Shown here: one piece after another, positions 1 through 64,000 of the stretch | Position numbering within the stretch: position 1 is the first letter of the stretch | Layout: the number at the start of each line of letters is the position of its first letter | DNA from: Candidatus Tectimicrobiota bacterium | GTDB lineage: Bacteria; JACPUC01 | NCBI GenBank assembly: GCA_016192455.1 | Contig: JACPUC010000001.1 | Coordinates: forward strand, 186,001 to 250,000 | Direction: 5' to 3' | DNA: 64,000 nt | Notes under the pieces: generated by a model | What the model was told of the DNA's origin: nothing | Seen by the model: only the letters and a program-made list of their open reading frames with translations | Databases searched by the model: none | Translations under genes and position numbers: made by a program

Positions 1-161
1 GGAAATAGGGTGGTATTTCACAATTTAGATCGCCTACATTTGCGAGGGAACCGTGTCCCCTCGCGCACCCCACATACGCGAGCTGCTGCGCAGCTCGCGG
101 GGATTGGGGGCGTGGGGGAGCAAGGGTCCACAAGAACTTCTTCCCGGGGGAGCGGTGTTCC

Positions 162-653
162 GTGCCGTGCTTCGAGATCAGGAAGGACCATCGCGTGGAG
201 TTCTGGGAGACCGACGCCGCCGGGGTCGTCTACTTCGCCAATTTTCATCGCCTGATGGACACGGCGATGATGGAGTTCTTCGCCTCGCTGCCGGTCTCCC
301 TCCCCCTCAGGGAGTACTGGGGCGGTCTTGGCTCGCAAGGGTACGACTGGGTGGTCATCGACAACGGCTGCCGCTTCCTGGGCAATTGCGGCTTCGGCGA
401 CACGCTGCGGATGCACCTCTGGGTGACGAAGAGGACGCAGCGCACCCTCCACTTCGCCTGCGCCTTCCGCAAGAACGACCGCCCCGAGGAGATCGCGCGA
501 GGCTACCTGGTTGCCTGCTCGACGCAGCGCCGCGATGGAGCGACGCGGGCCGTGCCGCCCCTGCCGGAGGTGGCGGCGCAGATCGGCGTGGCGCCCTGGG
601 AGGTGGGACAGGCTTCCAGCCTGTCGAGAGGCAGAACCACGGATGAACGCTGA
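162..653 (+). CDS. Acyl-CoA thioesterase (4HBT/YbgC-like hotdog fold)
   Basis: N-terminal VEFWETDAAGVVYFANF motif typical of 4HBT-family thioesterases; the 3' end runs into REP-like palindromes. Confidence 0.8.
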   Translation: MPCFEIRKDHRVEFWETDAAGVVYFANFHRLMDTAMMEFFASLPVSLPLREYWGGLGSQGYDWVVIDNGCRFLGNCGFGDTLRMHLWVTKRTQRTLHFACAFRKNDRPEEIARGYLVACSTQRRDGATRAVPPLPEVAAQIGVAPWEVGQASSLSRGRTTDER

Positions 654-804
654 TGTTCCTGTGAAACCGCCTGTCTGCGTGCGACGCACAGGCAGGTGTC
701 CATCAGCGGTTCACGCTTCCTCCGCGCCCTCTGCGTCTCTGCGGTGCAATCCATTTGACCGCCGAAGCGCAGAGGACGCAAAGTAGACAGGCTTCCAGCC
801 TGTC
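607..804. repeat. Cluster of REP-like palindromes
   Basis: GACAGGCTTCCAGCCTGTC occurs identically at 607-625 and 786-804; CCTGTCTGCGTGCGACGCACAGGCAGG hairpin at 670-696; CTCTGCG...CGCAGAG arms between them. Confidence 0.75.
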
Positions 805-973
805 GAAACCTTGGGAGCGCGACCGGCAACCGCGACGTGCCGCGGCCGACCGCGCTCCTGGAATGCGTAGCCCGCCGCGTGCTGCGGGACTCGACGTTCG
901 TGACACGACACGGAGGCCGCCCTCGCGCGCGGCAGCATGACCCGCGCACAGGTTGCCATCAGGAGCTAAGGCC

Positions 974-1792
974 ATGGGAGACATCATCGCTGGGTTTTGC
1001 GCCACCCACACGCCGCGGATCGCCGACGAAGCCAATGCGCCGGAGTTCACGCGCGAGCTGATCGCGGGCATGCACGAGCTGGGGGACCTCGTCGATACGC
1101 TGCGCCCCGATGCCATCGTCATGATCTCCACCCACTGGTTCACCACGTTCGTGCACTACGTCGCCTGCCACCCGCGGCACAAGGGCTACGTCACCGCCCT
1201 CGAGTGCCCGGACATGATCAACAGCCTCCCCTACGATTTCCCCGGCGACCCCGAACTGGGACGTCTGATGGTGAAGAAGGGGGACGAGCGGGGCGTACCG
1301 GTCTTCGTGGCGGATCAACCGAACTTCGTCTTCGACTACGGCTCGGTGGTGCCGGTGCGCTACCTGACGCCGCGCAACGACGTGCCGTTCGTCATCGTCT
1401 CATTGACCGCCGTCTGCCCGCTGGAGGAGTACTACACTTGGGGCGAAGCGGTCGCCGCGGCCATCCGCGAGCTGCGGCGGCGCGTTCTCGTGGTGACCAG
1501 CGGCAGCTTCTCCCACACCCTGGTGCGCGGCCCGGAGCGCTGGCCTCTCGAGGAACACCAGAAGCTCGACCGCGAGCTGGTGGGCCTCCTCTGCGAGGGA
1601 CGCCTCGACGAGGCGCGCGCCATGCTCCCCTGGTTTGTCGAGACCACCAGGGCCGAGGGCTGGGGCAAACATATCGCCTTCCTCCTCAGCCTCCTCGGCG
1701 CCAGCGGCCACGCCCTCAAGGGCAAACTCCACGCCTACGGCCCCTCCTCCGGCAGCGGCAACCCCGTGGTCTCCTTGCTGCCGGTGGGGTGA
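974..1792 (+). CDS. Extradiol ring-cleavage dioxygenase, LigB/class III (HpaD/aminophenol dioxygenase-like)
   Basis: HTPRI, ISTHW, DYGSVVP and SGSFSH motifs; AGGAG RBS before ATG 974. Confidence 0.85.
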   Translation: MGDIIAGFCATHTPRIADEANAPEFTRELIAGMHELGDLVDTLRPDAIVMISTHWFTTFVHYVACHPRHKGYVTALECPDMINSLPYDFPGDPELGRLMVKKGDERGVPVFVADQPNFVFDYGSVVPVRYLTPRNDVPFVIVSLTAVCPLEEYYTWGEAVAAAIRELRRRVLVVTSGSFSHTLVRGPERWPLEEHQKLDRELVGLLCEGRLDEARAMLPWFVETTRAEGWGKHIAFLLSLLGASGHALKGKLHAYGPSSGSGNPVVSLLPVG

Positions 1793-2025
1793 GGTTCCAG
1801 GACCAAGCGGGAAAGATGCCGAAGGGCGAGAGCAGCCTGCTCCCGCCCTTCGACGTGCCGCTGCATGCCGGCTTGAATCATGACTAAGAGGTCGTTCGAT
1901 GCGGGCGAGCCTCGCCCCCTCGCCGGTCTGCCGCCAGGCAGGCGCAGCCATTCCGCGCAAGCCGCGGCGCGACGAATCCGGCGTGCTCCACGCCGTGACC
2001 GGCTGGCCGGTTTGGCAGCCGGCGC

Positions 2026-3321
2026 CTACCTGCGCAGCAGCGGGTCGGAGCGGTCATGGCACTTCAGGCAGGCCTTGGTGTTGCGTTTTCGGATGCTCGA
2101 ACCGTCGAATCCACGCGGATGCGGCCGGATGTTCACGGTGGACGTGCTGTGGCACTGCAAGCAGTCGTCTTCGCGGTGACAAGCGGCGCAGGCCTGGATG
2201 TTCTTGCGAGCATAGTTGCGATGATGTTCGGCGGTGACGAAACCAAAGGTAACCCAGTCAGGTGGATGGAAGAGTCTTGTCAGCGGGAAGGTGTCGAGCG
2301 TGACCCGATGCTGCTCATGGCATGAACGGCAGAAGGATTCCAGGCGGTGGCAGCTTGAGCAGTTGAAGCGGTTGGTAAACGCGGTTTTTGGATGGGTGGC
2401 GATCCAGTCATTGGGGTGAATCTTGGCCGGTTTTTCGCCTCCCCCCCGCGCCGTGTAGCCTGCTTGGTGACACTTCGAGCACCAATCTTCGAGATGGCAG
2501 TTGCGGCAGAGGGCGCGATCCGCCTCAGCCTGGGGCCGGTGGTTCTTCACCCAGTTCTCATCGTGGAAGAACGTTCGACGCGGTCCGGGCTTCAAGACAC
2601 CAGTGGGGAACCGCAGGCGCAGCAGCCCATTTGCCTCGGTCAAGTGGCAGGTGGCGCAGGCCGCCGGCGGCCGCAGCCCGTTGATCGTCGTCGTGCCGTT
2701 GTGGCACTGCAGACAGACCTCCATGCGCGGCAGGTTGTCTCGCGTCGCAAGCTGAACCTTCTTGAAGTCGCCATGGCACTGCTGGCAAAGAATGCCGTTA
2801 TCGAGGTGCTTCTTGTGGGGGAAGTTGAGATTCGGCGGCGGCAGGAGCATGCGCTCTGGAGGAGCGTCCTTGAAGTTCACCGAGACGGTAGCTTTACCGG
2901 AGGTTGGATGACAGGTGGTGCAGGTGGCCGGTGGAAAGCGAGTCGCGGCATCAGGGGCAAATATCTTATGACACATGGCGCAACGGATATCATGCTTGGC
3001 GGCATCGCCTTTCAGCCGGGGGAGGTTATCGTCGCTGGCGTTCGTGCTGGTGCGCACCTGGTCGTGGCAGTAGGCGCAGGCCATCCCTTTCAAGTGCTTG
3101 TCATAAAAAAAACGCAGGGGAATGCGCTGCTGCGGAAAGATCACCTGAGACGGCGCAAGCTCGCCGGCGGAAAAGGGAACAGGATTTTCCGTGTGCGGGG
3201 CCGCAGCGTTTTCCGCGGCAGGAACACCGCGGACCGCAGCGACGAGGACGAGGCCCACGAGTACGAAACCCGCCAGCCGAACATAGACGCGGGAGCCAGC
3301 AAAACCGCCTGGGAAGCGCAC
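2026..3321 (-). CDS. Periplasmic multiheme cytochrome c (13 CxxCH)
   Basis: Signal peptide; 13 CxxCH motifs counted (CAYCH, CAMCH, CTTCH, CQQCH, CLQCH, CATCH, CRNCH, CSKCH, CSSCH, CRSCH, CAACH, CLQCH, CLKCH); cytochrome c3-like FPHKKH and repeated HxxxWxxxH distal-ligand motifs. Confidence 0.92.
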   Translation of the reverse strand: MRFPGGFAGSRVYVRLAGFVLVGLVLVAAVRGVPAAENAAAPHTENPVPFSAGELAPSQVIFPQQRIPLRFFYDKHLKGMACAYCHDQVRTSTNASDDNLPRLKGDAAKHDIRCAMCHKIFAPDAATRFPPATCTTCHPTSGKATVSVNFKDAPPERMLLPPPNLNFPHKKHLDNGILCQQCHGDFKKVQLATRDNLPRMEVCLQCHNGTTTINGLRPPAACATCHLTEANGLLRLRFPTGVLKPGPRRTFFHDENWVKNHRPQAEADRALCRNCHLEDWCSKCHQAGYTARGGGEKPAKIHPNDWIATHPKTAFTNRFNCSSCHRLESFCRSCHEQHRVTLDTFPLTRLFHPPDWVTFGFVTAEHHRNYARKNIQACAACHREDDCLQCHSTSTVNIRPHPRGFDGSSIRKRNTKACLKCHDRSDPLLRR

Positions 3322-3330
3322 GGCATCACC

Positions 3331-4710
3331 TCAAAGCTTGCCGCTGAAGTAAATGGTCAGCTCCGCCAGGAAGCGGAACTCGTTTCTGGAGAAATCGTTG
3401 ATTAGGTTCTCCACTTCAGCTCGAACTTCAATCTTGCGATCGTGGAGATACGAAAGGCCGAACCGTCCGCCGAAACTCGTATCTTCGTTGAAATCCTGGG
3501 TGATCTGCTTGTAGCGCACGACGTTCACGCCGGTTCTGAGGAGTAAGCGCTGCCGCAAGAACGCCTTGTTCACCCCAAGATCCACGCCGTGCTGAACGCC
3601 GCCGAACCCATCCCGGTACGTCAAGCTGAAGGTTAGGAGATCAAGTTGATAGGGCGACGGCGCGCCAAGGTTGGCGACCTCGATGCCGGTGCTGAGCGTA
3701 TCATTATCATCCTCTTTCTCCAGGGTGCGCTCGAAAAATTGCCGCTCTACCTGAAAGAAAGTGGAGAGGGTGGGACGAAAACGGTACGTCAATCGCCCGC
3801 GCAACGCATCGTAAGGGTTGACGTTGAAGACGTTAAAGATCGAATCGAGATCGAATTCGGGCTCGAAGCGCTGGTACTCGAGGCGGACATCGGCTGCCGG
3901 AGTGAGGCGCAGGAGAACACCGCCGAGCGCTTCGCTCATCTGCTCGAGCGGAATGTTGTAGCTCGTGTTGGCGTAGGTGTGCACCCAGGAGATCAGCTCG
4001 TGACTGAAATCGAAGCCGATCCTCTCCTGGCTCAGGTCGCTCTCGCGTTCCTGCCGGTCATAGCCGAGGGCGAGGAACGTCCCCGCCCGAGGCCTCCAGG
4101 AGACCCGCCAGCCGGCCGCCAGATCGCCGCTACGGCTCTTGCTCTCCCGCGGCGGCACGGGAAGCCCCAGGTATCCTTCGACGTTGAACGGACCGAGGCC
4201 GGCATAGGCAAGCTTTGCGGCGTCGGCACGGACAAAATCGAGCCCATGCGTGATCAGTTGCCTGCCAAGGTTCAGCGACAAACCGCGCTGCGGGTCTCCG
4301 GCATCGACGTAGGCATAGAGCACCCTGTCCGAGTCGAAGTCGCTGGAGAGGTCGTCGACGTGGCGCAGGCTGGCGAAGAAGCTGAGGTTTCGATCGCCGA
4401 TTTTGTAGAGATTGAGGTCAAAGAAGTGCGTCAACGGCTCGAACTCGACCCGCCGGCCGTCGCTGGCGGGGAATTGGCTTTTGCGGAAGAGCATGGAGTA
4501 GCGGCCGCTCAGCAGGGTGGCCCCGGCGCTGGCGTGCCAGATCAGGTGCGCCATCAGAAGGATGGGCAACCCCTTCCCTATGCGACCGAGGCGGAACGTC
4601 TTCAGGGTTCGAAACTCCGTCGGCATCCCTCGGTAAATCGGGAATATCGGGACAGGTTTCCAAGAGATGCGGACGGGGAGGGCGTGACGCCAGGGAAGCG
4701 TCTGAGTCAT
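3331..4710 (-). CDS. Putative outer-membrane beta-barrel (porin) protein; the start may be 4626
   Basis: Signal-like segment ending ASAGA, many amphipathic beta-strands, LNLGRQ motif, terminal strand FLAELTIYF; 9 bp upstream of the multiheme cytochrome gene. Confidence 0.65.
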   Translation of the reverse strand: MTQTLPWRHALPVRISWKPVPIFPIYRGMPTEFRTLKTFRLGRIGKGLPILLMAHLIWHASAGATLLSGRYSMLFRKSQFPASDGRRVEFEPLTHFFDLNLYKIGDRNLSFFASLRHVDDLSSDFDSDRVLYAYVDAGDPQRGLSLNLGRQLITHGLDFVRADAAKLAYAGLGPFNVEGYLGLPVPPRESKSRSGDLAAGWRVSWRPRAGTFLALGYDRQERESDLSQERIGFDFSHELISWVHTYANTSYNIPLEQMSEALGGVLLRLTPAADVRLEYQRFEPEFDLDSIFNVFNVNPYDALRGRLTYRFRPTLSTFFQVERQFFERTLEKEDDNDTLSTGIEVANLGAPSPYQLDLLTFSLTYRDGFGGVQHGVDLGVNKAFLRQRLLLRTGVNVVRYKQITQDFNEDTSFGGRFGLSYLHDRKIEVRAEVENLINDFSRNEFRFLAELTIYFSGKL

Positions 4711-4752
4711 GTCCGGCGGTTGAGCCGAGCGACTCCCCTCTGCGCCTGCTCT

Positions 4753-5814
4753 CTATCTCAACGTTCTCAGGTATTCGGCCACCGCCTCCGCCTCATCCGG
4801 GGTGAAGCGGAAGTTCGGCATGCGCCCGCCGGTGCCCAGGTTGTAAGCCTCGCGACGAATCTCCCGACTCTCGGTGAGGAACTCGATCAGCCATGTCACC
4901 TGCGCCTTGCGGCCCTGCTGGGCGAGGGAGGGAGCGATCTCGCGCCGCGGCGGCAGTCCCGGAATGTCGCCGTGGCAGCCGACGCAGTTGAACTGGGCCA
5001 TCAACTGCCGCCCCATCTCCGGCGTCACGTCGGGATTCTGCCGCACAGCCCGCTGATATTCCGCCGGCAGCGGGTCACTACTTTGGGTGACCAGGAAATC
5101 CCGCAGCGCGATCATCTGACGAGCCTCATCCCCGCCGAGGATGTCCTCAGGCCCGGAACTCTCGTCGTCAAAGAAATTCGGCATCTTCACACCAGGCTGG
5201 AAGCTCTGCGGATCTTGCAGCCAGCGGATAATCCAGTCGGGGTTGAGCCGTTGGGGGACCAGCGACAGGTCGGGGGCTCGTTCGTCAGGCTTGACCGAGC
5301 GCGATTCTTTCCCGCGCAGGTGGCAGGTAAGGCAATCGAGGTATTCCGGCGTCATGAGCTTCTTGGCGGCGTCGGTCAATTCCGGCTCGCTGCGCCCGGC
5401 AAACCTGAACTTAGCGGGGAGCGGTTCGTCGTGGCGCTTGCGCTGCGTTTCCAGGAACTTGGTGATGGCCAGCGCCTCCCGGTCACCGAGGCGGAAGGTC
5501 GGCATGCGCATGCGCAGCCACGGGCGGATGCTGCGCGGCTGCTTGAGGAAGTCGAATAACCACTCCGGGCGAACCCGTTCCCCTTCGAAATCGAGCGGCG
5601 GCGCGCCGGGTTGCGGCGTTTGATCTTCTATCTGGTGGCACGCCGCGCAGTTGAGGTCGGTGACGAGCTCGCGTCCCCTGGCGGCGAGGGGGGAGAGGTT
5701 GCGCTGCGCGGCCCAGGCGCGGGAAAGGGCGTGGTGCAGCCAAGCTCCCGGCTCGACGTTCCAGAGCAGCAGGAAAAGGAGCAGCACGCTGCAACGTCTG
5801 AAGAGGCGGCGCAT
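4753..5814 (-). CDS. Triheme class I cytochrome c (three tandem monoheme domains)
   Basis: CAACH, CLTCH and CVGCH, each followed by P-x-L, W-x3-(F/W)L and an MP(T/N)F Met axial ligand; signal peptide MRRLFRR. Confidence 0.88.
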   Translation of the reverse strand: MRRLFRRCSVLLLFLLLWNVEPGAWLHHALSRAWAAQRNLSPLAARGRELVTDLNCAACHQIEDQTPQPGAPPLDFEGERVRPEWLFDFLKQPRSIRPWLRMRMPTFRLGDREALAITKFLETQRKRHDEPLPAKFRFAGRSEPELTDAAKKLMTPEYLDCLTCHLRGKESRSVKPDERAPDLSLVPQRLNPDWIIRWLQDPQSFQPGVKMPNFFDDESSGPEDILGGDEARQMIALRDFLVTQSSDPLPAEYQRAVRQNPDVTPEMGRQLMAQFNCVGCHGDIPGLPPRREIAPSLAQQGRKAQVTWLIEFLTESREIRREAYNLGTGGRMPNFRFTPDEAEAVAEYLRTLR

Positions 5815-5963
5815 ACTCGACTCCCACGTGCAAAAGCCCTCGCCTTCAGAGCCGGAACACCTGAGCGCGATGATTTCGCCTGCCAGGCGCCGCGGCAGAG
5901 CAGCGCGCTCTCGCCACGCCTGGGCGCGGCGAGGGGCCATGGACGCGACGCGTCGGGGCGGCT

Positions 5964-6392
5964 TCAACGCGGCGGCGCCGTTGGTCCACCGCCCGCCGGC
6001 GCCTCCGTGAGCTCGATGTGCACGGTCACATCATCCGAAAGCGCCAGGCGTCGCGGCGCGCTTGGCGCAAACTTCTCCTTCTCCACGCGCAGCCAGAAGC
6101 GGTCGCCCCAGTTCTTGCTCGTATAGGTGAGCGGCGTGCGGCCGTTGCCGATCGTCAGGGGAACGAAGGTCGTGCCGTCCTGCGACCAGAAAATCCGCCC
6201 GTCCGACGGCGCGCTGGTCACCGTGAGGGTTCGTGCACGCTGCGTCGCCGCCTCGCGGGCCTGCCGCAGCACCGTCTCGGGCAACTGCCCGAGGTAGATG
6301 CGCCCGCAGGCCGGCAACCACAGCGTGGAGAGAGAGAAGAGGAGGATGAGGAGCACCGGCGACCGCCCGCGTCCGCGTCGTCCGGGATTCAC
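5964..6392 (-). CDS. Putative lipoprotein with PEGA-like domain
   Basis: Hydrophobic stretch plus lipobox LPAC; LTVTSAPSDGRI...GRTPL resembles PEGA; start uncertain (GTG 6392 or 6494). Confidence 0.6.
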   Translation of the reverse strand: MNPGRRGRGRSPVLLILLFSLSTLWLPACGRIYLGQLPETVLRQAREAATQRARTLTVTSAPSDGRIFWSQDGTTFVPLTIGNGRTPLTYTSKNWGDRFWLRVEKEKFAPSAPRRLALSDDVTVHIELTEAPAGGGPTAPPR

Positions 6393-6473
6393 GGGACGCG
6401 AGGGCGCCGAGCAAGCAGGCTCCACCAACTCAGCGGGTGTTCGCGACGGCATCCCACGCTGGGCTGATACCCT

Positions 6474-6487
6474 CTGATTCATCTCAA
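6474..6487. promoter_or_regulatory. Degenerate FNR/Crp-family box
   Basis: CTGAT-TCAT-CTCAA, an 8/10 match to TTGAT-N4-ATCAA, upstream of the lipoprotein-cytochrome-porin genes. Confidence 0.4.
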
Positions 6488-6657
6488 TCTGCACGGTTGC
6501 CCACCATCGCTATCTTCGTCGCGGAGCGAGAATCCGCGGCACAACCAGGGATGACTCTGGCCTGGCGAACGCGACCCGAACCCTGGGAGGCCGCCCCGCC
6601 GACATCCGGTGGGAGAAGTGAGCGTTCCCGCCGGCTGCCGGTCGTGGGTGTGGTTGG

Positions 6658-8727
6658 TTAATTGTTCGGCGCGCCGGCCGCCACCCAGGCGGTGATGGTG
6701 GCGATCGCCTCGTCGGACAGCGGCGTCCTGCCGAGGGGCATCCGCTCCCCAACGGCGGCAATGCCGCGGATTTTCTGCACCAGGTAGCTGTTATCGGGGT
6801 CGCCGGGTTGGATGCGGTTCAGCGTGTTGACCTCGACGCTCCGCATGCCGACGATGTTGCTGAACGCGTTCCCCTGCGACAGGTTCTGGTTGAGCATGGC
6901 GCGCGGCCCGGAATGGCACCCGGCAAGGGCGCAGTTCGCCGTGAAGATGGGTTGCACGTTGGCGCTGAAACTGACGGTTGGCTGGGGAGGCGGTGCCTCT
7001 TCAACAGGGCCCGCATCCGGCGTGGGTTCCACCACTGGAGTTGGTTCAGCAATCGGCTCCGTGTCGGAGACGCCAGGGATGTTTGGGAAGGCCTTGAGGT
7101 AGAAGGTATGTGACCAGAGCATTTCGTTGGAGAGATGCATGGCCCCGGCACTATCAAAGTAGGTGTTGGTAACCATCCACGTCTTGGTTACGGGGTTGAT
7201 CGTAATCTCGGTAGCGAAGACTGGCGCCACGCCATTCTTTCCACCTGCCATTGGCGGGAGTGGAAGGGTGGGATACCGGTGGTCGATGTCGCGCAGCCGC
7301 TCGAATGCACCAATGCTTGAAGACGGTGGAGCCGAGCGTTTCAATCCACTCTGATTCACGGCGCTCTCAAAGAAGTTCAACCAGAGCGCCTTCACGGTTG
7401 TCTGGTTGACCGCATCGCCGCCTATTTGATTTAACGCGTTCAAAGCGCCGAGGATCGCGGCGATATCATCGACATGGTAGACGTGTTGACTTGTGAAGTA
7501 TCCGTGCGTCCAATCGTACTCAGCCACCAAGGCGTTGAAGACTTCGGCCGCGGCGGTCAGGAAGCGTGGCGCCCCGCTCGTGCGCGCCGCTTCGATGAGG
7601 CCCCGCACCGCATAGGCTTTCGAGCGCACCGTCGGTTTCTCGGCGGCGATGAGGGCATCTCCGAATGCCGCAATCTTGGCGAGAGCCGCGGCGCGGTTGG
7701 CGTCGTTGGTCGTATAGGCGGCGTACCACGCCAGGCCGGTGGCGGCGACCGCCTGTTCGATCACCGTGCTGGGCGGCTCGCCCGCGGCGATCTCCGCAAA
7801 CAGCGAGTCGGCGGCGCTGCCGAACATGGCGCCCATCTGAGCATCCCGGTAACGGTTCGTGTCGCTGCCATCGAGGGCGTCCCGGCTCTTCACGTCGGCG
7901 AGGTCACTCAACGCCTGCAGCATGACGTAGGTGCCGATCTTGCTGCTGACGAACGGCGTGGCGTCTGCCGCACCGGTCCGCCAGTTCATCCACTCCATGG
8001 CTTGCATGGCGGCCTCCATGGCGAGGACCATGCCGATGAAGCGCTGCTGGGCGCCGAAGGTGGCCGTGGGCGCGCCGAAATGCGGCTCGAAATGGAAGAG
8101 CCGAGCCCATTCGATCTCTTTGATCATGGTGTAGGCTTGCGCTTCGACGGTCACCGTCGTATCAAACGAGCTGGCATCCCAGCGGAAATTGCTGAAATCA
8201 CCCGAGTTGCCGTTATTCTCGTTCACCCAGACGGGATTGCCTGATTTGTAGACTGCTCGAAGCAGGGCCGGGTTTGTCGGGGGCATGGCCGCGTCGCCAT
8301 CGTTGGGATCGGGATCGAACATTGGAATCGCGGCCATCACCTGAGCCATATCCGGCGCAAAGGTTACGCCGAGGCCCGAGGTCATCACCAGTTCGCCCAA
8401 GTTGTACCGCGAGTACCAATACCCTTCATTCACCAGCGCGCGCTCGTCGAACTCCGGATTGTGGCCGGCAAGGAGCGACTCCTGCCTGCCGAAGCTCCCG
8501 TTGAACCTCCAAGATAAGCTCGCTTCGTCCCACTCGAACTCGGCCCAGAAACGATCATTGGGCGTTGCGTTGAGTCCGAGATTATAGATGCGGATAGTTT
8601 GGTCGGCGACACCCGTGGTCCGCACAAAGGCGTCGCTGAAATTCACCAAGCCCTGCGCCCTTGCATCAAGGCTCAGCACCAGAACAACGAGAACGGAGCA
8701 CGACAGGGTAAGCAAGTAGCGTCTCAT
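6658..8727 (-). CDS. Secreted protein with helical core, Pro/Glu linker and C-terminal cytochrome c domain (CX4CH)
   Basis: Signal peptide ending ARA; C-terminal FSANVQPIFTANCALAGCH...PGDPDNSYL...RMP...WVAAGA cytochrome c domain. Confidence 0.75.
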   Translation of the reverse strand: MRRYLLTLSCSVLVVLVLSLDARAQGLVNFSDAFVRTTGVADQTIRIYNLGLNATPNDRFWAEFEWDEASLSWRFNGSFGRQESLLAGHNPEFDERALVNEGYWYSRYNLGELVMTSGLGVTFAPDMAQVMAAIPMFDPDPNDGDAAMPPTNPALLRAVYKSGNPVWVNENNGNSGDFSNFRWDASSFDTTVTVEAQAYTMIKEIEWARLFHFEPHFGAPTATFGAQQRFIGMVLAMEAAMQAMEWMNWRTGAADATPFVSSKIGTYVMLQALSDLADVKSRDALDGSDTNRYRDAQMGAMFGSAADSLFAEIAAGEPPSTVIEQAVAATGLAWYAAYTTNDANRAAALAKIAAFGDALIAAEKPTVRSKAYAVRGLIEAARTSGAPRFLTAAAEVFNALVAEYDWTHGYFTSQHVYHVDDIAAILGALNALNQIGGDAVNQTTVKALWLNFFESAVNQSGLKRSAPPSSSIGAFERLRDIDHRYPTLPLPPMAGGKNGVAPVFATEITINPVTKTWMVTNTYFDSAGAMHLSNEMLWSHTFYLKAFPNIPGVSDTEPIAEPTPVVEPTPDAGPVEEAPPPQPTVSFSANVQPIFTANCALAGCHSGPRAMLNQNLSQGNAFSNIVGMRSVEVNTLNRIQPGDPDNSYLVQKIRGIAAVGERMPLGRTPLSDEAIATITAWVAAGAPNN

Positions 8728-8873
8728 TGGTACACCCTTTCACGCTGTCCCCCCCCAATGAATCACTGAGTTCCAGGTCAGGTGTTGAAGCCGCACACCT
8801 CCCAAGTAACGAAAACGAAAATGAGGTTGACCATATTCCACGAAAGGAAAAAATTTAAGAAAAAATCTAAAAT

Positions 8874-8887
8874 TTGATTTGTATCAA
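8874..8887. promoter_or_regulatory. FNR/Dnr-type binding site
   Basis: TTGAT-TTGT-ATCAA, a perfect match to the FNR consensus, in an AT-rich intergenic region upstream of the 689-aa gene. Confidence 0.7.
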
Positions 8888-9264
8888 GGAATGTTTTCAT
8901 TGCGGTCGGAATCACCAAGAAACTCACCATCCGAGCGTGAATGAGTGTGTGGTCGTTACGCCTCACAGCGGTTGCTTTCATGCAAGGTTCCACTATGTAC
9001 TGTCCAAATTAGACAGGCTGGATTTATCATGTTCGGGGAGCGGCTTTTGGCGCCGCGAAGCGTGCATCCAGCCAGGCTTCCATCCCTGCCGCCGCGGGGA
9101 GCGGTGCACGGGTGCGCGACGCTCAGCTTCACATGACTCCTCCGCGACGGGTGCGCGGCGTCCGCCTCTTCGGGGCCTGGCCAGCGGAGCGCTCCGTCTC
9201 CGCTGCTGAAGCGTGTTGGCGCCGCCGTCGACGCTCGGGTCGACGGCGGCGCCCCCAGGGTGGA

Positions 9265-10356
9265 CTACTGCACCGTCACGGAACCCACCATGCCGCCCGC
9301 GGCATGTCCAGGAACGGTGCAGAGCGAAGGGTAGATGCCGCTTTTGGTCGGCACGACGAACAGCTCCGTGCTTCCGCCCACCAGGAGTTCAATGGCATTG
9401 AAGTACGGCGCCTTGATCTCCGCGTGAGAGTCCTCCGCCTTGCGCAGGACGAGGGTGCGGTAGAAATCAGTGGTCGTGAAGTAATGCTTCGAGCCGTTGC
9501 CGGCAGGGTTCTGAATTTTCACCACGTAGGCGTGATCCTTCGCCAGGGGGACGCTGGACGGACTAAAGGAAAAGTCGCCTGCCTCGGGACCTTCGACCAA
9601 CGTCACCTCGACGGTCTCGCGGCTGCTCCAGACCTCGTGCGAGCCCGAGGTTCGCGGATCAATGTCCAGAGGCCGGGACCACTCCGAGGCCACCTGCAGG
9701 TCAATGGGATTCTGGGGCTCGCCGACCACGGTGATGGTTCCCGTCATGCCCAGCTCGGCATGGCCTGGGATGGTGCAGAGAAAGCCGTACTCGCCCGGCA
9801 CCATCGGCACGAAGAAGAGCTCGAGCTGACGGTCGGTTCCAGTCTTCAGCTCAAACGCTTTGAAGTACGGCGCCTTGTACTCTGCATCGCCGGTTTGCGC
9901 CTTGCGTGTGGCAATGCTCTTGTAAAACTCGGCCGCCGTGAGGTAGTGCTTGCTGGCATTGCCGTTGGCATTCTTGATGCGCAGAATGTAAGGGCGGCCG
10001 GCGGTGAAGGTGAGGTGGTTCGGCTCGAACACGAACTGCGTGCTGCTCAGCTCCTTCATCTCGACGGTGACGGTTTCCACCGCGCTCCAGTTGGCGGAGC
10101 TCACCACGTCGCTGCTTGATTCCACCCTGCCGACGCCGGCGGTGCCGAGCTCGAACTTCATCGTCACGGGGTTCCACACCATGTGCGCCCAAAACTCGCC
10201 GTCCACGCCTTCGACCGTGATGCCGCTCAGCACCACCCCCGTCTTGCCGCTGGTGGCTGAGGAGGTATTCGACAGGTCAATCGGCACCTCGGCATGAGCT
10301 ACGTGGACTGACACCAGCAACAACGCCGCTACCATTACGACTGTGCATGTTTTCAT
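9265..10356 (-). CDS. Secreted tandem cupredoxin (two type-1 copper domains)
   Basis: Signal peptide MKTC...AHA; two repeats with SKHY...CTIPGHAELGM and SKHY...CTVPGHAAGGM (His-Cys-His-Met ligands). Confidence 0.88.
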   Translation of the reverse strand: MKTCTVVMVAALLLVSVHVAHAEVPIDLSNTSSATSGKTGVVLSGITVEGVDGEFWAHMVWNPVTMKFELGTAGVGRVESSSDVVSSANWSAVETVTVEMKELSSTQFVFEPNHLTFTAGRPYILRIKNANGNASKHYLTAAEFYKSIATRKAQTGDAEYKAPYFKAFELKTGTDRQLELFFVPMVPGEYGFLCTIPGHAELGMTGTITVVGEPQNPIDLQVASEWSRPLDIDPRTSGSHEVWSSRETVEVTLVEGPEAGDFSFSPSSVPLAKDHAYVVKIQNPAGNGSKHYFTTTDFYRTLVLRKAEDSHAEIKAPYFNAIELLVGGSTELFVVPTKSGIYPSLCTVPGHAAGGMVGSVTVQ

Positions 10357-10560
10357 CGCCGGTTTCCTTCCGTTGCCTGGGTCTTGGCTCTGTTCCCCCC
10401 CGTCCACCATGTCCTCCCCCCATGGGGAGCCTGGAAGCTGGTCTGCCTGGCCCGAACGCCGCCCCGACGCGGGTCGCCGACCCATGCCGCCGGCTTCCAG
10501 GGCCGCTCGGAGCTTCGGCTTCCCCCCCTTGTCCCCCCTGGTCAGCACAGGGAGCGGCGC

Positions 10561-10616
10561 AAAAAAAAGGCGTAACCCGCGTGCGAAGACACCTTCGCAC
10601 CTCCAGGGTTACGCCT
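10561..10616 (-). terminator. Rho-independent terminator after the ECF operon
   Basis: Minus strand AGGCGTAACCC...GTGCGAAG/CTTCGCAC...GGGTTACGCC long stem followed by T8. Confidence 0.8.
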
Positions 10617-10667
10617 ACACTCAAGCAGCCCGGAGCTGCCGCGTCAGACGTTCCGGCCGCGCCGCTC

Positions 10668-11033
10668 TTAACTTGTACGACTCTTCTGCAGAGCTCCCGT
10701 CAGCTCCTTCCGCAAGGTTTCAAGCTGTTTGGACTTGAAGGCTTTTCTGGTTTCCTCCAGCACCTCAATGGCATGCTCGATCACATGCTCGAGCAAGCGG
10801 CGGCGACCGCAGCTCACCAAGGGGCAATAACTGCTCACCCCTTCTGGGCGCTTGGTCTGCTCCAGCAAGACAGTGTTGAGAATCTGCCGCTGGTGCTCCA
10901 CCCGGGTGATGATCTGCTCGGCAACCTGGTTCACGTAGCCCAGCAAATCACGGTCGAGAGATCGAGGAGATGCCGCCGGCGCCGCCACCGCCTCGGCCCC
11001 GCTGTCGCGGCGTGCTGACAAAGCGTCTCTCAT
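10668..11033 (-). CDS. Small helical hypothetical protein with CPxxxC motif
   Basis: Third gene of the sigma/anti-sigma unit; YCPLVSC followed by an amphipathic helix AIEVLEETRKAFKSKQLE. Confidence 0.65.
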   Translation of the reverse strand: MRDALSARRDSGAEAVAAPAASPRSLDRDLLGYVNQVAEQIITRVEHQRQILNTVLLEQTKRPEGVSSYCPLVSCGRRRLLEHVIEHAIEVLEETRKAFKSKQLETLRKELTGALQKSRTS

Positions 11034-11068
11034 GACAAAACCTTCCGGGCAACACCTTGCGGCCCGTC

Positions 11069-11896
11069 CTAAGGCTTCAAGCCTCGCTGGGTGGTCGCGC
11101 CGGGCTCAGTCAGCGCTACGCAAAGCTCCGCATAGCGCAGGAGCTCCTCTTCCGTCTGATTGGAGATGAGCACGTGAACCTTCCCCGCCGCCGTCCAGGC
11201 AGCGACGTGATGGTCCTGGTAAGGGCCATGACGAATCGTCAGCGAATCAACCTCGTGGCGGCGAGGTAAGTCTAGGACCATGTTCGAATCCCGAAACGCC
11301 AGATACCCCAGTCGATCGTCTCCCTCGTGGTACTCCACGAGCGCGGCGACCCGCCCGTCCAGGTTCACCACGGAAGCCCCGTCCAGGATGTAACCAGCCA
11401 GCGATGCCCGCGGCACCACCACCGAGAAACCGAGGCGTTCGTTCAACCATTCATCCACCTTCCAGAAGTCGCCCGAGCGGAAACCAAGCTCATGGCGCTG
11501 GGTGGCATGGCTTTCCTGCAGCTCAAGCAGCCGCGGCAGCAGCGCCGAGAGCATGGACCCCGCCGGCAGCCGATCGAGGCGCCAGACGCCAACCCCAAGC
11601 ACCGCCAGCACCGCCAGCACCGCCGCCACCGCCAGCGGCGCTACAACCTGCCAATGCAGGGTCCAGCGGCTGGCGAGTTTGTGCAGCTCCAGCCCGATCC
11701 GTTGATTCAGCTCCGCGGGAGCCTGGTGCTTCGTCTCCATGGTGCGCAGCGTCGCCCGCACCTGACTGAAGAACTCGAAGCGCTTGCCGCAGGTAAGGCA
11801 TTCCTCGAGGTGGCTGTGAATATCCGCATTCGTCTTGGCGTCCAGTTCACCGTCGAGGAACACATAGAGGTAGCGATTTAGGTCATGGCACTGCAC
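11069..11896 (-). CDS. Zinc-binding (ZAS/zf-HC2) transmembrane anti-sigma factor
   Basis: MQC...FLDGEL...HLEECLTC; one TM helix; His-rich periplasmic domain; abuts the sigma gene. Confidence 0.88.
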   Translation of the reverse strand: MQCHDLNRYLYVFLDGELDAKTNADIHSHLEECLTCGKRFEFFSQVRATLRTMETKHQAPAELNQRIGLELHKLASRWTLHWQVVAPLAVAAVLAVLAVLGVGVWRLDRLPAGSMLSALLPRLLELQESHATQRHELGFRSGDFWKVDEWLNERLGFSVVVPRASLAGYILDGASVVNLDGRVAALVEYHEGDDRLGYLAFRDSNMVLDLPRRHEVDSLTIRHGPYQDHHVAAWTAAGKVHVLISNQTEEELLRYAELCVALTEPGATTQRGLKP

Positions 11897-11897
11897 T

Positions 11898-12464
11898 CTA
11901 GGACCCCTCGGCCTGCCGTAACTTCGACAGATGCCGCTCCAAATCGCACCGAGCTCGAGAGAGCCTGGACATTACAGTTCCGATAGGGACATCAATGATG
12001 CCGGCGATCTCGCGGTACGTAAACCCTTCCACATCCGCAAGAATGATGATGAGGCGATGCTCGGCCGATAAGCGCGACAGCGCCTCCTCAAGGCACTGCC
12101 AGGTAAAGCGGAGGTCGACAACCTTTTCCGGATCTTGACTGGAACAGGAGCTGAACAGCGCCGCGACCTCTTGACCCCATCGTTCCTCATCCCACGCAAA
12201 CGGGTCAACGGGGATCTCCTTCTCCTTCTCCCTGATCAGGTTCTTCCACGTATTGAAGAGAATGGAGAACAGCCAGGAGCGTCCCTGCTCGGCCCGGTTG
12301 AGTTGTTTGAAATTCTGATACGCCTTGCAAAACGTCTCCTGCACGAGATCATCAGCGTCCGCAGGTTCCTGCACCAAGCGCAGCGCCGCGAAATGGACGG
12401 CATCGAGATGGGGAAGGATCACCCGCTCGAACTCTCGACGATGATCCTTGCGGCGAAATAGCAT
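11898..12464 (-). CDS. ECF RNA polymerase sigma-70 factor
   Basis: DADDLVQETF (region 2) and TYREIAGIIDVPIGTVMSRLSRAR (region 4); ATG 12464 preferred because it has an RBS and lies downstream of the ECF-type promoter. Confidence 0.92.
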   Translation of the reverse strand: MLFRRKDHRREFERVILPHLDAVHFAALRLVQEPADADDLVQETFCKAYQNFKQLNRAEQGRSWLFSILFNTWKNLIREKEKEIPVDPFAWDEERWGQEVAALFSSCSSQDPEKVVDLRFTWQCLEEALSRLSAEHRLIIILADVEGFTYREIAGIIDVPIGTVMSRLSRARCDLERHLSKLRQAEGS

Positions 12465-12497
12465 CGGCTTCCCCGAACTTGGCCTCTTCACCAACGT

Positions 12498-12524
12498 AGA
12501 CACCGGGAAGCATTGTTTTATTCC
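12498..12524 (-). promoter_or_regulatory. Putative autoregulatory ECF promoter
   Basis: GGAATA-N17-GTCT on the minus strand just upstream of the sigma gene. Confidence 0.55.
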
Positions 12525-12617
12525 ACGCAGGTCTCCCAGGCCTAAAGACAGCTATCTCCGGCATCAACCAGGCGCGCCGATGCCGCGATCCGCTCCTCTC
12601 CACCTGTGCCAACGTTG

Positions 12618-15600
12618 TCATCGCCGGCGCGGCCGCCGCAGGCTCGTCCGCAGATCAAGGAAGAGCGCGAAGAGCACCGGCACCAGCACCAGGGTGAGGA
12701 GGGTGGAGACGGTGAGGCCGCCCACCACCGCCGCCCCCAGGCCGCTGTAGAGCTCGGCGCCGGCCGAGCTGGCCGACTCGGGGAGGAGCCCGAGCGCGCC
12801 CACCACCGGCTCGATGTGGAGTGCCCCGGCGAGACGCTGCATGGCCAGGCCGAACTCATTGCCGGCGGCCAGCGGCAGCATGCCGAGGACGCTGGTGATC
12901 GTGGTCATGAAGATCGGCCGGATGCGCGAGCGCGTGCCCTCGATGAGCGCCTCGTACGGCTCCATCCCCTCGTTGCGCATGAAGTTGAGGGTCTGGTGCA
13001 CGAGCAGGATCGCGGTGTTGACGACGATGCCGCTGAGCAGGATGAACCCCAGGCGGGTGATCATCGTGTACTCGGAGTGGGTGAGGCGCACCGCCAGGAT
13101 GGCGCCGCTGGCGGCCAATGGCACCGTGATGATGATGATGAGCGGGTAAAGGAAGGACTCGAACAGCGACGCCATGAGCAGGAAGATGATGAGCACCGCG
13201 AAGACCAGCGACCAGCTCACCTCGCGGATCGCCACCTGCAGCTTGTCGGCGCTGCCCGCCAGGGTGAACGAGTACCCCTGGGGGAGGGTGCGGCGCAGCG
13301 GCTCGAGGACCTCGTTCGTCACCGCCTCGATCACCTGCCCGAGGGGCGCGTTCTCGGCCACGTTCACCGTGAGCCTCACGGCGCGGTCAAGCTCGATGTG
13401 ATCGATCTTCGTGGGGCCGGTGGTCTTCTCGAGCTGCGCGATGCTGGAGAGCTTCACCTGCATGCCGTTGGGCGTGTAAACGATGAGGTCGGAGAGCGCG
13501 GCGGTATCGTGGTAAACGCCGCGAGTGCCCTTGACGCGCACATCGATCTTATCGCCCCCTTCGCGGTACTCGGTGGCGACCCGGCCGGCCACGAGCGTCT
13601 CGACGACGTCCGCCACCTCGCGCACGGAAAGGCCGAGATCGGCGGCGCGCTCACGGTCAACCTTCACCTGCACCTCTGGGTTGCCGGTCTCGTAACTCGT
13701 GCGCACGAAGGTGACGCCCTCAACCCCCTGCCCACTCGCAGGCGGTGAGGCGAAAGCTCCGCCGTCCCCGCCGGGCGGGCCGGGCCGTACCTCCCGCCGG
13801 CCATCCCTCGCCCTGCCGGCCTGGCCATCCCCGTCACCCGCGGCCGGGCGCGCCGCCGGCACGGCCCGACCGGCGACCGTCTCGGGACGAGGCGTGATCT
13901 CCGGCTCCGCTGCCGGCGCTTCAACGGGCGGCGCTCCGCTGAGCGGGCCGCGCGGCGGCATGATCCGGTTCTTGATGCGTTCGGAGATGTCGGCGACAAC
14001 GTCGAGGTCCTTGCCGCGCACCTCGATATCGAAACTCTTGCCGAAATCCCGGCTGAAGATGTTGCTCTGCAAGGCGAGAGCGAACTCAAACCCGGGAACG
14101 CCGGCGGTGAGACCCTGAACCTTCGCGACCAACTGCTTGAGCTGCGGCTCGTACTCTCGCTTCGCGCTGATGCCGATGCCTTTGAAGCGCTCCCCGGCCA
14201 CCGCGAAGAGGTACTTCACCTCCGGCAGGCCCAGCAGCCGATCCTGGACGCGATCCGTCAGCTCCTCCAGCTTGTCCAGGTTCGTGCCGGGGAAGGGTTT
14301 CAGCACCACGAAGATGAAGTTGCGGTTGCCGCCGGGGAGATACTCCGACTTCGGCAACACCTGGATGCTGGCCACGAATCCCATGGTCACCAGGAGCAGC
14401 AGGGCAACTTTTTGCAGGGTGGCCGCGAGGGTTGTCCGGTAGGCTAGCGGGGTTGCCTGACGCCCGGGGAGGCCGCCGGTCGCATCGTGGACGCCGAAGT
14501 CCGCGGCGGTCAACGTCGAAGTTCCCTCACCAGGCGCCGGGGCGGTAGGGCCCCTCCGGCGCAGTGCCCGCGGCAGCCCCGCGCGGGCCGCCGCCAGCAG
14601 CCCGGCGGCGAGGGTGGGGGCGATGAAGAGGAGCCAGGCCTGTGCCGTCGGCCAGGGCGAAGGGGCCGGCGACGAGGGCCGGTGGCCAGGGGGTCCGAAG
14701 CCGGAAGCGGGCTGCGGCGCGGCGAGCGGCTCCCAGAAAAATCGCCAGCCATCCGCCGCGGGCTGCACCATCAACGGCAGGAGAAGGACGATGAGCAGCG
14801 CCGCCAGCAGCAGCACGCCGATCAACGGGTGGGGGGCTGTCGGCGCCTCGCTCTCGTCGCGGCTCGCGGCCGCCACGGGGCTCGCTCCGGCCGGCGCGTC
14901 GAAGAGCTCCGCCGCTCCTTCCGACGGCGCGGCGGGCGGGCTCGACGCAGCCCGCGCACCGCCTTGCGAGGGGGTTGGAGCGCCCCGATTGTGGGCCAGG
15001 CGCAGGACGGTGTCGAGCAGGAGGTAGCTCAAGGGAGCGAGGGCAAGCCACTCATAGAGTCCCAGTCCCCGGCTGACGAGGCTGCTCAACAGCCCCCCGG
15101 CGGCGAGAGACGCCGCGGCAAGCGCCAGCAGCCGGCGCGTCTCGTCGCGCTCCAGCTCAACCGGCCGCGTCAGCCAGCGGACCGACTCCACGATCAGCCA
15201 GAAGACCCAGCGGCTCAGCCACCCCAGGAGCGCCAGGTCGACCAGGAAGCGCGTCCCAGCGAAGCGCTTTGGGCTCCGCCCTGAACCGCCTGCCGGTCTG
15301 CCTCCCAGACGGCGCCCGAATCGATTCCACCATGATGCTCCCGGCTCCGTCGCCTCGCCGGCGCTCGCGGCGCCCTCCCTTGCCGCGGGAGGGACGTTCA
15401 GCTTCGAGGCGCTGATGCGCAGGAAGCGGGCGCAGAGCATCGGGATGACGGTGATGGAGACGAGGAGCGATAGCCCCACTGCGGCGCTGATCGCCAGCGC
15501 CAGGTCCTGGAAGAGCTGCCCCACCTCCTCCTCGACGAAGAGGATGGGCAGGAAGACCGCCAGCGTCGTCAGGGTCGAGGCCAGCACGGCGCCCCAGACC

Positions 15601-16886
15601 TCGCTGGTGCCGTCATAAGCGGCGGCCATCCGGTTTTTGCCCATCTGCAGGTGGCGGTAGATGTTCTCCAGCACCACGATGGCGTTATCCACCACCATGC
15701 CGACGGCAAAGGCCAGCCCCGCCAGGGAGATGATGTTGAGGGTCCGTCGGAAGGCGAGGACCACGATGAAGGTGCCGATGAGGGAGATCGGGATGGAGAA
15801 GCCGATGATGAGCGTGCTGCTCAGGCTGTGCAGAAAGAAGAGCAGCACGAAGACCGCCAGGAAGGCGCCGAATCGCAGGTTCTGGGTGACGAGGGCGATG
15901 GCGTCGCGGATGTACTCGGTCTCGTCGTAGACCGGCTGCAACTGCATGCCGCGCGGCTCGAGGTGCTGATTCAACTCGGCGACGGCGCGGCGCACGCCCT
16001 CGATGACGGTCAGGGTGTTCGTTCCCGTCTTCTTGATGACGCCGAAGCCGACGGTGGGCACGCCGTGCTCCTTGATGACGGCGTCGCGCTCCTCGAAGCT
16101 GTCGATCACCTCCGCCACGTCCTTCACGTAGACCGGGACGCCGCCATTCTTGGCGATGATGACGTTCTCGATCTCCTTCACGGCGCTGAACTGCCCCACG
16201 GTGCGCACCGCCCAGCGGCGCTTCCCCTCGTCGACGTGGCCGCCGCGCACGTTGCGGTTCTCATTGCTGAGGGCGTCGCGCACCTGGGCGATGCTGAGGC
16301 CGCGCGCGTTCAGGGCGCGATGGTCGAGGATGACGTGGATCTCGCGCTCCTGGCCGCCGAACTGCCGCAGATCGCCGACGCCGGCGACCCGCTTCAGGCG
16401 CGGCGCAATGAGGTCGTCGGCGTACTTGCGCATGGTGTTGACCGGCAGGTTGCCCTTGATCAGCATCCACATGATCGGCTGCGCTTCATCGCTCGAGATG
16501 GCGGAGATGATCGGCTCGTCGGCATCCTCCGGCAGGTCTTCCACCAGGTTGAGCTTCTTCAGGATGTCGATGCTGGCGAGGTCCTTGTTCACCCCCCAGT
16601 CGAACTCCAGGGTGATCGACGAGCGCCCCTCCTGCGAGGTGGAGGTGATCTTCTTGACGTTCTCCACCGAGTTGAGCTTCTCCTCGATGCGGTCCGTCAC
16701 CTGCTGCTCGACCTCCTGCGGCGCGGCGCCGCGGAAGGTCGTGTTGACGGTGATCTCCGGCTGGTCGATGGTGGGCTTGAGCTGCACGGGAACGCGGTAC
16801 AGCGCCAGCACGCCGAAGAGCGCCAGGAGGAAGACCGCCGAGATAACGGAGACGGGGCGCGTGGTGGCGGTGTGGATGAGCTTCAT
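12618..16886 (-). CDS. RND efflux permease (AcrB/AcrD/AcrF family) with large insertions
   Basis: RPVSV N-terminus, GMVVDNAIVVLENI, SRIRPIFMTT; about 1420 aa versus about 1050 typical. Confidence 0.92.
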   Translation of the reverse strand: MKLIHTATTRPVSVISAVFLLALFGVLALYRVPVQLKPTIDQPEITVNTTFRGAAPQEVEQQVTDRIEEKLNSVENVKKITSTSQEGRSSITLEFDWGVNKDLASIDILKKLNLVEDLPEDADEPIISAISSDEAQPIMWMLIKGNLPVNTMRKYADDLIAPRLKRVAGVGDLRQFGGQEREIHVILDHRALNARGLSIAQVRDALSNENRNVRGGHVDEGKRRWAVRTVGQFSAVKEIENVIIAKNGGVPVYVKDVAEVIDSFEERDAVIKEHGVPTVGFGVIKKTGTNTLTVIEGVRRAVAELNQHLEPRGMQLQPVYDETEYIRDAIALVTQNLRFGAFLAVFVLLFFLHSLSSTLIIGFSIPISLIGTFIVVLAFRRTLNIISLAGLAFAVGMVVDNAIVVLENIYRHLQMGKNRMAAAYDGTSEVWGAVLASTLTTLAVFLPILFVEEEVGQLFQDLALAISAAVGLSLLVSITVIPMLCARFLRISASKLNVPPAAREGAASAGEATEPGASWWNRFGRRLGGRPAGGSGRSPKRFAGTRFLVDLALLGWLSRWVFWLIVESVRWLTRPVELERDETRRLLALAAASLAAGGLLSSLVSRGLGLYEWLALAPLSYLLLDTVLRLAHNRGAPTPSQGGARAASSPPAAPSEGAAELFDAPAGASPVAAASRDESEAPTAPHPLIGVLLLAALLIVLLLPLMVQPAADGWRFFWEPLAAPQPASGFGPPGHRPSSPAPSPWPTAQAWLLFIAPTLAAGLLAAARAGLPRALRRRGPTAPAPGEGTSTLTAADFGVHDATGGLPGRQATPLAYRTTLAATLQKVALLLLVTMGFVASIQVLPKSEYLPGGNRNFIFVVLKPFPGTNLDKLEELTDRVQDRLLGLPEVKYLFAVAGERFKGIGISAKREYEPQLKQLVAKVQGLTAGVPGFEFALALQSNIFSRDFGKSFDIEVRGKDLDVVADISERIKNRIMPPRGPLSGAPPVEAPAAEPEITPRPETVAGRAVPAARPAAGDGDGQAGRARDGRREVRPGPPGGDGGAFASPPASGQGVEGVTFVRTSYETGNPEVQVKVDRERAADLGLSVREVADVVETLVAGRVATEYREGGDKIDVRVKGTRGVYHDTAALSDLIVYTPNGMQVKLSSIAQLEKTTGPTKIDHIELDRAVRLTVNVAENAPLGQVIEAVTNEVLEPLRRTLPQGYSFTLAGSADKLQVAIREVSWSLVFAVLIIFLLMASLFESFLYPLIIIITVPLAASGAILAVRLTHSEYTMITRLGFILLSGIVVNTAILLVHQTLNFMRNEGMEPYEALIEGTRSRIRPIFMTTITSVLGMLPLAAGNEFGLAMQRLAGALHIEPVVGALGLLPESASSAGAELYSGLGAAVVGGLTVSTLLTLVLVPVLFALFLDLRTSLRRPRRR

Positions 16887-17105
16887 GGGACGGTACAAGC
16901 AAGGGGGGCCGGGATGGTCGGGGTTGACGCGGCCGCGGGCCGGCCCGACGCCAGGCCCGGCGGACCGTCGCGCACCGCCGCCGCGAACATCTCTCCCCTG
17001 GAGCTGCGCGCGGCATGAGCGGCACGGGGGGTGGTCAGAGGTCGAGGGGAGGCGAGGCCGGCGGCGAGGGACCGCGGCGCCTGCACCGCGCTCGCCGCGG
17101 GGCCC

Positions 17106-18443
17106 TCACTCCTTCAGGATGCGCACGGGCGAGCCGGAGCGCAACGACTCGTTGCCGAGCACCACCACCTGCTGGCCGGGCGCCACCTCGCCATCCACGG
17201 CCACGTACTCCCCTTTCGCCACCCCGGTGGTGACGCGCACCGCCCGCACCGTCTTGGGCTTGGCGTTGCCGCCGTCTCCCAGCACGACAAAGACGGTCGG
17301 ACCATCGCGATCGACGATGGCATCCTTCGGCACCAAGGTGACCAGGCGTTCGTCGAGGACGAGCTGCAGACGAACGAACATGCCGCCCATCAACTCAATG
17401 CGGGGGTTCTCGATGGCGATCTTCACGGGGAAGGCCCGCGTCGAGACGTTGGCCCGGGGCGCGATGTGCTCGACCGTGCCACGGAAGAGTTTCCGCGGCA
17501 AGGCGTCGGCGCGAACCTCGGCCGCCAGGCCTTTCCTCACCATGCCGATGTGCTTCTCACTGATTTCCGTCAGCGCATAGACCGTGTCGAGCTTCAGGAG
17601 GTCCACCACCTTGCCGCCAGGCAGGATATGCTCCCCGACCTCGACGTGCTTGGCGGCGATGAGGCCGTCGAACGGGGCCTTCACGGAGAACTTGCGCACC
17701 TCGTCAAGGAGACGTTCCACGTTCGCCTGCCTGGCGGCCGCCTCCGCCTCGGCCGCGAGGATGTCCTCCTCGCGGCTTCCCGCCTCGGCTTCGGCGAGCT
17801 CCGCGACGGCGCGCTGCAGGTCGGCGTCGGCCGCCTCGTAGGTGAGGCGCGCCTCCTGCACATCATTCAGAGAGATGACGTTCTGTTGACGCAGCATTTC
17901 GGCGCGCTCGAGCTTCTGTTGCAAGCGGCGCGCATTCGCCCGCCGGCTCTCGACCGTGGCTCGCCGCTGAGCGATCTCCTCCGGCCGCAGGCCGCGCTTC
18001 AGCTTGGCGAGGTTCGCCTGCGCCTTGCGCAGCTCGGCCCTGGCGGCGCGCACCTCGATCTCCTTGGTCGTGCCGTCGATCTGACAGATCACCTGGCCCG
18101 CCTTCAGGCGATCGCCGATTTCCACCTTGCAGGTGCGCACCTGCCCTTCAACCTCGGAGCTGATCGTGCTGGAGAGCTCCGGAACGATCGTGCCGACGCT
18201 GCCGATCGTGCTGCGCACCCTGTCGCTGCGCACCGCGGCGACCTCCACCTGCATGGGACCGAACCCCTGCCCCCAGGCCGCGGCTGACCAGTCCGCCGCG
18301 GACACGCCCCCCAGCAGTAGGAGCGCCAGCGCGCCGCCTCGCCAGCGCCGGCTCCGACTTGGCGACACGTCGAACTTCCTCGCGCGCCTTTCCCTCGGCG
18401 CTTCGCTCAGCCGCGGTAGGGGTGCGCCGATCGCCTGCGTCAC
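17106..18443 (-). CDS. RND periplasmic adaptor (membrane fusion protein)
   Basis: ISSEVEGQV, long coiled coil, VKAPFDG, LVPKDAIV, VVVLG motifs; start uncertain. Confidence 0.9.
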   Translation of the reverse strand: MTQAIGAPLPRLSEAPRERRARKFDVSPSRSRRWRGGALALLLLGGVSAADWSAAAWGQGFGPMQVEVAAVRSDRVRSTIGSVGTIVPELSSTISSEVEGQVRTCKVEIGDRLKAGQVICQIDGTTKEIEVRAARAELRKAQANLAKLKRGLRPEEIAQRRATVESRRANARRLQQKLERAEMLRQQNVISLNDVQEARLTYEAADADLQRAVAELAEAEAGSREEDILAAEAEAAARQANVERLLDEVRKFSVKAPFDGLIAAKHVEVGEHILPGGKVVDLLKLDTVYALTEISEKHIGMVRKGLAAEVRADALPRKLFRGTVEHIAPRANVSTRAFPVKIAIENPRIELMGGMFVRLQLVLDERLVTLVPKDAIVDRDGPTVFVVLGDGGNAKPKTVRAVRVTTGVAKGEYVAVDGEVAPGQQVVVLGNESLRSGSPVRILKE

Positions 18444-18493
18444 GCGCGCGAACCTCCCTGCTCGTGTCGGGCGCCGGCGCCGCCCCGCCGCCT

Positions 18494-18522
18494 TTGCGCC
18501 GCCGCATCCCTCCTGCTACCAT
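18494..18522 (+). promoter_or_regulatory. Putative sigma70 promoter for the CoA ligase
   Basis: TTGCGC-N17-TACCAT with an extended TG. Confidence 0.45.
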
Positions 18523-18709
18523 GGAGCAGTGTAGCACGTGCGGCAGCGGAGCGTCGAACCGCGGTCGCGGGCGGCCGCCGCACCCGTGCGGGGCGCCGCG
18601 CTCACGTGCCCTGGGGGGCCGCAGGGGTATCGACGTCAGCCGCCCTGCCACCACGGCAGCGCCCGCCGTGAGGAACCCCGCCGCCGTCCCCCACGGAGGC
18701 GACCCTGCC

Positions 18710-20317
18710 ATGCAGCCCTACCCCCAGCGCCCTTCCCTGACCTATCCGGAAATCCCTGTCTCCGCCACCCTCGAGCAGACCGCGGCGAAGCTGCCGGAGA
18801 AGATTGCCGTGGTCGACGGCGAGCGCACGGCGACGTACGGCGAGCTCCGCGCCCAGGCCTGGCGCTGCGCCGCGGCCATGCAGCGCTTGGGGGTGCGCCG
18901 CGGGGATCGCGTCGGGCTGCTGTTGCCGAACAGTCTCGAGTTCATCATCGCCTACTACGGCGCCCTGCGCGCCGGCGCCGTCGTCTCCACCCTGAACCCC
19001 ATGCTCACGGCGCGGGAGCTGGAGTACCAGCTCAACGATGCCGCCTGCGCCGCGCTCATTGCGCACGAGTCGCTCATGCCGAGGGTGCGCGAGGCGGGCG
19101 GGCGCCTCGGCACGCTCCGCCGGCGCATCGTGGTGGGGGAGGAGCACCAGGAGGATGAGTTCCTGTTGCACGACCTCCTGGACGACGCCAGCGGCGCGCA
19201 GCCGGCGCCCCTTGCCCTCGAGGTGCGCCGCGAGCTGGCGGTGCTGCCCTACTCGAGCGGCACCACCGGATTCCCCAAGGGGGTGATGCTGAGCCACTTC
19301 AACCTCGTGGCTAATATGCATCAGTTCGCGCACGCCTGCGAGATACGCGAAAGCGACGTCTTCCTGACGCACCTGCCGCTGTACCACATCTACGGCATGA
19401 ACCTGCTCCTGGGGAGCGCGGTGCTGGTGGGGGCGCGGCAGGTGCTGATGCGCCACTTCACGCCGGAAGCGTGCGCGAGCCTCATTGCCCAGCACCGCTG
19501 CACGCTCCTCTTCACGGTGCCGCCGGTGATCCTCCTGCTCAGCCAGCTTCCCGAGCTGGAGCGCCACGACCTCTCCTCCCTGCGCTACGTCTTCTGCGGC
19601 GCCGCGCCGCTGCCCGTGGAGGTGGCCCAGACCTTCAGCCGGCGCACCGGCCTCCTCCTCAGCGAGGGCTACGGCATGACCGAGACCTCGCCGATGCTCA
19701 TCGCCAACCCGCTGGGGCGCGTCAAGCTCGGCTCCATCGGCACGCTCGTGAGCGACACCGAGCACCGCATCGTGGACGCCGCGCACGGCGAGCGCGAGCT
19801 AGGGGATGACGAGGCGGGCGAGCTCCTGGTGCGGGGTCCCCAGGTGATGCTGGGCTACTGGCGCAACCGGCAGGCGACGGCCGCCTGCCTGCGCCATGGT
19901 TGGTTGGCCACCGGCGACCCGGTGCGGCGCGACGCCGAGGGCTACTTCTCCGCCGTGGAACGCAAGAAGGAGATGATCAAGTACAAGGGCTACCAGGTGG
20001 CGCCGGCGGAGCTTGAGGCGGCGCTCCTCGAGCACCCCGAGGTGCTCGATTGCGCCGTGGTGCGGCTGCCGGACGCCGAGGCGGGCGAGGTGCCGAAGGC
20101 CTTCGTGGTGCGGCGGCCCGGCAGCGCCCTCGACGCCGCCACGCTCATGGGCTTCGTCGCCGCGCGGGTTGCCGCCTACAAGCGGGTGCGCGCGGTGGAG
20201 TTCATCGACGCCATCCCCAAGAGCCCCTCCGGGAAAATCCTGCGCCGCCTGCTCGAGAAGCAGGGCCAGCCGGCCCCAACCTCGCCGCCGCGGGGAGACG
20301 AAACCTCCCTCGCATGA
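18710..20317 (+). CDS. AMP-dependent acyl-CoA ligase (long-chain fatty acid / 4-coumarate-CoA ligase-like)
   Basis: [46 protein letters not shown]. Confidence 0.92.
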
Positions 20318-20372
20318 CGCTGTTTCACCGACCCCTCCTCAGCCGCGCGCAGCGGCGGCGGCCGGGGCGCAA

Positions 20373-20401
20373 TTGACGCCGCCGTGCCCGCTTTCTATAC
20401 T
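20373..20401 (+). promoter_or_regulatory. Sigma70 promoter for nuoB
   Basis: TTGACG-N17-TATACT. Confidence 0.75.
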
Positions 20402-20519
20402 TGGGATGACGAGCGCGGCCGCGCGGACGAGAAGCGGATGCCCAGCTTGGCGACGTAGGGTGGGGAGCGGCTTGCGCCTGCCGCGGCTCAACTTCGCAGG
20501 AAGGAGAGAGGAGCCTCTC

Positions 20520-21065
20520 ATGGGATACCTCGAGGCACAATATAAAGAGGAACCCTTCTTCACCACGACCATTGACAAGGTGGTGAACTGGGCGCGGTCA
20601 TCGTCGCTCTGGCCGATGACGTTCGGCATCTCGTGCTGCGCCATTGAGATGATGGCCACCGGCGCCTCGCGCTTCGACCTGGACCGGCTGGGGGTGATCT
20701 TCCGGGCGACGCCGCGCCAGTCCGACCTGATGATCGTGGCCGGCACCGTGACGTACAAGATGGCGCCGGTGGTGCGCAAGGTGTACGACCAGATGCCCGA
20801 GCCCCGCTGGGTGATTGCCATGGGGGGATGCACGGTGTCCGGCGGACCGTTCCCGACCTACAGCGTGCTGCAGGGGATCGACTACGTGGTGCCGGTGGAT
20901 GTGCACGTGCCGGGGTGCGCGCCGCGGCCCGAGGCGCTCCTCTACGGCATCCTCATGCTGCAGAAGAAAATCCAGGAGAGCCGCCCCGGCATCCTGGAGA
21001 TGATCCGGGGCAGCCTGCAGCGCTACAAGGAGAGCAAGCTCCTGCGCCCGCTCGCCAAGGCGTGA
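20520..21065 (+). CDS. nuoB: NADH-quinone oxidoreductase subunit B (stand-alone)
   Basis: [42 protein letters not shown] (N2 cluster ligands). Confidence 0.95.
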
Positions 21066-21371
21066 GCATGGCGCATCTCCCCGCTTTCCGCCCCCCCTGA
21101 TGATCCCAGGTGTGCGCGAGGAGTGGGGTATTCACCTCGTAGCCCGCGGCCCCAGGCGCCAGTGGCGAGCCTCATGCGCGGCGCTGGCGCGGCCGTTGTC
21201 CCACCTCGCCGGCGACGCCCCCTTCCCCCCAGCAAGGCGACGCAGCCCTCCTGCCGCAAGCTCGCGGCTTTCGCCAGGAACCTTCCCGGCGAAAGGCGCC
21301 CTGCCGCGGCGAAGCCGTGACCCCTCCCGCCGCCGCCATCTCCAGCGGCCAAACTGAACTGGGTATGCTGG

Positions 21372-21400
21372 TTGACGCAGCGTAGGACATCCTGTAAGCT
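21372..21400 (+). promoter_or_regulatory. Sigma70 promoter of the TRAP locus with a palindromic operator in the spacer
   Basis: TTGACG-N17-TAAGCT; AGGA-CA-TCCT inverted repeat at 21384-21393. Confidence 0.6.
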
Positions 21401-21489
21401 GACTCCCATGCGGGTGCACATCTCGCCGTTCTCCTACCTCCTGATCGTCCGAGGACCAGTGCGCCCGGTCGATCCGAAGGAGAAGACGC

Positions 21490-22521
21490 ATGCAGACGCT
21501 TAGTCGTGGAACGATAGCTGCCCTGCTTAGCCTCGCCCTCGCTTTTCTTCTCTTTCCCGCTGCCGTCTTCAGCGCCGAGTTCACGATGAAGTGCGGCACG
21601 CCTGGCGCGGCGACCGATCCTCTCACGAAGCAAGTGGAGTGGGGCCTGAAGGAGATCGAGAAGCGCTCGAATGGCCGCATTACGGGTCGCGTCTTTCCGG
21701 CCTCGCAGCTTGGCGGCAACATTCAGATGATCGAGCAGTTGCAGCTCGGCACGCTGGAGTGCACGAACGGCGCGGTGGCTTTCCTGAGCGGCGCCTACCC
21801 GCCGGTGACCATCTTCGACCTCCCCTTCGTCTTCCCCGATGACCCCGAGGTCATGCGCAAGGTCCTGAAGGAGGGCAAGAGCGCGCGCTGGCTGCTCGAT
21901 GACATGCAGCGGGTGGGCCTGAAGGGCTTGGCCTTCCATACCAGCGGGTACAAGCAGTTCACCACCAACAAGCCGGTGCGCAAGCTGGAGGACATGCGAG
22001 GCATCAAGTTCCGCTCCATGACCTCGCCCATCCTGCTCGAGCAGTTCAAGTCGCTGGGCGCCAACGCCGTGCCGGTCGCCTTCGCGGAGACCTACAGCGC
22101 CTTGCAGACCGGCGTCGCCGAGGGCCAGGAGAACCCCTACTGGGCCACCCATAAGATGAAGTTCTTCGAGGTCCAGAAGTACCTGATTCAGACCAACCAC
22201 GGGGTCATCATCTCGCACGTCCTGGCCAGCAAGAAGTGGTGGGATCGCCTCCCCGCCGACCTGGGGAAGATCGTGCGCGAGGTCTTCGTCGACGCCGAGG
22301 AGGTTTTCTGGAACGAGAGCATGAAAGCCGACGAGGAGGCGATCCAGGTCATGAAGAAGGCGGGGCTGCAGTTCATCAAGCTTGCTCCCGAGGAGCGGGC
22401 GCGCTTCCGCAAGGCCACCGAGGGGGTGAAGAATGTCTACATCAACCGTATCGAGAAGGGCAAGATGCTGCTTGACATGCTGGAAGCCGACATCGCCTCG
22501 TTCGCAAAGCAGGGGAAATAG
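21490..22521 (+). CDS. dctP: TRAP transporter substrate-binding protein, copy 1
   Basis: FPASQLG, DLPF, KFRSM (conserved Arg), ETYSALQTGVAEGQENP. Confidence 0.95.
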   Translation: MQTLSRGTIAALLSLALAFLLFPAAVFSAEFTMKCGTPGAATDPLTKQVEWGLKEIEKRSNGRITGRVFPASQLGGNIQMIEQLQLGTLECTNGAVAFLSGAYPPVTIFDLPFVFPDDPEVMRKVLKEGKSARWLLDDMQRVGLKGLAFHTSGYKQFTTNKPVRKLEDMRGIKFRSMTSPILLEQFKSLGANAVPVAFAETYSALQTGVAEGQENPYWATHKMKFFEVQKYLIQTNHGVIISHVLASKKWWDRLPADLGKIVREVFVDAEEVFWNESMKADEEAIQVMKKAGLQFIKLAPEERARFRKATEGVKNVYINRIEKGKMLLDMLEADIASFAKQGK

Positions 22522-22537
22522 TAGCAACGGCGGAGCG

Positions 22538-22557
22538 CCTGTCTGCCGACAGGCAGG
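22538..22557. repeat. REP-like palindrome
   Basis: CCTGTCTGCCGACAGGCAGG, same arms as the hairpin at 670-696. Confidence 0.55.
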
Positions 22558-22611
22558 CCTGAGGAGGCGCTGTCGCTAGCGGCGGCAACCTCGCGCAAAA
22601 GGAACCTGGCC

Positions 22612-23634
22612 ATGTGGAGAATGCTCTGGAAGAGTGCGCTCGTGCTGGCGAGCGTCAGCATCCTCGTGGGAGCTGGTCCCGCTGCCGTCTTCAGCGCCGA
22701 GTTCACGATGAAGTGCGGCACGCCTGGCGCGGCGACCGATCCTCTCACGAAGCAAGTGGAGTGGGGCCTGAAGGAGATCGAAAAGCGCTCGACTGGCCGC
22801 ATTACGGGCAAGGTCTTTCCGGCCTCGCAGCTTGGCGGCAACATTCAGATGATCGAGCAGTTGCAGCTTGGCACGCTGGAGTGCACGAACGGCGCGGTGG
22901 CTTTCCTGAGCGGCGCCTACCCGCCGGTGACCATCTTCGACCTCCCCTTCGTCTTTCCCGAGAACCCCGAGGTCACCCGCAAGGTTGTGAAGGAAGGCAA
23001 GACCGCGCAGTGGCTTCTCGATGACATGGGTCGGGTTGGGCTCCAGGGCCTGGCCTTCCACGCCTCGAGCTACAAGCAGTTCACCACCAACAAGCCGGTG
23101 CGCAAGCTCGATGACATGTCGGGCATCAAGTTCCGCACCATGGCCTCGCCCATCCTCCTCGAGCAGTTCAAGTCGCTGGGCGCCAACGCCGTGCCGATCG
23201 CCTTCGCGGAGACCTACAGCGCCCTGCAAACCGGCGTCGCCGAGGGGCAGGAGAACCCCTACTGGGCCACCCATAAGATGAAGTTCTTCGAGGTCCAGAA
23301 GTACCTCATCGAGAGCAACCATGGGGTCACTGTCACGCACGTCCTGGCCAGCAAGAAGTGGTGGGATCGCCTGCCGGCCGACCTGCGCAAGATCGTGCGT
23401 GAGGTCTTCCGCGAGGCAGAGGAGGTCTACTGGCAAGAAAACCAGAAAGCCGACGAGGAAGCGATCAAGATCATGAAGGCAGCGGGGCTGCAGTTCATCA
23501 AGCTTGCTCCCGAGGAGCGGCTGCGCTTCCGCAAGGCAACGGAGAAGGTGAAGAACGTCTACATCAACCGCATCGAGAAGGGCAAGATGCTGGTTGATAT
23601 GCTGGAAGCCGACATCGCCGCGTTCTCCAAGTAA
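22612..23634 (+). CDS. dctP: TRAP transporter substrate-binding protein, copy 2
   Basis: Close paralog of copy 1 with the same motifs. Confidence 0.95.
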   Translation: MWRMLWKSALVLASVSILVGAGPAAVFSAEFTMKCGTPGAATDPLTKQVEWGLKEIEKRSTGRITGKVFPASQLGGNIQMIEQLQLGTLECTNGAVAFLSGAYPPVTIFDLPFVFPENPEVTRKVVKEGKTAQWLLDDMGRVGLQGLAFHASSYKQFTTNKPVRKLDDMSGIKFRTMASPILLEQFKSLGANAVPIAFAETYSALQTGVAEGQENPYWATHKMKFFEVQKYLIESNHGVTVTHVLASKKWWDRLPADLRKIVREVFREAEEVYWQENQKADEEAIKIMKAAGLQFIKLAPEERLRFRKATEKVKNVYINRIEKGKMLVDMLEADIAAFSK

Positions 23635-23715
23635 GGGAGTGAGCAGCAACGGACCGGCGCCCGAGACGGCGCGATCAGTCTAGGCAGCACTCTGGTGCAG
23701 GGAAGGAGACCGTGT

Positions 23716-24741
23716 ATGTGGAGAATCCTGTGGAAAATTGCGCTCGTTCTCGTCAGTCTGAGCCTCCTCGTTGGATTCGGTCCGGCGGCCAGCTACGGCG
23801 CCGAGTTCACGATGAAGTGCGGCACGCCGGGGGCGGCGGACGATGCCACCAGCACCCAGGCGGCATGGTCGATGAAAGAGATCGAAAAGCGCACCAACGG
23901 CCGCGTCACCGGCAAGCTCTTCCCGGCCTCGCAGCTTGGCCCCAACATCCAGATGATCGAGCAGTTGCAGCTCGGCACCCTGGAATGCACGTCCGGCGCG
24001 GTGGCCTTCCTGAGCGGCGCTTACCCGCCGGTGACCATCTTCGACCTCCCCTTCGTCTTCCCCGATAACCCCGAGGTCATGCGCAAGGTCCTGAAGGAGG
24101 GCAAGAGCGCGCGTTGGCTGCTCGATGACATGCAGCGGATGGGCCTGAAGGGCCTGGCCTTCCATACCACCGGCTACAAGCAGTTCACCACCAACAAGCC
24201 GGTGCGCAAGCTCGAGGAGATGGCGGGCATCAAGTTCCGCACCATGGCCTCGCCCATCCTGCTCGAGCAGTTCAAGTCGCTGGGCTCCAACGCCGTGCCG
24301 ATCGCCTTCGCGGAGACCTACAGCGCCCTGCAGACCGGTGTCGCCGAGGGCCAGGAGAACCCCTACTGGGCCATCCATAAGATGAAGTTCTTCGAGGTCC
24401 AGAAGTACCTCATCGAGAGCGACCATGGGGTGATCGTCATCTATGACCTGGTGAGCAAGAAGTGGTGGGACCGCCTCCCCGCCGATCTGCAGAAGATCAT
24501 TCAGGAGGTGTTCATCGAGGCGGAGAAGGTCACCTGGGCTGAGAGCAAGAAGACCGACGAGGAAGCGATCCAGATTATGAAGAAGGCGGGGCTGCAGTTC
24601 ATCAAGATTTCCCCGGAGGAGCGGGCGCGCTTCCGCAAGGCCACCGCGGGGGTGAAGAACGTCTACGTCAACCGCATCGAGAAGGGCAAGATGCTGGTCG
24701 ACCTGCTCGAGGCGGATATTGCGAAGTTCTCCAAGATGTAG
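23716..24741 (+). CDS. dctP: TRAP transporter substrate-binding protein, copy 3
   Basis: Close paralog; GGAG RBS; MWRILWK start parallels copy 2. Confidence 0.95.
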   Translation: MWRILWKIALVLVSLSLLVGFGPAASYGAEFTMKCGTPGAADDATSTQAAWSMKEIEKRTNGRVTGKLFPASQLGPNIQMIEQLQLGTLECTSGAVAFLSGAYPPVTIFDLPFVFPDNPEVMRKVLKEGKSARWLLDDMQRMGLKGLAFHTTGYKQFTTNKPVRKLEEMAGIKFRTMASPILLEQFKSLGSNAVPIAFAETYSALQTGVAEGQENPYWAIHKMKFFEVQKYLIESDHGVIVIYDLVSKKWWDRLPADLQKIIQEVFIEAEKVTWAESKKTDEEAIQIMKKAGLQFIKISPEERARFRKATAGVKNVYVNRIEKGKMLVDLLEADIAKFSKM

Positions 24742-25275
24742 GTGGGGTGCGCGCCGCCGTTGTAAAAGCTGACGTGTCAGTGCTGTGGCGGCGGAGAACC
24801 TGGCGGCCAGGTCTCCACCGCAAGGTGTCGGGGCCGAGGGACAACGGGGCTTCGCAGCGCGTTTTCCGCGAAGCCCCGTTCAGCGTGAGCGCCGGCGTGA
24901 GGGAGGGGATGTCAAGCTTCGCGCGACGGCTTGCGCGCCGCCGACCTAGGATGCTCGCTGGGCGCCGGCTGCCAACGGTCCCCACGATTCAGGGTTCCGG
25001 GGGCGGGGGCTGGATGCGCGCAGCAGGTGACGGCAGGTCTTCGCCTTTTTGAGATCGTCCAGAGAGAGCCTCGAGGGGCTGTACGTCCTGGAGTACGCTC
25101 GGCGAGGGGACGCAGCGTCAGCCCCTGCCAGCCGCGGGCTTTCTCCACTCTCACCTCGAAACGTGGAATGCCTTCAAGCCGCGGCCAGGAAGCTCGGCCG
25201 GCAGGAGCCCCGCGGCATGCTCGCATTCTGCACAGCGTGTTCCCCACTGGCTTTGTAGGGAGCCTGGTAAGCGCG

Positions 25276-25779
25276 ATGCTCCAGAAACTTGATCGGTTCC
25301 TCAGCCGTCTTGAACGGGTCGTCATCGGCACCGCCCTCCTCCTCATGACGGCCATCACCTTCGTCAACACGATGCTGCGCTATGTGTTTGGCGTCACCTT
25401 CCACTGGGCGGAGGATACCTCCGTCTTCCTGATGATCTGCATGACGTTCTTTGCCGGAGCCTATGGCACGCGCCTGAACAGCCACATCACCATGAACGCG
25501 CTCTACGACACCGTCCCTCGCCGGGTGAGAAAGGTCCTCTACGCCGGCGGCCTCTTCATCTGCGGGCTCGCCTCGATCTTCCTCGTGCTCATGAGCTGGC
25601 AGGTCACCCGGACGATCTATGAGATGAAGGGAGAGATCGCCGCGATAGGCATTCCCGCCTACTGGCCCTACCTGGTCTCGTCCGTCGGCATCCTCTTCAT
25701 GAGCATCCATTTCATTCAGCTCGTGGCGCGCTTCCTGCGTACCGGCAACATCGACGACACCCTCGAAAACAGGGAGTAA
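25276..25779 (+). CDS. dctQ: TRAP small permease
   Basis: Four TM helices, RYVF...WAED, SHITM motifs. Confidence 0.9.
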   Translation: MLQKLDRFLSRLERVVIGTALLLMTAITFVNTMLRYVFGVTFHWAEDTSVFLMICMTFFAGAYGTRLNSHITMNALYDTVPRRVRKVLYAGGLFICGLASIFLVLMSWQVTRTIYEMKGEIAAIGIPAYWPYLVSSVGILFMSIHFIQLVARFLRTGNIDDTLENRE

Positions 25780-25785
25780 TCCGCC

Positions 25786-27072
25786 GTGGTGCTCCTCTTG
25801 GCGATCCTCGCGGCGGCGCTGCTCGTGATCGGCGTCCCCTTCTTCGTCAGCCTGATGCTCCCGGTCGCCGCGGCGCTCTCCGTTTACCTGCCGCATGTCG
25901 GCACGAACATCGTGTTCCACAAGATGTTCGGCGGCCTCACGACCTTCGCGCTGCTGGCGATTCCCTTCTTCATTTTCACCGCGGATATCATCGTGCGCGG
26001 CACCATGGCGCGCCGCCTGGTGGAGTTCGTGCTCTGTCTCGTCGGCCACCTGCCGGGAGGCCTGGCGATGACCACCATCGTGAGCTGCACCTTCTTCGGC
26101 GCCGTCTCCGGCTCGACGCAGGCCACCGTGGCGGCGATCGGCGGCATCATGTATCCGGCCATGCTCCAGGCGGGATACCGGAGGCCGTTTGTCCTCGGCC
26201 TCATCGTCAACTCCAGCGATATCGCCCTGCTCATCCCGCCGAGCATCGCCATGATCATCTTTGGCGTGGTCACGAATACCTCCGTCGGCACGCTCTTCAT
26301 TGCCGGCATCGGCCCGGGCATCACGCTGGCGCTGGCGTTCATGGTGTATGCCTACTTCCGCGCTAGGAAGTACAACATTCCCACCCGCCCGCGCGCCACG
26401 CTGCCGCAGCTTCGCCATGCGTTTCTCGAAACGCTGTGGGGGCTTGGCATCCCCCTCATCATCATCGGCGGCATTTACGGGGGCGTGTTCACCCCCACCG
26501 AAGCCGCCGGCGTGTCAGCGGTCTACGCCATCTTCGTGGAGGTCGTCATCTACCGCAGCCTGAGCATCGGCGACGTGTACGGCGTGGCGGTGAAGACCGC
26601 CACGGTCACCGGCGTGATCTTCCTCGTGGTGGCGGCGGCCTCGGCGTTGACCTGGCTCCTCATTGTCTCAGGCGTGCCCCAGGCCCTCACCGAAGCCGTC
26701 GTCACCTATGTGCCGTCGCCGATCCTTTTCTTGATGATGATGAATCTCGTCCTCTTCATTGCCTGCATGCTCATCGACCCGATCTCGGTCATCCTCATCT
26801 TCATGCCGATCTTCTTCCCGGCGGCGGAGAAGATGGGCATTCACCCCATCCATCTCGGCATCCTGGTGGTGACGAACATCGCCATCGGCAGCGCCACGCC
26901 CCCCTTCGGCGTGGACCTCTTCACCGCCAGCTCTATCTTTAAGGTGCGCTTTTCCGAGATTGTCCCCGGCGCCGTGCCCTTCGTCGGCGTCGCCGTCATC
27001 GTCCTGATCATCATCACCTACGTGCCGGATATCGCCCTCTTCCTACCGAGGACCCTATTCGGTGTCAGGTGA
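25786..27072 (+). CDS. dctM: TRAP large permease, copy 1
   Basis: LLAIPFF, FFGAVSGS, LIPPSI, FTPTEA, TPPFG. Confidence 0.95.
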   Translation: MVLLLAILAAALLVIGVPFFVSLMLPVAAALSVYLPHVGTNIVFHKMFGGLTTFALLAIPFFIFTADIIVRGTMARRLVEFVLCLVGHLPGGLAMTTIVSCTFFGAVSGSTQATVAAIGGIMYPAMLQAGYRRPFVLGLIVNSSDIALLIPPSIAMIIFGVVTNTSVGTLFIAGIGPGITLALAFMVYAYFRARKYNIPTRPRATLPQLRHAFLETLWGLGIPLIIIGGIYGGVFTPTEAAGVSAVYAIFVEVVIYRSLSIGDVYGVAVKTATVTGVIFLVVAAASALTWLLIVSGVPQALTEAVVTYVPSPILFLMMMNLVLFIACMLIDPISVILIFMPIFFPAAEKMGIHPIHLGILVVTNIAIGSATPPFGVDLFTASSIFKVRFSEIVPGAVPFVGVAVIVLIIITYVPDIALFLPRTLFGVR

Positions 27073-27195
27073 CCGCAGCGCCTGCACACCGGCCCCCCCG
27101 CCCCAGCGGCAGGCCGAGGGGCCGTTCCGTGCGCGGGCGCCATGCATGCTCCGCCCCCTCTGCGGTTGGAGGCGAAAAGACCCGTTTGCCCAATC

Positions 27196-27300
27196 TCGGC
27201 CCTTGCTCCATGAATAGCCCTTTCCTTTAGCTCCGTTCCGTTCCTCGAGGGCTCCTTTCGCACCAGAAACGTTCCCAACCCCAGAATAGAGAGGGAGTAA
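27196..27300 (+). pseudogene. Decayed 3' remnant of a second dctQ
   Basis: Aligns to the dctQ 3' end (ATG AAT AGC CCT TTC CTT TAG CTC versus ATG AGC ATC CAT TTC ATT CAG CTC; RTRNV...RE* versus RTGNI...RE*); the following AGGGAGTAATCCGCCGTG junction is identical. Confidence 0.7.
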
Positions 27301-27306
27301 TCCGCC

Positions 27307-28593
27307 GTGGTGCTTCTCTTGGCGATCCTTGCGGCGGCGCTGCTGGTGATCGGCGTCCCCTTCTTCGTCAGCCTGATGCTCCCGGTCGCCGTGGCGCTCT
27401 CCGTCTACCTGCCGCATATCCCCACGAACATTGTGTTCCACAAGATGTTCGGCGGCCTGACGCCATTTGCCCTGCTGGCGGTTCCGTTCTTCATCTTCGC
27501 GGCGGATATCATCGTGCGCGGCACGATGGCGCGCCGCCTGGTGGATTTCGTGCTCTGTCTCGTCGGCCACCTGCCGGGGGGCTTGGCGATGACCACCATC
27601 GTGAGCTGCACCTTCTTCGGCGCCGTCTCCGGATCGACGCAGGCCACCGTGGCGGCGATCGGCGGCATCATGTATCCGGCCATGCTCCAGGCGGGATACC
27701 GGAAATCGTTCGTCCTCGGCCTCATGGTCGACGCCAGCGACATCGCCCTGCTCATCCCGCCCAGCATCTCGATGATCATCTTCGGCGTGGTTACGAATAC
27801 CTCCGTCGGCGCCCTCTTCATCGCCGGCATCGGCCCGGGCATCACGCTGGCGCTGGCGTTCATGGTGTATGCCTTCTTCGACTCCAGGAAGTACAAGATT
27901 CCCACCCGCCCGCGCGCCACCTTGGCGCAGCTTCTCCATGCGTTTCTCGAAACGCTCTGGGGGCTTGGCATCCCCCTCATCATCATCGGCGGCATTTACG
28001 GGGGCGTGTTCACCCCCACGGAAGCCGCCGGCGTGTCAGCGGTCTACGCCATCTTCGTGGAGGTCGTCATCTACCGCAGCCTCACCCTGAGGGACGTTTA
28101 CAACGTGGCGGTGAAGACCGCCACGGTCACCGGCGTGATCTTCCTCGTCGTGGCATCGGCCTCGGCGGTAGCCTGGCTCCTCATTGTCTCCGGCGTCCCG
28201 CAGGCCATCACCGCAGCCGTTGTCACCCACGTGCCGTCACCTCTCCTCTTCCTGATGCTGATGAATTTCATTCTCTTCATCGCCTGCATGCTCATCGACC
28301 CGATCTCGGTCATCCTCATCTTCATGCCGATCTTCGCCCCAGCGGCCGAGCAGATGGGCATTCACCCCGTCCATCTCGGCATCCTCGTGGTGACGAACAT
28401 CGCCATCGGTTCCGCCACGCCCCCCTTCGGCGTGGACCTCTTCACCGCGGTCTCCATCTTCAAGGTGCGCTTCTCCGAGGTTGCCCGCGGCGCCCTGCCC
28501 TTCGTCGGCGTCGCCGTCATCGTCCTGATCATCATCACCTATGTGCCGGACATCGCCCTCTTCCTTCCCCGGCTCCTGATGGGCATCAAGTGA
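27307..28593 (+). CDS. dctM: TRAP large permease, copy 2
   Basis: Same length (428 aa) as copy 1 and highly similar. Confidence 0.95.
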   Translation: MVLLLAILAAALLVIGVPFFVSLMLPVAVALSVYLPHIPTNIVFHKMFGGLTPFALLAVPFFIFAADIIVRGTMARRLVDFVLCLVGHLPGGLAMTTIVSCTFFGAVSGSTQATVAAIGGIMYPAMLQAGYRKSFVLGLMVDASDIALLIPPSISMIIFGVVTNTSVGALFIAGIGPGITLALAFMVYAFFDSRKYKIPTRPRATLAQLLHAFLETLWGLGIPLIIIGGIYGGVFTPTEAAGVSAVYAIFVEVVIYRSLTLRDVYNVAVKTATVTGVIFLVVASASAVAWLLIVSGVPQAITAAVVTHVPSPLLFLMLMNFILFIACMLIDPISVILIFMPIFAPAAEQMGIHPVHLGILVVTNIAIGSATPPFGVDLFTAVSIFKVRFSEVARGALPFVGVAVIVLIIITYVPDIALFLPRLLMGIK

Positions 28594-29059
28594 GGGGCCC
28601 CCAGCCGCGCGCGGCGCCTCGGGGTGTCTCTCCTCTCTTCGTTCCATCCTTCGGTTGACGGGAGGGCAGCGGCATGTCGGCGCCAGGACCGTGCCTCCTC
28701 GCCTGTCCACGGAGTTGGCGCGCGCGGCACGGAGCCAGGGCCGCCCCGGTCGCGCCAGCGCTCCATGTTCGCCGCGCGCAGGAGTGGCCGGCGGCGGTGA
28801 TCCGCCCACCAGGCGGGCGAGCCGCGCGCGTGGCTTCACGTTCAACAGGGAATGAAGGTGTGGCCGGGTAGGTAAACGAAAAGCAACGACATGCCGGGAG
28901 CCACGACCGCCTGGAGGGGGATGCGCGCGCCAGGATCGCGCTTGCTGCGCAGCACCAACTCTCTCAGCTCCCGGCAGGGTGCAGAGCCAAAGTGACGCGC
29001 GCTCTCCGCCGTGGCGGATCGCGGCAGGCTCACGCCAGGCGGTCCGTCACGCCGCCCCC

Positions 29060-29803
29060 CTAGTCATTCACCCACACCCGCTCCTCGATGATCCGCCACT
29101 CTCCGCACGGCGCCGGCGCCTGTTGATTCGTGAAAACCGTCACGGTCCCGTCCGAGTACAGCACCCGCTGGTCGGACTGGTAGCATGGACCTGGCAGTTC
29201 CACGAACACGCGCCGCGCGCGCAGCTCCCAATGGCCCCAGAGAGGACGTGGGTCATAAGGCGGGTCGTAGTACGAGTACCACGGCGTGTAACGGGGATAC
29301 ACGACAAGGGGGAAGCCGAGGGAGAGCCCGAAGTGGTACCTGCTCCCATAGTGCCGTCCGGCAAAGAAGGGCCCCCCATGACCGTAGGAGGACGCGTAGC
29401 CTGCGAAGCCCCCCCGCCAGGCGACGGGTTCCAACCTTGCGCGAGGAAAGACTCCGAAGCCGTCACGCCCGGCGCCTCCCCTAGCCCAAAGCTCCGCCCC
29501 CGCGGGCAGGTGCCGAGCCTTCGTAGCCCGGGTCAGGTCCGTCGCCTCCCCCTGCCGGCGGTCTATCACTCTGCCGGCGGGGACCCCCTTCGGCGGCATG
29601 AAGCGGGAAGTTCTCGCCTCTTCCCTCCGCATCCCCGCCAGCCGCGCCGCCGCGCCGTGAACTCCCCTGGCGCCGGAGTTTTGGGCTTCGGCCTTCCACT
29701 GACGCGCGGCTGGGGATTGAGCCGCCGCCAGGCGGGGCGCACCCGGCAGAAGGAGCGCCACGGCGCCCAAGCTCACAAGGGCGAGCATTCCTTTTCGTGC
29801 CAT
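29060..29803 (-). CDS. Secreted Gly/Tyr/Pro/Arg-rich hypothetical protein
   Basis: Signal peptide MARKGMLALV...AAA; low-complexity middle; GHWE...RVWV C-terminal region with two Cys. Confidence 0.55.
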   Translation of the reverse strand: MARKGMLALVSLGAVALLLPGAPRLAAAQSPAARQWKAEAQNSGARGVHGAAARLAGMRREEARTSRFMPPKGVPAGRVIDRRQGEATDLTRATKARHLPAGAELWARGGAGRDGFGVFPRARLEPVAWRGGFAGYASSYGHGGPFFAGRHYGSRYHFGLSLGFPLVVYPRYTPWYSYYDPPYDPRPLWGHWELRARRVFVELPGPCYQSDQRVLYSDGTVTVFTNQQAPAPCGEWRIIEERVWVND

Positions 29804-30278
29804 CGCGTCGTTCCCTCCGAGGAATATGACGGTCCCACGCACCCCACTGCTCGTCACAGCTAGTTTGACAAGGGCGAGGCAGAGAGTGTTGCAGGAATTC
29901 ACGACTTTTCCGGGGTTACAAGGGGTGGGGAGGGAATGCAGGGGCAGGTTCCAGCGATGATCCCCCGCCGGCTCCGGCATGGCTGATCTCCAGAGAGTTC
30001 GCCGGCGGCGGACGGGGCGTGGCGAGATGCGCTCGGGGGGGACGTCCTGCTCCTTGTTGGAGGCGGGCGGCGAAGTCCGGCGGCGCCTTCCCGCCGGGTG
30101 CGGGCGCCCTTCCCCATGCCGCGGCGCGCCGCGGCGTCAGCGCTTCCTGCAGGCCGGAGGGAGGTGCAATCGCCATGCACTTCGACTATCCTCAGTCTGC
30201 CGCCCCCCAGCATCACAGGGAAGCGTGAACATGTGACTTTGCGGGCCGGATCATCCGCCGCATTGGGAAGGAGGAGGA

Positions 30279-31274
30279 ATGATGATGCACGCGCGTATTC
30301 TGGCGAGAGCGATTGCGGTGAGCCTTGCCCTCGGGCTCCTCATCGCGGCGACCCCCATGGCAGGCGCGAAGACCACGCTGAAAGCCCTCTATTTCTTGGG
30401 CAAGCCCCAGGACATGGCGGTCTGGGCGATCAAGAAGGGGATTGTGAAGTCCGACGCCGTCGAGGTGGAGTTCAAGACCGGCGACATCTCGGCCCTCATC
30501 CAGGCGCTGGGCGCGCGGACCTATGACGTCATCGAGACCTCCGCCCTCGCCGTGCCCCGCGCCAACCTGCGCGGCCTGCCGCTGCGCGTCCTTGCGAGTG
30601 GCGGCCGCGTGGCAGGTGGGCAAGTGGTCCTCGTCAAGAAGGACTCGCCCTTGAAAACCGCCGCGGACCTGAAGGGCAAGAGCCTCGCCATCAGCTCGCT
30701 CGGCTCGACCTCCGTGGCGTTGATGCGGCTGGCGCTGTGGAAGAAGTACGGCCTCAATATCGCCGAGCAGGGCGGGGATATCGTCTGGAAGGAGATCCCT
30801 CTGCCGACCATCCCCACCGCAGTCCAGCGCGGTCAACTTGATGCCGGCTACACCCTTCAGGACGCCTCCGCGAAGAGCCTCGAGTCCGGCGAGTTCAGGG
30901 TGCTCATGGATGCAAGTGTGGACTATGAGTCGACGTTCAAGGCCCAGTACCTGCCGTCGGTGTGGGTGACCTACGAGACCACGATCAAAGAGAAAACGGC
31001 GGCCATGAAAGAGTTCCAGCGCATGTTCTACGAGTCGGTGAAGTACGGTCGCGAGCACCTCGACGAGATGACGGCCGACATCGCCAAGAAGGAGAATATC
31101 AGCCAGAAGCTGCTGAAGACCCTGGCGGCGTGGAACGTGCTGAGCGGCAAGCTGACGCCGGAAGAGATCGCCGCCTACGAGACCTTCTTCCGCATCTCGA
31201 AGGAAGCCGGCATGCTGCCGGAGTACCCGCCCATCAACAGCATGATGTGGCTTGGCTACTGGGAGAAGAAGTAA
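30279..31274 (+). CDS. ABC-type substrate-binding protein (NMT1/SsuA/THI5-like), no adjacent permease
   Basis: Signal peptide; KDSPLKTAADLKGKSLAISSLGSTS; GQLDAG. Confidence 0.8.
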   Translation: MMMHARILARAIAVSLALGLLIAATPMAGAKTTLKALYFLGKPQDMAVWAIKKGIVKSDAVEVEFKTGDISALIQALGARTYDVIETSALAVPRANLRGLPLRVLASGGRVAGGQVVLVKKDSPLKTAADLKGKSLAISSLGSTSVALMRLALWKKYGLNIAEQGGDIVWKEIPLPTIPTAVQRGQLDAGYTLQDASAKSLESGEFRVLMDASVDYESTFKAQYLPSVWVTYETTIKEKTAAMKEFQRMFYESVKYGREHLDEMTADIAKKENISQKLLKTLAAWNVLSGKLTPEEIAAYETFFRISKEAGMLPEYPPINSMMWLGYWEKK

Positions 31275-31502
31275 GGGTCGGACGGCCGCCGCGCCGGCGC
31301 CTCCTCGCGGTTCAGGCGCGGCGGCATCCCCTCCGACGCGCCTCGCTGTCGGGGCGCTGGCGAGACACCGCATCAGCGGCAGGGCGCGTGCCGGCGGTCG
31401 CAAGCCGGCCGACGGTGCGCAGCCGGGGCCGGGGATCGGTGCTTGCCCAGCCGCGACCCACTCCGTGGCCCGGCTGCCTCCCTGCTTATAGCTGGAGATT
31501 CC

Positions 31503-32036
31503 ATGGCCATCCTGCCGCCGTTGAACTTTCAGCGCTGGATCGACGAGCACCGCCACCTCTTGAAGCCGCCGGTTGCAAGCTGCGACGTCTATGCGCCCGG
31601 CGACTTCTTCGTCCTCGTCATCGGCGGCCCGAATCGGCGCAACGACTTCCACGTCGGGCCGGGCGAGGAGCTCTACTACCAGGTCGAGGGGGAGGCGGAT
31701 ATCCTCTACCTCGATGCCGAGGGGCGGCGCCAGGTGGCCCATCTTGGGCCGGGGGACATGTGGCTGCTGCCGGCCTGGGTGCCGCACCGTCCCCAGCGCA
31801 AGCCCAACTCCGTCGGCCTTGTCGTCGAGCGCAAACGCCGCGCCGACGAGCTGGACCGCTTTGCCTGGCACTGCGAGCGCTGCGGTCTCCTCCTCCATGA
31901 AGTGAAGCTGCACCTGGCGGAGATGGAAAACCTGATGAAGCCGATGATGGAGTCGTTCTACGCCAACGAAGAGCTGCGCACCTGCAAGCGCTGCGGCGCC
32001 GTCCTGCCGGAGCCGAAGCCGTATGGCGTGCCGTAG
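31503..32036 (+). CDS. nbaC: 3-hydroxyanthranilate 3,4-dioxygenase-like cupin
   Basis: LLKPPV, GGPNRRNDFH, EELYYQ, VPHRPQR and a rubredoxin-like CERC...CKRC site. Confidence 0.9.
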   Translation: MAILPPLNFQRWIDEHRHLLKPPVASCDVYAPGDFFVLVIGGPNRRNDFHVGPGEELYYQVEGEADILYLDAEGRRQVAHLGPGDMWLLPAWVPHRPQRKPNSVGLVVERKRRADELDRFAWHCERCGLLLHEVKLHLAEMENLMKPMMESFYANEELRTCKRCGAVLPEPKPYGVP

Positions 32037-32095
32037 CGTGGCTCACCTGGCAGGGCCTGTGGATGAGCCGCCGGCAATGCGTGGAAAGAGGCGTG

Positions 32096-34174
32096 ATGAA
32101 GTTTCGCCTTGGCATAGATGTCGGGGGGACGTTTACCGACTTCGTGCTCATGGATGGTGAGGGAGCGCTCTGGCCCTTCAAGGTGCCGACGACGCCGGCG
32201 GACCCCTCCCAGGGGCTCCTCGAGGGGCTGCGCGCCATCGCGGCGGCGCGGCGGGTTGAGCTGCGCGACTTCCTGCGCGCGGTCGAGGTGATCGTCCACG
32301 GCACCACGGTGACGACCAACGCCCTGCTCACCGGCCAGGGGGCCAGGACCGGCCTGCTCACCACGAAGAACTTCCGCGATGCCCTGGAGATGCGGCGCGG
32401 CATCCGCGAGGAGCGTTATAACAACCGCTACCGTCCGCCCGACCCCCTGGTGCCGCGCGACCTGCGGCTGCCCGTCGAGGAGCGCCTCGACCACACCGGC
32501 GCGGCGCTCACGGCGTTGCGCGACGACGACGTGCGCGCCGCCTGCGCCGCCTTCCGGGACGAAGGGGTGCGGGCGGTGGCCGTCTGCTTCCTGCACGCCT
32601 ACGCCAACGGCGCGCATGAGCAACGCGCCGCGGAGCTCGTCCGCGAGCACCTCCCCGACGCCTACGTCACGGTCTCCTCCGAGCTGCTGCCGCAGCCGCG
32701 CTTCTACGACCGCATCAGCACCACCGTCGTCAACAGCTACGTCGGGCCGGTATTGCGGCGCTACCTGCGCAGCCTGACCGCCAGCCTCGCCGACGCCGGC
32801 TTCACGGGCCACCTCCTCGTCATGGCCTCGAACGGCGGCGTCCTGACGCCCGAGGTGGCGCAGCGCATGGCCGCCACCTCGCTCCTCTCCGGCCCCGCCG
32901 CCGGTCCGCTTGCTGGAGCGCGCTTCGCCGCCCATCACCAGCACGCGGACTGCATCACCGTGGACATGGGGGGCACAAGTTTCGACGCGGCCCTGGTGAA
33001 GGACGGGGCCCCCTTGACGGTGCGCGACGCCCGCCTGAACCGCCACCTCGTCGCCCTGCCGATGCTCGGCATCCACACCATCGGCGCGGGCGGCGGCAGC
33101 ATCGGCTGGATCGACGCGGGCGGCTTCCTGCGCATGGGACCGCAGAGCGCCGGGGCCGATCCGGGGCCGGCCTGCTACGGCCGCGGCGGCGACCTGCCCA
33201 CCGACACCGACGCCTGCCTGGTCCTCGGCTACCTCAACCCGGACTACTTCCTCGGCGGCGAGCTGCGCCTCGATGTCGAGGCGGCGCGCCGGGCCATCCG
33301 GCGCCGCATCGCCGAGCCGCTGGGCCTCGGCGTCGAAGCGGCGGCGGCGGGGATGTTCCGCATCATCTGCGTCAACATGGCGGCCGGCATCCGCGAGGTG
33401 ACGGTCGAGCGCGGCCTGGACCCGCGCGATTTCCCCCTCGTCGTCGCCGGCGGCGCGGGGCCGGTACACGCCGCCGCCATCGCCCGCGAGCTGGACATCC
33501 CGCGCCTCATCGTGCCGAAGGAGTCCTCCCTCTTCTGCGCCTACGGCATGCTCCTCTCCGACTTCAAGCACGACTTCGTCAACGCCGCTTACGGACGCCT
33601 CGCGGAGCTGGCGCCAACGGTCTTCCCGCGGGTGTTCCGCGACCTTGAGGAGCGGGGCGCGCGGCTGCTGGTGCAGGAGGGCATCGCCGCCGAAGCGGTG
33701 GAGCTTCGCCACGCCATTGACCTGCGCTACGAAGGCCAGATCGACGAGGTGGAGGTGCAGATTACGCGCCGCGAGGTGGAGACCGCCGACGTCACCTCCA
33801 TCACGCGGAAATTCCATGAGCGGCACGATCAGCTCTACGGCTACGCCCTCGAGGGGGAGACCGTCTGGATGCTCAATGCGCGGCTCACCTGCATCGGCCA
33901 CACCAGCAAGCCGCCGCAGAAGCCAGCCGAGCCGTCCGGCGAGCCGATCGAGGCGCTGCGCAAGGGCTGGCGGCGCGTCGCCCTGCCCGGCGACGGCGAG
34001 TTCCGCAAGGTGCCGGTGTACGACGGCGACCGCATGGGCGCCGGTCACAGCCTGCGGGGGCCGGCCCTCGTCGAGCAGGTGACCACCACCTTGCTCCTCC
34101 CCCCCGGCTTCAACCTGCACTGCGACCCCTACGGCAGCTACGTGCTGACGGCGGCGCGGGAGGGGTCACCGTAA
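32096..34174 (+). CDS. Hydantoinase/oxoprolinase subunit A (ATP-binding)
   Basis: GIDVGGTFTD, HGTTVTTN, SGPAAG, DMGGTS, GAGGGS. Confidence 0.93.
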   Translation: MKFRLGIDVGGTFTDFVLMDGEGALWPFKVPTTPADPSQGLLEGLRAIAAARRVELRDFLRAVEVIVHGTTVTTNALLTGQGARTGLLTTKNFRDALEMRRGIREERYNNRYRPPDPLVPRDLRLPVEERLDHTGAALTALRDDDVRAACAAFRDEGVRAVAVCFLHAYANGAHEQRAAELVREHLPDAYVTVSSELLPQPRFYDRISTTVVNSYVGPVLRRYLRSLTASLADAGFTGHLLVMASNGGVLTPEVAQRMAATSLLSGPAAGPLAGARFAAHHQHADCITVDMGGTSFDAALVKDGAPLTVRDARLNRHLVALPMLGIHTIGAGGGSIGWIDAGGFLRMGPQSAGADPGPACYGRGGDLPTDTDACLVLGYLNPDYFLGGELRLDVEAARRAIRRRIAEPLGLGVEAAAAGMFRIICVNMAAGIREVTVERGLDPRDFPLVVAGGAGPVHAAAIARELDIPRLIVPKESSLFCAYGMLLSDFKHDFVNAAYGRLAELAPTVFPRVFRDLEERGARLLVQEGIAAEAVELRHAIDLRYEGQIDEVEVQITRREVETADVTSITRKFHERHDQLYGYALEGETVWMLNARLTCIGHTSKPPQKPAEPSGEPIEALRKGWRRVALPGDGEFRKVPVYDGDRMGAGHSLRGPALVEQVTTTLLLPPGFNLHCDPYGSYVLTAAREGSP

Positions 34175-34286
34175 TGAATTATCACCATGACAGTCTGCGT
34201 TTGCTATACTCAACTTGAAGCATCTTCCTGCATAGAGGGTCTGCCGAGAACGTTCGGTTGAGCGCCGTAGAGGGGGCGAACATCTC

Positions 34287-35027
34287 ATGGGACGTAAATA
34301 CAAGAATCCTCCGCTTCTTGAAGTTGTCTGTGAATTTCGCTTCGATCCAAATTCACCTTGGGATCTTGCTATTCCTGGTCTCATTTATGAAAAGCTACGC
34401 AACACCTTCCCCAAGAGAAGGCAGACTAAGTTATATGAAGGTGCTGTCTCCGCAGGACCCGAAGGTGTGCAACAGCAGATTAAGGAGAAAGAAGGCCTAC
34501 GATTTTTGCGAGAAGATGGGGCAGCGTTTCTTCAGTTGAGCCCCCATCTCCTGGAAGTTCATCATCTAAAACCCTATCCCACCTGGGAAGGCTTTCTACC
34601 TCTGATTGATAAGTCTATAAGAGTTTACATCGATATTGCTAGTCCTTCGAGGCTACAACGAATTGGATTGCGCTATATTAACCGGATTGATCTTCACGGA
34701 GTTGAGGTGAAATTGGAAGATAACTTTAATCTCTATCCATTCGTTGGTTCCCAGCTAGGGAATTTCGGTCACTTCTTTCTTGGACTCAAGATTCCCTTTG
34801 AACGTGGAAGAGATCTTCTTCAAATTCAGATGGCCATGTTGATGCCAGACAAGCCTGACGTCATCCCGATTCTGCTCGACCTGGATTATTTTCTCGCGCA
34901 ACCTGGCCAATTGAAGCTGGGGGATCAAATTGCTTGGCTAAATCAAGCGCATGAACAGATTGAACTTAAATTTGAAGGCTGTTTGAAGGACAGCCTGCGA
35001 GAACAGTTCGAGGAGGTAAAGAGTTAA
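34287..35027 (+). CDS. TIGR04255 family protein
   Basis: YKNPPLLEVVCEFRF, PYPTWEGF, RIGLRYINRI, LDLDY signature motifs. Confidence 0.85.
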   Translation: MGRKYKNPPLLEVVCEFRFDPNSPWDLAIPGLIYEKLRNTFPKRRQTKLYEGAVSAGPEGVQQQIKEKEGLRFLREDGAAFLQLSPHLLEVHHLKPYPTWEGFLPLIDKSIRVYIDIASPSRLQRIGLRYINRIDLHGVEVKLEDNFNLYPFVGSQLGNFGHFFLGLKIPFERGRDLLQIQMAMLMPDKPDVIPILLDLDYFLAQPGQLKLGDQIAWLNQAHEQIELKFEGCLKDSLREQFEEVKS

Positions 35028-35503
35028 TGGGCCTACTTGTTCCTGACCCAGCGATGACGGAAGAGGGGTTTTCATTCTCTCCACCGTCAGCCGCGAATTG
35101 GATCGACGAAACACGCTCTGTACAGGCCTCCACTTCCGAATCGCTCCAGCTCCCTAAAGACCCTTGGAGCGAGTCGGTTTGGATTAACTTGCTCAGATCG
35201 TTCTATCAGTTCAGTAATACCACTGACGTCATAACTTTCTTGATAGTGAATCCCTTTCTGATTGGGCTCCTACTTGATGCTACAGAACAAATTAGGGAAT
35301 GCGTCGGTCAGAATGTCGAGCTTGTGCTTAGGTTTGTTTCTGAACCAGAAGAAGATGATTCTGAGGAGCTTTTTGTGTTCATTATGACGGGACTTCCCGT
35401 AGAAGAAGCCCTGAAGCGTTTGAATGTTCTCCATGAGAAATGGTGGCTTGAAGCTTCCTCTCGTGGTCGTTGCTTACTAAACATCGGCTTGGGGTGGACA
35501 TAA
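35027..35503 (+). CDS. Hypothetical protein, possible degenerate MNT-like HEPN partner
   Basis: Translationally coupled to the previous gene (TAATG); NPFL...EPEE...EEALKRL...KWWL pattern. Confidence 0.6.
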   Translation: MGLLVPDPAMTEEGFSFSPPSAANWIDETRSVQASTSESLQLPKDPWSESVWINLLRSFYQFSNTTDVITFLIVNPFLIGLLLDATEQIRECVGQNVELVLRFVSEPEEDDSEELFVFIMTGLPVEEALKRLNVLHEKWWLEASSRGRCLLNIGLGWT

Positions 35504-35505
35504 GT

Positions 35506-35865
35506 ATGTTCGACTGGGGTAGCTATCTCATATTCGCCAAGGAGCTCGTGGAACGCCGCGATGAAGCCGCACAGCGATCCGCCGCCAGTCGAGCGTACTA
35601 TGCCGCCTTTTGTAAGGCGCGAAATCGCCTCCGACAAAAGGGAGTTATACATAAAGAAGACAGAATTGGTCATACGAGGCTCTGGAGGATCTACAGGGCG
35701 GATCCGGAATTCGCCACTCGTCGTATTGGGTTAAATGGTGATCATATGCATGAAATAAGAAAAGAGGTTGATTATGAAGACACAGTTGTCGACTTACCTT
35801 ATAAGGTTAAGCTAGAAATCCAGATGGCAGAGGAATTACTTGAACAGTTGCTTTCGCTTCCTTGA
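35506..35865 (+). CDS. HEPN-domain protein
   Basis: MFDW..YL, RSAASRAYYAAF, GH, RKEVDY motifs. Confidence 0.8.
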   Translation: MFDWGSYLIFAKELVERRDEAAQRSAASRAYYAAFCKARNRLRQKGVIHKEDRIGHTRLWRIYRADPEFATRRIGLNGDHMHEIRKEVDYEDTVVDLPYKVKLEIQMAEELLEQLLSLP

Positions 35866-35913
35866 AAGATAAAGGGCGGAAAAAGGTTATCAACTAGCCG
35901 AAGAAAGTCTGCA

Positions 35914-37680
35914 ATGGAAATAGCCCCAGCCTGTCAAGAAACCCAGTCCAACCCCATCGACCCCATCCTCCTGCCGGTGCTGCAGCGGCGGCTGCGTCTG
36001 ATCTGCGAGGAGATGGGCTACAGCCTGCTGCGCACCTGCCGCTCGCCGATCCTCAACCAGGCGCGCGACTTCGTCACCGGGCTGTTCGATCACCGCGGCC
36101 GCATGCTCGAGCAGTGCGACTACATCCCCGTGTTGGCCTTCGCCCTGCAACCGGTCTGCGCCCACCTTGTGGACTACTTCGGCGACGACCTCCACGAGGG
36201 GGACGTGATCATCCACAACGATGTCTATACGGGCGGCAACCAGATGGCCGACGTGGCCATCTTCAAGCCGATCTTCGTCGATGGCGAGCAGGTCGCCTGG
36301 GCCGCCTGCAAGGGGCACCAGGCGGACATCGGCGGGGCCCTGGCGGGGAGCTACAACCCGCAGGCGCGCGAGGTCTGGCAGGAGGCGCTGCGCATCCCGC
36401 CGGTGAAGCTCTACGACGCCGGGCGCCTGCGGCGCGACGTCTGGGACCTCATCTTCGCCAACATCCGCTTCGAGATCGTGCAGCACGACATCACGGCGGC
36501 CATCGGCGGCTGCACGGTGGGCGAGCGTGAGGTGATCAAGCTGGTGCGGCGCTACGGCCTCGCTGCCTTCCGCGCCCACGCCGAGGAGCTCTTCGCCTGG
36601 ACCGAGCGCATGATGCGCGCCGAGATCGGGCGCATCCCCGACGGCTCCTACATCGGCGAGAGCTTCATGAACGATGACGGCGTCACCGAGGGCTCCCGCT
36701 ACCGCATCGTCGTCACCGTCACCGTGCGGGGCGAGGAGATCACCTTCGACTACACCGGCACGGACGCGCAGGCGCCGGCCTTCACGAACTGCTCTTACGG
36801 CTCGGCGGCGGCGGCCACGCTGCTCACCTTCCTCATGCACGTCAACCCCGACCTGCCGCGCAACGCCGGCATGCTGCGCCCCATCCGCATCTCCATCCCG
36901 GAAGGCACCTTCCTCAACGCCCGCTATCCCGCCGCCACGACCTTCGGCAACCAGATCGCCGATCCGCACTCGGAGGCGATCTTACGGGCCCTGGCGCAGG
37001 CCATCCCGGAGCGCGTCACGGCGGCCTGGAACCGCCTGCTGGCGCCGCGCCTCACCGGCCGCGACCCGCGCACCGGCAAGGTCTACCACGACGTCCTCTT
37101 CCTGGCCCTGAAGGGCGGCTCCGGCGCCACCCACGGGGTGGACGGCTATGACCACATCGGCACCATCGGCTGCGCCGGCGGCATCCTGGCGCAGGACTAC
37201 GAGATGCTCGAATTGCAGGACCCCCTCTTCCTCCTCAAGCATGAGTACCTGCCCGACTCGGCCGGCGCCGGCGAGTGGCGCGGCGGCCTGGGGGTGGAGA
37301 CCGTGGTGCGGCTGGAGGGCGACGAGACGACGATCGTCGTCCATGGCGACGGCATGCGCGAGGGAGCCTTCGGGCTGTTCGGCGGCACGGCGGGCGCGCC
37401 CAACAAGTTGGAGGTGACGAGCCCCGACGGCGGCACGCGGCGGCCGCGCTGCAAGGACCTCCTCGAGCGCCTGCCGCGCGGCACCATTCTGCACCAGCGG
37501 CAAGGAGGCGGGGGCGGCTACGGCGACCCGCGCCGCCGGCCGGCGGAGCTGGTCCTCCAAGAGGCGCGCAACGGCGTCATCTCCGTGCGGCAGGCCCGCG
37601 AGCAGTACGGCGTGGTCATCGACCCCGCAAGCTGGAGCGTCGATGTCCAGGCGACCGCAGCCCTGCGCGGCGCCGGCTGA
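35914..37680 (+). CDS. Hydantoinase/oxoprolinase subunit B
   Basis: EEMG...SP, NDVYTGGNQMAD, GHQADIGG, DSAGAGEWRGG, GGGGYGDP. Confidence 0.93.
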   Translation: MEIAPACQETQSNPIDPILLPVLQRRLRLICEEMGYSLLRTCRSPILNQARDFVTGLFDHRGRMLEQCDYIPVLAFALQPVCAHLVDYFGDDLHEGDVIIHNDVYTGGNQMADVAIFKPIFVDGEQVAWAACKGHQADIGGALAGSYNPQAREVWQEALRIPPVKLYDAGRLRRDVWDLIFANIRFEIVQHDITAAIGGCTVGEREVIKLVRRYGLAAFRAHAEELFAWTERMMRAEIGRIPDGSYIGESFMNDDGVTEGSRYRIVVTVTVRGEEITFDYTGTDAQAPAFTNCSYGSAAAATLLTFLMHVNPDLPRNAGMLRPIRISIPEGTFLNARYPAATTFGNQIADPHSEAILRALAQAIPERVTAAWNRLLAPRLTGRDPRTGKVYHDVLFLALKGGSGATHGVDGYDHIGTIGCAGGILAQDYEMLELQDPLFLLKHEYLPDSAGAGEWRGGLGVETVVRLEGDETTIVVHGDGMREGAFGLFGGTAGAPNKLEVTSPDGGTRRPRCKDLLERLPRGTILHQRQGGGGGYGDPRRRPAELVLQEARNGVISVRQAREQYGVVIDPASWSVDVQATAALRGAG

Positions 37681-37808
37681 GGAGTGGACCGCGCACCGGC
37701 GCACGTGGCAAGCCCATGGCCGTGGGTTGCCGCGTCGCGCAGGAAACATCCGGTTGTGCAGAGAGGGCAGGCCTCGCGCCTAGCCCGAAACGATAGATAG
37801 GAGCGCAG

Positions 37809-40800
37809 ATGGGCCTCTACGTTGGCATCGATACCGGCGGCACGTTCACCGATTTCGTGGTGCTGGACGAGTCCGGCGCCGGGCAGGTGTTCAAGATTCA
37901 CAGCATCCCCGACAACCCCGCCCAGGCGGTGCTCGAGGGGCTGCGCCAGTTGGCCGTGCGGCGCGGCGCGACGCCGCGGGACTTCCTGGCCGCCGTTCAC
38001 CACCTCTTCCTCAGCACCACCATCAGCACCAACGCCGTCATCACCGGCGGCGGCGCGCGGGTGGGGCTGCTGACCACGAAGGGGTTCCGCGACCTCCTGG
38101 AGATGCGCCGCGGCTCGCGCGACAGCCTCTACGACAACAAGACGCCGCCGCCCCCGCCGCTGGTCCCCCGTTGCCTGCGCCTGCCGGTGGAGGAGCGCAT
38201 GGCAGACGACGGCAGCGTCGTCCTGCCCTTGCAACGTGAGGACGTGGCGCAGGCGGTGGCGACCCTCCAGCACGAAGCCGTGGAGGCCGTCGCCGTCGCC
38301 TACTTGCACTCCTACTGCAACCCGGCCCACGAGCGCGAAACCCTCACCCTCCTCGCCGAGCTCTGGCCCGAGGTGTTCGTTACGGCGTCGAGCGAGGTGG
38401 CGCCGGCCATCGGCATCTACGAGCGCACCTCGACGACGGTGCTGAACGCCTACTGCGGGCCGCTCGTCAAGGCGTTCCTCGCCGGCCTCGAGCTGACGCT
38501 GCGGGAGAACGGCTTCCAGGGACAGGCCTTCATCATGCAGTCGAACGGCGGCATGATCTCACCCACCCAGGCGGCCGCGTTCCCCGTGCGCACCGTCCTC
38601 TCCGGCCCTGCCGCGGGCGCCATGGCCGGCTGCGCCTGGTCGGCCAGGTTGGGGATGCGCAACTGCATCACCCTCGACATGGGGGGTACGAGCACGGACG
38701 TCTGCCTCATCGAGGAGGGCGATCCCCTGGTGACGACCGAGGCGGCGATCGGGCCGGGGCGCTACCGGTCGATTTTGCCGAGCCTCGATATCAAGACCAT
38801 CGGCGCCGGCGGCGGCAGCATCGCCTGGCTGGACGGCGGCAAGCTGCTGCATGTGGGGCCGCAGAGCGCCGGCGCCGTGCCGGGTCCCGTCTGCTACGGT
38901 CTGGGAGGCAGCCAGCCGACGGTGACCGACGCCAACCTCGTCCTCGGCTTCCTCAGCCCGGAGCACTTCTTCGGCGGCTCCCTGCGCCTTGATCGGCAGG
39001 CGGCGCGGCGGGCCATCGAGGAACAGATCGCGGCGCCCCTCGGCCTGGACGTGGAGACGGCGGCCTTCGGCATCACCACCCTGGCGAACACGAACATGGC
39101 CACGGCGGTCCGCGAGGTGTCGCTGGATCGCGGCTACGACCCGCGCGACTTCGCCCTCATCGTGGGCGGCGGCGCGGGGCCGCTGCACGCCTGCGCGGTG
39201 GCGAGCGAGATCGGCATCGAGACGGTGATCGTGCCGCGCGACGCCTCCGCCTTCAGCGCCCACGGCCTGCTGGCCACCGACCTGCGACACGACTTCGTGG
39301 CCACCTTCACGGGGCTGCTGGAACCGGCCAACGCCGCACCCCTCGCAGCGCTCTTCCGCGACCTCGAGCAGCGGGCGCGCACCGAGCTGCTGCGCGAGGG
39401 GGTGCCCGAGAGCGCGCTGCGCTTCACCCCCTTCCTCGACCTGCGCTACAAAGGGCAGTACCACGAAATCTGCATCCCCCTCGCGGCGGCGGACGTGGGC
39501 GCGGGGGACTTCGCCGGCACCCGAGCCACCTTCCATGCCCGCCACGACCAGCTTTACGGCTACGCCGTGAAGGAGGACCCGATCGAGGTGGTGAACCTGC
39601 GGCTTGCCGCGGTGGGCAAGCTCTCGCAGCCGGCCTGGCGCGACGAGCCGCGCCAGGGCGCCTCGGCCGAGGCGCGCCCCGGTCGCGGCGCCCGCGTCTA
39701 CCTCGGCGCCCAGGCGGGGTTCCGCACCGTCCCGGCGTACGAGGGCGAGGCGCTTGCCGCCGGCTTCAGCACGGCGGGACCGGCGTTGATCTACCACCCG
39801 TACACGACCATCCTCGTGCCCCCTGCCTTCACGGTGACCCTGGAGCCGCACGGCAACTACCGGCTGACGCGCCGGCAGGGCGCGGCGGAGCCGTCGCGCG
39901 CTCGCCAGGCTACGCGACAGACCACCGCGGCGGCCGCGGCGGCGGGCATCGACCCGATCCTCACGTCGGTCATCGGCAAGAACCTGGAGAGCATCGCCCA
40001 CGAGATGGGCATCGCCATGACGCGCACCACCAGCTCGCCCTTCTTCCAGGTGAAGGACATGTGCACCGCCATCCTCGACGAGCGCGGCCGCATCCTCTGC
40101 CAGAAGGAGTACCTCCCCCTCATGGCCTACACCTTCCCGACGATGCTCGAGGCGCTCCTGGAGTTCTTCGGGGAGGAGGTGGGGCCGGGCGACGTCTTCA
40201 TCACCAACGATGTCTTTTACGGCGGCAACCAGCTCCAGGATTTGGCTTTCTTCAAGCCCGTCTTCCTGGAAGGGGAGTTGCTCTTCTGGACGGCCACGAA
40301 GGGGCACCAGGTTGACTTGGGCGGGCCGATCCTCGGCGGCTACAATCCGCGGGCGCGCGAGGTCTGGCAGGAGACCCTGCGCATTCCGCCGCTGAAGGTC
40401 TACGAGCGCGGCGTGCTGCGCCGGGACGTGTGGAACTTCCTGATGGAGAACACCCGCCTGCCGCGCTTGGTGGGGCGCGATTTTCAGGCCATGATCGGCG
40501 GTTGCATCGTGGGGGAGCGGCGCCTCCACGTCCTGCTCGAGCGCTACGGCAAGGCCCGCCTGCGGGCCCACGTCGAAGCGCTCCTCGACTCCTCGGAGAC
40601 GATGACACGGGCCGCGATCGAGCGCCTGGCGGACGGCGTCTACCGCGCCGACGCCTCGACGCAGGACGACGGCCAGGACAAGGAGGCGGTCTACACCGCG
40701 CGCCTAGCGGCAATGGTCGACGGCAGCTCGATCACCTTCGACTTCAGCGGCAGCGACCCGCAGGCCCCCGGCTGGATCAACGGCGTCTATGCCACCTCCC

Positions 40801-41669
40801 TGTCGGCCACGGTCTCGACCTTCTTCATGTGCGTCGATCCGCTTATCCCGCGCAACGAGGGTTCCCTGCGGCCGGTGCGGGTGCGCGTCCCCGAGGGGAG
40901 CTTCCTGAACGCCCGCTACCCCGCCGCCACGGTGCGGGGGAACTTCACCTGCAACGACGTCATCGGCGACTGTGTCATGAAAGCACTGGCGCAGATGATG
41001 CCGGAGCGCGTCACCGCCTGCTGGGCGAGGTCGCTCACCTGCTCGATCGGCGGCCTGAACCCGCGCTCGCGGGAGACCTACTACGACGTCATGTTCATGT
41101 CCTACTGCGGCGGCGGCGGGGCCACGGAGGGCGCCGACGGCTGGAGCTACATCGGCATGCTCACCCTCGGCGGCGGTTTGACGGTGCAGGACCTCGAAAT
41201 CCATGAGCGCAGCCGGCCGCACGTCTTCCACGAGCTCGAGTACTGGCCCGACTCCGGCGGCGCCGGCTGCTGGCGCGGCGGGCTCGGGGCCCGCAGCCGC
41301 TTCACGGTGTCGGCGCCCAACCCCGAGATCATCATGCGCGGCGATACGGTGAACCAGTCCGACGGCCTGTTTGGGGGGCATGCCGGCAAGGCAGGGGAGT
41401 GCCGCATGGGGGATGCGTCGGGGGAGCTGGTCGCGGTGCCGGTGAACGAGCGGTACAACCCCAAGAGCGGCGTGCAGATCGAGTTTCGGTCTCCCGGCGG
41501 CGGCGGCTTCGGCGAGCCGCTGCGGCGCGATGCCGCCCTGGTTGCCGAGGACGTGCGCCACGGCTACGTCAGCCGGAGGGCGGCATTGGAGCTCTATGGC
41601 GTCGAGCTTCACACCGACGGCGGGCTGGATGTTGAAGCCACCGAACGCCGCCGCCAGGCAAGGAGATGA
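37809..41669 (+). CDS. Fused hydantoinase A/B (5-oxoprolinase-like)
   Basis: A-domain motifs GIDTGGTFTD and DMGGTSTD followed by B-domain motifs GHQVDLGG and GGGGFGEP in one 1286-aa ORF. Confidence 0.93.
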   Translation: MGLYVGIDTGGTFTDFVVLDESGAGQVFKIHSIPDNPAQAVLEGLRQLAVRRGATPRDFLAAVHHLFLSTTISTNAVITGGGARVGLLTTKGFRDLLEMRRGSRDSLYDNKTPPPPPLVPRCLRLPVEERMADDGSVVLPLQREDVAQAVATLQHEAVEAVAVAYLHSYCNPAHERETLTLLAELWPEVFVTASSEVAPAIGIYERTSTTVLNAYCGPLVKAFLAGLELTLRENGFQGQAFIMQSNGGMISPTQAAAFPVRTVLSGPAAGAMAGCAWSARLGMRNCITLDMGGTSTDVCLIEEGDPLVTTEAAIGPGRYRSILPSLDIKTIGAGGGSIAWLDGGKLLHVGPQSAGAVPGPVCYGLGGSQPTVTDANLVLGFLSPEHFFGGSLRLDRQAARRAIEEQIAAPLGLDVETAAFGITTLANTNMATAVREVSLDRGYDPRDFALIVGGGAGPLHACAVASEIGIETVIVPRDASAFSAHGLLATDLRHDFVATFTGLLEPANAAPLAALFRDLEQRARTELLREGVPESALRFTPFLDLRYKGQYHEICIPLAAADVGAGDFAGTRATFHARHDQLYGYAVKEDPIEVVNLRLAAVGKLSQPAWRDEPRQGASAEARPGRGARVYLGAQAGFRTVPAYEGEALAAGFSTAGPALIYHPYTTILVPPAFTVTLEPHGNYRLTRRQGAAEPSRARQATRQTTAAAAAAGIDPILTSVIGKNLESIAHEMGIAMTRTTSSPFFQVKDMCTAILDERGRILCQKEYLPLMAYTFPTMLEALLEFFGEEVGPGDVFITNDVFYGGNQLQDLAFFKPVFLEGELLFWTATKGHQVDLGGPILGGYNPRAREVWQETLRIPPLKVYERGVLRRDVWNFLMENTRLPRLVGRDFQAMIGGCIVGERRLHVLLERYGKARLRAHVEALLDSSETMTRAAIERLADGVYRADASTQDDGQDKEAVYTARLAAMVDGSSITFDFSGSDPQAPGWINGVYATSLSATVSTFFMCVDPLIPRNEGSLRPVRVRVPEGSFLNARYPAATVRGNFTCNDVIGDCVMKALAQMMPERVTACWARSLTCSIGGLNPRSRETYYDVMFMSYCGGGGATEGADGWSYIGMLTLGGGLTVQDLEIHERSRPHVFHELEYWPDSGGAGCWRGGLGARSRFTVSAPNPEIIMRGDTVNQSDGLFGGHAGKAGECRMGDASGELVAVPVNERYNPKSGVQIEFRSPGGGGFGEPLRRDAALVAEDVRHGYVSRRAALELYGVELHTDGGLDVEATERRRQARR

Positions 41670-41731
41670 GGTCTCCCGCGCCCGCCGCGGCATCAAGAGC
41701 GGCACGGGGCGGCGCGAGGCGCCAGCCAGTA

Positions 41732-41761
41732 TTGCGAGAGCACGGCCGAGCCTGGTATCAT
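41732..41761 (+). promoter_or_regulatory. Putative sigma70 promoter for the slt operon
   Basis: TTGCGA-N18-TATCAT with a TGn extension. Confidence 0.45.
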
Positions 41762-41965
41762 ACGGGCCACCTCGCCGGAGCCGTCCGGCATGAGGGGGCG
41801 TTCCGCGCCGGAAGGAGAATCCTCGACCTTTCGCCAACGTTCATGGACCCCACTCTTTTCCCTACGCGCGGGGCAGGCTCGCCTCGGCATCACCTTCCGA
41901 GTAGGCAAAGCACCGATCTCGGCGATCCGGCACCGCGCCTGCACGCCGGCGCCCGCGGCGCCCGG

Positions 41966-44278
41966 ATGTCGCGCGCGCCCGTCCTGGCCATCCTGTGCCT
42001 GAGTCTCCTCCTGCTGCTGCCGAGCGCGCGGCTCGCCGCTTTGCCGCCGTTCCTCGCGCAAGCCCTCGATGGGCTGGCCTCTCCGCAGGAGGGCGCGGCG
42101 GAGGACCCTCGCATCCGCGAGGAGTTCCTGGCCCTTGCCCAGGGCATCCCGTGGGGACGCGACAGCGCGGTCGAGGGGAAGCTGCGCGACTTCCGTCGGC
42201 GCCTGCGCGGCACCATCTGGGAGCACCGCGCCGCCTATCTCCTCGGACGCATCGCCTTCCAGCAGGAGCGTTTCCCGGAGAGCATCGCCTACTTCGCCCG
42301 CGTCGCCCGCCAGTCGACGCTGCTCACCGACTACGCGGAATACACTATCGCCCGCGCCTTCGCGCGGCAGGGCCTCTTCGAGCCGGCGATCCGCCACCTC
42401 CTCGGGCTGCGCCGGCGCTTCCCCGATTCCCGCCTGCAGGCGCGGGTGCTCTTCAGCCTCGGCGAGGCCTTTGCCGCCGCCGGCGCCCGGGACCGCAGCG
42501 TGGCCGCCTTCGAGCAGGTGAGCCGCGAATTCCCCGCGAGCGACCAGACGCCGCTTGCCCTGCAGCGCCTTGCCGCCATCTACCTCGAACGCGGCGCGAC
42601 GCGCCGTGGGGCCCAGCGCCTGCTGCGGCTCTACCTCGAGTTCCCGCTGCACGGCGGGGATGAGAGCGCGCTCGAGCGCCTGCGGGAGCTCGACGCGGGG
42701 CTTGGCGAGAAGCTCCTTCCCCTGCCGCTGAGCGCTTTGCTCCAGCGCGTCGAGCGCCTTGAGGGCAAGGATGCCTGGCCGGCGGCCGCCGCGGCCTGGC
42801 GGGCGATCCTGGCCCGCGCGGAGGAAGAGGCGCTGCGGGCCCGCGCCTCGTACCGCTCCGCGGTGGCCGCCAAGAACAGCGGCCAGACGCGTCCGGCGCA
42901 GGAGGCGCTCGAAGGCTTCCTGGAACGCTGGCCGCGGCATCCCCAGGCTCCGGAAGCCACCTACCTCCTGGCCCAGCTCCTCTGGAGGCGTCCCACGCGC
43001 CAGCAGGCCCACCAGCTCTTCCGGCGCCTGGAGCGGCAGTACCCCACCGACCCCTGGGCAGCCCGCGCGCTCTTCGCGCTTGGCCAGATGGCGGAGTCGG
43101 GGCGTCAACCGCGCGCGGCGATCGTCGCCTACCAGGAGATCCTCGATCGCTTCCCTCGCGGCCCGGACCGCGACCGCGCCGCCTGGCGCATCGGCTGGCT
43201 CCACTATCGCGACGGCCGCGTGCAGGAGGCCGCCAGGGTTCTCGCCAAGCAGATGGCGGAGGGAGGGACCAGCCAGTGGGATGCGGCCGCCGCCTACTGG
43301 CTGGGACGGACCTACGAGCGCCTGGGCCGACGCGGCGAGGCGGTGGCGGCGTATCGCCAGCTTCTCGAGCGGCAGCCCCTCTCTTACTATGCGCGGACCG
43401 CCACCTTGCGGCTGAGCTCGCCGCAGCTCCGCGGCGCGGCGCCGCAGGCCGTCCTCAACCATGCGGCCGACAGCGAGGTCCTCGCCCCGCGGCAGTTCCT
43501 CTCCGAGACGCCGTTCCAGGAGTCGAGCCTGGCCTTCACCAACCTGCCGACCCCCGACACGCTGCGGCGCTCGATCCGCCTGGCCCGGGAGCTGGCGCTC
43601 CTGCAGCTCCCCTTCGACGCGCGCGCCGAGGTGGACCACCTCGCCACGATGCTCGGCGCCGATCCCGCGCAGCGCTTCCTCCTTGGGCTCCTGCTCTACG
43701 AGGCCGGGGCGACGCTCGAGGCGTTCGGGGTCTACGCCTCGGTGCGCGAGCGCCTCGGCGAACCCGCCCGTCGCGCCCTGCCGCGGGAGTTTTGGGAGGC
43801 CTACTTCCCCGCCACCTACCGCGCCGAAGCGGCACAGGCGGGAGGGCCGTGGAACCTCGACGATCTCCTGCTGCTGAGCCTCATCCGGCAGGAGAGCGCC
43901 TTCGATGCCCAGGCGCGCTCGCAGGCCGGCGCCATCGGCCTCATGCAGCTCCTGCCGAGCACGGGGCGGACGCTGCAGCCGCGCCGCGAGGGGCCGCTGG
44001 CGGCGGACGACCTCTACGATCCGGCGCTGAACATCCGCCTGGGGACGGAGTACCTCGGCCGCCTGCTGCGGCAGTTCGGGAACCGTCTGCCCCTGGCGCT
44101 GGCGGCCTACAACGCCGGTCCGCGCACCGTGCAGCGCTGGCTCGCCGAGCTTGGCGCGCTGCCGATGGAAGAGTTCATCGAGAGCATCCCGTACCGCGAG
44201 ACGCAAACCTACGTGAAACAGGTCTTGCGCAACTACTCTATCTATCAACGTCTCTATGGCCGGGGTGCGCCATCGTGA
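41966..44278 (+). CDS. slt: Soluble lytic transglycosylase (Slt70-like) with TPR repeats
   Basis: Signal peptide, TPR-like repeats, IRQES, GLMQL, AYNAG, ETQTYV. Confidence 0.9.
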   Translation: MSRAPVLAILCLSLLLLLPSARLAALPPFLAQALDGLASPQEGAAEDPRIREEFLALAQGIPWGRDSAVEGKLRDFRRRLRGTIWEHRAAYLLGRIAFQQERFPESIAYFARVARQSTLLTDYAEYTIARAFARQGLFEPAIRHLLGLRRRFPDSRLQARVLFSLGEAFAAAGARDRSVAAFEQVSREFPASDQTPLALQRLAAIYLERGATRRGAQRLLRLYLEFPLHGGDESALERLRELDAGLGEKLLPLPLSALLQRVERLEGKDAWPAAAAAWRAILARAEEEALRARASYRSAVAAKNSGQTRPAQEALEGFLERWPRHPQAPEATYLLAQLLWRRPTRQQAHQLFRRLERQYPTDPWAARALFALGQMAESGRQPRAAIVAYQEILDRFPRGPDRDRAAWRIGWLHYRDGRVQEAARVLAKQMAEGGTSQWDAAAAYWLGRTYERLGRRGEAVAAYRQLLERQPLSYYARTATLRLSSPQLRGAAPQAVLNHAADSEVLAPRQFLSETPFQESSLAFTNLPTPDTLRRSIRLARELALLQLPFDARAEVDHLATMLGADPAQRFLLGLLLYEAGATLEAFGVYASVRERLGEPARRALPREFWEAYFPATYRAEAAQAGGPWNLDDLLLLSLIRQESAFDAQARSQAGAIGLMQLLPSTGRTLQPRREGPLAADDLYDPALNIRLGTEYLGRLLRQFGNRLPLALAAYNAGPRTVQRWLAELGALPMEEFIESIPYRETQTYVKQVLRNYSIYQRLYGRGAPS

Positions 44279-44295
44279 CGCAGGAGACGCGCGGC

Positions 44296-45912
44296 ATGAC
44301 GGACGCGGCGGAGTGCCTCATCCACGGCGCGCTGCTCATCGATGGGAGCGGCGCCGAGCCCCGGCGCGGCGATCTGGCCGTGCGCGGCGATCGCATCATG
44401 GCGCTTGGCAACCTCGACGGCATCGCGGCGGCCCGGCACATCGACGCCGAGGGGCTCTGCCTGGCGCCGGGATTCATCGACATCCATTCGCACTCCGACT
44501 ACTACTTGGTGATCAACCCCGACGCCTCGAGCAAGCTGCTCCAGGGGGTGACGACGGAGGTGGGGGGCAACTGCGGCTACGCCGCGGCGCCGGTGTGGGG
44601 CGCGGCGCGCGACGAGCGGCGCGACCTCTACCGCGAGCAGTTCGGCATTGATGCGGCGTGGGACGACCTGGCGAGCTACGGGCGCCACCTCGAGCGCCTC
44701 GGCATCGCCCTCAACTACGCGCCCCTCATCGGGCACAATACCATCCGCGCCTCGGCGATGGGGATGGATGACCGCTCGCCCAGCGCGGCGGAGATGGCGT
44801 CGATGCGGCACGCCGTCGCCCGCGCCATGGAGTGCGGCGCCTTTGGCCTGTCCACCGGCTTCGTCTACGCGCCGGCCTGCTTTGCGTCGGCGGAGGAGTT
44901 CATCGACCTGGCCAGGATCGTCCGCTCCCACGGCGGCATCATCACCAGCCACATCCGCAGCGAAGGGGACGGCCTCATCGAGGCGATCGAGGAGATTCTC
45001 CACATTGCTCGGGCTGCCGCGGCGCCGGTGCAGATTTCGCACCTGAAGACCTTCGGCGCCGCCAACTGGGGGAAGCTCGACGCGGTCTTCGCGCGCCTCG
45101 AGGCGGCGCAGGCCGAGGGGATCGAGGTGCACTGCGACCGCTACCCCTACCTCGCCGCCAACACTGGGCTGAGCGCGGTGCTGCCCCGCTGGGCGCTCGC
45201 CGGCGGCGTGGACGAGCAGGTGCGCCGCTGCTCGCAGGAGGAGCCCCGGCAGGCCCTGAAGGAGGCCGTCCAGGCGGAGCACCCCGACGCCGCGTACTGG
45301 GAGAAAGTGGTCATCTCGGAGGTGACGCAGGAGCGCAACCGCGAGCTGGAGGGGCTGAGCATCACGGCCTGCGCCGAGCGGCGCGGCCGCGGCCCGATCG
45401 ACCTCGTGCTCGACCTCCTTGCCGACGAGCGGATGAATGTGGCGATCCTCCTCTTCACGATGAACGAGGCGAACCTGCGGCGCATTCTGCGGAAGCCGTA
45501 CGTCATGATCGGTTCCGACGCCGGCTGCCGCTCGCACGTCGGGCCGCTGGCGCGCGGCAAGCCGCACCCGCGAGGCTTCGGCACCTTTGCCCGCGTCCTT
45601 GGACAGCTCTGCCGCGATGAAGGGCTCTTCGAGCTGGCCACCGGCGTCTTCAAGATGACCGGCGCCCCGGCGCGCAAGCTTGGGTTGCGGCGGCGCGGCC
45701 TTCTGCGCCAGGGGTTCTCTGCCGACCTCGTGCTGTTCGACCCCGCCACCATCGCCGACGAGGCGACGTACGAGGAGCCCCTGCGCTACCCGCGCGGCAT
45801 TCAGGCGGTCTTCGTGAATGGAACCCTGAGTGTCTGGGAGGGACACCACCTCGGCAGCCGTGCCGGGCGGTTCTTACGGAAGGACGGAGAATGCGGCCCC
45901 GCATTGGGTTAA
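44296..45912 (+). CDS. N-acyl-D-amino-acid deacylase (D-aminoacylase)
   Basis: PGFIDIHSHSD, GNCG, SHIRSE, ISHLK, GSD, PHPRGFGTF; AGGAG RBS. Confidence 0.9.
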   Translation: MTDAAECLIHGALLIDGSGAEPRRGDLAVRGDRIMALGNLDGIAAARHIDAEGLCLAPGFIDIHSHSDYYLVINPDASSKLLQGVTTEVGGNCGYAAAPVWGAARDERRDLYREQFGIDAAWDDLASYGRHLERLGIALNYAPLIGHNTIRASAMGMDDRSPSAAEMASMRHAVARAMECGAFGLSTGFVYAPACFASAEEFIDLARIVRSHGGIITSHIRSEGDGLIEAIEEILHIARAAAAPVQISHLKTFGAANWGKLDAVFARLEAAQAEGIEVHCDRYPYLAANTGLSAVLPRWALAGGVDEQVRRCSQEEPRQALKEAVQAEHPDAAYWEKVVISEVTQERNRELEGLSITACAERRGRGPIDLVLDLLADERMNVAILLFTMNEANLRRILRKPYVMIGSDAGCRSHVGPLARGKPHPRGFGTFARVLGQLCRDEGLFELATGVFKMTGAPARKLGLRRRGLLRQGFSADLVLFDPATIADEATYEEPLRYPRGIQAVFVNGTLSVWEGHHLGSRAGRFLRKDGECGPALG

Positions 45913-46640
45913 CGAGCGACTACGACCTTTTCTGGTACAAGACGCCCGACCCGGGCGAACAGCCCCGGCACTATCTGAAGGAAGCGTACAGCCACGCCAT
46001 CGAGGCGGCCGGCGGCGCGCCCTGGATCATCCCCGCCACGCTCGCCCCCGAGCTGGCGGCAGGGTACGTGGCGCAGCTCGATGGCCTCGTCCTCACCGGG
46101 TCCGGCTCGGACATCGAGCCCGAGCGGTACGGCGAAGAGCCCCTGCCGCAGTTCGGCTACTTCATCCCCAGCAAGGCGGAGTTCGAGGTTGCCCTCATCG
46201 CGGCGGCGCTCGAGCGCGATCTCCCTCTCCTCGGCATCTGCGGTGGGCTGCAGGTCCTCAACGTGGCCGGCGGCGGTTCCCTCTACCAGGACATCGGCGC
46301 GCAGCTCCCGGGAGCCCTCAAGCACCGGCAGGAGACCCCCTCGCGGTACTCATCGCATCGCGTCAAGGTGGAGCCAGGCACGCGTCTCGCCAAGATCGTC
46401 GGCGCCGATCGGTTGCGGGTCAATAGTACGCACCACCAGGCGGCGAAGGAGGTGGCCGACGGATTCATAGTGTGCGCCCGGGCCGATGACGGGGTGATCG
46501 AGGCAATCGAGCACGCCGAGCGCCCCTTCGTCCTGGCCGTGCAATGGCATCCGGAGATCCTTGCCGTCCACCATGATCCTTACGCGCAGAAGCTCTTCGC
46601 CGCCTTCGTGAGCGCCGCGCAAAGCAGCGCGCAGAGCTGA
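45891..46640 (+). CDS. Gamma-glutamyl hydrolase, peptidase C26 (PuuD-like)
   Basis: LGICGGLQ nucleophile, VNSTHHQ, VQWHPE. Confidence 0.9.
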   Translation: MRPRIGLTSDYDLFWYKTPDPGEQPRHYLKEAYSHAIEAAGGAPWIIPATLAPELAAGYVAQLDGLVLTGSGSDIEPERYGEEPLPQFGYFIPSKAEFEVALIAAALERDLPLLGICGGLQVLNVAGGGSLYQDIGAQLPGALKHRQETPSRYSSHRVKVEPGTRLAKIVGADRLRVNSTHHQAAKEVADGFIVCARADDGVIEAIEHAERPFVLAVQWHPEILAVHHDPYAQKLFAAFVSAAQSSAQS

Positions 46641-46661
46641 TCACCGGGCTGCCGGCGGGGC

Positions 46662-47528
46662 TCACGCCGCCGCGCCGCTGGCTTTCTCCCCCGGCTCCTC
46701 CGGCCAGTCGCCGCGAAACACCTCCACCGCCGGCCCGGTCATGGTGAGCGTGTCATCCTCGTCCCAGGCGAGGCGCAGATCACCCCCCAGCAGCTTCACG
46801 GTGATGCGGCGCTCGGTGCGGCCCGTCAAGGCCGACGCGACGCACACCGCTGTGGCGCCCGTACCACAGGCCAGGGTCTCGCCGCTGCCGCGCTCCCAGG
46901 TGCGTTGACGGACCGTGCGGCGATCGAGCACCTGGACGAACTCGACGTTGATCCGCTCCGGGAAGGCGGGGTGGTGCTCGATCCGTGGTCCGACCTGCGC
47001 CACCGGGAAGGTCGCGGTGTCGTCCACGAAGACGACGCAGTGCGGGTTGCCGACGGAGACGCAGGTGACGTGCATCTCCTGGCCGTTCATCGGCAGCGGA
47101 TAGTCCACGATGCGTTCCCCTGAAAGCCGCACCGGGATTCGCGCCGGCTCCAGGATCGGCCGTCCCATGCCGACGCTCACCGCGCGCGTCAGCCCAGCCG
47201 ACACCTCCAGGCGCAGCTCCTTGATGCCGGCGCCGGTCTCCAGGCGCAGGCGCTCGCCGGCGTGGTAGCCCTCATCGTGCAGGTACTTGGCGACGCAGCG
47301 GACGCCGTTGCCGCAGAGCTGGGCCTCGCTGCCGTCGGCGTTGAACATGCGCATGCGGAAATCAGCCTGGCTCGAGGGCAGGATGAGGATGAGGCCGTCG
47401 CCGCCGACGCCGAAGTGGCGATCGCTGATGCGCCGGGCCAGCCCGGGGGGGTCCTTGGGGATGGGCTGCGTCAGGCAGTCGAGGTAGATGTAGTCGTTGC
47501 CGATGCCGTGCATCTTGATGAAGCGCAT
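46662..47528 (-). CDS. dapF: Diaminopimelate epimerase
   Basis: KMHGIGND, NADGSEAQLCGNG, GNPH, ERGSGETLACGTG. Confidence 0.96.
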   Translation of the reverse strand: MRFIKMHGIGNDYIYLDCLTQPIPKDPPGLARRISDRHFGVGGDGLILILPSSQADFRMRMFNADGSEAQLCGNGVRCVAKYLHDEGYHAGERLRLETGAGIKELRLEVSAGLTRAVSVGMGRPILEPARIPVRLSGERIVDYPLPMNGQEMHVTCVSVGNPHCVVFVDDTATFPVAQVGPRIEHHPAFPERINVEFVQVLDRRTVRQRTWERGSGETLACGTGATAVCVASALTGRTERRITVKLLGGDLRLAWDEDDTLTMTGPAVEVFRGDWPEEPGEKASGAAA

Positions 47529-47825
47529 ACCTGGCTCCTTGCGGCAAGCGTCGCAGGGTCTCGCCGAGGGGATGTAGCACGGCGGACTGGGAAAGGCAAT
47601 GCGGCGCGAAGCTTGGTGGGGTGGAAGGGGCGAAGATGCGGCGGCGGGGAGCGAAAAGTCGCAGCGAAAAGCGCAGCCCCTCAACCTGGGTCGAGGGGCT
47701 GTGGTTGTCCCACCATCCTGGTTGCCGGTCTTGCGGCGGGGAGGCGGGGCGCCTCCCCGTGCCCGGCGTCAGCTCTCATCACCTCGGCGACTCTGCGGCT
47801 GGCGGCGCGGGCGTCGGTGATCCGC

Positions 47826-48707
47826 TTACAGATCCTGCGCCAGCCGCAGCCTGCCTATGGGGTGCCGGAGGTCCACCTGCGCGGCGAGCCGGTTCACGAA
47901 GGTATTGATGCGGATGACCCAACCCATGCGCTGGGAGGCCACAAAGGTACCCTGCGAGAGGCCCACCAGCTCGTAGACACCGTCACGAATCCCGAGCACC
48001 GGCGCGCCGCTGTCCCCCGGGTTCAAGCCGTTCGAGACCATGAAGGCATTCGCCGTCACCACATCGGCAGCGGAGACGATCTCCGGCACTTTCAGGGAGC
48101 TCACGATGCCTTCGCGCACGTTGATGCCGACATTCAACGGGTTGCCGACCAGGTAGACGTAGTTGCCGACCCGCAGATCATCACTGTTGCCGATCGGGTA
48201 CGGGAACGTCCTCAAGCGCAAGGAGGCCGGCGCCGCGAAGAGCGCGATATCCTCCCGCTCGTCAGCGTAAAGCCGCTGCAGGAGGTACTCCTTCCCCTCG
48301 TAGATCACGTATGTCTGTTCGCTCAGCTTCTCAGCGGGGATGACCACCGTGCCGAACGGGGTGCGAATCGAGATCGCCGCCTGCGACACGACGTGCTCCA
48401 CGGTCAACAGGTATCCCCCAGCCAGGGAGATGGCGACGCCGTACTGCGTGCTCGTCTCCAGCTCGCCCTCGGCGATACGGAAGGTGGACACCGTCTTCAG
48501 GCTATAGACCGACGCCGCCACGTCTTCCAGCCGCATGGCCGCCGGATCGACGAGGAAGGAGTTATGATCGTACTCTCCGTCCCGCAAGGTCTCGCGCAGA
48601 AGGACGAGCTGCTCCGCCTTCGAGCGCAGCGCCGCCTGCTGCGTCGCCATGCATCCGGACAGCACCAGGGCCAGGACAAGACTGAACACCACGGCCCAAC
48701 GTTTCAT
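47826..48707 (-). CDS. Trypsin-like serine protease lipoprotein
   Basis: Lipobox LSGC; LTVEHV, DIAL and PGDSGAP catalytic triad motifs. Confidence 0.85.
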   Translation of the reverse strand: MKRWAVVFSLVLALVLSGCMATQQAALRSKAEQLVLLRETLRDGEYDHNSFLVDPAAMRLEDVAASVYSLKTVSTFRIAEGELETSTQYGVAISLAGGYLLTVEHVVSQAAISIRTPFGTVVIPAEKLSEQTYVIYEGKEYLLQRLYADEREDIALFAAPASLRLRTFPYPIGNSDDLRVGNYVYLVGNPLNVGINVREGIVSSLKVPEIVSAADVVTANAFMVSNGLNPGDSGAPVLGIRDGVYELVGLSQGTFVASQRMGWVIRINTFVNRLAAQVDLRHPIGRLRLAQDL

Positions 48708-48746
48708 GTTCTCACCGCCTTCCTAACCAGGATCATCCGCTGGAAC

Positions 48747-48762
48747 AGCAAAGCTCGTGCCA
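48747..48762 (-). promoter_or_regulatory. Sigma54 (-24/-12) promoter
   Basis: TGGCAC-GAGCT-TTGCT on the minus strand, about 40 bp upstream of the protease ATG, followed upstream by an AT-rich tract. Confidence 0.75.
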
Positions 48763-48889
48763 GAGTCAAGGGATGAACCTAATCTTTCTCTCCTACTTTA
48801 TAATATTGGTTCCTGGCAAAATATTTCAATAAAGCTTCAGAAATTTTCATATTCACCTTAATTTTCGTAGGACAATCACAAAATCTCTC

Positions 48890-48918
48890 TTGATTTCTTC
48901 AGAACCTCCTATGATAAT
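48890..48918 (+). promoter_or_regulatory. Putative sigma70 promoter for the Lrp gene
   Basis: TTGATT-N17-GATAAT in the AT-rich intergenic region. Confidence 0.45.
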
Positions 48919-49130
48919 AGACGGCCAAAAAGGGAGTATATTGAGAAGAGGGGGGAAAATTTGTCTCGCTCGCGGAAGGATGTCCCCAGCGGGGCGCGGC
49001 AGCCGCCTTCGTGGGGGAGCAACGCAGGGCTGGCAAGGCGCGGCGTTCCGGAAGGGGGAGGAGACTCCCGCCCGGGGTTTCTGGAAGCCGCTGTCGGCGC
49101 GCGGCTACCTGCGAAGGGAGGGAAGCTTCC

Positions 49131-49715
49131 ATGGACGCCATCGACAAGAAGATCCTCGCGCTGCTTCAGAACGACGGCAAACGCACCCATGTCGAGATCG
49201 CGCGCTCGGTGAATCTCTCGCCGCCCTCCGTGCTGGAGCGCATCAGGAAGCTCTTGAGCACCGGCATCATCCGCCGTTTCACCGTTCTCCTCGATCCCAA
49301 GAAGGTCGGCAATGCGCTGACCGCCTTCGTGCATGTGCGGATCACCGATCCGCGCTGCGATGAGCAGTTCGTCCAGTGCATCCTGGCGCAGGAGGAGGTG
49401 CTGGAGTGCCACCGGGTCACCGGGGACTACTCCTACCTGCTGAAGGTGAAGACCGGCTCGACGGAGGACCTCAACAGCCTCATCGCGCACTGCATCCGCA
49501 GCATCGAGGGGGTGACGAGCACCTCCATCAACGTGGTTCTGGAGAGTGCCAAGGAAGAGCCCGGCATCAGCCTGAAGTACTGCCACCTCGATCCCTCGAG
49601 CGGGCGCAACGCGAACCCTCGCGCCACCAGGAAGACGGAGCGGGCGGAAAACCCCAAGCGCGCCGCGGGACGCGCGCAGGAGAGGCCAGCGGCGGGAGGC
49701 GCCGAAAGGTCATGA
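49131..49715 (+). CDS. Lrp/AsnC family transcriptional regulator
   Basis: MDAIDKKIL, LSPPSVLERIRKL HTH, ECHRVTGDYSYLLKV. Confidence 0.93.
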   Translation: MDAIDKKILALLQNDGKRTHVEIARSVNLSPPSVLERIRKLLSTGIIRRFTVLLDPKKVGNALTAFVHVRITDPRCDEQFVQCILAQEEVLECHRVTGDYSYLLKVKTGSTEDLNSLIAHCIRSIEGVTSTSINVVLESAKEEPGISLKYCHLDPSSGRNANPRATRKTERAENPKRAAGRAQERPAAGGAERS

Positions 49716-49935
49716 AGCGCCGCCCAATCGGGCGCGCCCTGTCGGCGTCCAGACTGACGTACCAAGTCGTGGGGATGCTCGGTCCCGCCGTCTCATCGCA
49801 GGCTGAGGAGGGAGCACGCGGGGAGGGAGTGGGGGTGGTTTCAGTCGCGGGATGCTGGGGGAGAGGGTCGTCGAGCGGGCGCTCGCCTGCCCGGCGCACA
49901 CACGACGTCTTGGGTGTGACTTGGGAGATGCCGCC

Positions 49936-50856
49936 TTACTCCTCCTCGAAGAGGGCGGCGAGGAATTCTTCGGCCACGAACGGCTGCAGGTCGCGCAGAC
50001 CCTCGCCGACGCCGACAAACCGAACCGGCAACCTCAGCCGTTCGATGATATTGACGATCACCCCTCCTTTCGCCGTGCCATCGAGCTTTGTGAGGGCCAA
50101 CCCGGTGACGCCGAGCTCACGGCTGAACTGCTCGGCCTGCTGCACCGCGTTCTGACCGTTCGTTGCATCGAGGACCAGGAGCACCTCGTGCGGCGCCCTC
50201 TCCATCTGCTTCCGCAGGACACGCTTGTTCTTCTTCAGCTCTTCCATGAGGTTGACGCGCGTGTGCAGGCGCCCCGCCGTATCGGCGATGAGGAGATCGA
50301 CGCCGCGGGCCCGCGCCGCCTGCAGCGCATCGAAGAGGACGGCCGAGGAGTCGGCGCCAGCCTGGTGTTTCACCAAGTCCACCTGCGCCCGCGTCCCCCA
50401 CACCTCGAGCTGCTCGATCGCCGCCGCCCGGAACGTATCGCCGGCGGCCAGGAGCACCTTCTTCCCCTCGCCCCGATAGTGCGCCGCCAGCTTGGCGATC
50501 GTGGTGGTCTTGCCGACGCCGTTGACGCCGATGACCATGATGACGAACGGGCGCTCGCGGTCCACCTCGAGCGGCGCCTCGCCGGCCCGCAGAATTTCCC
50601 CGATCATCTCGCGCATGGCCGCAGTGAGGCGCGCGGCATCGAAGCGCTCGCCGCCCTCGGTGCGACGCCGCAGACCGTCGATCAGGCGCGTCACGGTGTG
50701 CACCCCGAGGTCCGCCGCGATAAGCAGCTCCTCGAGCTCCTCGAGGCTCGCCGCGTCAATGACCCCCCCGCGGCTGAGCACGTGGCGCATCCGTCCTAAC
50801 AGGCTGGCCCGCGTCTTCCCTAGGCCCTCCTTCAGTTTTGCGAAGAAGCCGGTCAT
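49936..50856 (-). CDS. ftsY: Signal recognition particle receptor
   Basis: GVNGVGKTTT, DTFRAAA, DTAGR, TKLDGTAKGG. Confidence 0.97.
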   Translation of the reverse strand: MTGFFAKLKEGLGKTRASLLGRMRHVLSRGGVIDAASLEELEELLIAADLGVHTVTRLIDGLRRRTEGGERFDAARLTAAMREMIGEILRAGEAPLEVDRERPFVIMVIGVNGVGKTTTIAKLAAHYRGEGKKVLLAAGDTFRAAAIEQLEVWGTRAQVDLVKHQAGADSSAVLFDALQAARARGVDLLIADTAGRLHTRVNLMEELKKNKRVLRKQMERAPHEVLLVLDATNGQNAVQQAEQFSRELGVTGLALTKLDGTAKGGVIVNIIERLRLPVRFVGVGEGLRDLQPFVAEEFLAALFEEE

Positions 50857-50899
50857 CGCTGCCGCGTCACTCCGTCGTCGCCCGCCGCCCCCGCCGACC

Positions 50900-53800
50900 T
50901 CAGGCCGCCGCGCCCGCCGTTTCTTCGCGGACAAAGCTCACCGACACCACCTTGGAAACCCCCTGCTCCTCCATGGTCACGCCGTAGAGCGCGTCGGCGT
51001 AGCTCATCGTGCGGCGGTTATGGGTGACGATGAGGAACTGCGTCTGCTCGGTGAGCTCCGCGAGGAGGTCAAGGAAGCGCGTGACGTTCGATTCGTCGAG
51101 CGGCGCGTCCACCTCGTCCATGATGCAGAACGGCGCCGGTCGCACCAGGAACACCGCCAGGAGCAGAGCGATGGCGGCCATCGCCTTCTCGCCCGCGGAG
51201 AGCAGGCTGATGTTTTGCAGGCGTTTGCCCGCCGGCTGCGCCATAATCTCCAGGCCGGTCTCCCAGATGTCCTCGAGGTTGGTGAGCTGCAGATCAGACT
51301 CGCCGCCGTTCGAGAGCTTGGCGTAGACGCCGCGGAACTGCGCGCGCACTTGCTCGAAGGCCGCCAGGAAGCGCTCCCGCGTGCTTTGGGTGATCTTGCG
51401 CAGGGCGCGGTGGAGGGCCTGCACCGATTTCTCCAGGTCGTTGTGCTGCGCCTGCAGGAAGGTGTAGCGCGCCTCCAGCTCTTCGAACTCCTGGAGCGCC
51501 GCCAGGTTCACCTCCCCCATTGCCTGGAGGGCGTCGCGCAGCTCCGGCAACCGCGCCGTGGCGCCGGCCAGTTCCTCCTGGCCGAGCCTCGCCTCCGCCA
51601 GCGCCTCCTCGATGCCGCGGCGGTACTCATCGAGGCAGCGCTGCGCCCTGTGCTGCGCTTGCGCGCCCAGCTCCGAGCGGCGCACCGCGTGGCCGCTCGC
51701 CTCCTCGCGCGCCGCGTCGAGGTCGGCCTGGGCGCCGCGGCGTTCGCGCTCGTGCTGCTCGAGCGCGGCGCGCTTCATGGCAAGGTCGTCGTCCCGCGCC
51801 GTCACCTGGGCGCGCCGCGTCGCCGCCTCCGCCAGGTGCTCGTGCAGCGCCAGGGTCGCCTCCTCGAGGTGGTGCGCGTGGCTGGCAAGGCGCGCCTCGG
51901 CGTCGCGGAGCTGCTGCTGCTGAGCCGCCGCCTGCTCCTGAACGTAGGCGAGCCGATCGCGTCGCCGCGTCCACTCGAGTTCGAGGCTGCTGAGCGCCGC
52001 CCGCCGTTCCGCCACCGAGGTCTGCGCGGCGTGCGCCGCGGCGGCATGGGCCTCGAGTTGGGCGTCGAGGTCGCGGAGCCGCGCCTCCCCGCCGGCGATG
52101 TCGGCCTGCCGGTCGCGATGCCGCGCCGCCGCCGCCGCGAGCTCCTCATCCAGCGCCTGGAGCTGCTGATCGAGGGTGGAACGCTCCTCGCCTGCTTGCC
52201 GCGCCTCGAAGGCCACCACCGCCAGGTGCTCCTCGTCCCGCTTCACCTCGGCTTCGAGGCGCTCGAGGTCGCGCTGGCGGCCGCCGATCTCCTCCTCGAG
52301 ACGGCGCAGCGCCGCCTCCATCTCCTGGGTCTGCGCCTGGGTTGCCTGGCGCTCAGCCTCGGCGGCCTGGAGCTGCTCCTCCAGGGTCCGCAGCCGCCCG
52401 TCCTCGGCGGCAATGCTCCGGCGCAGTTCCTGGAGCTGCCGCCGGCGCGCCAGGATGCCGGCGCTCTCCGAGCCGCTGCGCCCGCCGCTGACGATGCCGT
52501 TGGCATGGACGATCTCGGCGTCGCGGGTCACATACGTCACGCCGCGCCCATTCAAGGGCCCCTGCGACCGCCAGAAGCGCAGCCCGCTCTCCAGGTCCTC
52601 GACGATCATCACGTGACCGAGGAGGAAGCGCACCAGGGGCCGCACCTCGTCGCTGCAGCGCACGAACGAGAGCGCCGGCCCCACGCAGCCGTCGCGCGCC
52701 AGGGGATGACCATTCGGCGCCGCCAGCGGTTCCCGCAGCAGCTCCTTGGGGATGAAGGCGCTGCGACCGGCGGCCTGCTCCTTCAGGTAGGCGATGGCCC
52801 GCACCGCCGCCGCGGTGTCCTCGGCGAGGATGGTTTGCAGGTGTTCTCCCAGCACCGCCTCGACGGCGCGCTCGAACTCCACCGGCACCTCGAGGAAGTC
52901 CGCCACCACGCCGAGGAGACCCTCCAGCCGCTGCGCCTCGCCCGACGCCGCGCCGTCGCCGGATTGGCCGGCTTCCCCGCCGCCGTTGCCTGCTGAGGCG
53001 CCGCCGCGGGCGGGCGTTGCCGCCGAGCCGTTCGAGGAGGTCCCCAAAAGGGCCTGGACGCCGGCATTGTAGTCCTGGCGGCTGGCGAAGAGGTCTTCCA
53101 GGGTGGCGCGCTGCGCGCGGGCTTCGAGGAGCATGGCGGTGAGGCGCTGGCGCCGCCCTCGCAGAGCGTCAAGGCGAGCGTCGCACTCGGCCAGGCGCGC
53201 CGCGGCCTCCTGCCGGCGGCGGTGCTGCTCGGTCTGTTGCTCCCGCAGCGCGGCGGCCTGGCTTCTCTGCTGGTCCAGCGCGAGCGCCAGCGACGCCAGG
53301 CGCGCCGCGGCGGCGTCCTGCTCCCGCGTCAGCTTCTCGCCGCGCCGCAGGAGGAGGGTGCGTTGCGTCTCCAGGGCGGTGCGCTGGTTGCGCAGCTCGG
53401 CGATCTCCCCAAGGAGCCGCAGAAGGTGGCGCTGGCACTCCTCCAGGTGCTGGCTGGCGGCGCGGCGTTGGTCGCTGAGGTGGCGGGACGCCGCCTGCTG
53501 CTCCCGCAGCCGCTCGTCGCTCTCTTCGAGGGCGGCCCGTGCCGCCGCAACTCCTGCCTGCCGCCGACGCACCTCGGCCTCCAGCTCGGCCGCCTCATCA
53601 CCCAGCCGCGCGCTGTCGGCGCGCAGCCCATCGGCGCGGCTGCGCTCCTCGGCGAGCTGCTCCTGCAAGGTGCTCCGCTGGTGCTCGCAGGTGTCGGCGG
53701 CGCGCTCCACGCGGGCGAGGTGCTCACGCTGCTCCCTGAGCTGATGCTCCAGCTCATCCGCCGTTTGCCGCAGTTCCTCGGCGCGCCGCTCTCCCTCGGC

Positions 53801-54601
53801 CAGGCGTCTTGCCAGGTGCGCCTCGCGCCCCTTGCTGTCGTAGTAAGCGCGCTCCACCGCCCGCAGCTCGTCGCGCAGGCGGTCGTACTCTTGCGCCAGC
53901 ACCCCAAGATCGAGCCGCCGCAGCTCCTCCTGCAGGTGACGGTAGCGCTCCGCCTTCTTCGCCTGGCGGTTCAGGGAGTTGCGCTGCCGACGCACCTCCT
54001 CGAGGATGTCGAGGACGCGCAGCAGGTTGGCTTCGGTCGCTTCCAGCTTGCGCAGCGCTATGGTCTTGCGGTGTTTGAACTTGGCGATGCCGGCGACTTC
54101 TTCGAGCAGGAAGCGCCGATCCAGCGGCTTGGCGTTGATGATCGCGTCAATGTGCCCCTGCTCCATGAGCGACAGCATCTGCGGCGTCACCGCATGGCCC
54201 GCCAGGAGATCGACGATGTCCTTCAGGCGGCAGGTGATGTTGTTGAGGAGGTACTCGCTCTCGCCGGAGCGGAAGAGCCGCCGTGTGACGCGAAGTTCGC
54301 TCAACTCACGGAAACCGGGGAGGCCGGTGAAGCGACCCTCCTCGTTGTTGATCACCAGGGTCACCTCGGAGCGCCCAAGTGGCTTGCGCACCTCCGCCCC
54401 GCTGAAGATGACATCCTCCATTCTTTGGCCGCGCAGGCTCTTGGCGCTCTGCTCCCCAAGCACCCAGCGGATGGCATCGGCAACGTTGCTCTTGCCGCAG
54501 CCGTTCGGACCGACAATGCACGTAATGCCGCCATTGAACAGCAACGCGGTCTTCTCGGCGAAAGACTTGAAGCCGTTGAGTTCTAGGCTTTTCAGGAACA
54601 C
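50900..54601 (-). CDS. smc: Chromosome segregation protein SMC
   Basis: GFKSF, GPNGCGKSN, coiled coils, hinge, LSAGEK, DEVDAPLD. Confidence 0.97.
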   Translation of the reverse strand: MFLKSLELNGFKSFAEKTALLFNGGITCIVGPNGCGKSNVADAIRWVLGEQSAKSLRGQRMEDVIFSGAEVRKPLGRSEVTLVINNEEGRFTGLPGFRELSELRVTRRLFRSGESEYLLNNITCRLKDIVDLLAGHAVTPQMLSLMEQGHIDAIINAKPLDRRFLLEEVAGIAKFKHRKTIALRKLEATEANLLRVLDILEEVRRQRNSLNRQAKKAERYRHLQEELRRLDLGVLAQEYDRLRDELRAVERAYYDSKGREAHLARRLAEGERRAEELRQTADELEHQLREQREHLARVERAADTCEHQRSTLQEQLAEERSRADGLRADSARLGDEAAELEAEVRRRQAGVAAARAALEESDERLREQQAASRHLSDQRRAASQHLEECQRHLLRLLGEIAELRNQRTALETQRTLLLRRGEKLTREQDAAAARLASLALALDQQRSQAAALREQQTEQHRRRQEAAARLAECDARLDALRGRRQRLTAMLLEARAQRATLEDLFASRQDYNAGVQALLGTSSNGSAATPARGGASAGNGGGEAGQSGDGAASGEAQRLEGLLGVVADFLEVPVEFERAVEAVLGEHLQTILAEDTAAAVRAIAYLKEQAAGRSAFIPKELLREPLAAPNGHPLARDGCVGPALSFVRCSDEVRPLVRFLLGHVMIVEDLESGLRFWRSQGPLNGRGVTYVTRDAEIVHANGIVSGGRSGSESAGILARRRQLQELRRSIAAEDGRLRTLEEQLQAAEAERQATQAQTQEMEAALRRLEEEIGGRQRDLERLEAEVKRDEEHLAVVAFEARQAGEERSTLDQQLQALDEELAAAAARHRDRQADIAGGEARLRDLDAQLEAHAAAAHAAQTSVAERRAALSSLELEWTRRRDRLAYVQEQAAAQQQQLRDAEARLASHAHHLEEATLALHEHLAEAATRRAQVTARDDDLAMKRAALEQHERERRGAQADLDAAREEASGHAVRRSELGAQAQHRAQRCLDEYRRGIEEALAEARLGQEELAGATARLPELRDALQAMGEVNLAALQEFEELEARYTFLQAQHNDLEKSVQALHRALRKITQSTRERFLAAFEQVRAQFRGVYAKLSNGGESDLQLTNLEDIWETGLEIMAQPAGKRLQNISLLSAGEKAMAAIALLLAVFLVRPAPFCIMDEVDAPLDESNVTRFLDLLAELTEQTQFLIVTHNRRTMSYADALYGVTMEEQGVSKVVSVSFVREETAGAAA

Positions 54602-54880
54602 GCTAGCCTCCGCCGTCAGGACGTGCGGAAGGGGTGGGCCTCAGCCGGCGCCGCTGCTTCGACATTCATCCCGGGCGCCGGAGAGGCGCGCTACGGCTCC
54701 GTTCTCGTGGCGCACACTGGACGCCTCCGCAGAGCGGGGATTGCCGGCCCGGCACCGCCGGCTTGTCGGCGCGGCTCTCCAGAAGAAATCTCCAGCAGCC
54801 TCGACGCCCGCGAAACTCTCCACAGCCAGGGCCAAGGTACGCTCCCCGGGGATGGTCAAGGACCTCCTCAATCTTCTTCC

Positions 54881-54927
54881 TTACCACATTTCGTGGTGAG
54901 AGGGAAGAGGAATACAACATCTAGGGG
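54881..54927. promoter_or_regulatory. Tandem NrdR-like boxes
   Basis: TTACCACATTTCGTGG (54881) and ATACAACATCTAGGGG (54912), 31 bp apart start to start. Confidence 0.55.
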
Positions 54928-54931
54928 GCCC

Positions 54932-55762
54932 CTATGGTGATGCGTCATCTGCCAGAATCCCCAGGTTGTGCAGGGCCCCCAGGGCGGCGGCCTGCTCGGC
55001 CCCTTTTCGAGAGGTGCCGCGACCGCTGCCACGGCAGGTCTCTCCCAGCCGCACGGCGACCTCGAACTGCTTCGCATGGTCGGGCCCGCTGACCGTCAGG
55101 ATGGTGTAGACCGGAGTGTCACCGTAGCGCTGCTGACAGTACTCCTGCAGTCGGCTCTTGTAGTCGACGGGAAGACCGCGTTGCAGCACCTCCCCGAAGC
55201 TCCGCTCCAGCCAGCCGAGGGCGACGCGGCGCGTGGTCGCCAAGCCGGCATCGAGGTAGATCGCCGCGATGAGCGCCTCAACGGCATTTGCCAGTAGGGA
55301 AACCTTGCGTCGCCCGCCGCTGCGCTCCTCTCCTCGCCCGACCCGCAGGTAGGCGCCGATTTTCAACATGCGGGCCAGGCGCACGAGGCTGTCGCGCCCC
55401 ACGCAGGCCGAGCGGAAGCGTGTGAGCTGGCCCTCGTCGTAGTGCGGGAAGCGCTGCACCGCGTAGTCGCTGACGAGGAGCTCGAGGACTGCGTCGCCGA
55501 GGAACTCGAGGACCTCATTGCTCGCCACGGCCAAGAAGCCGGTGCCCTGGCCGGTTGCCGACTCCGGGAGGGCGGCTGGCGACCCCCCCGTCTCCGGCGC
55601 GCTGGCGGCTTCCCCGGGCCGGTCCGCCGCCGGGGCGGCAAGAGCAGTCTGCTCGTGGGCATACGAGGCGTGGGTGAGCGCCTGTTCGAGGAGCGCCTGG
55701 TTCTGGAACCTGTAACCAAGCTCCGCCTCGAGCGCCTGCAGATCAGTGTCGGGTGCCAGCAT
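54932..55762 (-). CDS. rnc: Ribonuclease III
   Basis: ALTHAS, NEVLEFLGDAVL, EALIAAIYLD, dsRBD DYKSRLQE...GPDH. Confidence 0.95.
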   Translation of the reverse strand: MLAPDTDLQALEAELGYRFQNQALLEQALTHASYAHEQTALAAPAADRPGEAASAPETGGSPAALPESATGQGTGFLAVASNEVLEFLGDAVLELLVSDYAVQRFPHYDEGQLTRFRSACVGRDSLVRLARMLKIGAYLRVGRGEERSGGRRKVSLLANAVEALIAAIYLDAGLATTRRVALGWLERSFGEVLQRGLPVDYKSRLQEYCQQRYGDTPVYTILTVSGPDHAKQFEVAVRLGETCRGSGRGTSRKGAEQAAALGALHNLGILADDASP

Positions 55763-55861
55763 GGGCGGACCCCTCTGCACGCGGCCGGTGGCCTGCGTCT
55801 CGCCGGCGGGGCGCAAGAAGAACCCTCCCCGCACGTCGGCGCCGGCCCGGCCCAGCGGCCC

Positions 55862-57127
55862 TCATCGCGCCGTCCTCTCCACACGCCGGAAGAGCAGGCT
55901 GCCGTTGGTGCCGCCGAAGCCGTAGGAATTGGTCAGGGCGGTCTCGAAACGCGCCGCGCGGGCTTCGTTCGGCACATAGTCGAGATCGCAGTCGGGGTCG
56001 GGCTCCTCGTAGTTGATCGTCGGCGGCAGCACTTGGTGGCGCAGGCTGAGGACGGTGATCACCGCCTCCACCGCCCCCGCCGCGCCCAGGGAGTGCCCCA
56101 ACATCGACTTGTTCGCCGTCACCGTCAGGGAGGCGGCATGGGGGCCGAACACCTGCTTCAGGGCGAGGGTCTCGTTGCGGTCGTTGTAAGGTGTGGAGGT
56201 GCCATGGGCGTTGATGTGGGAGACCGCCGAGGGCTCGAGGCCGGCATCGGCCAGGGCGAGCTGCATGGCGGCGGCGGGACCGGCGGCCTCGGGGTCGGGC
56301 TGGGTCAGGTGATAAGCGTCGGCGCTGGCGCCATAGCCGAGAAGCTCGGCATACATGGGGGCGCCCCGCCGCCGGGCATGCTCGAGCTCCTCGAGAATGA
56401 GCACTCCTGATCCCTCCGCCATGACAAACCCGTCGCGCTTGCGGTCGAAGGGACGGCTGGCCCCCTGCGGGTTGTCGTTGCGCTGCGAGAGCGCCCGCAA
56501 GGCGCAGAAGCCGGCGATGCATACCGGGGTCAACGGCGCTTCGCTGCCACCGGCGACCATCGCCTCCGCGCGGCCGCTGCGCAGGTGCAGGAGCGCCTCG
56601 CCGATGGCGTGGGTCCCCGAGGTGCAGGCCGTGGAGTGATTGAGGTTGACGCCGCGGATGCCATGACGGATGGCGATGTGGCCGGCGGCCATGTTCCCCA
56701 GCAGCATGGGAATGAAATAGGGGGAGACCTTCTTGTAGCCGCCGGCGTGGAAGCGTTCGTAGGCCGTTTCGATGGCCTGCACGCCGCCGAACGCCGTGCC
56801 GATGCAAACGCCGACGCGCAGGGCGTTCGCCGCTGAGATGCTCAGGCGGGCGTCCTGCAGCGCTTCATCGGCGGCGGCGACGGCGAGCTGGATGAAGCGG
56901 TCGGTGTGCCGCGCCTCCTTGGCGTCGAGCACGCGGAGCGGGTCGAAGTCGTGCGCCTCGCCCGCCATCTGACTCGGCAGGGCGGACGGATCGAAGCGCG
57001 TCAGGCGCGTGATGCCGGGTTTGCCGGCGAGGAGGTTTTGCCAGGTCGTCGGCACATCAGTCCCCAGCGGCGTGACGAGGCCAAGTCCCGTGACGACCAC
57101 CCGGCGCTGAGCAGGCGATGTCGGCAT
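55862..57127 (-). CDS. fabF: 3-oxoacyl-ACP synthase II
   Basis: RRVVVTGLG, STACTSG, NAHGTST, GHSLGAAG. Confidence 0.96.
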   Translation of the reverse strand: MPTSPAQRRVVVTGLGLVTPLGTDVPTTWQNLLAGKPGITRLTRFDPSALPSQMAGEAHDFDPLRVLDAKEARHTDRFIQLAVAAADEALQDARLSISAANALRVGVCIGTAFGGVQAIETAYERFHAGGYKKVSPYFIPMLLGNMAAGHIAIRHGIRGVNLNHSTACTSGTHAIGEALLHLRSGRAEAMVAGGSEAPLTPVCIAGFCALRALSQRNDNPQGASRPFDRKRDGFVMAEGSGVLILEELEHARRRGAPMYAELLGYGASADAYHLTQPDPEAAGPAAAMQLALADAGLEPSAVSHINAHGTSTPYNDRNETLALKQVFGPHAASLTVTANKSMLGHSLGAAGAVEAVITVLSLRHQVLPPTINYEEPDPDCDLDYVPNEARAARFETALTNSYGFGGTNGSLLFRRVERTAR

Positions 57128-57579
57128 CTCTCTACTTTCGGGTCCACGCGAAGGACCCAGGATGTGTCAAGGGAGCAGGCAGCATCGACAGGGCGGGATG
57201 AGCGGGCGGCGTGCGCGTGGGAGGAAGGGGGAGAGAGGAGCGGCGGCCCGGCGCCTGCGCGCGAGATCCCCCTCCCCTTCCCGGGTCGCGGCTCATCAGC
57301 CGGGGTGAGTCGGGAACTCGCCGGGCCGGGGTAAACGGCCGGGGGCAGCCCGGCTCGAAGAGCTTGAACCCTTGGGAACCGCGGGCCGCGCCCGCCGCCC
57401 AGGGAGCCGCCGACCGAGCAGCCCTGCCGCGACAACCTGAAGGGTTTGCGGCAAGCCCGCCGCGCCGCCGCTGAAGGGACGACAGGGCAACGCCACGGCA
57501 TCCCTCGCCCTGGAGGGCCGCGAGCTCCTGCACCAGTCCTCCACCGGGCGACTCCCAGCGTCTCGAAGGAGGCCGCGCC

Positions 57580-57822
57580 TCAGGATGCCACATGCTCCTC
57601 GATGTACTTGATGGCGTCGCGCACGTTGAGGATTTTCTCCGCATCGTCATCGGCAATCTCGATATCGAACTCCTCCTCGAAGGCCATGACCAACTCCACG
57701 GTGTCCAGGGAGTCAGCGCCGAGATCCTCCACGAATGATGCCTCGGGCTTGACCTCCGCCGCGTCAACGCCGAGCTGCTCGACAATGATCTTCCTCACCC
57801 GCTCTTCGACGCTGGAACTCAT
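57580..57822 (-). CDS. acpP: Acyl carrier protein
   Basis: [20 protein letters not shown]. Confidence 0.97.
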
Positions 57823-57996
57823 TCTCGAACCTCCAGGAACACAGAACTCGATGCCGCGATTGCCCCGCCTGCCGTTGCCACCTCGTCCGCCGCCGCAAAC
57901 CACATGCCTGGCCGCCGGCGCGCAGCCGCTTGCGCGCCCGCCAGGGAGAACGTCTCCCGCCTCGGCGATGCCCGCCTGTTCCCCGCGCGGCGGGAA

Positions 57997-58740
57997 TCAG
58001 GGCATGAGCATGCCGCCATTCACGTGCAGAACCTGCCCTGTAATATACCGAGCCGCCTCGGAGATCAAGAACTTCACGCAGGCCGCGACATCCGCGGGTT
58101 CGCCGAGGCAGCCAAGGGGGATGCGGGCCAGCAGGGCCTCCCGCGTCGCCGCGTCGAGGTTCGCCGTCATGTCGGTCTGAATGTACCCCGGCGCCACGGC
58201 GTTCACCCGGATGTTGCGCGGCGCCAACTCCAGGGCGGCGGCCTTGGTGAGGCCGATGATCCCGGCCTTGGCGGCGACGTAGTTCGCCTGCCCGGGATTG
58301 CCGCTGACGCCGACCACCGAGGTGAGGTTGACGATGCAGCCGCCGCGCTGCTTCATCATCTGCCGGGTGACGGCCCGGATGCCGTTGAAGGCGCCCGTGA
58401 GGTTCACCTCGAGGATGCGCTGCCACTGCTCGGGCCGCATGCGGGCAATGAGGCTATCCTGCGTCGCCCCGGCGTTGTTGACGAGGATATCGAGCCGTCC
58501 GTACGCATCGATGATCTGGTTGACCGCGGCCTGCACCGCGACGGCATCGGCCACGTCGCAAGGGAGGGCCAGAACCTCGACGCCGGCGGCGCGCAGGGCG
58601 GCGCAGGTCTGCTCGAGGCGCGGCGCCTCGCGGGCCACGGCGCCGATGGCGCGCACCTCCCCCGCCAGGGCCTCGGCGATGGCGCGGCCGATGCCTCGGC
58701 TGGCGCCGGTGATGAAGGCCACCCGCTCTGCTCCCGCCAT
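57997..58740 (-). CDS. fabG: 3-oxoacyl-ACP reductase
   Basis: TGASRGIG, NNAG, YVAAK. Confidence 0.95.
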   Translation of the reverse strand: MAGAERVAFITGASRGIGRAIAEALAGEVRAIGAVAREAPRLEQTCAALRAAGVEVLALPCDVADAVAVQAAVNQIIDAYGRLDILVNNAGATQDSLIARMRPEQWQRILEVNLTGAFNGIRAVTRQMMKQRGGCIVNLTSVVGVSGNPGQANYVAAKAGIIGLTKAAALELAPRNIRVNAVAPGYIQTDMTANLDAATREALLARIPLGCLGEPADVAACVKFLISEAARYITGQVLHVNGGMLMP

Positions 58741-58819
58741 GCCTGCTCCCCATCGAGGGATCGCCCGGCCGCCGCGGCGCGGGGCGGCAAGGTTCCGGCG
58801 CGCTCCCCGCCGTCGCGCC

Positions 58820-59761
58820 TCAACCTTGCAGCGCCGCCAGGGCGCGCTCCAGGCCCTCGGGGTCGCCCGCCGCCTGGCAGCGCAGCGCGCGATCGAGGCG
58901 GCGCGCGAGCTGCGTCAGCACGCTGCCGGGTCCCAGCTCCAGGAACGCCTTCACGCCGTCCGCCAGGATGCGGCGCAGCGAGGCGTCCCAGCGCACCGCG
59001 GCGCACACCTGCTCCTTCAGCGCCTGGCGCACCTCCGCGGCGGCGGTGAGGGGACGGCCCGAGACGTTCACGACCACCGGCCAGCTTGGGTCGCGGAACT
59101 CCACGGCATCGAGTTCCGGGACCAAGCGTTCCATGGCGGGACGCATCAGGCTGCAGTGGAAGGGAGCGCTGACAGGCAGCATGACGACGCGCTTCGCTCC
59201 CCATTCCTTGGCCAGCGCCGCCGCCGCCTCGACGGCGGCCGTGGCGCCGGCAAGCACCACCTGCTCGCGGCTGTTGTAGTTCGCCGTCTCCACGACGCCG
59301 TGCCGCGCCGCCGTGTCGCGGCACACTTGCTCGACGCGCTCCGGGTCGAGGCCGAGCACCGCGGCCATGGCCCCCTCGCCCTCCGGCACCGCCTCCTGCA
59401 TGAACCGCCCCCGCAGGTGGACGAGGCGCACCGCGTCGGCGAAGTCGAGGGCTCCGGCGGTCACCAAGGCCGAGTACTCGCCCAGGCTGTGGCCGGCGGC
59501 CACGGCCACGTTGAGGCCGCGCGGCGCGGCCAGGCGGTACATCGCCACGCTGTGGGTGAGGATGGCCGGCTGCGTGACGGCGGTGCGCCGCAGCTCCTCC
59601 TCGGGACCATCGAAGCAGAGGCGCATGAGGTCGAAGCCGAGGACCTCCGAGGCGGTCTCGAAGGCGGCGCGAGCCGCGGGCACGCGCTCGCAGAGCGCCT
59701 TCCCCATTCCAACCGCTTGGGAGCCCTGGCCTGGAAAAAGGAGCGCGAGAGGAGGCGGCAT
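58820..59761 (-). CDS. fabD: Malonyl-CoA:ACP transacylase
   Basis: FPGQGSQ, GHSLGEY, VSAPFH. Confidence 0.96.
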   Translation of the reverse strand: MPPPLALLFPGQGSQAVGMGKALCERVPAARAAFETASEVLGFDLMRLCFDGPEEELRRTAVTQPAILTHSVAMYRLAAPRGLNVAVAAGHSLGEYSALVTAGALDFADAVRLVHLRGRFMQEAVPEGEGAMAAVLGLDPERVEQVCRDTAARHGVVETANYNSREQVVLAGATAAVEAAAALAKEWGAKRVVMLPVSAPFHCSLMRPAMERLVPELDAVEFRDPSWPVVVNVSGRPLTAAAEVRQALKEQVCAAVRWDASLRRILADGVKAFLELGPGSVLTQLARRLDRALRCQAAGDPEGLERALAALQG

Positions 59762-59916
59762 GGATGATCCGTCGTTGCAGCGTTCAGGCGGCCTGGCCTG
59801 GGGCGCCAGCCGGCACGCGCGCCTTCCCCGCCGGGCGGACGGAGGTGCGGGCCGCTTGCATCCCACGTTGGCGCGGTGGATGACGAGGCGTTCGCAGGTG
59901 GTGGAAGGGCGGCGGC

Positions 59917-60918
59917 CTACCAGCGGACGAGCGAGGCGCCCCAGGCCAGGCCGCCGCCGAACGCCGACAGCATGAGGAGGTCCCCCGGCGCCACCTGGCC
60001 GGTCCGCACCACCTCGTCGAGGGTAATGGGCACGGTTGCCGACGAGATGTTCCCGTACTTGTGGATGGTCAGGTAGACCTTGCTCATCTGCAGCTTCATG
60101 CGCTTCGCCACCGCCTCAATCATGCGGAGATTCGCCTGGTGTGGGATGTGCCAGCGCAGGTCGGCCACCGACAGCCCGGTGGCCTCGAGGGTCTCCAGGC
60201 AGGCAGTGCTCCAGGTGCGCACGGCGATCTTGAACGAGTCCGGCCCCTCCATGCGCAGGGTGTGGAGGTCGGCCGAGACGCTCTCGTGCGAGATGGGCGT
60301 GGTGCGCGAGCCGCCGCCCGGAAGCTGCAGTTTCTCGCCGTGGGTGCCGTCGGTGTAGATGTTCGTGGCCAGGATGCCGTGCTTCAGCGGGCTGCCGTCC
60401 TCCTCGCCGTCGGCCGTCAGGATCACCGCCCCCGCGCCATCCCCCCACAGGATGCAGCTCTCGCGGTCGCTCCAGTTCACCGTGCGGGTCATCACCTCGC
60501 TGGCAACAAAGAGGATGGTGCGGGCGCTGCCGGTCTTGATGAACTGTTCGCAGACCGAGAGGCCGAAGATGAAGCCGGCGCAGGCGGCGTTCACATCGAA
60601 GGCCACGCCGTGGGTCATGCCGAGCTTCGACTGCAGCCAGCAAGCGGCCGAGGGGCAGTAGGTGTCGGGCGTGATGGTGGCGACGACGATCATATCGAGG
60701 TCGTTGACCGCGCGGCCGGCCATCGCCAGGGCAGCCCGCGCCGCGTCCAGGGCCAAGTCCGAGGTGGCCTGGTCCTTCGCCGCGCGCCGGCGCTCCACGA
60801 CGCCGGTGCGGCTGCGGATCCACTCATCGCTCGTGTCGACGAGGCGCTCGAGGTCAGCGTTGGTGATGACCTCCTGCGGCACGTACGACCCTGTTCCCAC
60901 GATGCGGACACGTTGCAT
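59917..60918 (-). CDS. fabH: 3-oxoacyl-ACP synthase III
   Basis: DTSDEWI, AACAG, PHQAN, YGNISSA. Confidence 0.96.
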   Translation of the reverse strand: MQRVRIVGTGSYVPQEVITNADLERLVDTSDEWIRSRTGVVERRRAAKDQATSDLALDAARAALAMAGRAVNDLDMIVVATITPDTYCPSAACWLQSKLGMTHGVAFDVNAACAGFIFGLSVCEQFIKTGSARTILFVASEVMTRTVNWSDRESCILWGDGAGAVILTADGEEDGSPLKHGILATNIYTDGTHGEKLQLPGGGSRTTPISHESVSADLHTLRMEGPDSFKIAVRTWSTACLETLEATGLSVADLRWHIPHQANLRMIEAVAKRMKLQMSKVYLTIHKYGNISSATVPITLDEVVRTGQVAPGDLLMLSAFGGGLAWGASLVRW

Positions 60919-61150
60919 CCACTGCTTCCTCTTCGCTGCCACCCAGGCTGACGCCGGGCGTCAGCGTCCAGCCGAGAAGGGGGCTGGCCTCCCGCCGGCG
61001 CCCGCTCCAGGTCTCCGCGTCTGAAGCGCGAGTCCGAGGCGCCTGGATAGCTTGCCGCCAGACTGCCGGAGCCCTGCCGTCAACCTGCCCAGAAGCTGCC
61101 GGAGGGCTGCCGAAACGCCGTCCGGGGAGCGCCGGCGCTGAACCGCCGCC

Positions 61151-61333
61151 TCAGGCCTCCGCAACGTCGATGATCTTGCGACCCTTGTAGAAGCCGCAGT
61201 GGGGGCAGACGCGGTGAGGCGCCTTGTGCTCGCGACACTCGGGGCAGACCGACATGGCCGGAACCTCCAGCTTCCAATGGGTGCGCCGCTTGTCGCGCCG
61301 CGCCTTCGATGTCCGTCGCTTTGGAACAGGCAT
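61151..61333 (-). CDS. rpmF: 50S ribosomal protein L32 (zinc-ribbon C+ type)
   Basis: [14 protein letters not shown] and CPHC. Confidence 0.97.
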
Positions 61334-61575
61334 ACCTCATCACCTATCAGGATTGACACACCGCGTGTCGTCAATGTTGTGACCCCGCGTCTTCTACGGG
61401 AGAGCCTCGGGGTCCATGCAGTCGCCGCGCTCAACACCGGAAAGGGAACGACGTTGCCCCGGAGGGCGCGGGAATCCGGGACTCACCGGGGCCGCCAAGC
61501 CTGCTCCGCGCCGCCGCACCCCCACGCCACGCTTCAGGCTCGGCGCGGCCGCATCGCCCCACGGCGGTGGCACCC

Positions 61576-62103
61576 CTACGTGCGGGTGCGCAGCTTCACC
61601 TGTTGGAGGATCGCCAGGCGGGGGTCAACCTGCTGCTCGACGCAGGAGCAGCGCTGCGTATTCAGGTTTACACCGCAGTGCGGACAGAGTCCCGCACAGT
61701 CCTCCCTGCAGAGTGGTTTCATGGGGAGCTCAAGCGAGAGGTGGTCGCGCACCAGCAGGCGCAGGTCGATCTCGTCATGCGCATAGGTACGGGTGTCGAG
61801 TTCGGCCGGCTCAAGCTCGAGGGCCTCTTCCACGACCTGCCGCGACCTGGGCCGGTAGTCAGCGAAGACGGTGGTCGTCACCGCGAACGTAAAGGGCTCG
61901 AGACACCGGCTGCACGTAAGGCGGAACGCCGACTGGAGGCCACCGCGAACAATAACCTCCCGGCCGCTCTTCCAGACGTGGCAGTCGAACCTCACCGGCT
62001 CCACGAGCTGAAAATCTTCGCCGCTGAGCTGGAAGTAGTTGGGGCGGTCCTCAAGCTGGAACTCAGAGTTTCCCTCCGGCAACTTCGGGACGTTGAGGAG
62101 CAT
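61576..62103 (-). CDS. yceD: YceD/DUF177 23S rRNA accumulation protein
   Basis: CSRCL, PMKPLCREDCAGLCPHCG, DPRL; canonical position before rpmF. Confidence 0.92.
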   Translation of the reverse strand: MLLNVPKLPEGNSEFQLEDRPNYFQLSGEDFQLVEPVRFDCHVWKSGREVIVRGGLQSAFRLTCSRCLEPFTFAVTTTVFADYRPRSRQVVEEALELEPAELDTRTYAHDEIDLRLLVRDHLSLELPMKPLCREDCAGLCPHCGVNLNTQRCSCVEQQVDPRLAILQQVKLRTRT

Positions 62104-62287
62104 ACGCCGGAACCTTCGTCGTTCCCAAGCCCAATGGGAGTGCCGGTGATATGACCTCGGCGAAGGAAGGAAGCGGCAAACTCCTGGTACATCACCTCCA
62201 TCCCCGCGCAGCCAACCCACCGGCCTGGCACACGCACGGCGCCGCATCTGCGATCGATGGTCATTCCCCTCACGTCAAACAGGTCGC

Positions 62288-62367
62288 AGTATAGGGGCGG
62301 TGTTCCGTGCTGTCAAGCAGGGCCGCGATTGCCGCGGCTTGACAGCACCCGGCTCGCCGCATAGGAT
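62288..62367. promoter_or_regulatory. Back-to-back divergent sigma70 promoters
   Basis: Minus strand TTGACA(62316-62311)-N17-TATACT; plus strand TTGACA(62339-62344)-N17-TAGGAT. Confidence 0.8.
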
Positions 62368-62438
62368 GCGCGCCACAGCAGGACGGTTCGCCGCATCCCA
62401 CCGCGCCCGGGGTTTTGTGACCGTCAGCGCCGCGAGCC

Positions 62439-63098
62439 GTGCCCTCGCTGCGGGAGAGCGCCGTGCCACGCGCCCGTGAGCTTCGCTTGCAGGGCCCCGA
62501 CTGCGAGCTCCTCCTCACTGAGTACGAGGCGGAGCCGCCGGACGGAGAGGGGAGCAGCGGCGTCCTCCTCTGCCCGCCGCATCCGGCCTTCGGGGGGACG
62601 CGCGACGATGTGCGCCTGCGGGCGACGGCGGGTCGGCTCAGGGGCGTCGGCATCACGGCCTGGTGCCTCGACTACAGCGGCTACCACCGGGGCACCCGCG
62701 AGGTGGCGGAGGTCGTCAGCGCGCTCGAGCAGCTCGCTCCCCGCGTCCGGCGGCTCGGCCTGATGGGCTACTCGTATGGCGCCGTGGTGGCCTCGCTGGC
62801 CGCCTGTCGGACGTCGGCGCCACTCGCGGCCCTGGCGCTTCTCGCCCCGCCGCTCGCCGTCGATACTATGGTGACGGATAGTTCAGCACCCTGCCCGAAG
62901 CTCTTCATCTGCGGCCTCGATGATACCATCGCCCCCGCCGAGGCGGTGCGGCAACTCTTCGCCAAGGCGGAGGGCGACAAAGAGTGCCGCTCCTTCGCGG
63001 ACGGCCATTTCTTTGAGATCACCGCCGCGGAGGTCGCCCAGGCCATCGCCTCCTTCTTCGTTCGCTACACGCAGCCGCGGCGGGGCACGGGCGCGTAA
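62439..63098 (+). CDS. Alpha/beta hydrolase
   Basis: PPHPAFGG, GYSYG nucleophile elbow, GLDD, DGHFF. Confidence 0.85.
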   Translation: MPSLRESAVPRARELRLQGPDCELLLTEYEAEPPDGEGSSGVLLCPPHPAFGGTRDDVRLRATAGRLRGVGITAWCLDYSGYHRGTREVAEVVSALEQLAPRVRRLGLMGYSYGAVVASLAACRTSAPLAALALLAPPLAVDTMVTDSSAPCPKLFICGLDDTIAPAEAVRQLFAKAEGDKECRSFADGHFFEITAAEVAQAIASFFVRYTQPRRGTGA

Positions 63099-63196
63099 GC
63101 CTGCCGCTGCGGCGGTCCGGCGGGGCGTGGGGGTGCAGGCTGCGCGGCGACGTTCCTAGGCGCCCCATCGGCAACTCACCTGCACAGGAGGAAGGG

Positions 63197-64000
63197 ATGG
63201 AGGCCGCAGCCGTAGGCATTGCAGCGATCGGCGTAGGGTACTGGTCCAACGTCCTGGCGGGGGCCCTCGTGAAGAGCCCGAAGCTGGCCCTGCGCACCTG
63301 CTTCACGCGCGACGCCGCCAAGCGCCAGAGCTTTGCCGAGAAGTTCTCCTGCGACCAGGAAGAGAGCTACGCCGCGGTGCTGGGGCGCCGGGATGTCGAG
63401 GCGGTGCTCCTCACCACCCCTGATGACACCCACGCCGACCTCGCCATCGAAGCGGCCGGGGCCGGCAAGCACGTCATCGTGGAGAAGCCGATGGCTCATA
63501 CCCTGGCGTCGGGCCGGGCGATGGTGGAGGCCTGCGCCCGGGCGCGCGTGACCCTGGCGGTGGCGCACGGCCATCGCCACTCGCAGGCGATGCGCCGCCT
63601 GAAGCAGATGCTCGAGTCGGGCGAGCTCGGCACGCCGGTCACCGCCATCGCCAAGTTCACGGCCCCCGGCGGCCAGGACCTGACGCCGCGGCGCTGGCGC
63701 TACTACCGCGCCGCCTGCCCGGCCGGCCCCCTGCAGCCGCTCGGCGTGCACCTCGTCGATAACTTGAACTTCCTCTTCGGCGTCCCCCAGCGCGTCATGG
63801 CGGCCTTCGGCAAGCCTGTCGGCCGAGCCGAGATCGATGACGTCGCGCACGTGACCATCATCTACCCCGGCAACGTCGTCGCCACGCTGGTCAACTCCTT
63901 CATCAGCCCGCGCACCTACGGGCTGCACGTCTACGGCACCAAGGCGAACGCCCTCTTCACCTGCGAGACCATCCTCGAGAACTTCGACGAGACGACCCGC
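63197..64000 (+). CDS. Gfo/Idh/MocA oxidoreductase (truncated by the window end; not in the ORF track)
   Basis: Translated from ATG 63197: IGVGYWS, TTPDDTH, GKHVIVEKPMA, GVHLVD. Confidence 0.9.
   Translation, partial: MEAAAVGIAAIGVGYWSNVLAGALVKSPKLALRTCFTRDAAKRQSFAEKFSCDQEESYAAVLGRRDVEAVLLTTPDDTHADLAIEAAGAGKHVIVEKPMAHTLASGRAMVEACARARVTLAVAHGHRHSQAMRRLKQMLESGELGTPVTAIAKFTAPGGQDLTPRRWRYYRAACPAGPLQPLGVHLVDNLNFLFGVPQRVMAAFGKPVGRAEIDDVAHVTIIYPGNVVATLVNSFISPRTYGLHVYGTKANALFTCETILENFDETTR

Follow-up and report, generated by a model that had tools for sequence, protein, structure and literature searches.

Pcc conduits are regarded as metal-respiration devices that end in multiheme cytochromes. As far as the cited sections of the published descriptions go, the family includes Geobacter OmbB/OmaB/OmcB, GSU2644/2643/2642 (ExtBCD), GSU2726/2725/2724 (ExtEFG), and two-gene forms from Anaeromyxobacter and Kuenenia (PMC4245776, PMC4282303). 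Its porins have 18-22 strands (PMC4245776) and its cytochromes 5-14 hemes, the cytochrome being larger where a multiheme outer partner is absent (PMC4245776, PMC4282303).

In the window analysed here, a stretch of 64,000 nucleotides from a Candidatus Tectimicrobiota bacterium, nine ORFs lie in the same orientation on the minus strand at 2026-12503. A sequence-only reading had described them as nine co-oriented genes with cofactor motifs, which the ORFs, codon usage, Pfam/NCBIfam matches, and motif counts confirm, and as a possibly undescribed conduit, which they do not: the conduit matches a characterised complex at the family level, that of Pcc, in OmbB motifs and spacings and in an OmaB-like rod. 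Like the Pcc systems in the cited sections, the locus has a porin gene followed by a cytochrome gene, a porin of ~400 residues in the 18-22-strand class with the same motifs, and the shared rod. Unlike them, it belongs to a 13-heme Myxococcota-type subfamily with a c7/ActA-like extension and without an OmcB-type multiheme, has a toroid-monoheme fusion as partner, and carries a triheme cytochrome, a PEGA lipoprotein, and a cupredoxin alongside.

The barrel and the 13-heme cytochrome as a predicted Pcc conduit

The gene at 3331..4626 (minus strand; longest ORF to 4710) encodes a Pcc/OmbB-family outer-membrane porin with about 22 strands and no plug. Its AlphaFold2 model (pLDDT 91.7) is a beta-barrel, as had been supposed from the letters, and the fold matches listed are barrels only; no Pcc porin occurs among the 50 listed, and the barrel profile gave only weak porin matches against solved structures. 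The comparison with OmbB was made by eye, with no E-value, against the sequence printed in the supplement of PMC4282303: the barrel alignment has six columns that are invariant or nearly so, all of which have OmbB counterparts at the same spacing and five of which are kept in this copy. Common to both proteins are GRQ, an Asp 14 residues on, a Gly 19 further, and GDLAxG, and PxFxxxSI(F/Y)xVF follows GRQ by 141 residues in this barrel and by 143 in OmbB.

The adjoining gene (2026..3321, minus strand), which begins 9 bp downstream in the only tight coupling of the nine-gene set, encodes a Pcc-type periplasmic cytochrome c with 13 CxxCH motifs (PF14522 (c7/c3), TIGR04257). The N-terminal part holds six hemes and is c7/ActA-like, with ActA and GSU1996-type matches, its ligands being His apart from one invariant Met200, while residues about 229-422 form an OmaB-like seven-heme rod. 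The C-terminal half is 30% identical (E 9e-23) to an octaheme, read from an open frame of 234 residues that adjoins a barrel of the family. This octaheme has no sequence match among solved structures and contains a stretch resembling the published OmaB antigen peptide, the basis of the proposed link to OmaB.

When the barrel was co-folded with the seven-heme rod, without hemes, the score was 0.62 against 0.00 for the best control, a mark that 116 of 157 solved pairs but just 2 of 215 mismatched ones reached. Runs shared at least 85% of their contacts, the partner had a pLDDT of at least 72, and barrel residues 256-268 formed a conserved loop capping the last hemes. The barrel gene lies directly upstream in 57 of 80 loci of the 13-heme family, the other 23 loci beginning less than 500 bases from the cytochrome gene, and in a broad genome sample a rod cytochrome with 5-14 hemes adjoins the barrel in 29 of 30 loci, our own included. 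A barrel tree (quick method, 54 rows) grouped this copy weakly (89) with one metagenomic protein, between a Myxococcota-type clade and other clades, and no origin is claimed; a plasmid search with the 13-heme protein gave no match. Sequence comparison and modelling together identify the pair as a predicted trans-outer-membrane conduit of the Pcc family (OmbB/OmaB, ExtB/C, ExtE/F).

MtrAB, MtoAB, and PioAB likewise thread a cytochrome in a barrel, and MtrB (6r2q_B) is among the barrel fold matches (Z 16.6, rmsd 4.9, 341 aligned). The pair differs from them, as had been proposed, in that it has no MtrB_PioB or DmsE family match, a much shorter barrel, and 13 hemes instead of 10. A separate DmsE/OmcA cluster is located on contig C22 of the genome (88% complete), in which PF11854 has no match.

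An exported toroid fused to a monoheme domain

The sequence-only reading had listed the product of 6658..8727 (minus strand) as a 689-residue secreted CX4CH heme protein; the export signal and the CX4CH stand, but a toroid domain making up 70% of the protein had been missed. The protein consists of a signal peptide, a small beta module, the toroid (about 92-550), a Pro-rich linker, and the heme domain (about 580-689), and its model has a pLDDT of 88-99 per 10-residue block across the core. The toroid, the most novel element of the locus, is an (alpha/alpha)6 domain of an unnamed family, here called 'YWYSRYN', with 174 homologues, no Pfam match, and no PDB sequence match at E up to 1; PF27998, carried by the homologue P0043, may already cover part of it. 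All 30 homologues looked up by name are 'hypothetical protein'. Neither the toroid family nor the 13-heme subfamily was described in the papers that a literature search brought up, which is weak evidence because the toroid family has no name.

The heme domain, PSCyt1-like with a single CX4CH at residue 599, has no direct Pfam match, but its phmmer matches at E <=1e-13 include proteins passing PF07635 (PSCyt1). Its profile matches that of Pcc-linked monoheme lipoproteins (HHalign 98.3%), a homologous one of which comes after the Pcc pair in 35 of the 47 testable loci of this subfamily; apart from this domain, the genome lacks the usual third gene. Whereas its Pcc-linked monoheme relatives resemble lipoproteins, the 689-residue protein has no lipobox and so may be periplasmic. 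In the Pcc family at large, the third gene usually encodes an outer-membrane c-type cytochrome and is absent from the two-gene forms. The locus holds no multiheme lipoprotein; the CX4CH domain is a candidate third Pcc component, and monoheme third genes are recorded for Geobacter M18 in the cited part of PMC4282303.

The closest structural matches of the toroid are AGE-type epimerases (structure match, VIA: Z 23.7, rmsd 3.1, 314 aligned, 8% identity). It shares the (alpha/alpha)6 fold with AGE/cellobiose 2-epimerases and six-hairpin glycosidases (Z about 23), and differs from them in being exported and fused to electron carriers. The toroid might keep a carbohydrate site, as a cell-surface sugar dehydrogenase passing electrons to the fused carrier or as a non-redox hydrolase or epimerase, a reading that we find highly doubtful. 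Mannose, cellobiose, and GlcNAc 2-epimerases head the fold matches together with GH76/88/105, yet identity is 8-11%, and many toroid families reach almost the same top Z values. Aromatic-rich conserved residues favour this reading, but in distant toroids the acidic residues are not conserved. These distant toroids also have no invariant metal-ligand set, which tells against the redox role favoured below. A multi-His metal site, considered as a family hallmark, was unsupported in these distant members, where only His216 recurs (15 of 17). Genes for 6-phosphogluconate dehydrogenase (7 of 79 loci), G6P dehydrogenase (5 of 79), and, at some loci, GH15/GH57/GH63-like proteins and glucose dehydrogenase lie near toroids; these neighbours would also fit NADPH supply in stress islands.

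Accessory genes, operon units, and regulation

A triheme class I-like cytochrome c with a signal peptide is encoded at 4753..5811 (minus strand; longest ORF to 5967), with three CxxCH, Pfam cytochrome c matches, and a distal Met-Pro motif after each heme; its paralogue on contig C20 (E 3e-35) is the octaheme of a Rieske/cytochrome b operon. A small lipoprotein (5964..6356, minus strand; longest ORF to 6494) has a lipobox, no Pfam match, and a PEGA-like beta domain (ESM Atlas structure matches to PEGA, TM 0.5-0.6). The exported two-domain cupredoxin (9265..10356, minus strand; longest ORF to 10548) matches PF00127 (Copper-bind) twice and has two complete type-1 ligand sets, His...Cys-x4-His-x4-Met; these ligand sets and the heme motifs bear out the blue-copper sites and His/Met monohemes proposed earlier. 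Cupredoxin homologues with 53% identity come after a cytochrome b/octaheme operon in another genome, G055. A likeness between the cupredoxin N-terminus and the beta module of the 689-residue protein was not significant by phmmer.

The genes credited with ECF control of the set in the sequence-only reading, a role that is putative, lie on the minus strand and encode an ECF sigma factor (11898..12503, probable start 12464; TIGR02937 above cut-off) and a ZAS zinc-binding membrane anti-sigma factor (11069..11896; PF13490 (zf-HC2), TIGR03988 below its cut-off). Next to them, 10668..11033 (minus strand) encodes a helical protein of 121 residues with no function assigned; the gene of the supposed 'small Cys protein' is real, but its product has just two Cys. 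Homologues occur in 10 of 401 genomes, our own included, and some adjoin FeoB, TonB receptor, or porin genes.

Tested for codon usage, every one of the nine genes outscored overlapping frames, although those for the 13-heme cytochrome, the lipoprotein, the sigma factor, and the small protein did so only weakly, and start sites are probably internal to the longest ORFs at about 10356, 6356, 5811, and 4626. The set makes up at least two units, because a 537-bp gap holds a hairpin and an FNR-type box; with corrected starts, the remaining gaps are ~120-300 bp. The hairpin (9218..9253, minus strand), read from the intergenic sequence, has a 15-bp GC stem just 3' of the cupredoxin stop and no T run; it is a possible terminator or RNA stabiliser, and was not among the sites returned by a terminator-like site search.

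TTGAT-N4-ATCAA is the FNR consensus. A perfect FNR/Crp-type palindrome of this form is found at 8874..8887, in keeping with the FNR control named in the sequence-only reading, in an AT-rich stretch 147 bp upstream of the 689-residue gene. Genome-wide, perfect TTGAT/ATCAA sites number 6 with the 4-base spacer against 1, 3, 0, 0, and 2 for spacers of 2, 3, 5, 6, and 7, and AT-rich, perfect sites lie upstream of benzoyl-CoA reductase, 4-hydroxybenzoyl-CoA-reductase-like, and tetrathionate-reductase-like anaerobic operons. Of the three Crp/Fnr genes in the genome, two encode proteins with Cys clusters at the N-terminus, so that the predicted site and these regulators make Fe-S-type FNR regulation a candidate. 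The idea that such boxes are conserved ahead of toroid genes elsewhere was rejected (2 of 65 against 4 in the control).

Distribution of the toroid family and its neighbours

Hosts of 'YWYSRYN' toroids include Chloroflexota, Bipolaricaulota, Thermotogae, alphaproteobacteria, Acidimicrobiia, haloarchaea, and others. Fusions to a cupredoxin or cytochrome c occur in four arrangements elsewhere, and the toroid is fused to or near an electron carrier in 22 of 79 loci, 15 of these from Anaerolineae/Chloroflexota kin; with the queries used, the other 57 loci had no carrier. A Cyc2-like gene follows the toroid gene in four loci, three of them also with a cupredoxin and a diheme, which recalls the Cyc2 fused cytochrome-porin with its cupredoxin and diheme partners; these genes carry a variant of the Cyc2 motif given in the cited part of 10.1101/228056, whereas our window has a Pcc multiheme conduit.

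A synteny survey did not bear out the nine genes as a conserved module. None of the 79 toroid loci has a barrel or 13-heme homologue or a Pcc pair, none of the 80 13-heme-family loci has a toroid, cupredoxin, triheme, or lipoprotein homologue, and the one genome with both a toroid and a Pcc pair (G041) has them on different contigs. No second genome with the nine-gene set was found among those searched, which are kin at the 'same domain' level only. The locus could then be a patchwork, an ordinary Pcc pair and triheme beside an independent unit for metal/thiol stress in the envelope (ECF, ZAS anti-sigma, small protein, cupredoxin, and toroid) whose toroid-heme protein never contacts the conduit, as the loose gaps and the internal hairpin would also suggest. 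Many toroid loci lie within metal and thiol-stress islands, with ECF sigma, ZAS (7 of 79), thioredoxin reductase-like (9), P-type ATPase (5), MerR (4), MerA (2), and MNIO (2) genes nearby, none of which, ECF excepted, occurs in the 80 control loci; this control is weak, its queries being drawn from toroid loci and the taxa differing. We consider the patchwork unlikely: the FNR-type box lies between the ECF unit and the toroid gene, facing the run of genes from the toroid to the 13-heme cytochrome, and the heme domain is homologous to the missing third Pcc gene.

A further reading is copper redox detoxification, in which the toroid would bind Cu(I) via Met, His, and aromatic residues and oxidise it without O2, the electron passing via the heme or cupredoxin to the respiratory chain or out by the conduit, as proposed for CopI. 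We judge this quite improbable, although the microaerobic action of CopI, as stated in the cited part of PMC13308877, would favour it. A Leisingera plasmid operon (MerR-CcdA-toroid-Cu(I)-type P1B ATPase-CcdA) joins a toroid to a copper ATPase, but that toroid is a divergent member; Cu-type ATPases (three among the 79 loci), cupredoxin fusions, and weak matches of our cupredoxin to CopI models also fit, yet metal islands gather many unrelated genes and our window has no Cu exporter. Many homologues have a Met-rich helix (mean Met 4%), which in this copy is poor in Met. The cupredoxin, an exported type-1 copper protein like CopI and rusticyanin, differs in its tandem two-domain form, and its NCBIfam scores are all far below cut-off, those for CopI models being 25.7 (cut-off 280) and 16.3 bits (cut-off 200).

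Discussion

The explanation that we favour, with a probability a little short of even, is an anoxia-induced Pcc conduit with a toroid-heme redox partner recruited at this locus. Judging from sequence and model, the seven-heme OmaB-like rod would thread the 22-strand pore up to the conserved surface loop, leaving the c7/ActA-like extension with its six hemes in the periplasm. The five genes downstream of the FNR-type box would be read under anoxia. Electrons would most likely leave the quinone pool by way of a Rieske/cytochrome b complex and reach the triheme, possibly also the cupredoxin, and then pass along the wire and outward. We infer outward flow to be somewhat more probable than inward flow; in G055, the Pcc pair is flanked by genes for an NrfD-type complex on one side and a heme-copper oxidase on the other, a context that fits inward flow. 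The genome of our window encodes decahemes of the DmsE/MtrA and OmcA/MtrC types and has 17 matches to molybdopterin oxidoreductases. The toroid-monoheme fusion would replace the OmcB-type multiheme or the usual monoheme lipoprotein of the subfamily, with the heme domain as docking and relay point and the toroid as catalytic or substrate-binding head of an extracytoplasmic redox protein.

A wider reading, which we regard as somewhat unlikely, would make 'YWYSRYN' toroids a class of redox enzymes, at the cell surface or in the periplasm, that has gone unrecognised; they would have a glycosidase-like fold, with an aromatic/Lys/His site and no known cofactor motif, and would have been repeatedly joined to one-electron carriers and wired to two outer-membrane conduits that are unrelated to each other, Cyc2-like and, here, Pcc. 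The locus would be a Pcc conduit whose cap is a catalytic head instead of a multiheme.

Because the barrel profile had matches in 70 of the 401 genomes sampled, and in 63 of 348 genera, our findings suggest that Pcc conduits are far more widespread than in the 2014 lists and were missed by the Pfam and NCBIfam versions used. The repeated joining of toroid relatives to heme and copper carriers is a hint that a redox enzyme has gone unrecognised here. Toroids of this family are widespread and unannotated, and their cultured hosts (haloarchaea, Leisingera) make a redox role directly testable. If the favoured explanation is true, a Pcc pair would be coupled to a non-heme catalytic domain, pointing to a specific extracellular or periplasmic substrate and extending the modular-cap idea.

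Gene organization and predicted regulation

All nine minus-strand open reading frames, the heme motifs and the regulators described in a sequence-only reading of the locus (2026-12503) were found, in a genome of 4.46 Mb and 88% completeness with no relative closer than "same domain" among the genomes compared. The set is not a single tight operon, as it is interrupted after the ECF sigma factor, ZAS anti-sigma factor, 121-aa protein and cupredoxin genes by a hairpin with a 15-bp stem and a gap of 537 bp. A perfect TTGAT-N4-ATCAA lies in this gap, 147 bp ahead of the gene for the 689-aa protein (6658-8727). Six such sites were detected in the genome, versus 0-3 with other spacers, and four of them, including the one before the 689-aa gene, are located within AT-rich DNA; the other three AT-rich sites precede operons for benzoyl-CoA reductase and for 4-hydroxybenzoyl-CoA-reductase-like and tetrathionate-reductase-like enzymes. 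Three Crp/Fnr genes are present, two encoding N-terminal Cys clusters. The FNR-type site, its anaerobic-operon company and the Cys-cluster regulators make it plausible that the five genes downstream are activated when oxygen is absent.

Directly upstream of the sigma gene and on the same strand, 12618-16898 encodes a 1426-aa RND permease with long Pro/Ala-rich insertions. Elsewhere in the window, three tandem DctP genes, DctQ and two DctM genes for TRAP transport (21490-28593) lie near aromatic-degradation genes. A three-gene insert of low GC content (about 49%; 34258-35865) separates hydantoinase/oxoprolinase A and B genes; it gave no Pfam match at 1e-10, and its last gene is presumably HEPN-like.

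The barrel and the 13-heme cytochrome

A 127-row alignment gave, for the 3331-4626 product, a model of a barrel with about 22 strands and no plug (pLDDT 91.7). Among the fold matches listed there were barrels only, the best with Z 19.9 (rmsd 4.6, 354 aligned) and MtrB with Z 16.6; model and fold matches agree on the barrel identity proposed earlier. The barrel profile matches 70 of 401 sampled genomes, this one included, and in 29 of the 30 barrel loci listed from this sample an adjacent cytochrome of 5 to 14 hemes matches the C-terminal rod. Named homologues of the 13-heme protein (2026-3321) belong to Myxococcota and Deltaproteobacteria, and a barrel gene is immediately upstream in 57 of 80 metagenomic loci of this family, the remaining 23 being cut off there.

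Co-folding of barrel and cytochrome gave 0.62, versus 0.00 for the best control, with contact agreement of at least 85% and partner pLDDT of at least 72; of solved pairs 116 of 157 attained this mark, as did 2 of 215 mismatched ones, and the pass may stem from likeness to solved porin-cytochrome complexes. In the co-fold, cytochrome residues 229-421 line the barrel lumen, and the conserved barrel loop 258-268, which we take to be extracellular from a strand-parity rule, caps the last hemes. Residue 73 of the 13-heme protein is Tyr here and a near-invariant His in the family, possibly altering the ligation of one heme.

The pair had been read as a possibly undescribed conduit and instead matches the porin-cytochrome conduit (Pcc) family. 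According to the PMC4282303 supplement, which prints the OmbB sequence, Pcc porins, including OmbB, GSU2644 and GSU2726, have 18-22 strands, and Pcc cytochromes, OmaB among them, 5-14 hemes. The invariant positions of the barrel family are present in OmbB, with equal spacings and an equal surface-loop motif, in a comparison made by eye. Next to one family barrel lies an octaheme that is similar to the OmaB antigen peptide and can be aligned to the C-terminal half of the 13-heme protein (E 9e-23). Sequence and models together indicate that the pair very probably belongs to Pcc, as a predicted conduit with an extended cytochrome. PMC4245776 describes two-gene Pcc forms with 12-14 hemes, and PMC6148476 shows that such clusters function in metal and electrode reduction and, contrary to the 2014 grouping, states that Ext and OmcB components are without homology (18-26% identity). 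Other porin-cytochrome clusters, with 8-13 hemes, are reported in a peat preprint (10.64898/2026.05.27.727921) and may overlap with the 13-heme subfamily.

Of 47 loci with 1.5 kb or more of downstream sequence, 35 have, along with the pair, a gene encoding a CX2-4CH monoheme domain, a count that is not independent because the loci are largely kin; wherever the layout was inspected, this gene directly follows the cytochrome gene. The profile of the monoheme domain aligns with the one for the C-terminal domain of the 689-aa protein (HHalign 98.3%, E 1.7e-14), and the 689-aa protein is the sole match of either profile in the genome. Among 29 other loci of the genome sample, 5 have related domains beside the pair.

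Other proteins of the locus

A relative of the triheme cytochrome, an octaheme, is encoded in a Rieske/cytochrome b operon at another place in the genome, and in another sampled genome (G055) 53%-identical cupredoxins directly follow a cytochrome b operon containing a related octaheme. This kinship makes the triheme and the cupredoxin look like respiratory carriers, and homology and modelling indicate putative carriers of bc-complex type at the locus. G055 (L266, L267) also encodes two- and four-domain versions of the cupredoxin in tandem and another fused into a 1740-aa secreted protein. The lipoprotein is PEGA-like, and 10 of 401 genomes encode homologues of the 121-aa protein, in some cases in a metal-uptake context.

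The toroid family

Residues about 92-550 of the 689-aa protein were confidently modelled as an (alpha/alpha)6 toroid, whose sequence found no match in Pfam, NCBIfam or PDB. A sugar-acting enzyme is one rival explanation: the nearest folds are AGE-type epimerases (8-11% identity), and pentose-phosphate genes recur nearby. Electron carriers, in turn, are fused to the toroid or close to it in 22 of the 79 loci retained from GTDB genomes. The fusions comprise a C-terminal PSCyt1-like heme (the 689-aa protein, L092, P0015), a C-terminal cupredoxin (L087, L091, L094, P0072), an N-terminal cupredoxin (haloarchaea) and an N-terminal monoheme (L242, L243). In four of the 79 loci (L074, L079, L083, L092), the toroid gene is directly followed by one for a Cyc2-like porin that has a single heme and a variant of the N-terminal motif; the first three additionally encode a small cupredoxin plus a diheme cytochrome, and in L092 two toroid genes surround the porin, with MNIO (DUF692) and ECF genes close by. 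We consider it somewhat more likely than not that the family is redox-active.

With a limit of E 0.001, 174 homologues were found; those listed, 120 in number, have 39-51% identity, save one near-identical copy, and in the broad sample the toroid is rare (3 of 401 genomes, this one included). LPxTG-like C-terminal anchors (40 of 120) and lipoboxes (15 of 120) argue that it works outside the cytoplasm. Across 17 diverse members, aromatic residues (Tyr103, Trp104, Tyr105, Tyr108, Trp183, Trp207, Phe211, Trp538), Lys203, His216 and Asn residues (Asn430, Asn534) are conserved; a multi-His site as family hallmark did not emerge from this conservation. A short beta module is found at the N-terminus of both the mature 689-aa protein (8480-8655) and the mature cupredoxin (10105-10290); the two modules have similar FWA-x-x-x-W motifs, a likeness not significant by phmmer.

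The surroundings of toroid genes also repeatedly contain ECF/ZAS pairs, thioredoxin systems, P-type ATPases, MerR/MerA and DUF3179 genes, the last in both archaea and bacteria (L203-L205 on haloarchaeal plasmids; L049, L074). Copper redox detoxification is a second rival, to be read beside these ATPases and regulators and beside the carrier fusions.

Possible function

The toroid would be coupled to the Pcc conduit through its own heme domain, the genes downstream of the predicted FNR-type site would be co-expressed under anoxia, and electrons would flow outward. We hold this coupled model tentatively, at just under even chances. The proposed module of 689-aa-type and porin-cytochrome genes did not recur, as a Pcc pair stands next to the toroid in none of the 79 toroid loci; a chance junction of a Pcc conduit with a stress island is the rival here, to be weighed against the heme domain shared with the third gene of Pcc loci. 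In L268 of G055 (contig C19), a Pcc barrel and a 14-heme cytochrome have an NrfD/Fe-S/cytochrome complex on one side and a heme-copper oxidase on the other, which suggests inward flow.

Mtr-type decahemes are encoded in the Tectimicrobiota genome too, as are many molybdoenzymes. A large multiheme cluster (G000:C22:189000-207000; L191, L192) contains a DmsE decaheme, an unassigned 678-aa neighbour without a PF11854 match, an OmcA/MtrC decaheme, cytochrome b and further 8-11-heme proteins.

On a Leisingera plasmid (NZ_CP081057.1, L202:8460-14356), one operon encodes, in order, a MerR regulator, CcdA, a divergent toroid protein, a Cu(I)-type P1B ATPase and another CcdA. The toroid family is a lead worth following, and Leisingera is a cultured host in which it could be tested.

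Follow-up and report, generated by a model that had tools for sequence, protein, structure and literature searches.

A secreted protein that joins a core from a previously undescribed family of (alpha/alpha)6 toroids to a putative monohaem cytochrome c domain is encoded by the open reading frame (ORF) at 6658..8727 of the window (the whole 64,000-nucleotide stretch that was analysed, from a groundwater bacterium). The strongest result of the analysis is the linkage of this core to electron carriers: in 19 of 79 loci, a PSCyt1 cytochrome, a cupredoxin or a HiPIP is either fused to it or encoded beside it. The most probable reading is a new module of the periplasm, catalytic or substrate-binding, that is coupled to one-electron carriers.

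The gene, its neighbours and the layout of the protein

The ORF lies on the minus strand and encodes 689 aa from its ATG start. It is present as given in the preliminary description, and all of the motifs quoted there were found, namely YWYSRYNL (residues 103-110), RWD (182-184), KEIEWARLFH (203-212) and MHLSNEM (530-536) in the core, and CALAGCH (599-605) in the C-terminal domain. Inspection of the N-terminal sequence suggests a signal peptide, in keeping with the earlier view that the protein is secreted, and the Pro/Glu linker is present at about residues 556-592. The protein is composed of the following parts, with window coordinates.

8656..8727, minus strand: signal peptide at residues 1-24 (MRRYLLTLSCSVLVVLVLSLDARA), expected to be cleaved ahead of QG, read from the translation
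8476..8655, minus strand: variable N-terminal stretch, residues 25-84 (pLDDT <50 over most of the stretch)
7063..8475, minus strand: core, residues 85-555 (471 aa), of an unannotated (alpha/alpha)6-toroid family (no Pfam/NCBIfam match; AlphaFold2)
8308..8400, minus strand: Met-rich segment of the core, residues 110-140 (4 Met in the window protein)
6952..7062, minus strand: Pro/Glu/Thr-rich linker, residues 556-592 (sequence; pLDDT <50)
6661..6951, minus strand: predicted C-terminal PSCyt1-type monohaem cytochrome c domain, residues 593-689 (alignment with small PSCyt1 proteins)
6913..6933, minus strand: putative haem-attachment motif CALAGCH (CX4CH), residues 599-605 (aligns with CXXCH of PSCyt1 homologs)
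6739..6741, minus strand: Met663, within the invariant (R/Q)MP motif, candidate sixth ligand of the haem (alignment; role by analogy with class I cytochromes c)

Residues 25-84 are common only to the window protein and a 93%-identical homolog (P0002), and matches of other homologs begin at about residue 82-98. A hydrophobic run at the N-terminus was detected by a simple heuristic in 186 of the 214 family proteins that start with Met. The window protein contains only three Cys (residues 10, 599 and 604); since one of these is residue 10, the mature protein has only the Cys pair of the haem motif. The sampled sequence words of the ORF were all found in four read runs labelled as groundwater metagenome from one study, which may be where this DNA comes from, and small shares of them in five further runs; none of the runs listed as containing ORF words was an RNA run.

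Several genes around the ORF lie on its strand.

2026-3321, minus strand: 13-haem cytochrome, downstream, co-directional (CXXCH count)
3331-4710, minus strand: Cys-free protein of 459 aa, whose unnamed family is closest to outer-membrane beta-barrels (Atlas look-up)
4753-5967, minus strand: tri-haem cytochrome c, downstream, co-directional (Pfam/NCBIfam, CXXCH count)
5964-6494, minus strand: 176-aa lipoprotein-like ORF, downstream, co-directional
9218..9253, no strand: perfect 15-bp inverted repeat directly after the cupredoxin stop codon, a putative terminator
9265..10548, minus strand: secreted two-cupredoxin protein encoded upstream (CTIPGHAELGM, CTVPGHAAGGM; PF00127, E 3.6e-11, two stretches)
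11069-11896, minus strand: zf-HC2 anti-sigma factor, upstream (Pfam)
11898-12503, minus strand: ECF sigma factor, upstream (Pfam)

Strand and spacing suggest that the ORF and the downstream genes at 2026..6494 belong to one operon. The neighbouring cupredoxin gene had been recognized correctly, and its two domains carry Cys/His/Met type-1 ligand motifs; its real start is probably an internal Met before the signal peptide. This upstream cupredoxin is 26% identical (E 2e-9) to the core-fused cupredoxin of Acidimicrobiia, the nearest clade, and both are of one type (CxxPGHxxxGM). The proposal that the core is the catalytic unit of the cluster found no support. The cluster is not conserved around homologs, where only an ECF-sigma cluster is shared, in 3 loci, and the 15-bp hairpin together with an AT-rich spacer of 538 bp separates the cupredoxin gene from the ORF. 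Counts in a scan for sigma-70 promoters and terminators were no higher than in shuffled sequence.

The core family and its fold

The conservation of the core, previously judged only by its look, is far beyond chance. Among 8000 scored candidates, 174 protein clusters match the window protein at E<=1e-3, and the best 120 of these 174 show identities of 39-93%. By a further count, which includes matches to the C-terminal domain alone, 6994 representatives match at E<=1e-3, and 109 reach E<=1e-30. A species-level genome collection contains 118 relatives. Among 30 same-domain relatives of the window's genome, one genome gave a match, to the haem domain only. The family comprises hundreds of secreted "hypothetical" proteins of about 500 aa in metagenome-assembled genomes (MAGs) of many phyla, including Chloroflexota, Actinomycetota, Deinococcota, Pseudomonadota, Bdellovibrionota, Thermotogota and candidate phyla, and members are 40-50% identical across phyla. 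Almost all are from uncultured organisms, and many of the source MAGs bear isolate labels that point to surveys of vents, sediment or groundwater. Most members of the family stand alone.

Searches of Pfam and NCBIfam returned no match for the core, and its Atlas cluster has no common Pfam 38.1 family. Against PDB sequences, the core profile gave chance-level matches only (E>=0.083) and the window protein alone gave only linker matches, to cyclin B1. A precomputed Pfam domain is present in only 5 of the best 120 matches, and in only 2 of those is it a redox domain. Other C-terminal additions in homologs (LysM, FlgD_ig-like, TIG and DUF7482) are non-redox and typical of surface enzymes. Fused forms of greater length were absent among proteins of 1207-3445 aa, which is weak evidence. 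A literature search found no paper on the family; this too is weak evidence, as an unnamed family is hard to find by words.

The alpha/alpha toroid proposed in the preliminary description was borne out by the AlphaFold2 model and by fold search. The core was modelled as an (alpha/alpha)6 toroid with block means mostly >90 pLDDT. Its structural matches to sugar epimerases/isomerases and GH76/GH88 enzymes reach Z 20-24 at identities of 8-10%. The best is D-mannose isomerase 5x32 (Z 24.1, rmsd 2.9, 312 residues aligned; VIA-align), followed outside the epimerase/isomerase group by polysaccharide lyase 5no8 (Z 22.6), GH76 (22.4) and GH88/105 (about 20), with a range of 19.3-22.6 for the GH76, GH88, GH105 and lyase matches together. 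The best Foldseek E-value for the core is 4e-3. All strong fold matches are non-redox, being carbohydrate-active enzymes, terpene cyclases or thioester domains. Sequence searches did not identify the core as a glycoside hydrolase or epimerase: it has no PF07221 match, no CAZy-type Pfam family is related to it at the sequence level, and hhalign of the core alignment against a three-sequence alignment of the AGE (N-acylglucosamine 2-epimerase) superfamily gave a probability of 0.48% (E 0.12).

The invariant residues of the core are Tyr103-Trp-Tyr-Ser-Arg-Tyr108, Lys203, Glu204/206, Arg229, Gln242, Arg382, Asn430, Glu476, Met530 and six Trp. Arg107 lies on the first helix and His531 on the last; Met530 is kept in 224 of 233 core domains, and His531 is replaced in 25 of the 233. 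The core had been described as rich in Met, His, Trp and Tyr, which holds mildly for Met (3.8%), Trp (2.3%) and Tyr (3.4%) but not for His (1.9%). Met is concentrated in residues 110-140, where the median over 233 domains is 16.1% (5 of 31 residues) vs 3.2% elsewhere in the core. Members linked to a carrier have Met more often in several of the Met columns (for example M241, 26 of 29 vs 13 of 24), and the window protein lacks three of the commoner ones.

The suggestion of a metallo-enzyme found no support. The core has no conserved Cys (median fraction 0 in 233 domains), and many carrier-linked members have other residues in place of the candidate ligands His212, His216, His531 and His540. The cupredoxin-fused Acidimicrobiia proteins, for example, have N212 and W216, and position 531 is L, R or W in P0073, L067 and L063. 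Because carrier-linked members replace these residues, a His-based metal site was rejected as a family feature. The core does not fit a PQQ dehydrogenase, as it is helical and no bona fide PqqC was found in the genome (88% complete; TIGR02111, 90.6 bits vs a cut-off of 240). Membership of the multicopper oxidases was likewise rejected for a toroid with no conserved Cys, whose one analogous feature is the Met-rich segment. In the core, no site for a redox cofactor could be named.

The haem domain and the carriers linked to the core

The C-terminal domain of the window protein is, as judged by alignment, a PSCyt1-type monohaem cytochrome c. It aligns with 20 small proteins at 38-70% identity, 12 of them genuine PF07635 proteins whose genes adjoin core genes in Chloroflexota; with the PF07635-positive proteins the identity is 38-48%. 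C, C, H, M-P, W and G-A are invariant in this alignment, and CALAGCH aligns to CXXCH as a two-residue insertion. The CX4CH spacing reported earlier is real, but it is a common variant of the domain family and not atypical: a regular-expression count in 267 proteins gave 67 CX4CH vs 49 CXXCH domains, and both occur within single tandem-repeat proteins. CX4CH is also listed as a haem-binding motif in a published account (PMC11492766).

The window protein has no match to PF07635, whether searched whole (E<=0.01) or as the domain alone (E<=1), the gathering threshold being 22 bits; the best Pfam match of the domain is PF13442 (17.4 bits). The 14 adjacent Chloroflexota PF07635 proteins score 36.7-47.6 bits, and 18 of the 57 relatives that were scanned have no Pfam match. 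A large CX4CH branch of PSCyt1 thus escapes the current Pfam model, and because the model misses this branch, automated counts of c-type cytochromes in environmental genomes are probably too low. The apo model of the domain (pLDDT 68.5) has c-type cytochromes as its top fold matches, all weak (FoxE, Z 5.0; PccH, 3.6; YhjA, 3.0), and its best Foldseek match is hydrazine synthase (E 0.03, also weak). CcmE is present in the genome above its cut-off (86 bits), and ResB (System II) was not found in the genome at 88% completeness.

The 19 carrier-linked loci are of several kinds. A separate PF07635 gene lies at most two genes downstream of the core in 14 of 79 loci, a count inflated by relatedness because these Chloroflexota loci fall into few clades. 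A cupredoxin is encoded by an adjacent gene in 2 of 79 loci and is fused in 2 of 79, and one locus of the 79 has a HiPIP gene upstream together with a fused PSCyt-like domain. Cytochrome c fusions to the core occur in P0016, P0122, P0126, P0145, P0155 and P0132. The cupredoxin fusions mentioned in the preliminary description do exist (P0073, P0127, which is identical to L071, and L075; weakly, P0148). The tabulation of domain fusions that it proposed thus showed recurrent fusion or adjacency to redox carriers, and on this ground the link of the core to redox domains stands.

A tree of 81 core domains requires no fewer than 10 changes between presence and absence of a carrier, with 7 changes forced by well-supported branches. 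The window protein belongs to a supported set of 20 tree rows; the state is known for 18 of these, and 15 of the 18 have a carrier. No carrier is nearby in 24 of the 53 tree rows of known state, including lineages labelled Thermotogae, Bipolaricaulota and Aerophobetes.

An Atlas structure search yielded, as a lead only, a 717-aa archaeal "cupredoxin domain-containing" cluster with TM 0.78 to the core. In the phylum of the genome that carries locus L026, the core profile matched 1 of 301 genomes at E<=1e-5 and 7 of 301 at E<=0.1. Of the 7 matches at E<=0.1, 4 are Thioredox_DsbH proteins and not cupredoxin fusions.

Possible function and comparison with known systems

The best explanation, favoured tentatively and at slightly less than even confidence, is a two-module periplasmic protein in which a reaction of the toroid is coupled to the tethered haem. 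By analogy with other toroids, the invariant residues would line a central pocket for a small polar, anionic or metal-ion substrate, which would be bound or converted there. Haem would be attached to CALAGCH, presumably by the Ccm system of the genome, with His605 and Met663 as axial ligands. The reaction or ligand state of the toroid may be coupled to single-electron transfer, and the tethered haem would shuttle electrons between the toroid and soluble high-potential carriers, which in the window could be the upstream two-domain blue-copper protein and the downstream cytochromes. In outline, the protein would be a substrate:cytochrome c oxidoreductase of quinohaemoprotein-like build on a toroid scaffold. 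That the toroid is functionally redox-coupled at all is itself judged to fall somewhat short of an even chance. A Cu(I) substrate, held by the Met-rich segment and Met530, is improbable.

It is rather unlikely, although less so than the readings that follow, that the toroid is a non-redox carbohydrate-active module (lyase, hydrolase, epimerase or binding domain) that acts at the cell surface on a sugar acid or anionic glycan. Its top fold matches are all carbohydrate-active (alpha/alpha)6 enzymes, with AGE enzymes at Z 23-24, and the invariant Arg, Lys, Glu, Asn, Gln, Trp and Tyr would suit a sugar-acid pocket. Homologs, but not the window protein, give weak, sub-threshold Pfam matches to C5-epim_C and GH88, and the Atlas feature neighbours of the core include GH88, GH127 and pectate-lyase clusters (scores 0.83-0.84, leads only). 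LysM, TIG and FlgD_ig-like tails occur, and sugar ABC transporters (L002, L041), GH15 (L026), GH57 (L037), CBM48 (L069) and GntR/RpiR regulators are encoded near some cores. The appended or adjacent carriers would then serve another partner, as proposed for X183 domains that feed lytic polysaccharide monooxygenases (LPMOs), and cytochrome c domains on extracellular carbohydrate-related proteins are described in reports that offer a precedent (PMC8981238, PMC10916295). However, the core has no sequence relation to a CAZy-type Pfam family (0.5% in hhalign against AGE), the 79 loci show no recurrent polysaccharide-utilisation cluster, and 40-50% identity across phyla is unusually high for a glycan-specific enzyme. 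Three carrier types and at least 10 state changes are also hard to explain without a redox role of the core.

Two further readings give the core a redox-related or cofactor-binding role. A toroid that binds Cu(I) or another soft metal under a Met-rich lid, acting where a carrier is linked as a cuprous:cytochrome c/cupredoxin oxidoreductase (an O2-independent counterpart of CueO) and where it stands alone in sequestration only, appears quite doubtful. The Met content of residues 110-140, the retention of Met530 and the fuller Met columns of carrier-linked members speak for it. The six invariant Trp of the core could offer cation-pi contacts like those in CusF. HMA-domain P-type ATPases are encoded at most two genes from the core in L036 and in L042, where a MerR regulator is also present; MerA and an HTH gene lie directly upstream in the near-identical loci L033 and L034, and the vent, sediment or groundwater labels of many source MAGs fit as well. 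Reports on CueO describe the recruitment of Cu(I) by Met-rich domains (PMC11494321, PMC12041951, PMC12510620). Heavy-metal neighbours, however, are found in only 3 independent loci of 79, and many invariant Arg and Lys are ill-suited to a cation site. The window protein has only 4 Met in the segment, the window contains no cop or cus genes, and the best score of the adjacent RND pump is for a multidrug type. It is very improbable that the toroid is a conventional dehydrogenase in a new fold, with an organic cofactor or haem bound non-covalently (for example a quinone, flavin or haem b). Three invariant Arg and Lys203 could bind carboxylates or propionates, Met530 is a possible axial ligand, and the order of catalytic domain, linker and cytochrome c mirrors that of quinohaemoprotein dehydrogenases. 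Against this, no known cofactor-binding motif or family was matched, PqqC was not above its cut-off, and the solved toroids of the fold list include no cofactor-dependent dehydrogenase. The family also occurs in lineages labelled Thermotogae, Atribacterota and Bipolaricaulota, which are not known for such cofactors.

If the coupling of toroid and carrier is real, it concerns a widespread family that has no entry in the searched Pfam copy, NCBIfam 20.0 or the searched PDB copy, and periplasmic redox chemistry would take place on a scaffold whose known roles to date are sugar chemistry and terpene cyclisation. The repeated attachment of three carrier types is a rare testable handle on function; because a carrier is attached, its haem or copper centre can serve as a built-in spectroscopic reporter for substrate screening. 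A bolder version, with little probability, is that the toroids are new extracytoplasmic oxidoreductases that have a Met/Trp/Tyr pocket instead of a conventional cofactor site, and Cu(I) as the leading candidate among the ions or small molecules that could be oxidised or reduced there. Single electrons would go to the high-potential carrier attached in each lineage, be it a PSCyt1 cytochrome, a cupredoxin or a HiPIP. Such enzymes would provide O2-independent metal detoxification or energy gain in microbes of anoxic groundwater, vents and sediments.

Among known systems, the AGE superfamily shares the twelve-helix toroid. The chains compared were D-mannose isomerase (5x32), cellobiose 2-epimerases (4z4j, 5zig), N-acylglucosamine 2-epimerase (1fp3), 8bry and YihS (7ag4); 5x32 aligns at Z 24.1, the epimerases and 8bry at 23.3-23.6 and YihS at 21.8, with rmsd 2.9-3.5 over 312-326 residues (model residues 74-562). 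The AGE invariants QAR, GHxxE and YHxxR of the three-sequence alignment have no demonstrable counterparts in the core family, which differs further in its large insertions (138-193 and 460-525) and its Met-rich segment. AGE enzymes are cytoplasmic, whereas the core family is secreted. Thioredox_DsbH/DUF255 (PF03190; 7tkv, Z 20.3 to the core) offers a redox domain fused to an (alpha/alpha)6 toroid of unknown function and is the only family that the core profile touches in sequence (E about 0.07, the IRGLIEAYR helix, 4 of 301 genomes); one of its genes neighbours the core gene in L020. The likeness is limited to a generic toroid helix, and its redox partner is an N-terminal thioredoxin fold and not a one-electron carrier.

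The haem domain shares with PSCyt1 the IQPIF...C..CH start, the RMP motif and the WIxxGA end, and PSCyt1 is likewise a tethered or tandem extracellular module, found with Ig-like, CHRD and other domains; the window domain differs in its CX4CH motif and a longer post-motif loop. The X183 domains of Teredinibacter turnerae, described as small class-I-like cytochromes c appended by linkers to secreted multidomain proteins, are proposed as plug-in electron donors outside the cell and are tied to LPMO-based cellulose breakdown (PMC8981238, PMC10916295). Their structure 8q1v matches the window haem domain weakly (Z 2.5), and LPMO or CAZyme context is absent at the window locus. CueO resembles the window protein in being periplasmic, in having a Met-rich segment and in working with a type-1 copper centre, but it is a three-domain multicopper oxidase that reduces O2, whereas here the core is a toroid with no trinuclear site and the blue-copper carrier is separate or fused. 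Quinohaemoprotein dehydrogenases (type II alcohol dehydrogenase) are periplasmic enzymes composed of a PQQ beta-propeller, a linker and, at the C-terminus, a monohaem cytochrome c from which electrons pass to cupredoxins or cytochromes. The window protein has the same order of domain, linker and cytochrome c, with a toroid in the place of the PQQ beta-propeller.

Domain layout and the family of the core

P0001, a protein of 689 residues, is encoded on the minus strand by an ORF with an ATG start (6658..8727). The motifs quoted in the preliminary description are all found in the translation, in the order stated there.

Sequence features read in the translation of P0001
YWYSRYNL, residues 103-110
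RWD, residues 182-184
KEIEWARLFH, residues 203-212
MHLSNEM, residues 530-536
Pro/Glu/Thr linker, residues 556-592
CALAGCH, residues 599-605

The protein begins with what looks like a cleavable signal peptide, and cysteine occurs only at Cys10 (within this peptide), Cys599 and Cys604. The core is Ala-rich, as had been described (15.9% Ala), and contains 3.8% Met, 2.3% Trp, 3.4% Tyr and 1.9% His. Its supposed richness in Met, His, Trp and Tyr is borne out as a mild enrichment for Met, Trp and Tyr but not for His.

P0001 gave no match at E<=0.01 in Pfam-A or NCBIfam 20.0, and its core gave no meaningful match among PDB sequences. The core family is absent from a 2025 Pfam copy, Pfam 38.1 (Atlas), NCBIfam 20.0 and the PDB. 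Nothing on it was found in the literature, which is weak evidence because the family bears no searchable name. The family is large and unannotated. At E<=1e-3, a word-indexed search with P0001 retrieved 174 clusters. Proteins of 480-570 aa make up most of the best 120; their core identity is 39-51% (one 93% twin excepted), and they are named "hypothetical" wherever the source gives a name. Only five of these 120 carry a precomputed Pfam domain: PF07635 (PSCyt1), PF00127 (copper-binding, plastocyanin/azurin type), PF01476 (LysM), PF13860 (FlgD_ig) and PF27998. An exhaustive search returned 6994 representatives at E<=1e-3; at the stricter E<=1e-30 there were 109. Both totals include proteins matched only through the C-terminal domain.

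Core relatives were detected in 118 stretches of a species-level genome collection, and 79 loci, all from MAGs, were retained. Chloroflexota predominate; the other labels are Bipolaricaulota, Thermotogae, Thermaceae/Oceanithermus, Rhodobacteraceae, Acidimicrobiia, Atribacterota, Aerophobetes, Cloacimonadia, Spirochaetes, Myxococcales/Deltaproteobacteria, Bdellovibrionales, Methylococcales and one Methanocellaceae bin; Mesoaciditoga relatives are present too. The Methanocellaceae bin (L026/L081, G001:C43) holds the sole archaeal-labelled core member, the only match among 301 genomes of its phylum. It is placed on the tree with Aerophobota and Atribacterota sequences, so either the gene was transferred recently or its contig was mis-binned. 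An archaeal cupredoxin-fused structural neighbour listed in the Atlas was not recovered by sequence search. A hydrophobic N-terminal run was found by a crude heuristic in 186 of 214 Met-initiated family proteins, so the family appears to be secreted or anchored.

The genome containing the window (4.46 Mb, 31 contigs, 88% complete) carries a single core gene. It is the sole genome of its phylum in the GTDB set searched, and its 30 comparison genomes are related to it at domain level only. Two complete core domains are found in tandem in the proteins P0003, P0004, P0005 and P0124 (941-978 aa), a hint that toroids may function in pairs.

Fold and conserved residues of the core

An AlphaFold2 model of P0001 was built on a 39-sequence core alignment (A1) and has a mean pLDDT of 79.2. 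Block means for residues 90-550 are mostly >90, with 12-13 helices in series, and quality is low in residues 25-85, the linker and the haem domain. Foldseek found nothing in the PDB at E<=1e-3; its top matches, at 4e-3, are GH9 and glucose/cellobiose 2-epimerases. The matches of an exhaustive VIA-align search establish the modelled core as an (alpha/alpha)6 toroid, as had been guessed, with no one family singled out.

Exhaustive VIA-align matches of the core model
D-mannose isomerase 5x32: Z 24.1, rmsd 2.9, 312 residues aligned, 8% identity
Cellobiose and N-acylglucosamine 2-epimerases: Z 23.3-23.6
Polysaccharide lyase 5no8: Z 22.6
GH76: Z 22.4
Thioredox_DsbH protein 7tkv: Z 20.3
GH88/GH105: Z about 20
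Terpene cyclases: Z 16-19
Complement thioester domains: Z 16-17.4

A small AGE-family alignment (A3) of three genomic PF07221 proteins displays the AGE invariants QAR, GHxxE and YHxxR; hhalign of A1 against A3 gave a probability of 0.48%. Judged at sequence level, the core matched no known hydrolase or epimerase with intact catalytic residues.

Conservation was assessed with sequence weighting in 233 full-length core domains from 228 proteins with >=26% identity to P0001. Weighted conservation exceeds 0.85 at Tyr103, Trp104, Tyr105, Ser106, Arg107, Tyr108, Trp183, Lys203, Glu204, Trp207, Arg229, Trp334, Arg382, Asn430, Trp517, Met530 and Trp538, lies at 0.78-0.83 for Glu206, Gln242, Arg292, Glu379, Glu476, Asn534 and Glu535, and is 0.73 for Arg375. 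Residues 110-140 are Met-rich throughout the family (median 16.1% vs 3.2% in the remaining core); this 31-residue segment most often contains 5-7 Met, and 4 in P0001. Further Met columns (241, 269, 301, 493 and 530) are 65-96% Met. Several Met columns are better filled in carrier-linked than in stand-alone members (M241 in 26 of 29 and 13 of 24, M136 in 21 of 29 and 12 of 24, respectively), groups that are not phylogenetically independent; a carrier here is a PSCyt1 cytochrome, a cupredoxin or a HiPIP.

The median Cys fraction of the core domains is zero. His212, His216, His531 and His540 are retained in 208-215 of the 233 domains but are exchanged in many carrier-linked members: N212/W216 in cupredoxin-fused Acidimicrobiia proteins, N212 in Bdellovibrionales proteins, P0126 and P0132, L531 in P0073, R531 in the locus L067 and W531 in L063. 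A His-ligated metal centre as the redox site of the family is thus disfavoured, and with it the simplest form of the earlier proposal of a metallo-oxidoreductase.

The C-terminal haem domain and linkage to electron carriers

Alignment A2 compares residues 593-689 of P0001 with 20 small proteins that share 38-70% identity with them; 12 of these proteins are PF07635-positive lipoproteins whose genes adjoin core genes in Chloroflexota. Two Cys, a His, an (R/Q)MP motif, one Trp and a final G-A are invariant, and CALAGCH contains two residues inserted relative to the C-x-K-CH of the relatives. This spacing had been called atypical; it is real, yet a pattern count in 267 proteins gave 67 CX4CH vs 49 CXXCH domains, and both occur within single tandem-repeat proteins (e.g., P0158). 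By these counts CX4CH is a common branch of the PSCyt1 domain that is largely missed by the Pfam model. The haem domain of P0001 has no score on PF07635. A Pfam match at E<=1e-5 is absent in 18 of 57 multi-domain relatives scanned (a set including P0165, P0182, P0188-P0190, P0208 and P0210), eight of the 18 carrying CX4CH motifs, usually a pair in each protein. Standard annotation therefore overlooks part of this cytochrome branch.

The CX4CH motif is also known from Desulfovibrio cytochrome c3. Covalent attachment of haem at CALAGCH is plausible, because CX4CH is listed among haem c motifs (PMC11492766) and CcmE scores above its cut-off in the genome of the window; ResB was not found in this 88% complete genome. 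A separate model of the haem domain has a pLDDT of 68.5, mediocre as expected for a model without haem. Its best fold matches, weak as they are, are c-type cytochromes (FoxE, Z 5.0; PccH, 3.6; YhjA, 3.0), and hydrazine synthase was matched weakly at E 0.03. In other proteins the domain is found singly or in tandem, together with Ig-like, PKD and CHRD domains, CopC-like matches and MopE-type motifs, and so far as domain content indicates it acts like a plug-in module for electron transfer outside the cell.

Carriers were sought in the 79 loci, in which ORFs were called crudely, core and PSCyt-like ORFs were always kept, and two genes per side were scanned with Pfam (218 proteins).

Electron carriers linked to core genes in the 79 loci
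Separate PF07635 gene directly downstream of core: L004, L006, L007, L009, L010, L011, L014, L016, L017, L019, L028, L030, L065
PF07635 gene one gene further downstream: L008
Plastocyanin-type cupredoxin gene adjoining core: L063, L067
Cupredoxin fused to core: L071, L075
HiPIP gene, core paralog, unnamed gene, then core fused to PSCyt-like domain: L076

A carrier is fused or adjacent to the core in 19 of the 79 loci, which are not phylogenetically independent and many of which are too short for neighbours to show; the expected link of homologs to redox domains thus exists. Cytochrome c is fused to the core in the database proteins P0016, P0122, P0126, P0145, P0155 and P0132. The cupredoxin fusions that had been described earlier were recovered in L071 and L075, in P0073 and P0127, and weakly in P0148. 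The joining of three kinds of high-potential one-electron carrier to the core, fused in some lineages and neighbouring in others, is a classic signature of functional partnership. The Bdellovibrionales locus (L076:4717-10876) encodes a HiPIP, a 477-aa core paralog, a 415-aa protein, the core-PSCyt-like fusion and a 362-aa protein; the 415-aa and 362-aa products have no Pfam match and may be further parts of the system.

Among the 81 core domains of a FastTree phylogeny, a carrier was present for 29 and absent for 24, the other 28 having flanks too short to tell. The carrier state changes at least 10 times, seven changes being forced by branches with support >=95. None of 500 shuffles of the label was as low; such clustering is expected among related sequences. 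P0001 sits in a supported set of 20 rows, with a carrier in 15 of the 18 rows of known state, and is joined, with weak support (82-92), to the cupredoxin-fused Acidimicrobiia clade.

Between 12503 and 2026 of the window every gene lies on the minus strand, in the following order.

Gene order from 12503 to 2026 (minus strand)
ECF sigma factor
zf-HC2 anti-sigma factor
121-aa ORF
9265..10548, two-domain cupredoxin
6658..8727, P0001
176-aa lipoprotein-like ORF
Tri-haem cytochrome c, SoxX-like, near-threshold (56.8 vs 61 bits)
459-aa Cys-free protein
13-haem c7-type cytochrome

The upstream gene does encode two cupredoxin domains, as had been described, and its CTIPGHAELGM and CTVPGHAAGGM loops match CNIPGHRDAGM of the fused cupredoxins (26% identity, E 2e-9). 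A perfect 15-bp hairpin (9218-9253) lies just past its stop codon, and the gene of P0001 is preceded by an AT-rich spacer of 538 bp, so it may begin its own transcript; consensus scans there were not above chance. The 459-aa protein is a member of a widespread nameless family, which the Atlas represents by clusters in Zixibacteria, Myxococcota, Thermodesulfobacteriota, Calditrichota and Ignavibacteriota. The closest Atlas clusters that bear a name are outer-membrane beta-barrels (score 0.92), which is no more than a lead; the distal genes (2026-4710), where this protein adjoins the 13-haem cytochrome, may therefore form a porin-cytochrome conduit.

No window neighbour is recurrent beside homologs, only an ECF-sigma cluster being common, in three loci, and all-against-all clustering of 726 ORFs of the homolog loci gave no other conserved partner. 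The suggestion that the core is the catalytic unit of the window's gene cluster is therefore not supported. Three themes are met repeatedly near the core: thiol and oxidative-stress genes (glutaredoxin-fused pyridine-nucleotide disulfide reductases in L004, L011, L014, L016 and L021; AhpC/TSA, L004; thioredoxin, L067; rubrerythrin, L029; regulators of Crp type, L012, L025 and L029), heavy-metal genes (HMA P-type ATPases in L036 and L042, MerR in L042; in L033 and L034, two nearly identical loci, MerA and a small HTH gene immediately precede the core) and sugar-related genes (ABC transporters in L002 and L041; GH15, GH57 and CBM48). Pentose-phosphate genes are recurrent in Chloroflexota. Each is too infrequent to decide function, and several are probably synteny among relatives. 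The MerA of the two Chloroflexota loci (L033:5593-9452, L034:613-4472) is complete, with an HMA domain, redox-active CxxxxC and C-terminal CC, on the same strand as the core.

Elsewhere in the window, an RND permease of 1426 aa (12618-16898) matches RND models in two stretches and contains a Pro/Ala/Gly-rich insert of several hundred residues that is absent from typical pumps of ~1040 aa. At 21490-28593 one transporter type is unusually multiplied: three DctP-type TRAP solute-binding genes stand in tandem, and two genes for DctM large permeases come after them. A low-GC island (34287-35865; GC 0.49 in 34-36 kb, GC3 0.43-0.49 vs 0.9 in flanking genes) looks like a recent insertion; it contains a TIGR04255-family gene and two small ORFs and lies between caprolactamase/hydantoinase-like genes (32063-34174 and 35914-37680).

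Possible function and known systems

With a likelihood placed a little short of even, the toroid is tentatively read as a module for substrate binding or catalysis that is coupled to one-electron transfer. Electrons would pass between it and soluble high-potential carriers by way of the tethered CX4CH cytochrome; in the window these carriers would be the upstream blue-copper protein and the downstream cytochromes. The gene, its family, the fold, the homology of the haem domain and the recurrent linkage to carriers are established, while haem attachment, the direction of flow and catalysis by the toroid are presumptive. An ordinary carbohydrate-active toroid whose adjacent carriers serve some other partner, the main rival and a rather unlikely one, would fit the fold matches and the predicted Arg/Lys/Glu/Asn/Trp/Tyr pocket, but the core has no CAZy-type sequence signal, no polysaccharide loci surround the homologs, and the variety of linked carriers argues against it. 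A precedent for carriers serving another partner is provided by X183 cytochrome domains (PMC8981238, PMC10916295). That the core holds a bound organic cofactor is highly improbable, there being no positive evidence and the PqqC score in the genome falling below its cut-off.

Within the redox-coupled reading, Cu(I) would be the best-motivated substrate, in itself a doubtful choice. In its favour are a putative lid rich in Met, the nearly invariant Met530, the abundance of Trp, the partnership with cupredoxins and, in some loci, heavy-metal neighbours. Recruitment of Cu(I) by Met-rich domains has been reported for CueO (PMC11494321, PMC12041951).

P0001 is rated as a secreted domain tethered to a cytochrome, an arrangement already known, though it may be a categorically new redox enzyme. 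The core has its fold in common with the six-hairpin toroids, and the haem domain is a divergent PSCyt1. DUF255 proteins likewise consist of a toroid fused to a redox domain, and the architecture of quinohaemoproteins resembles that of P0001.
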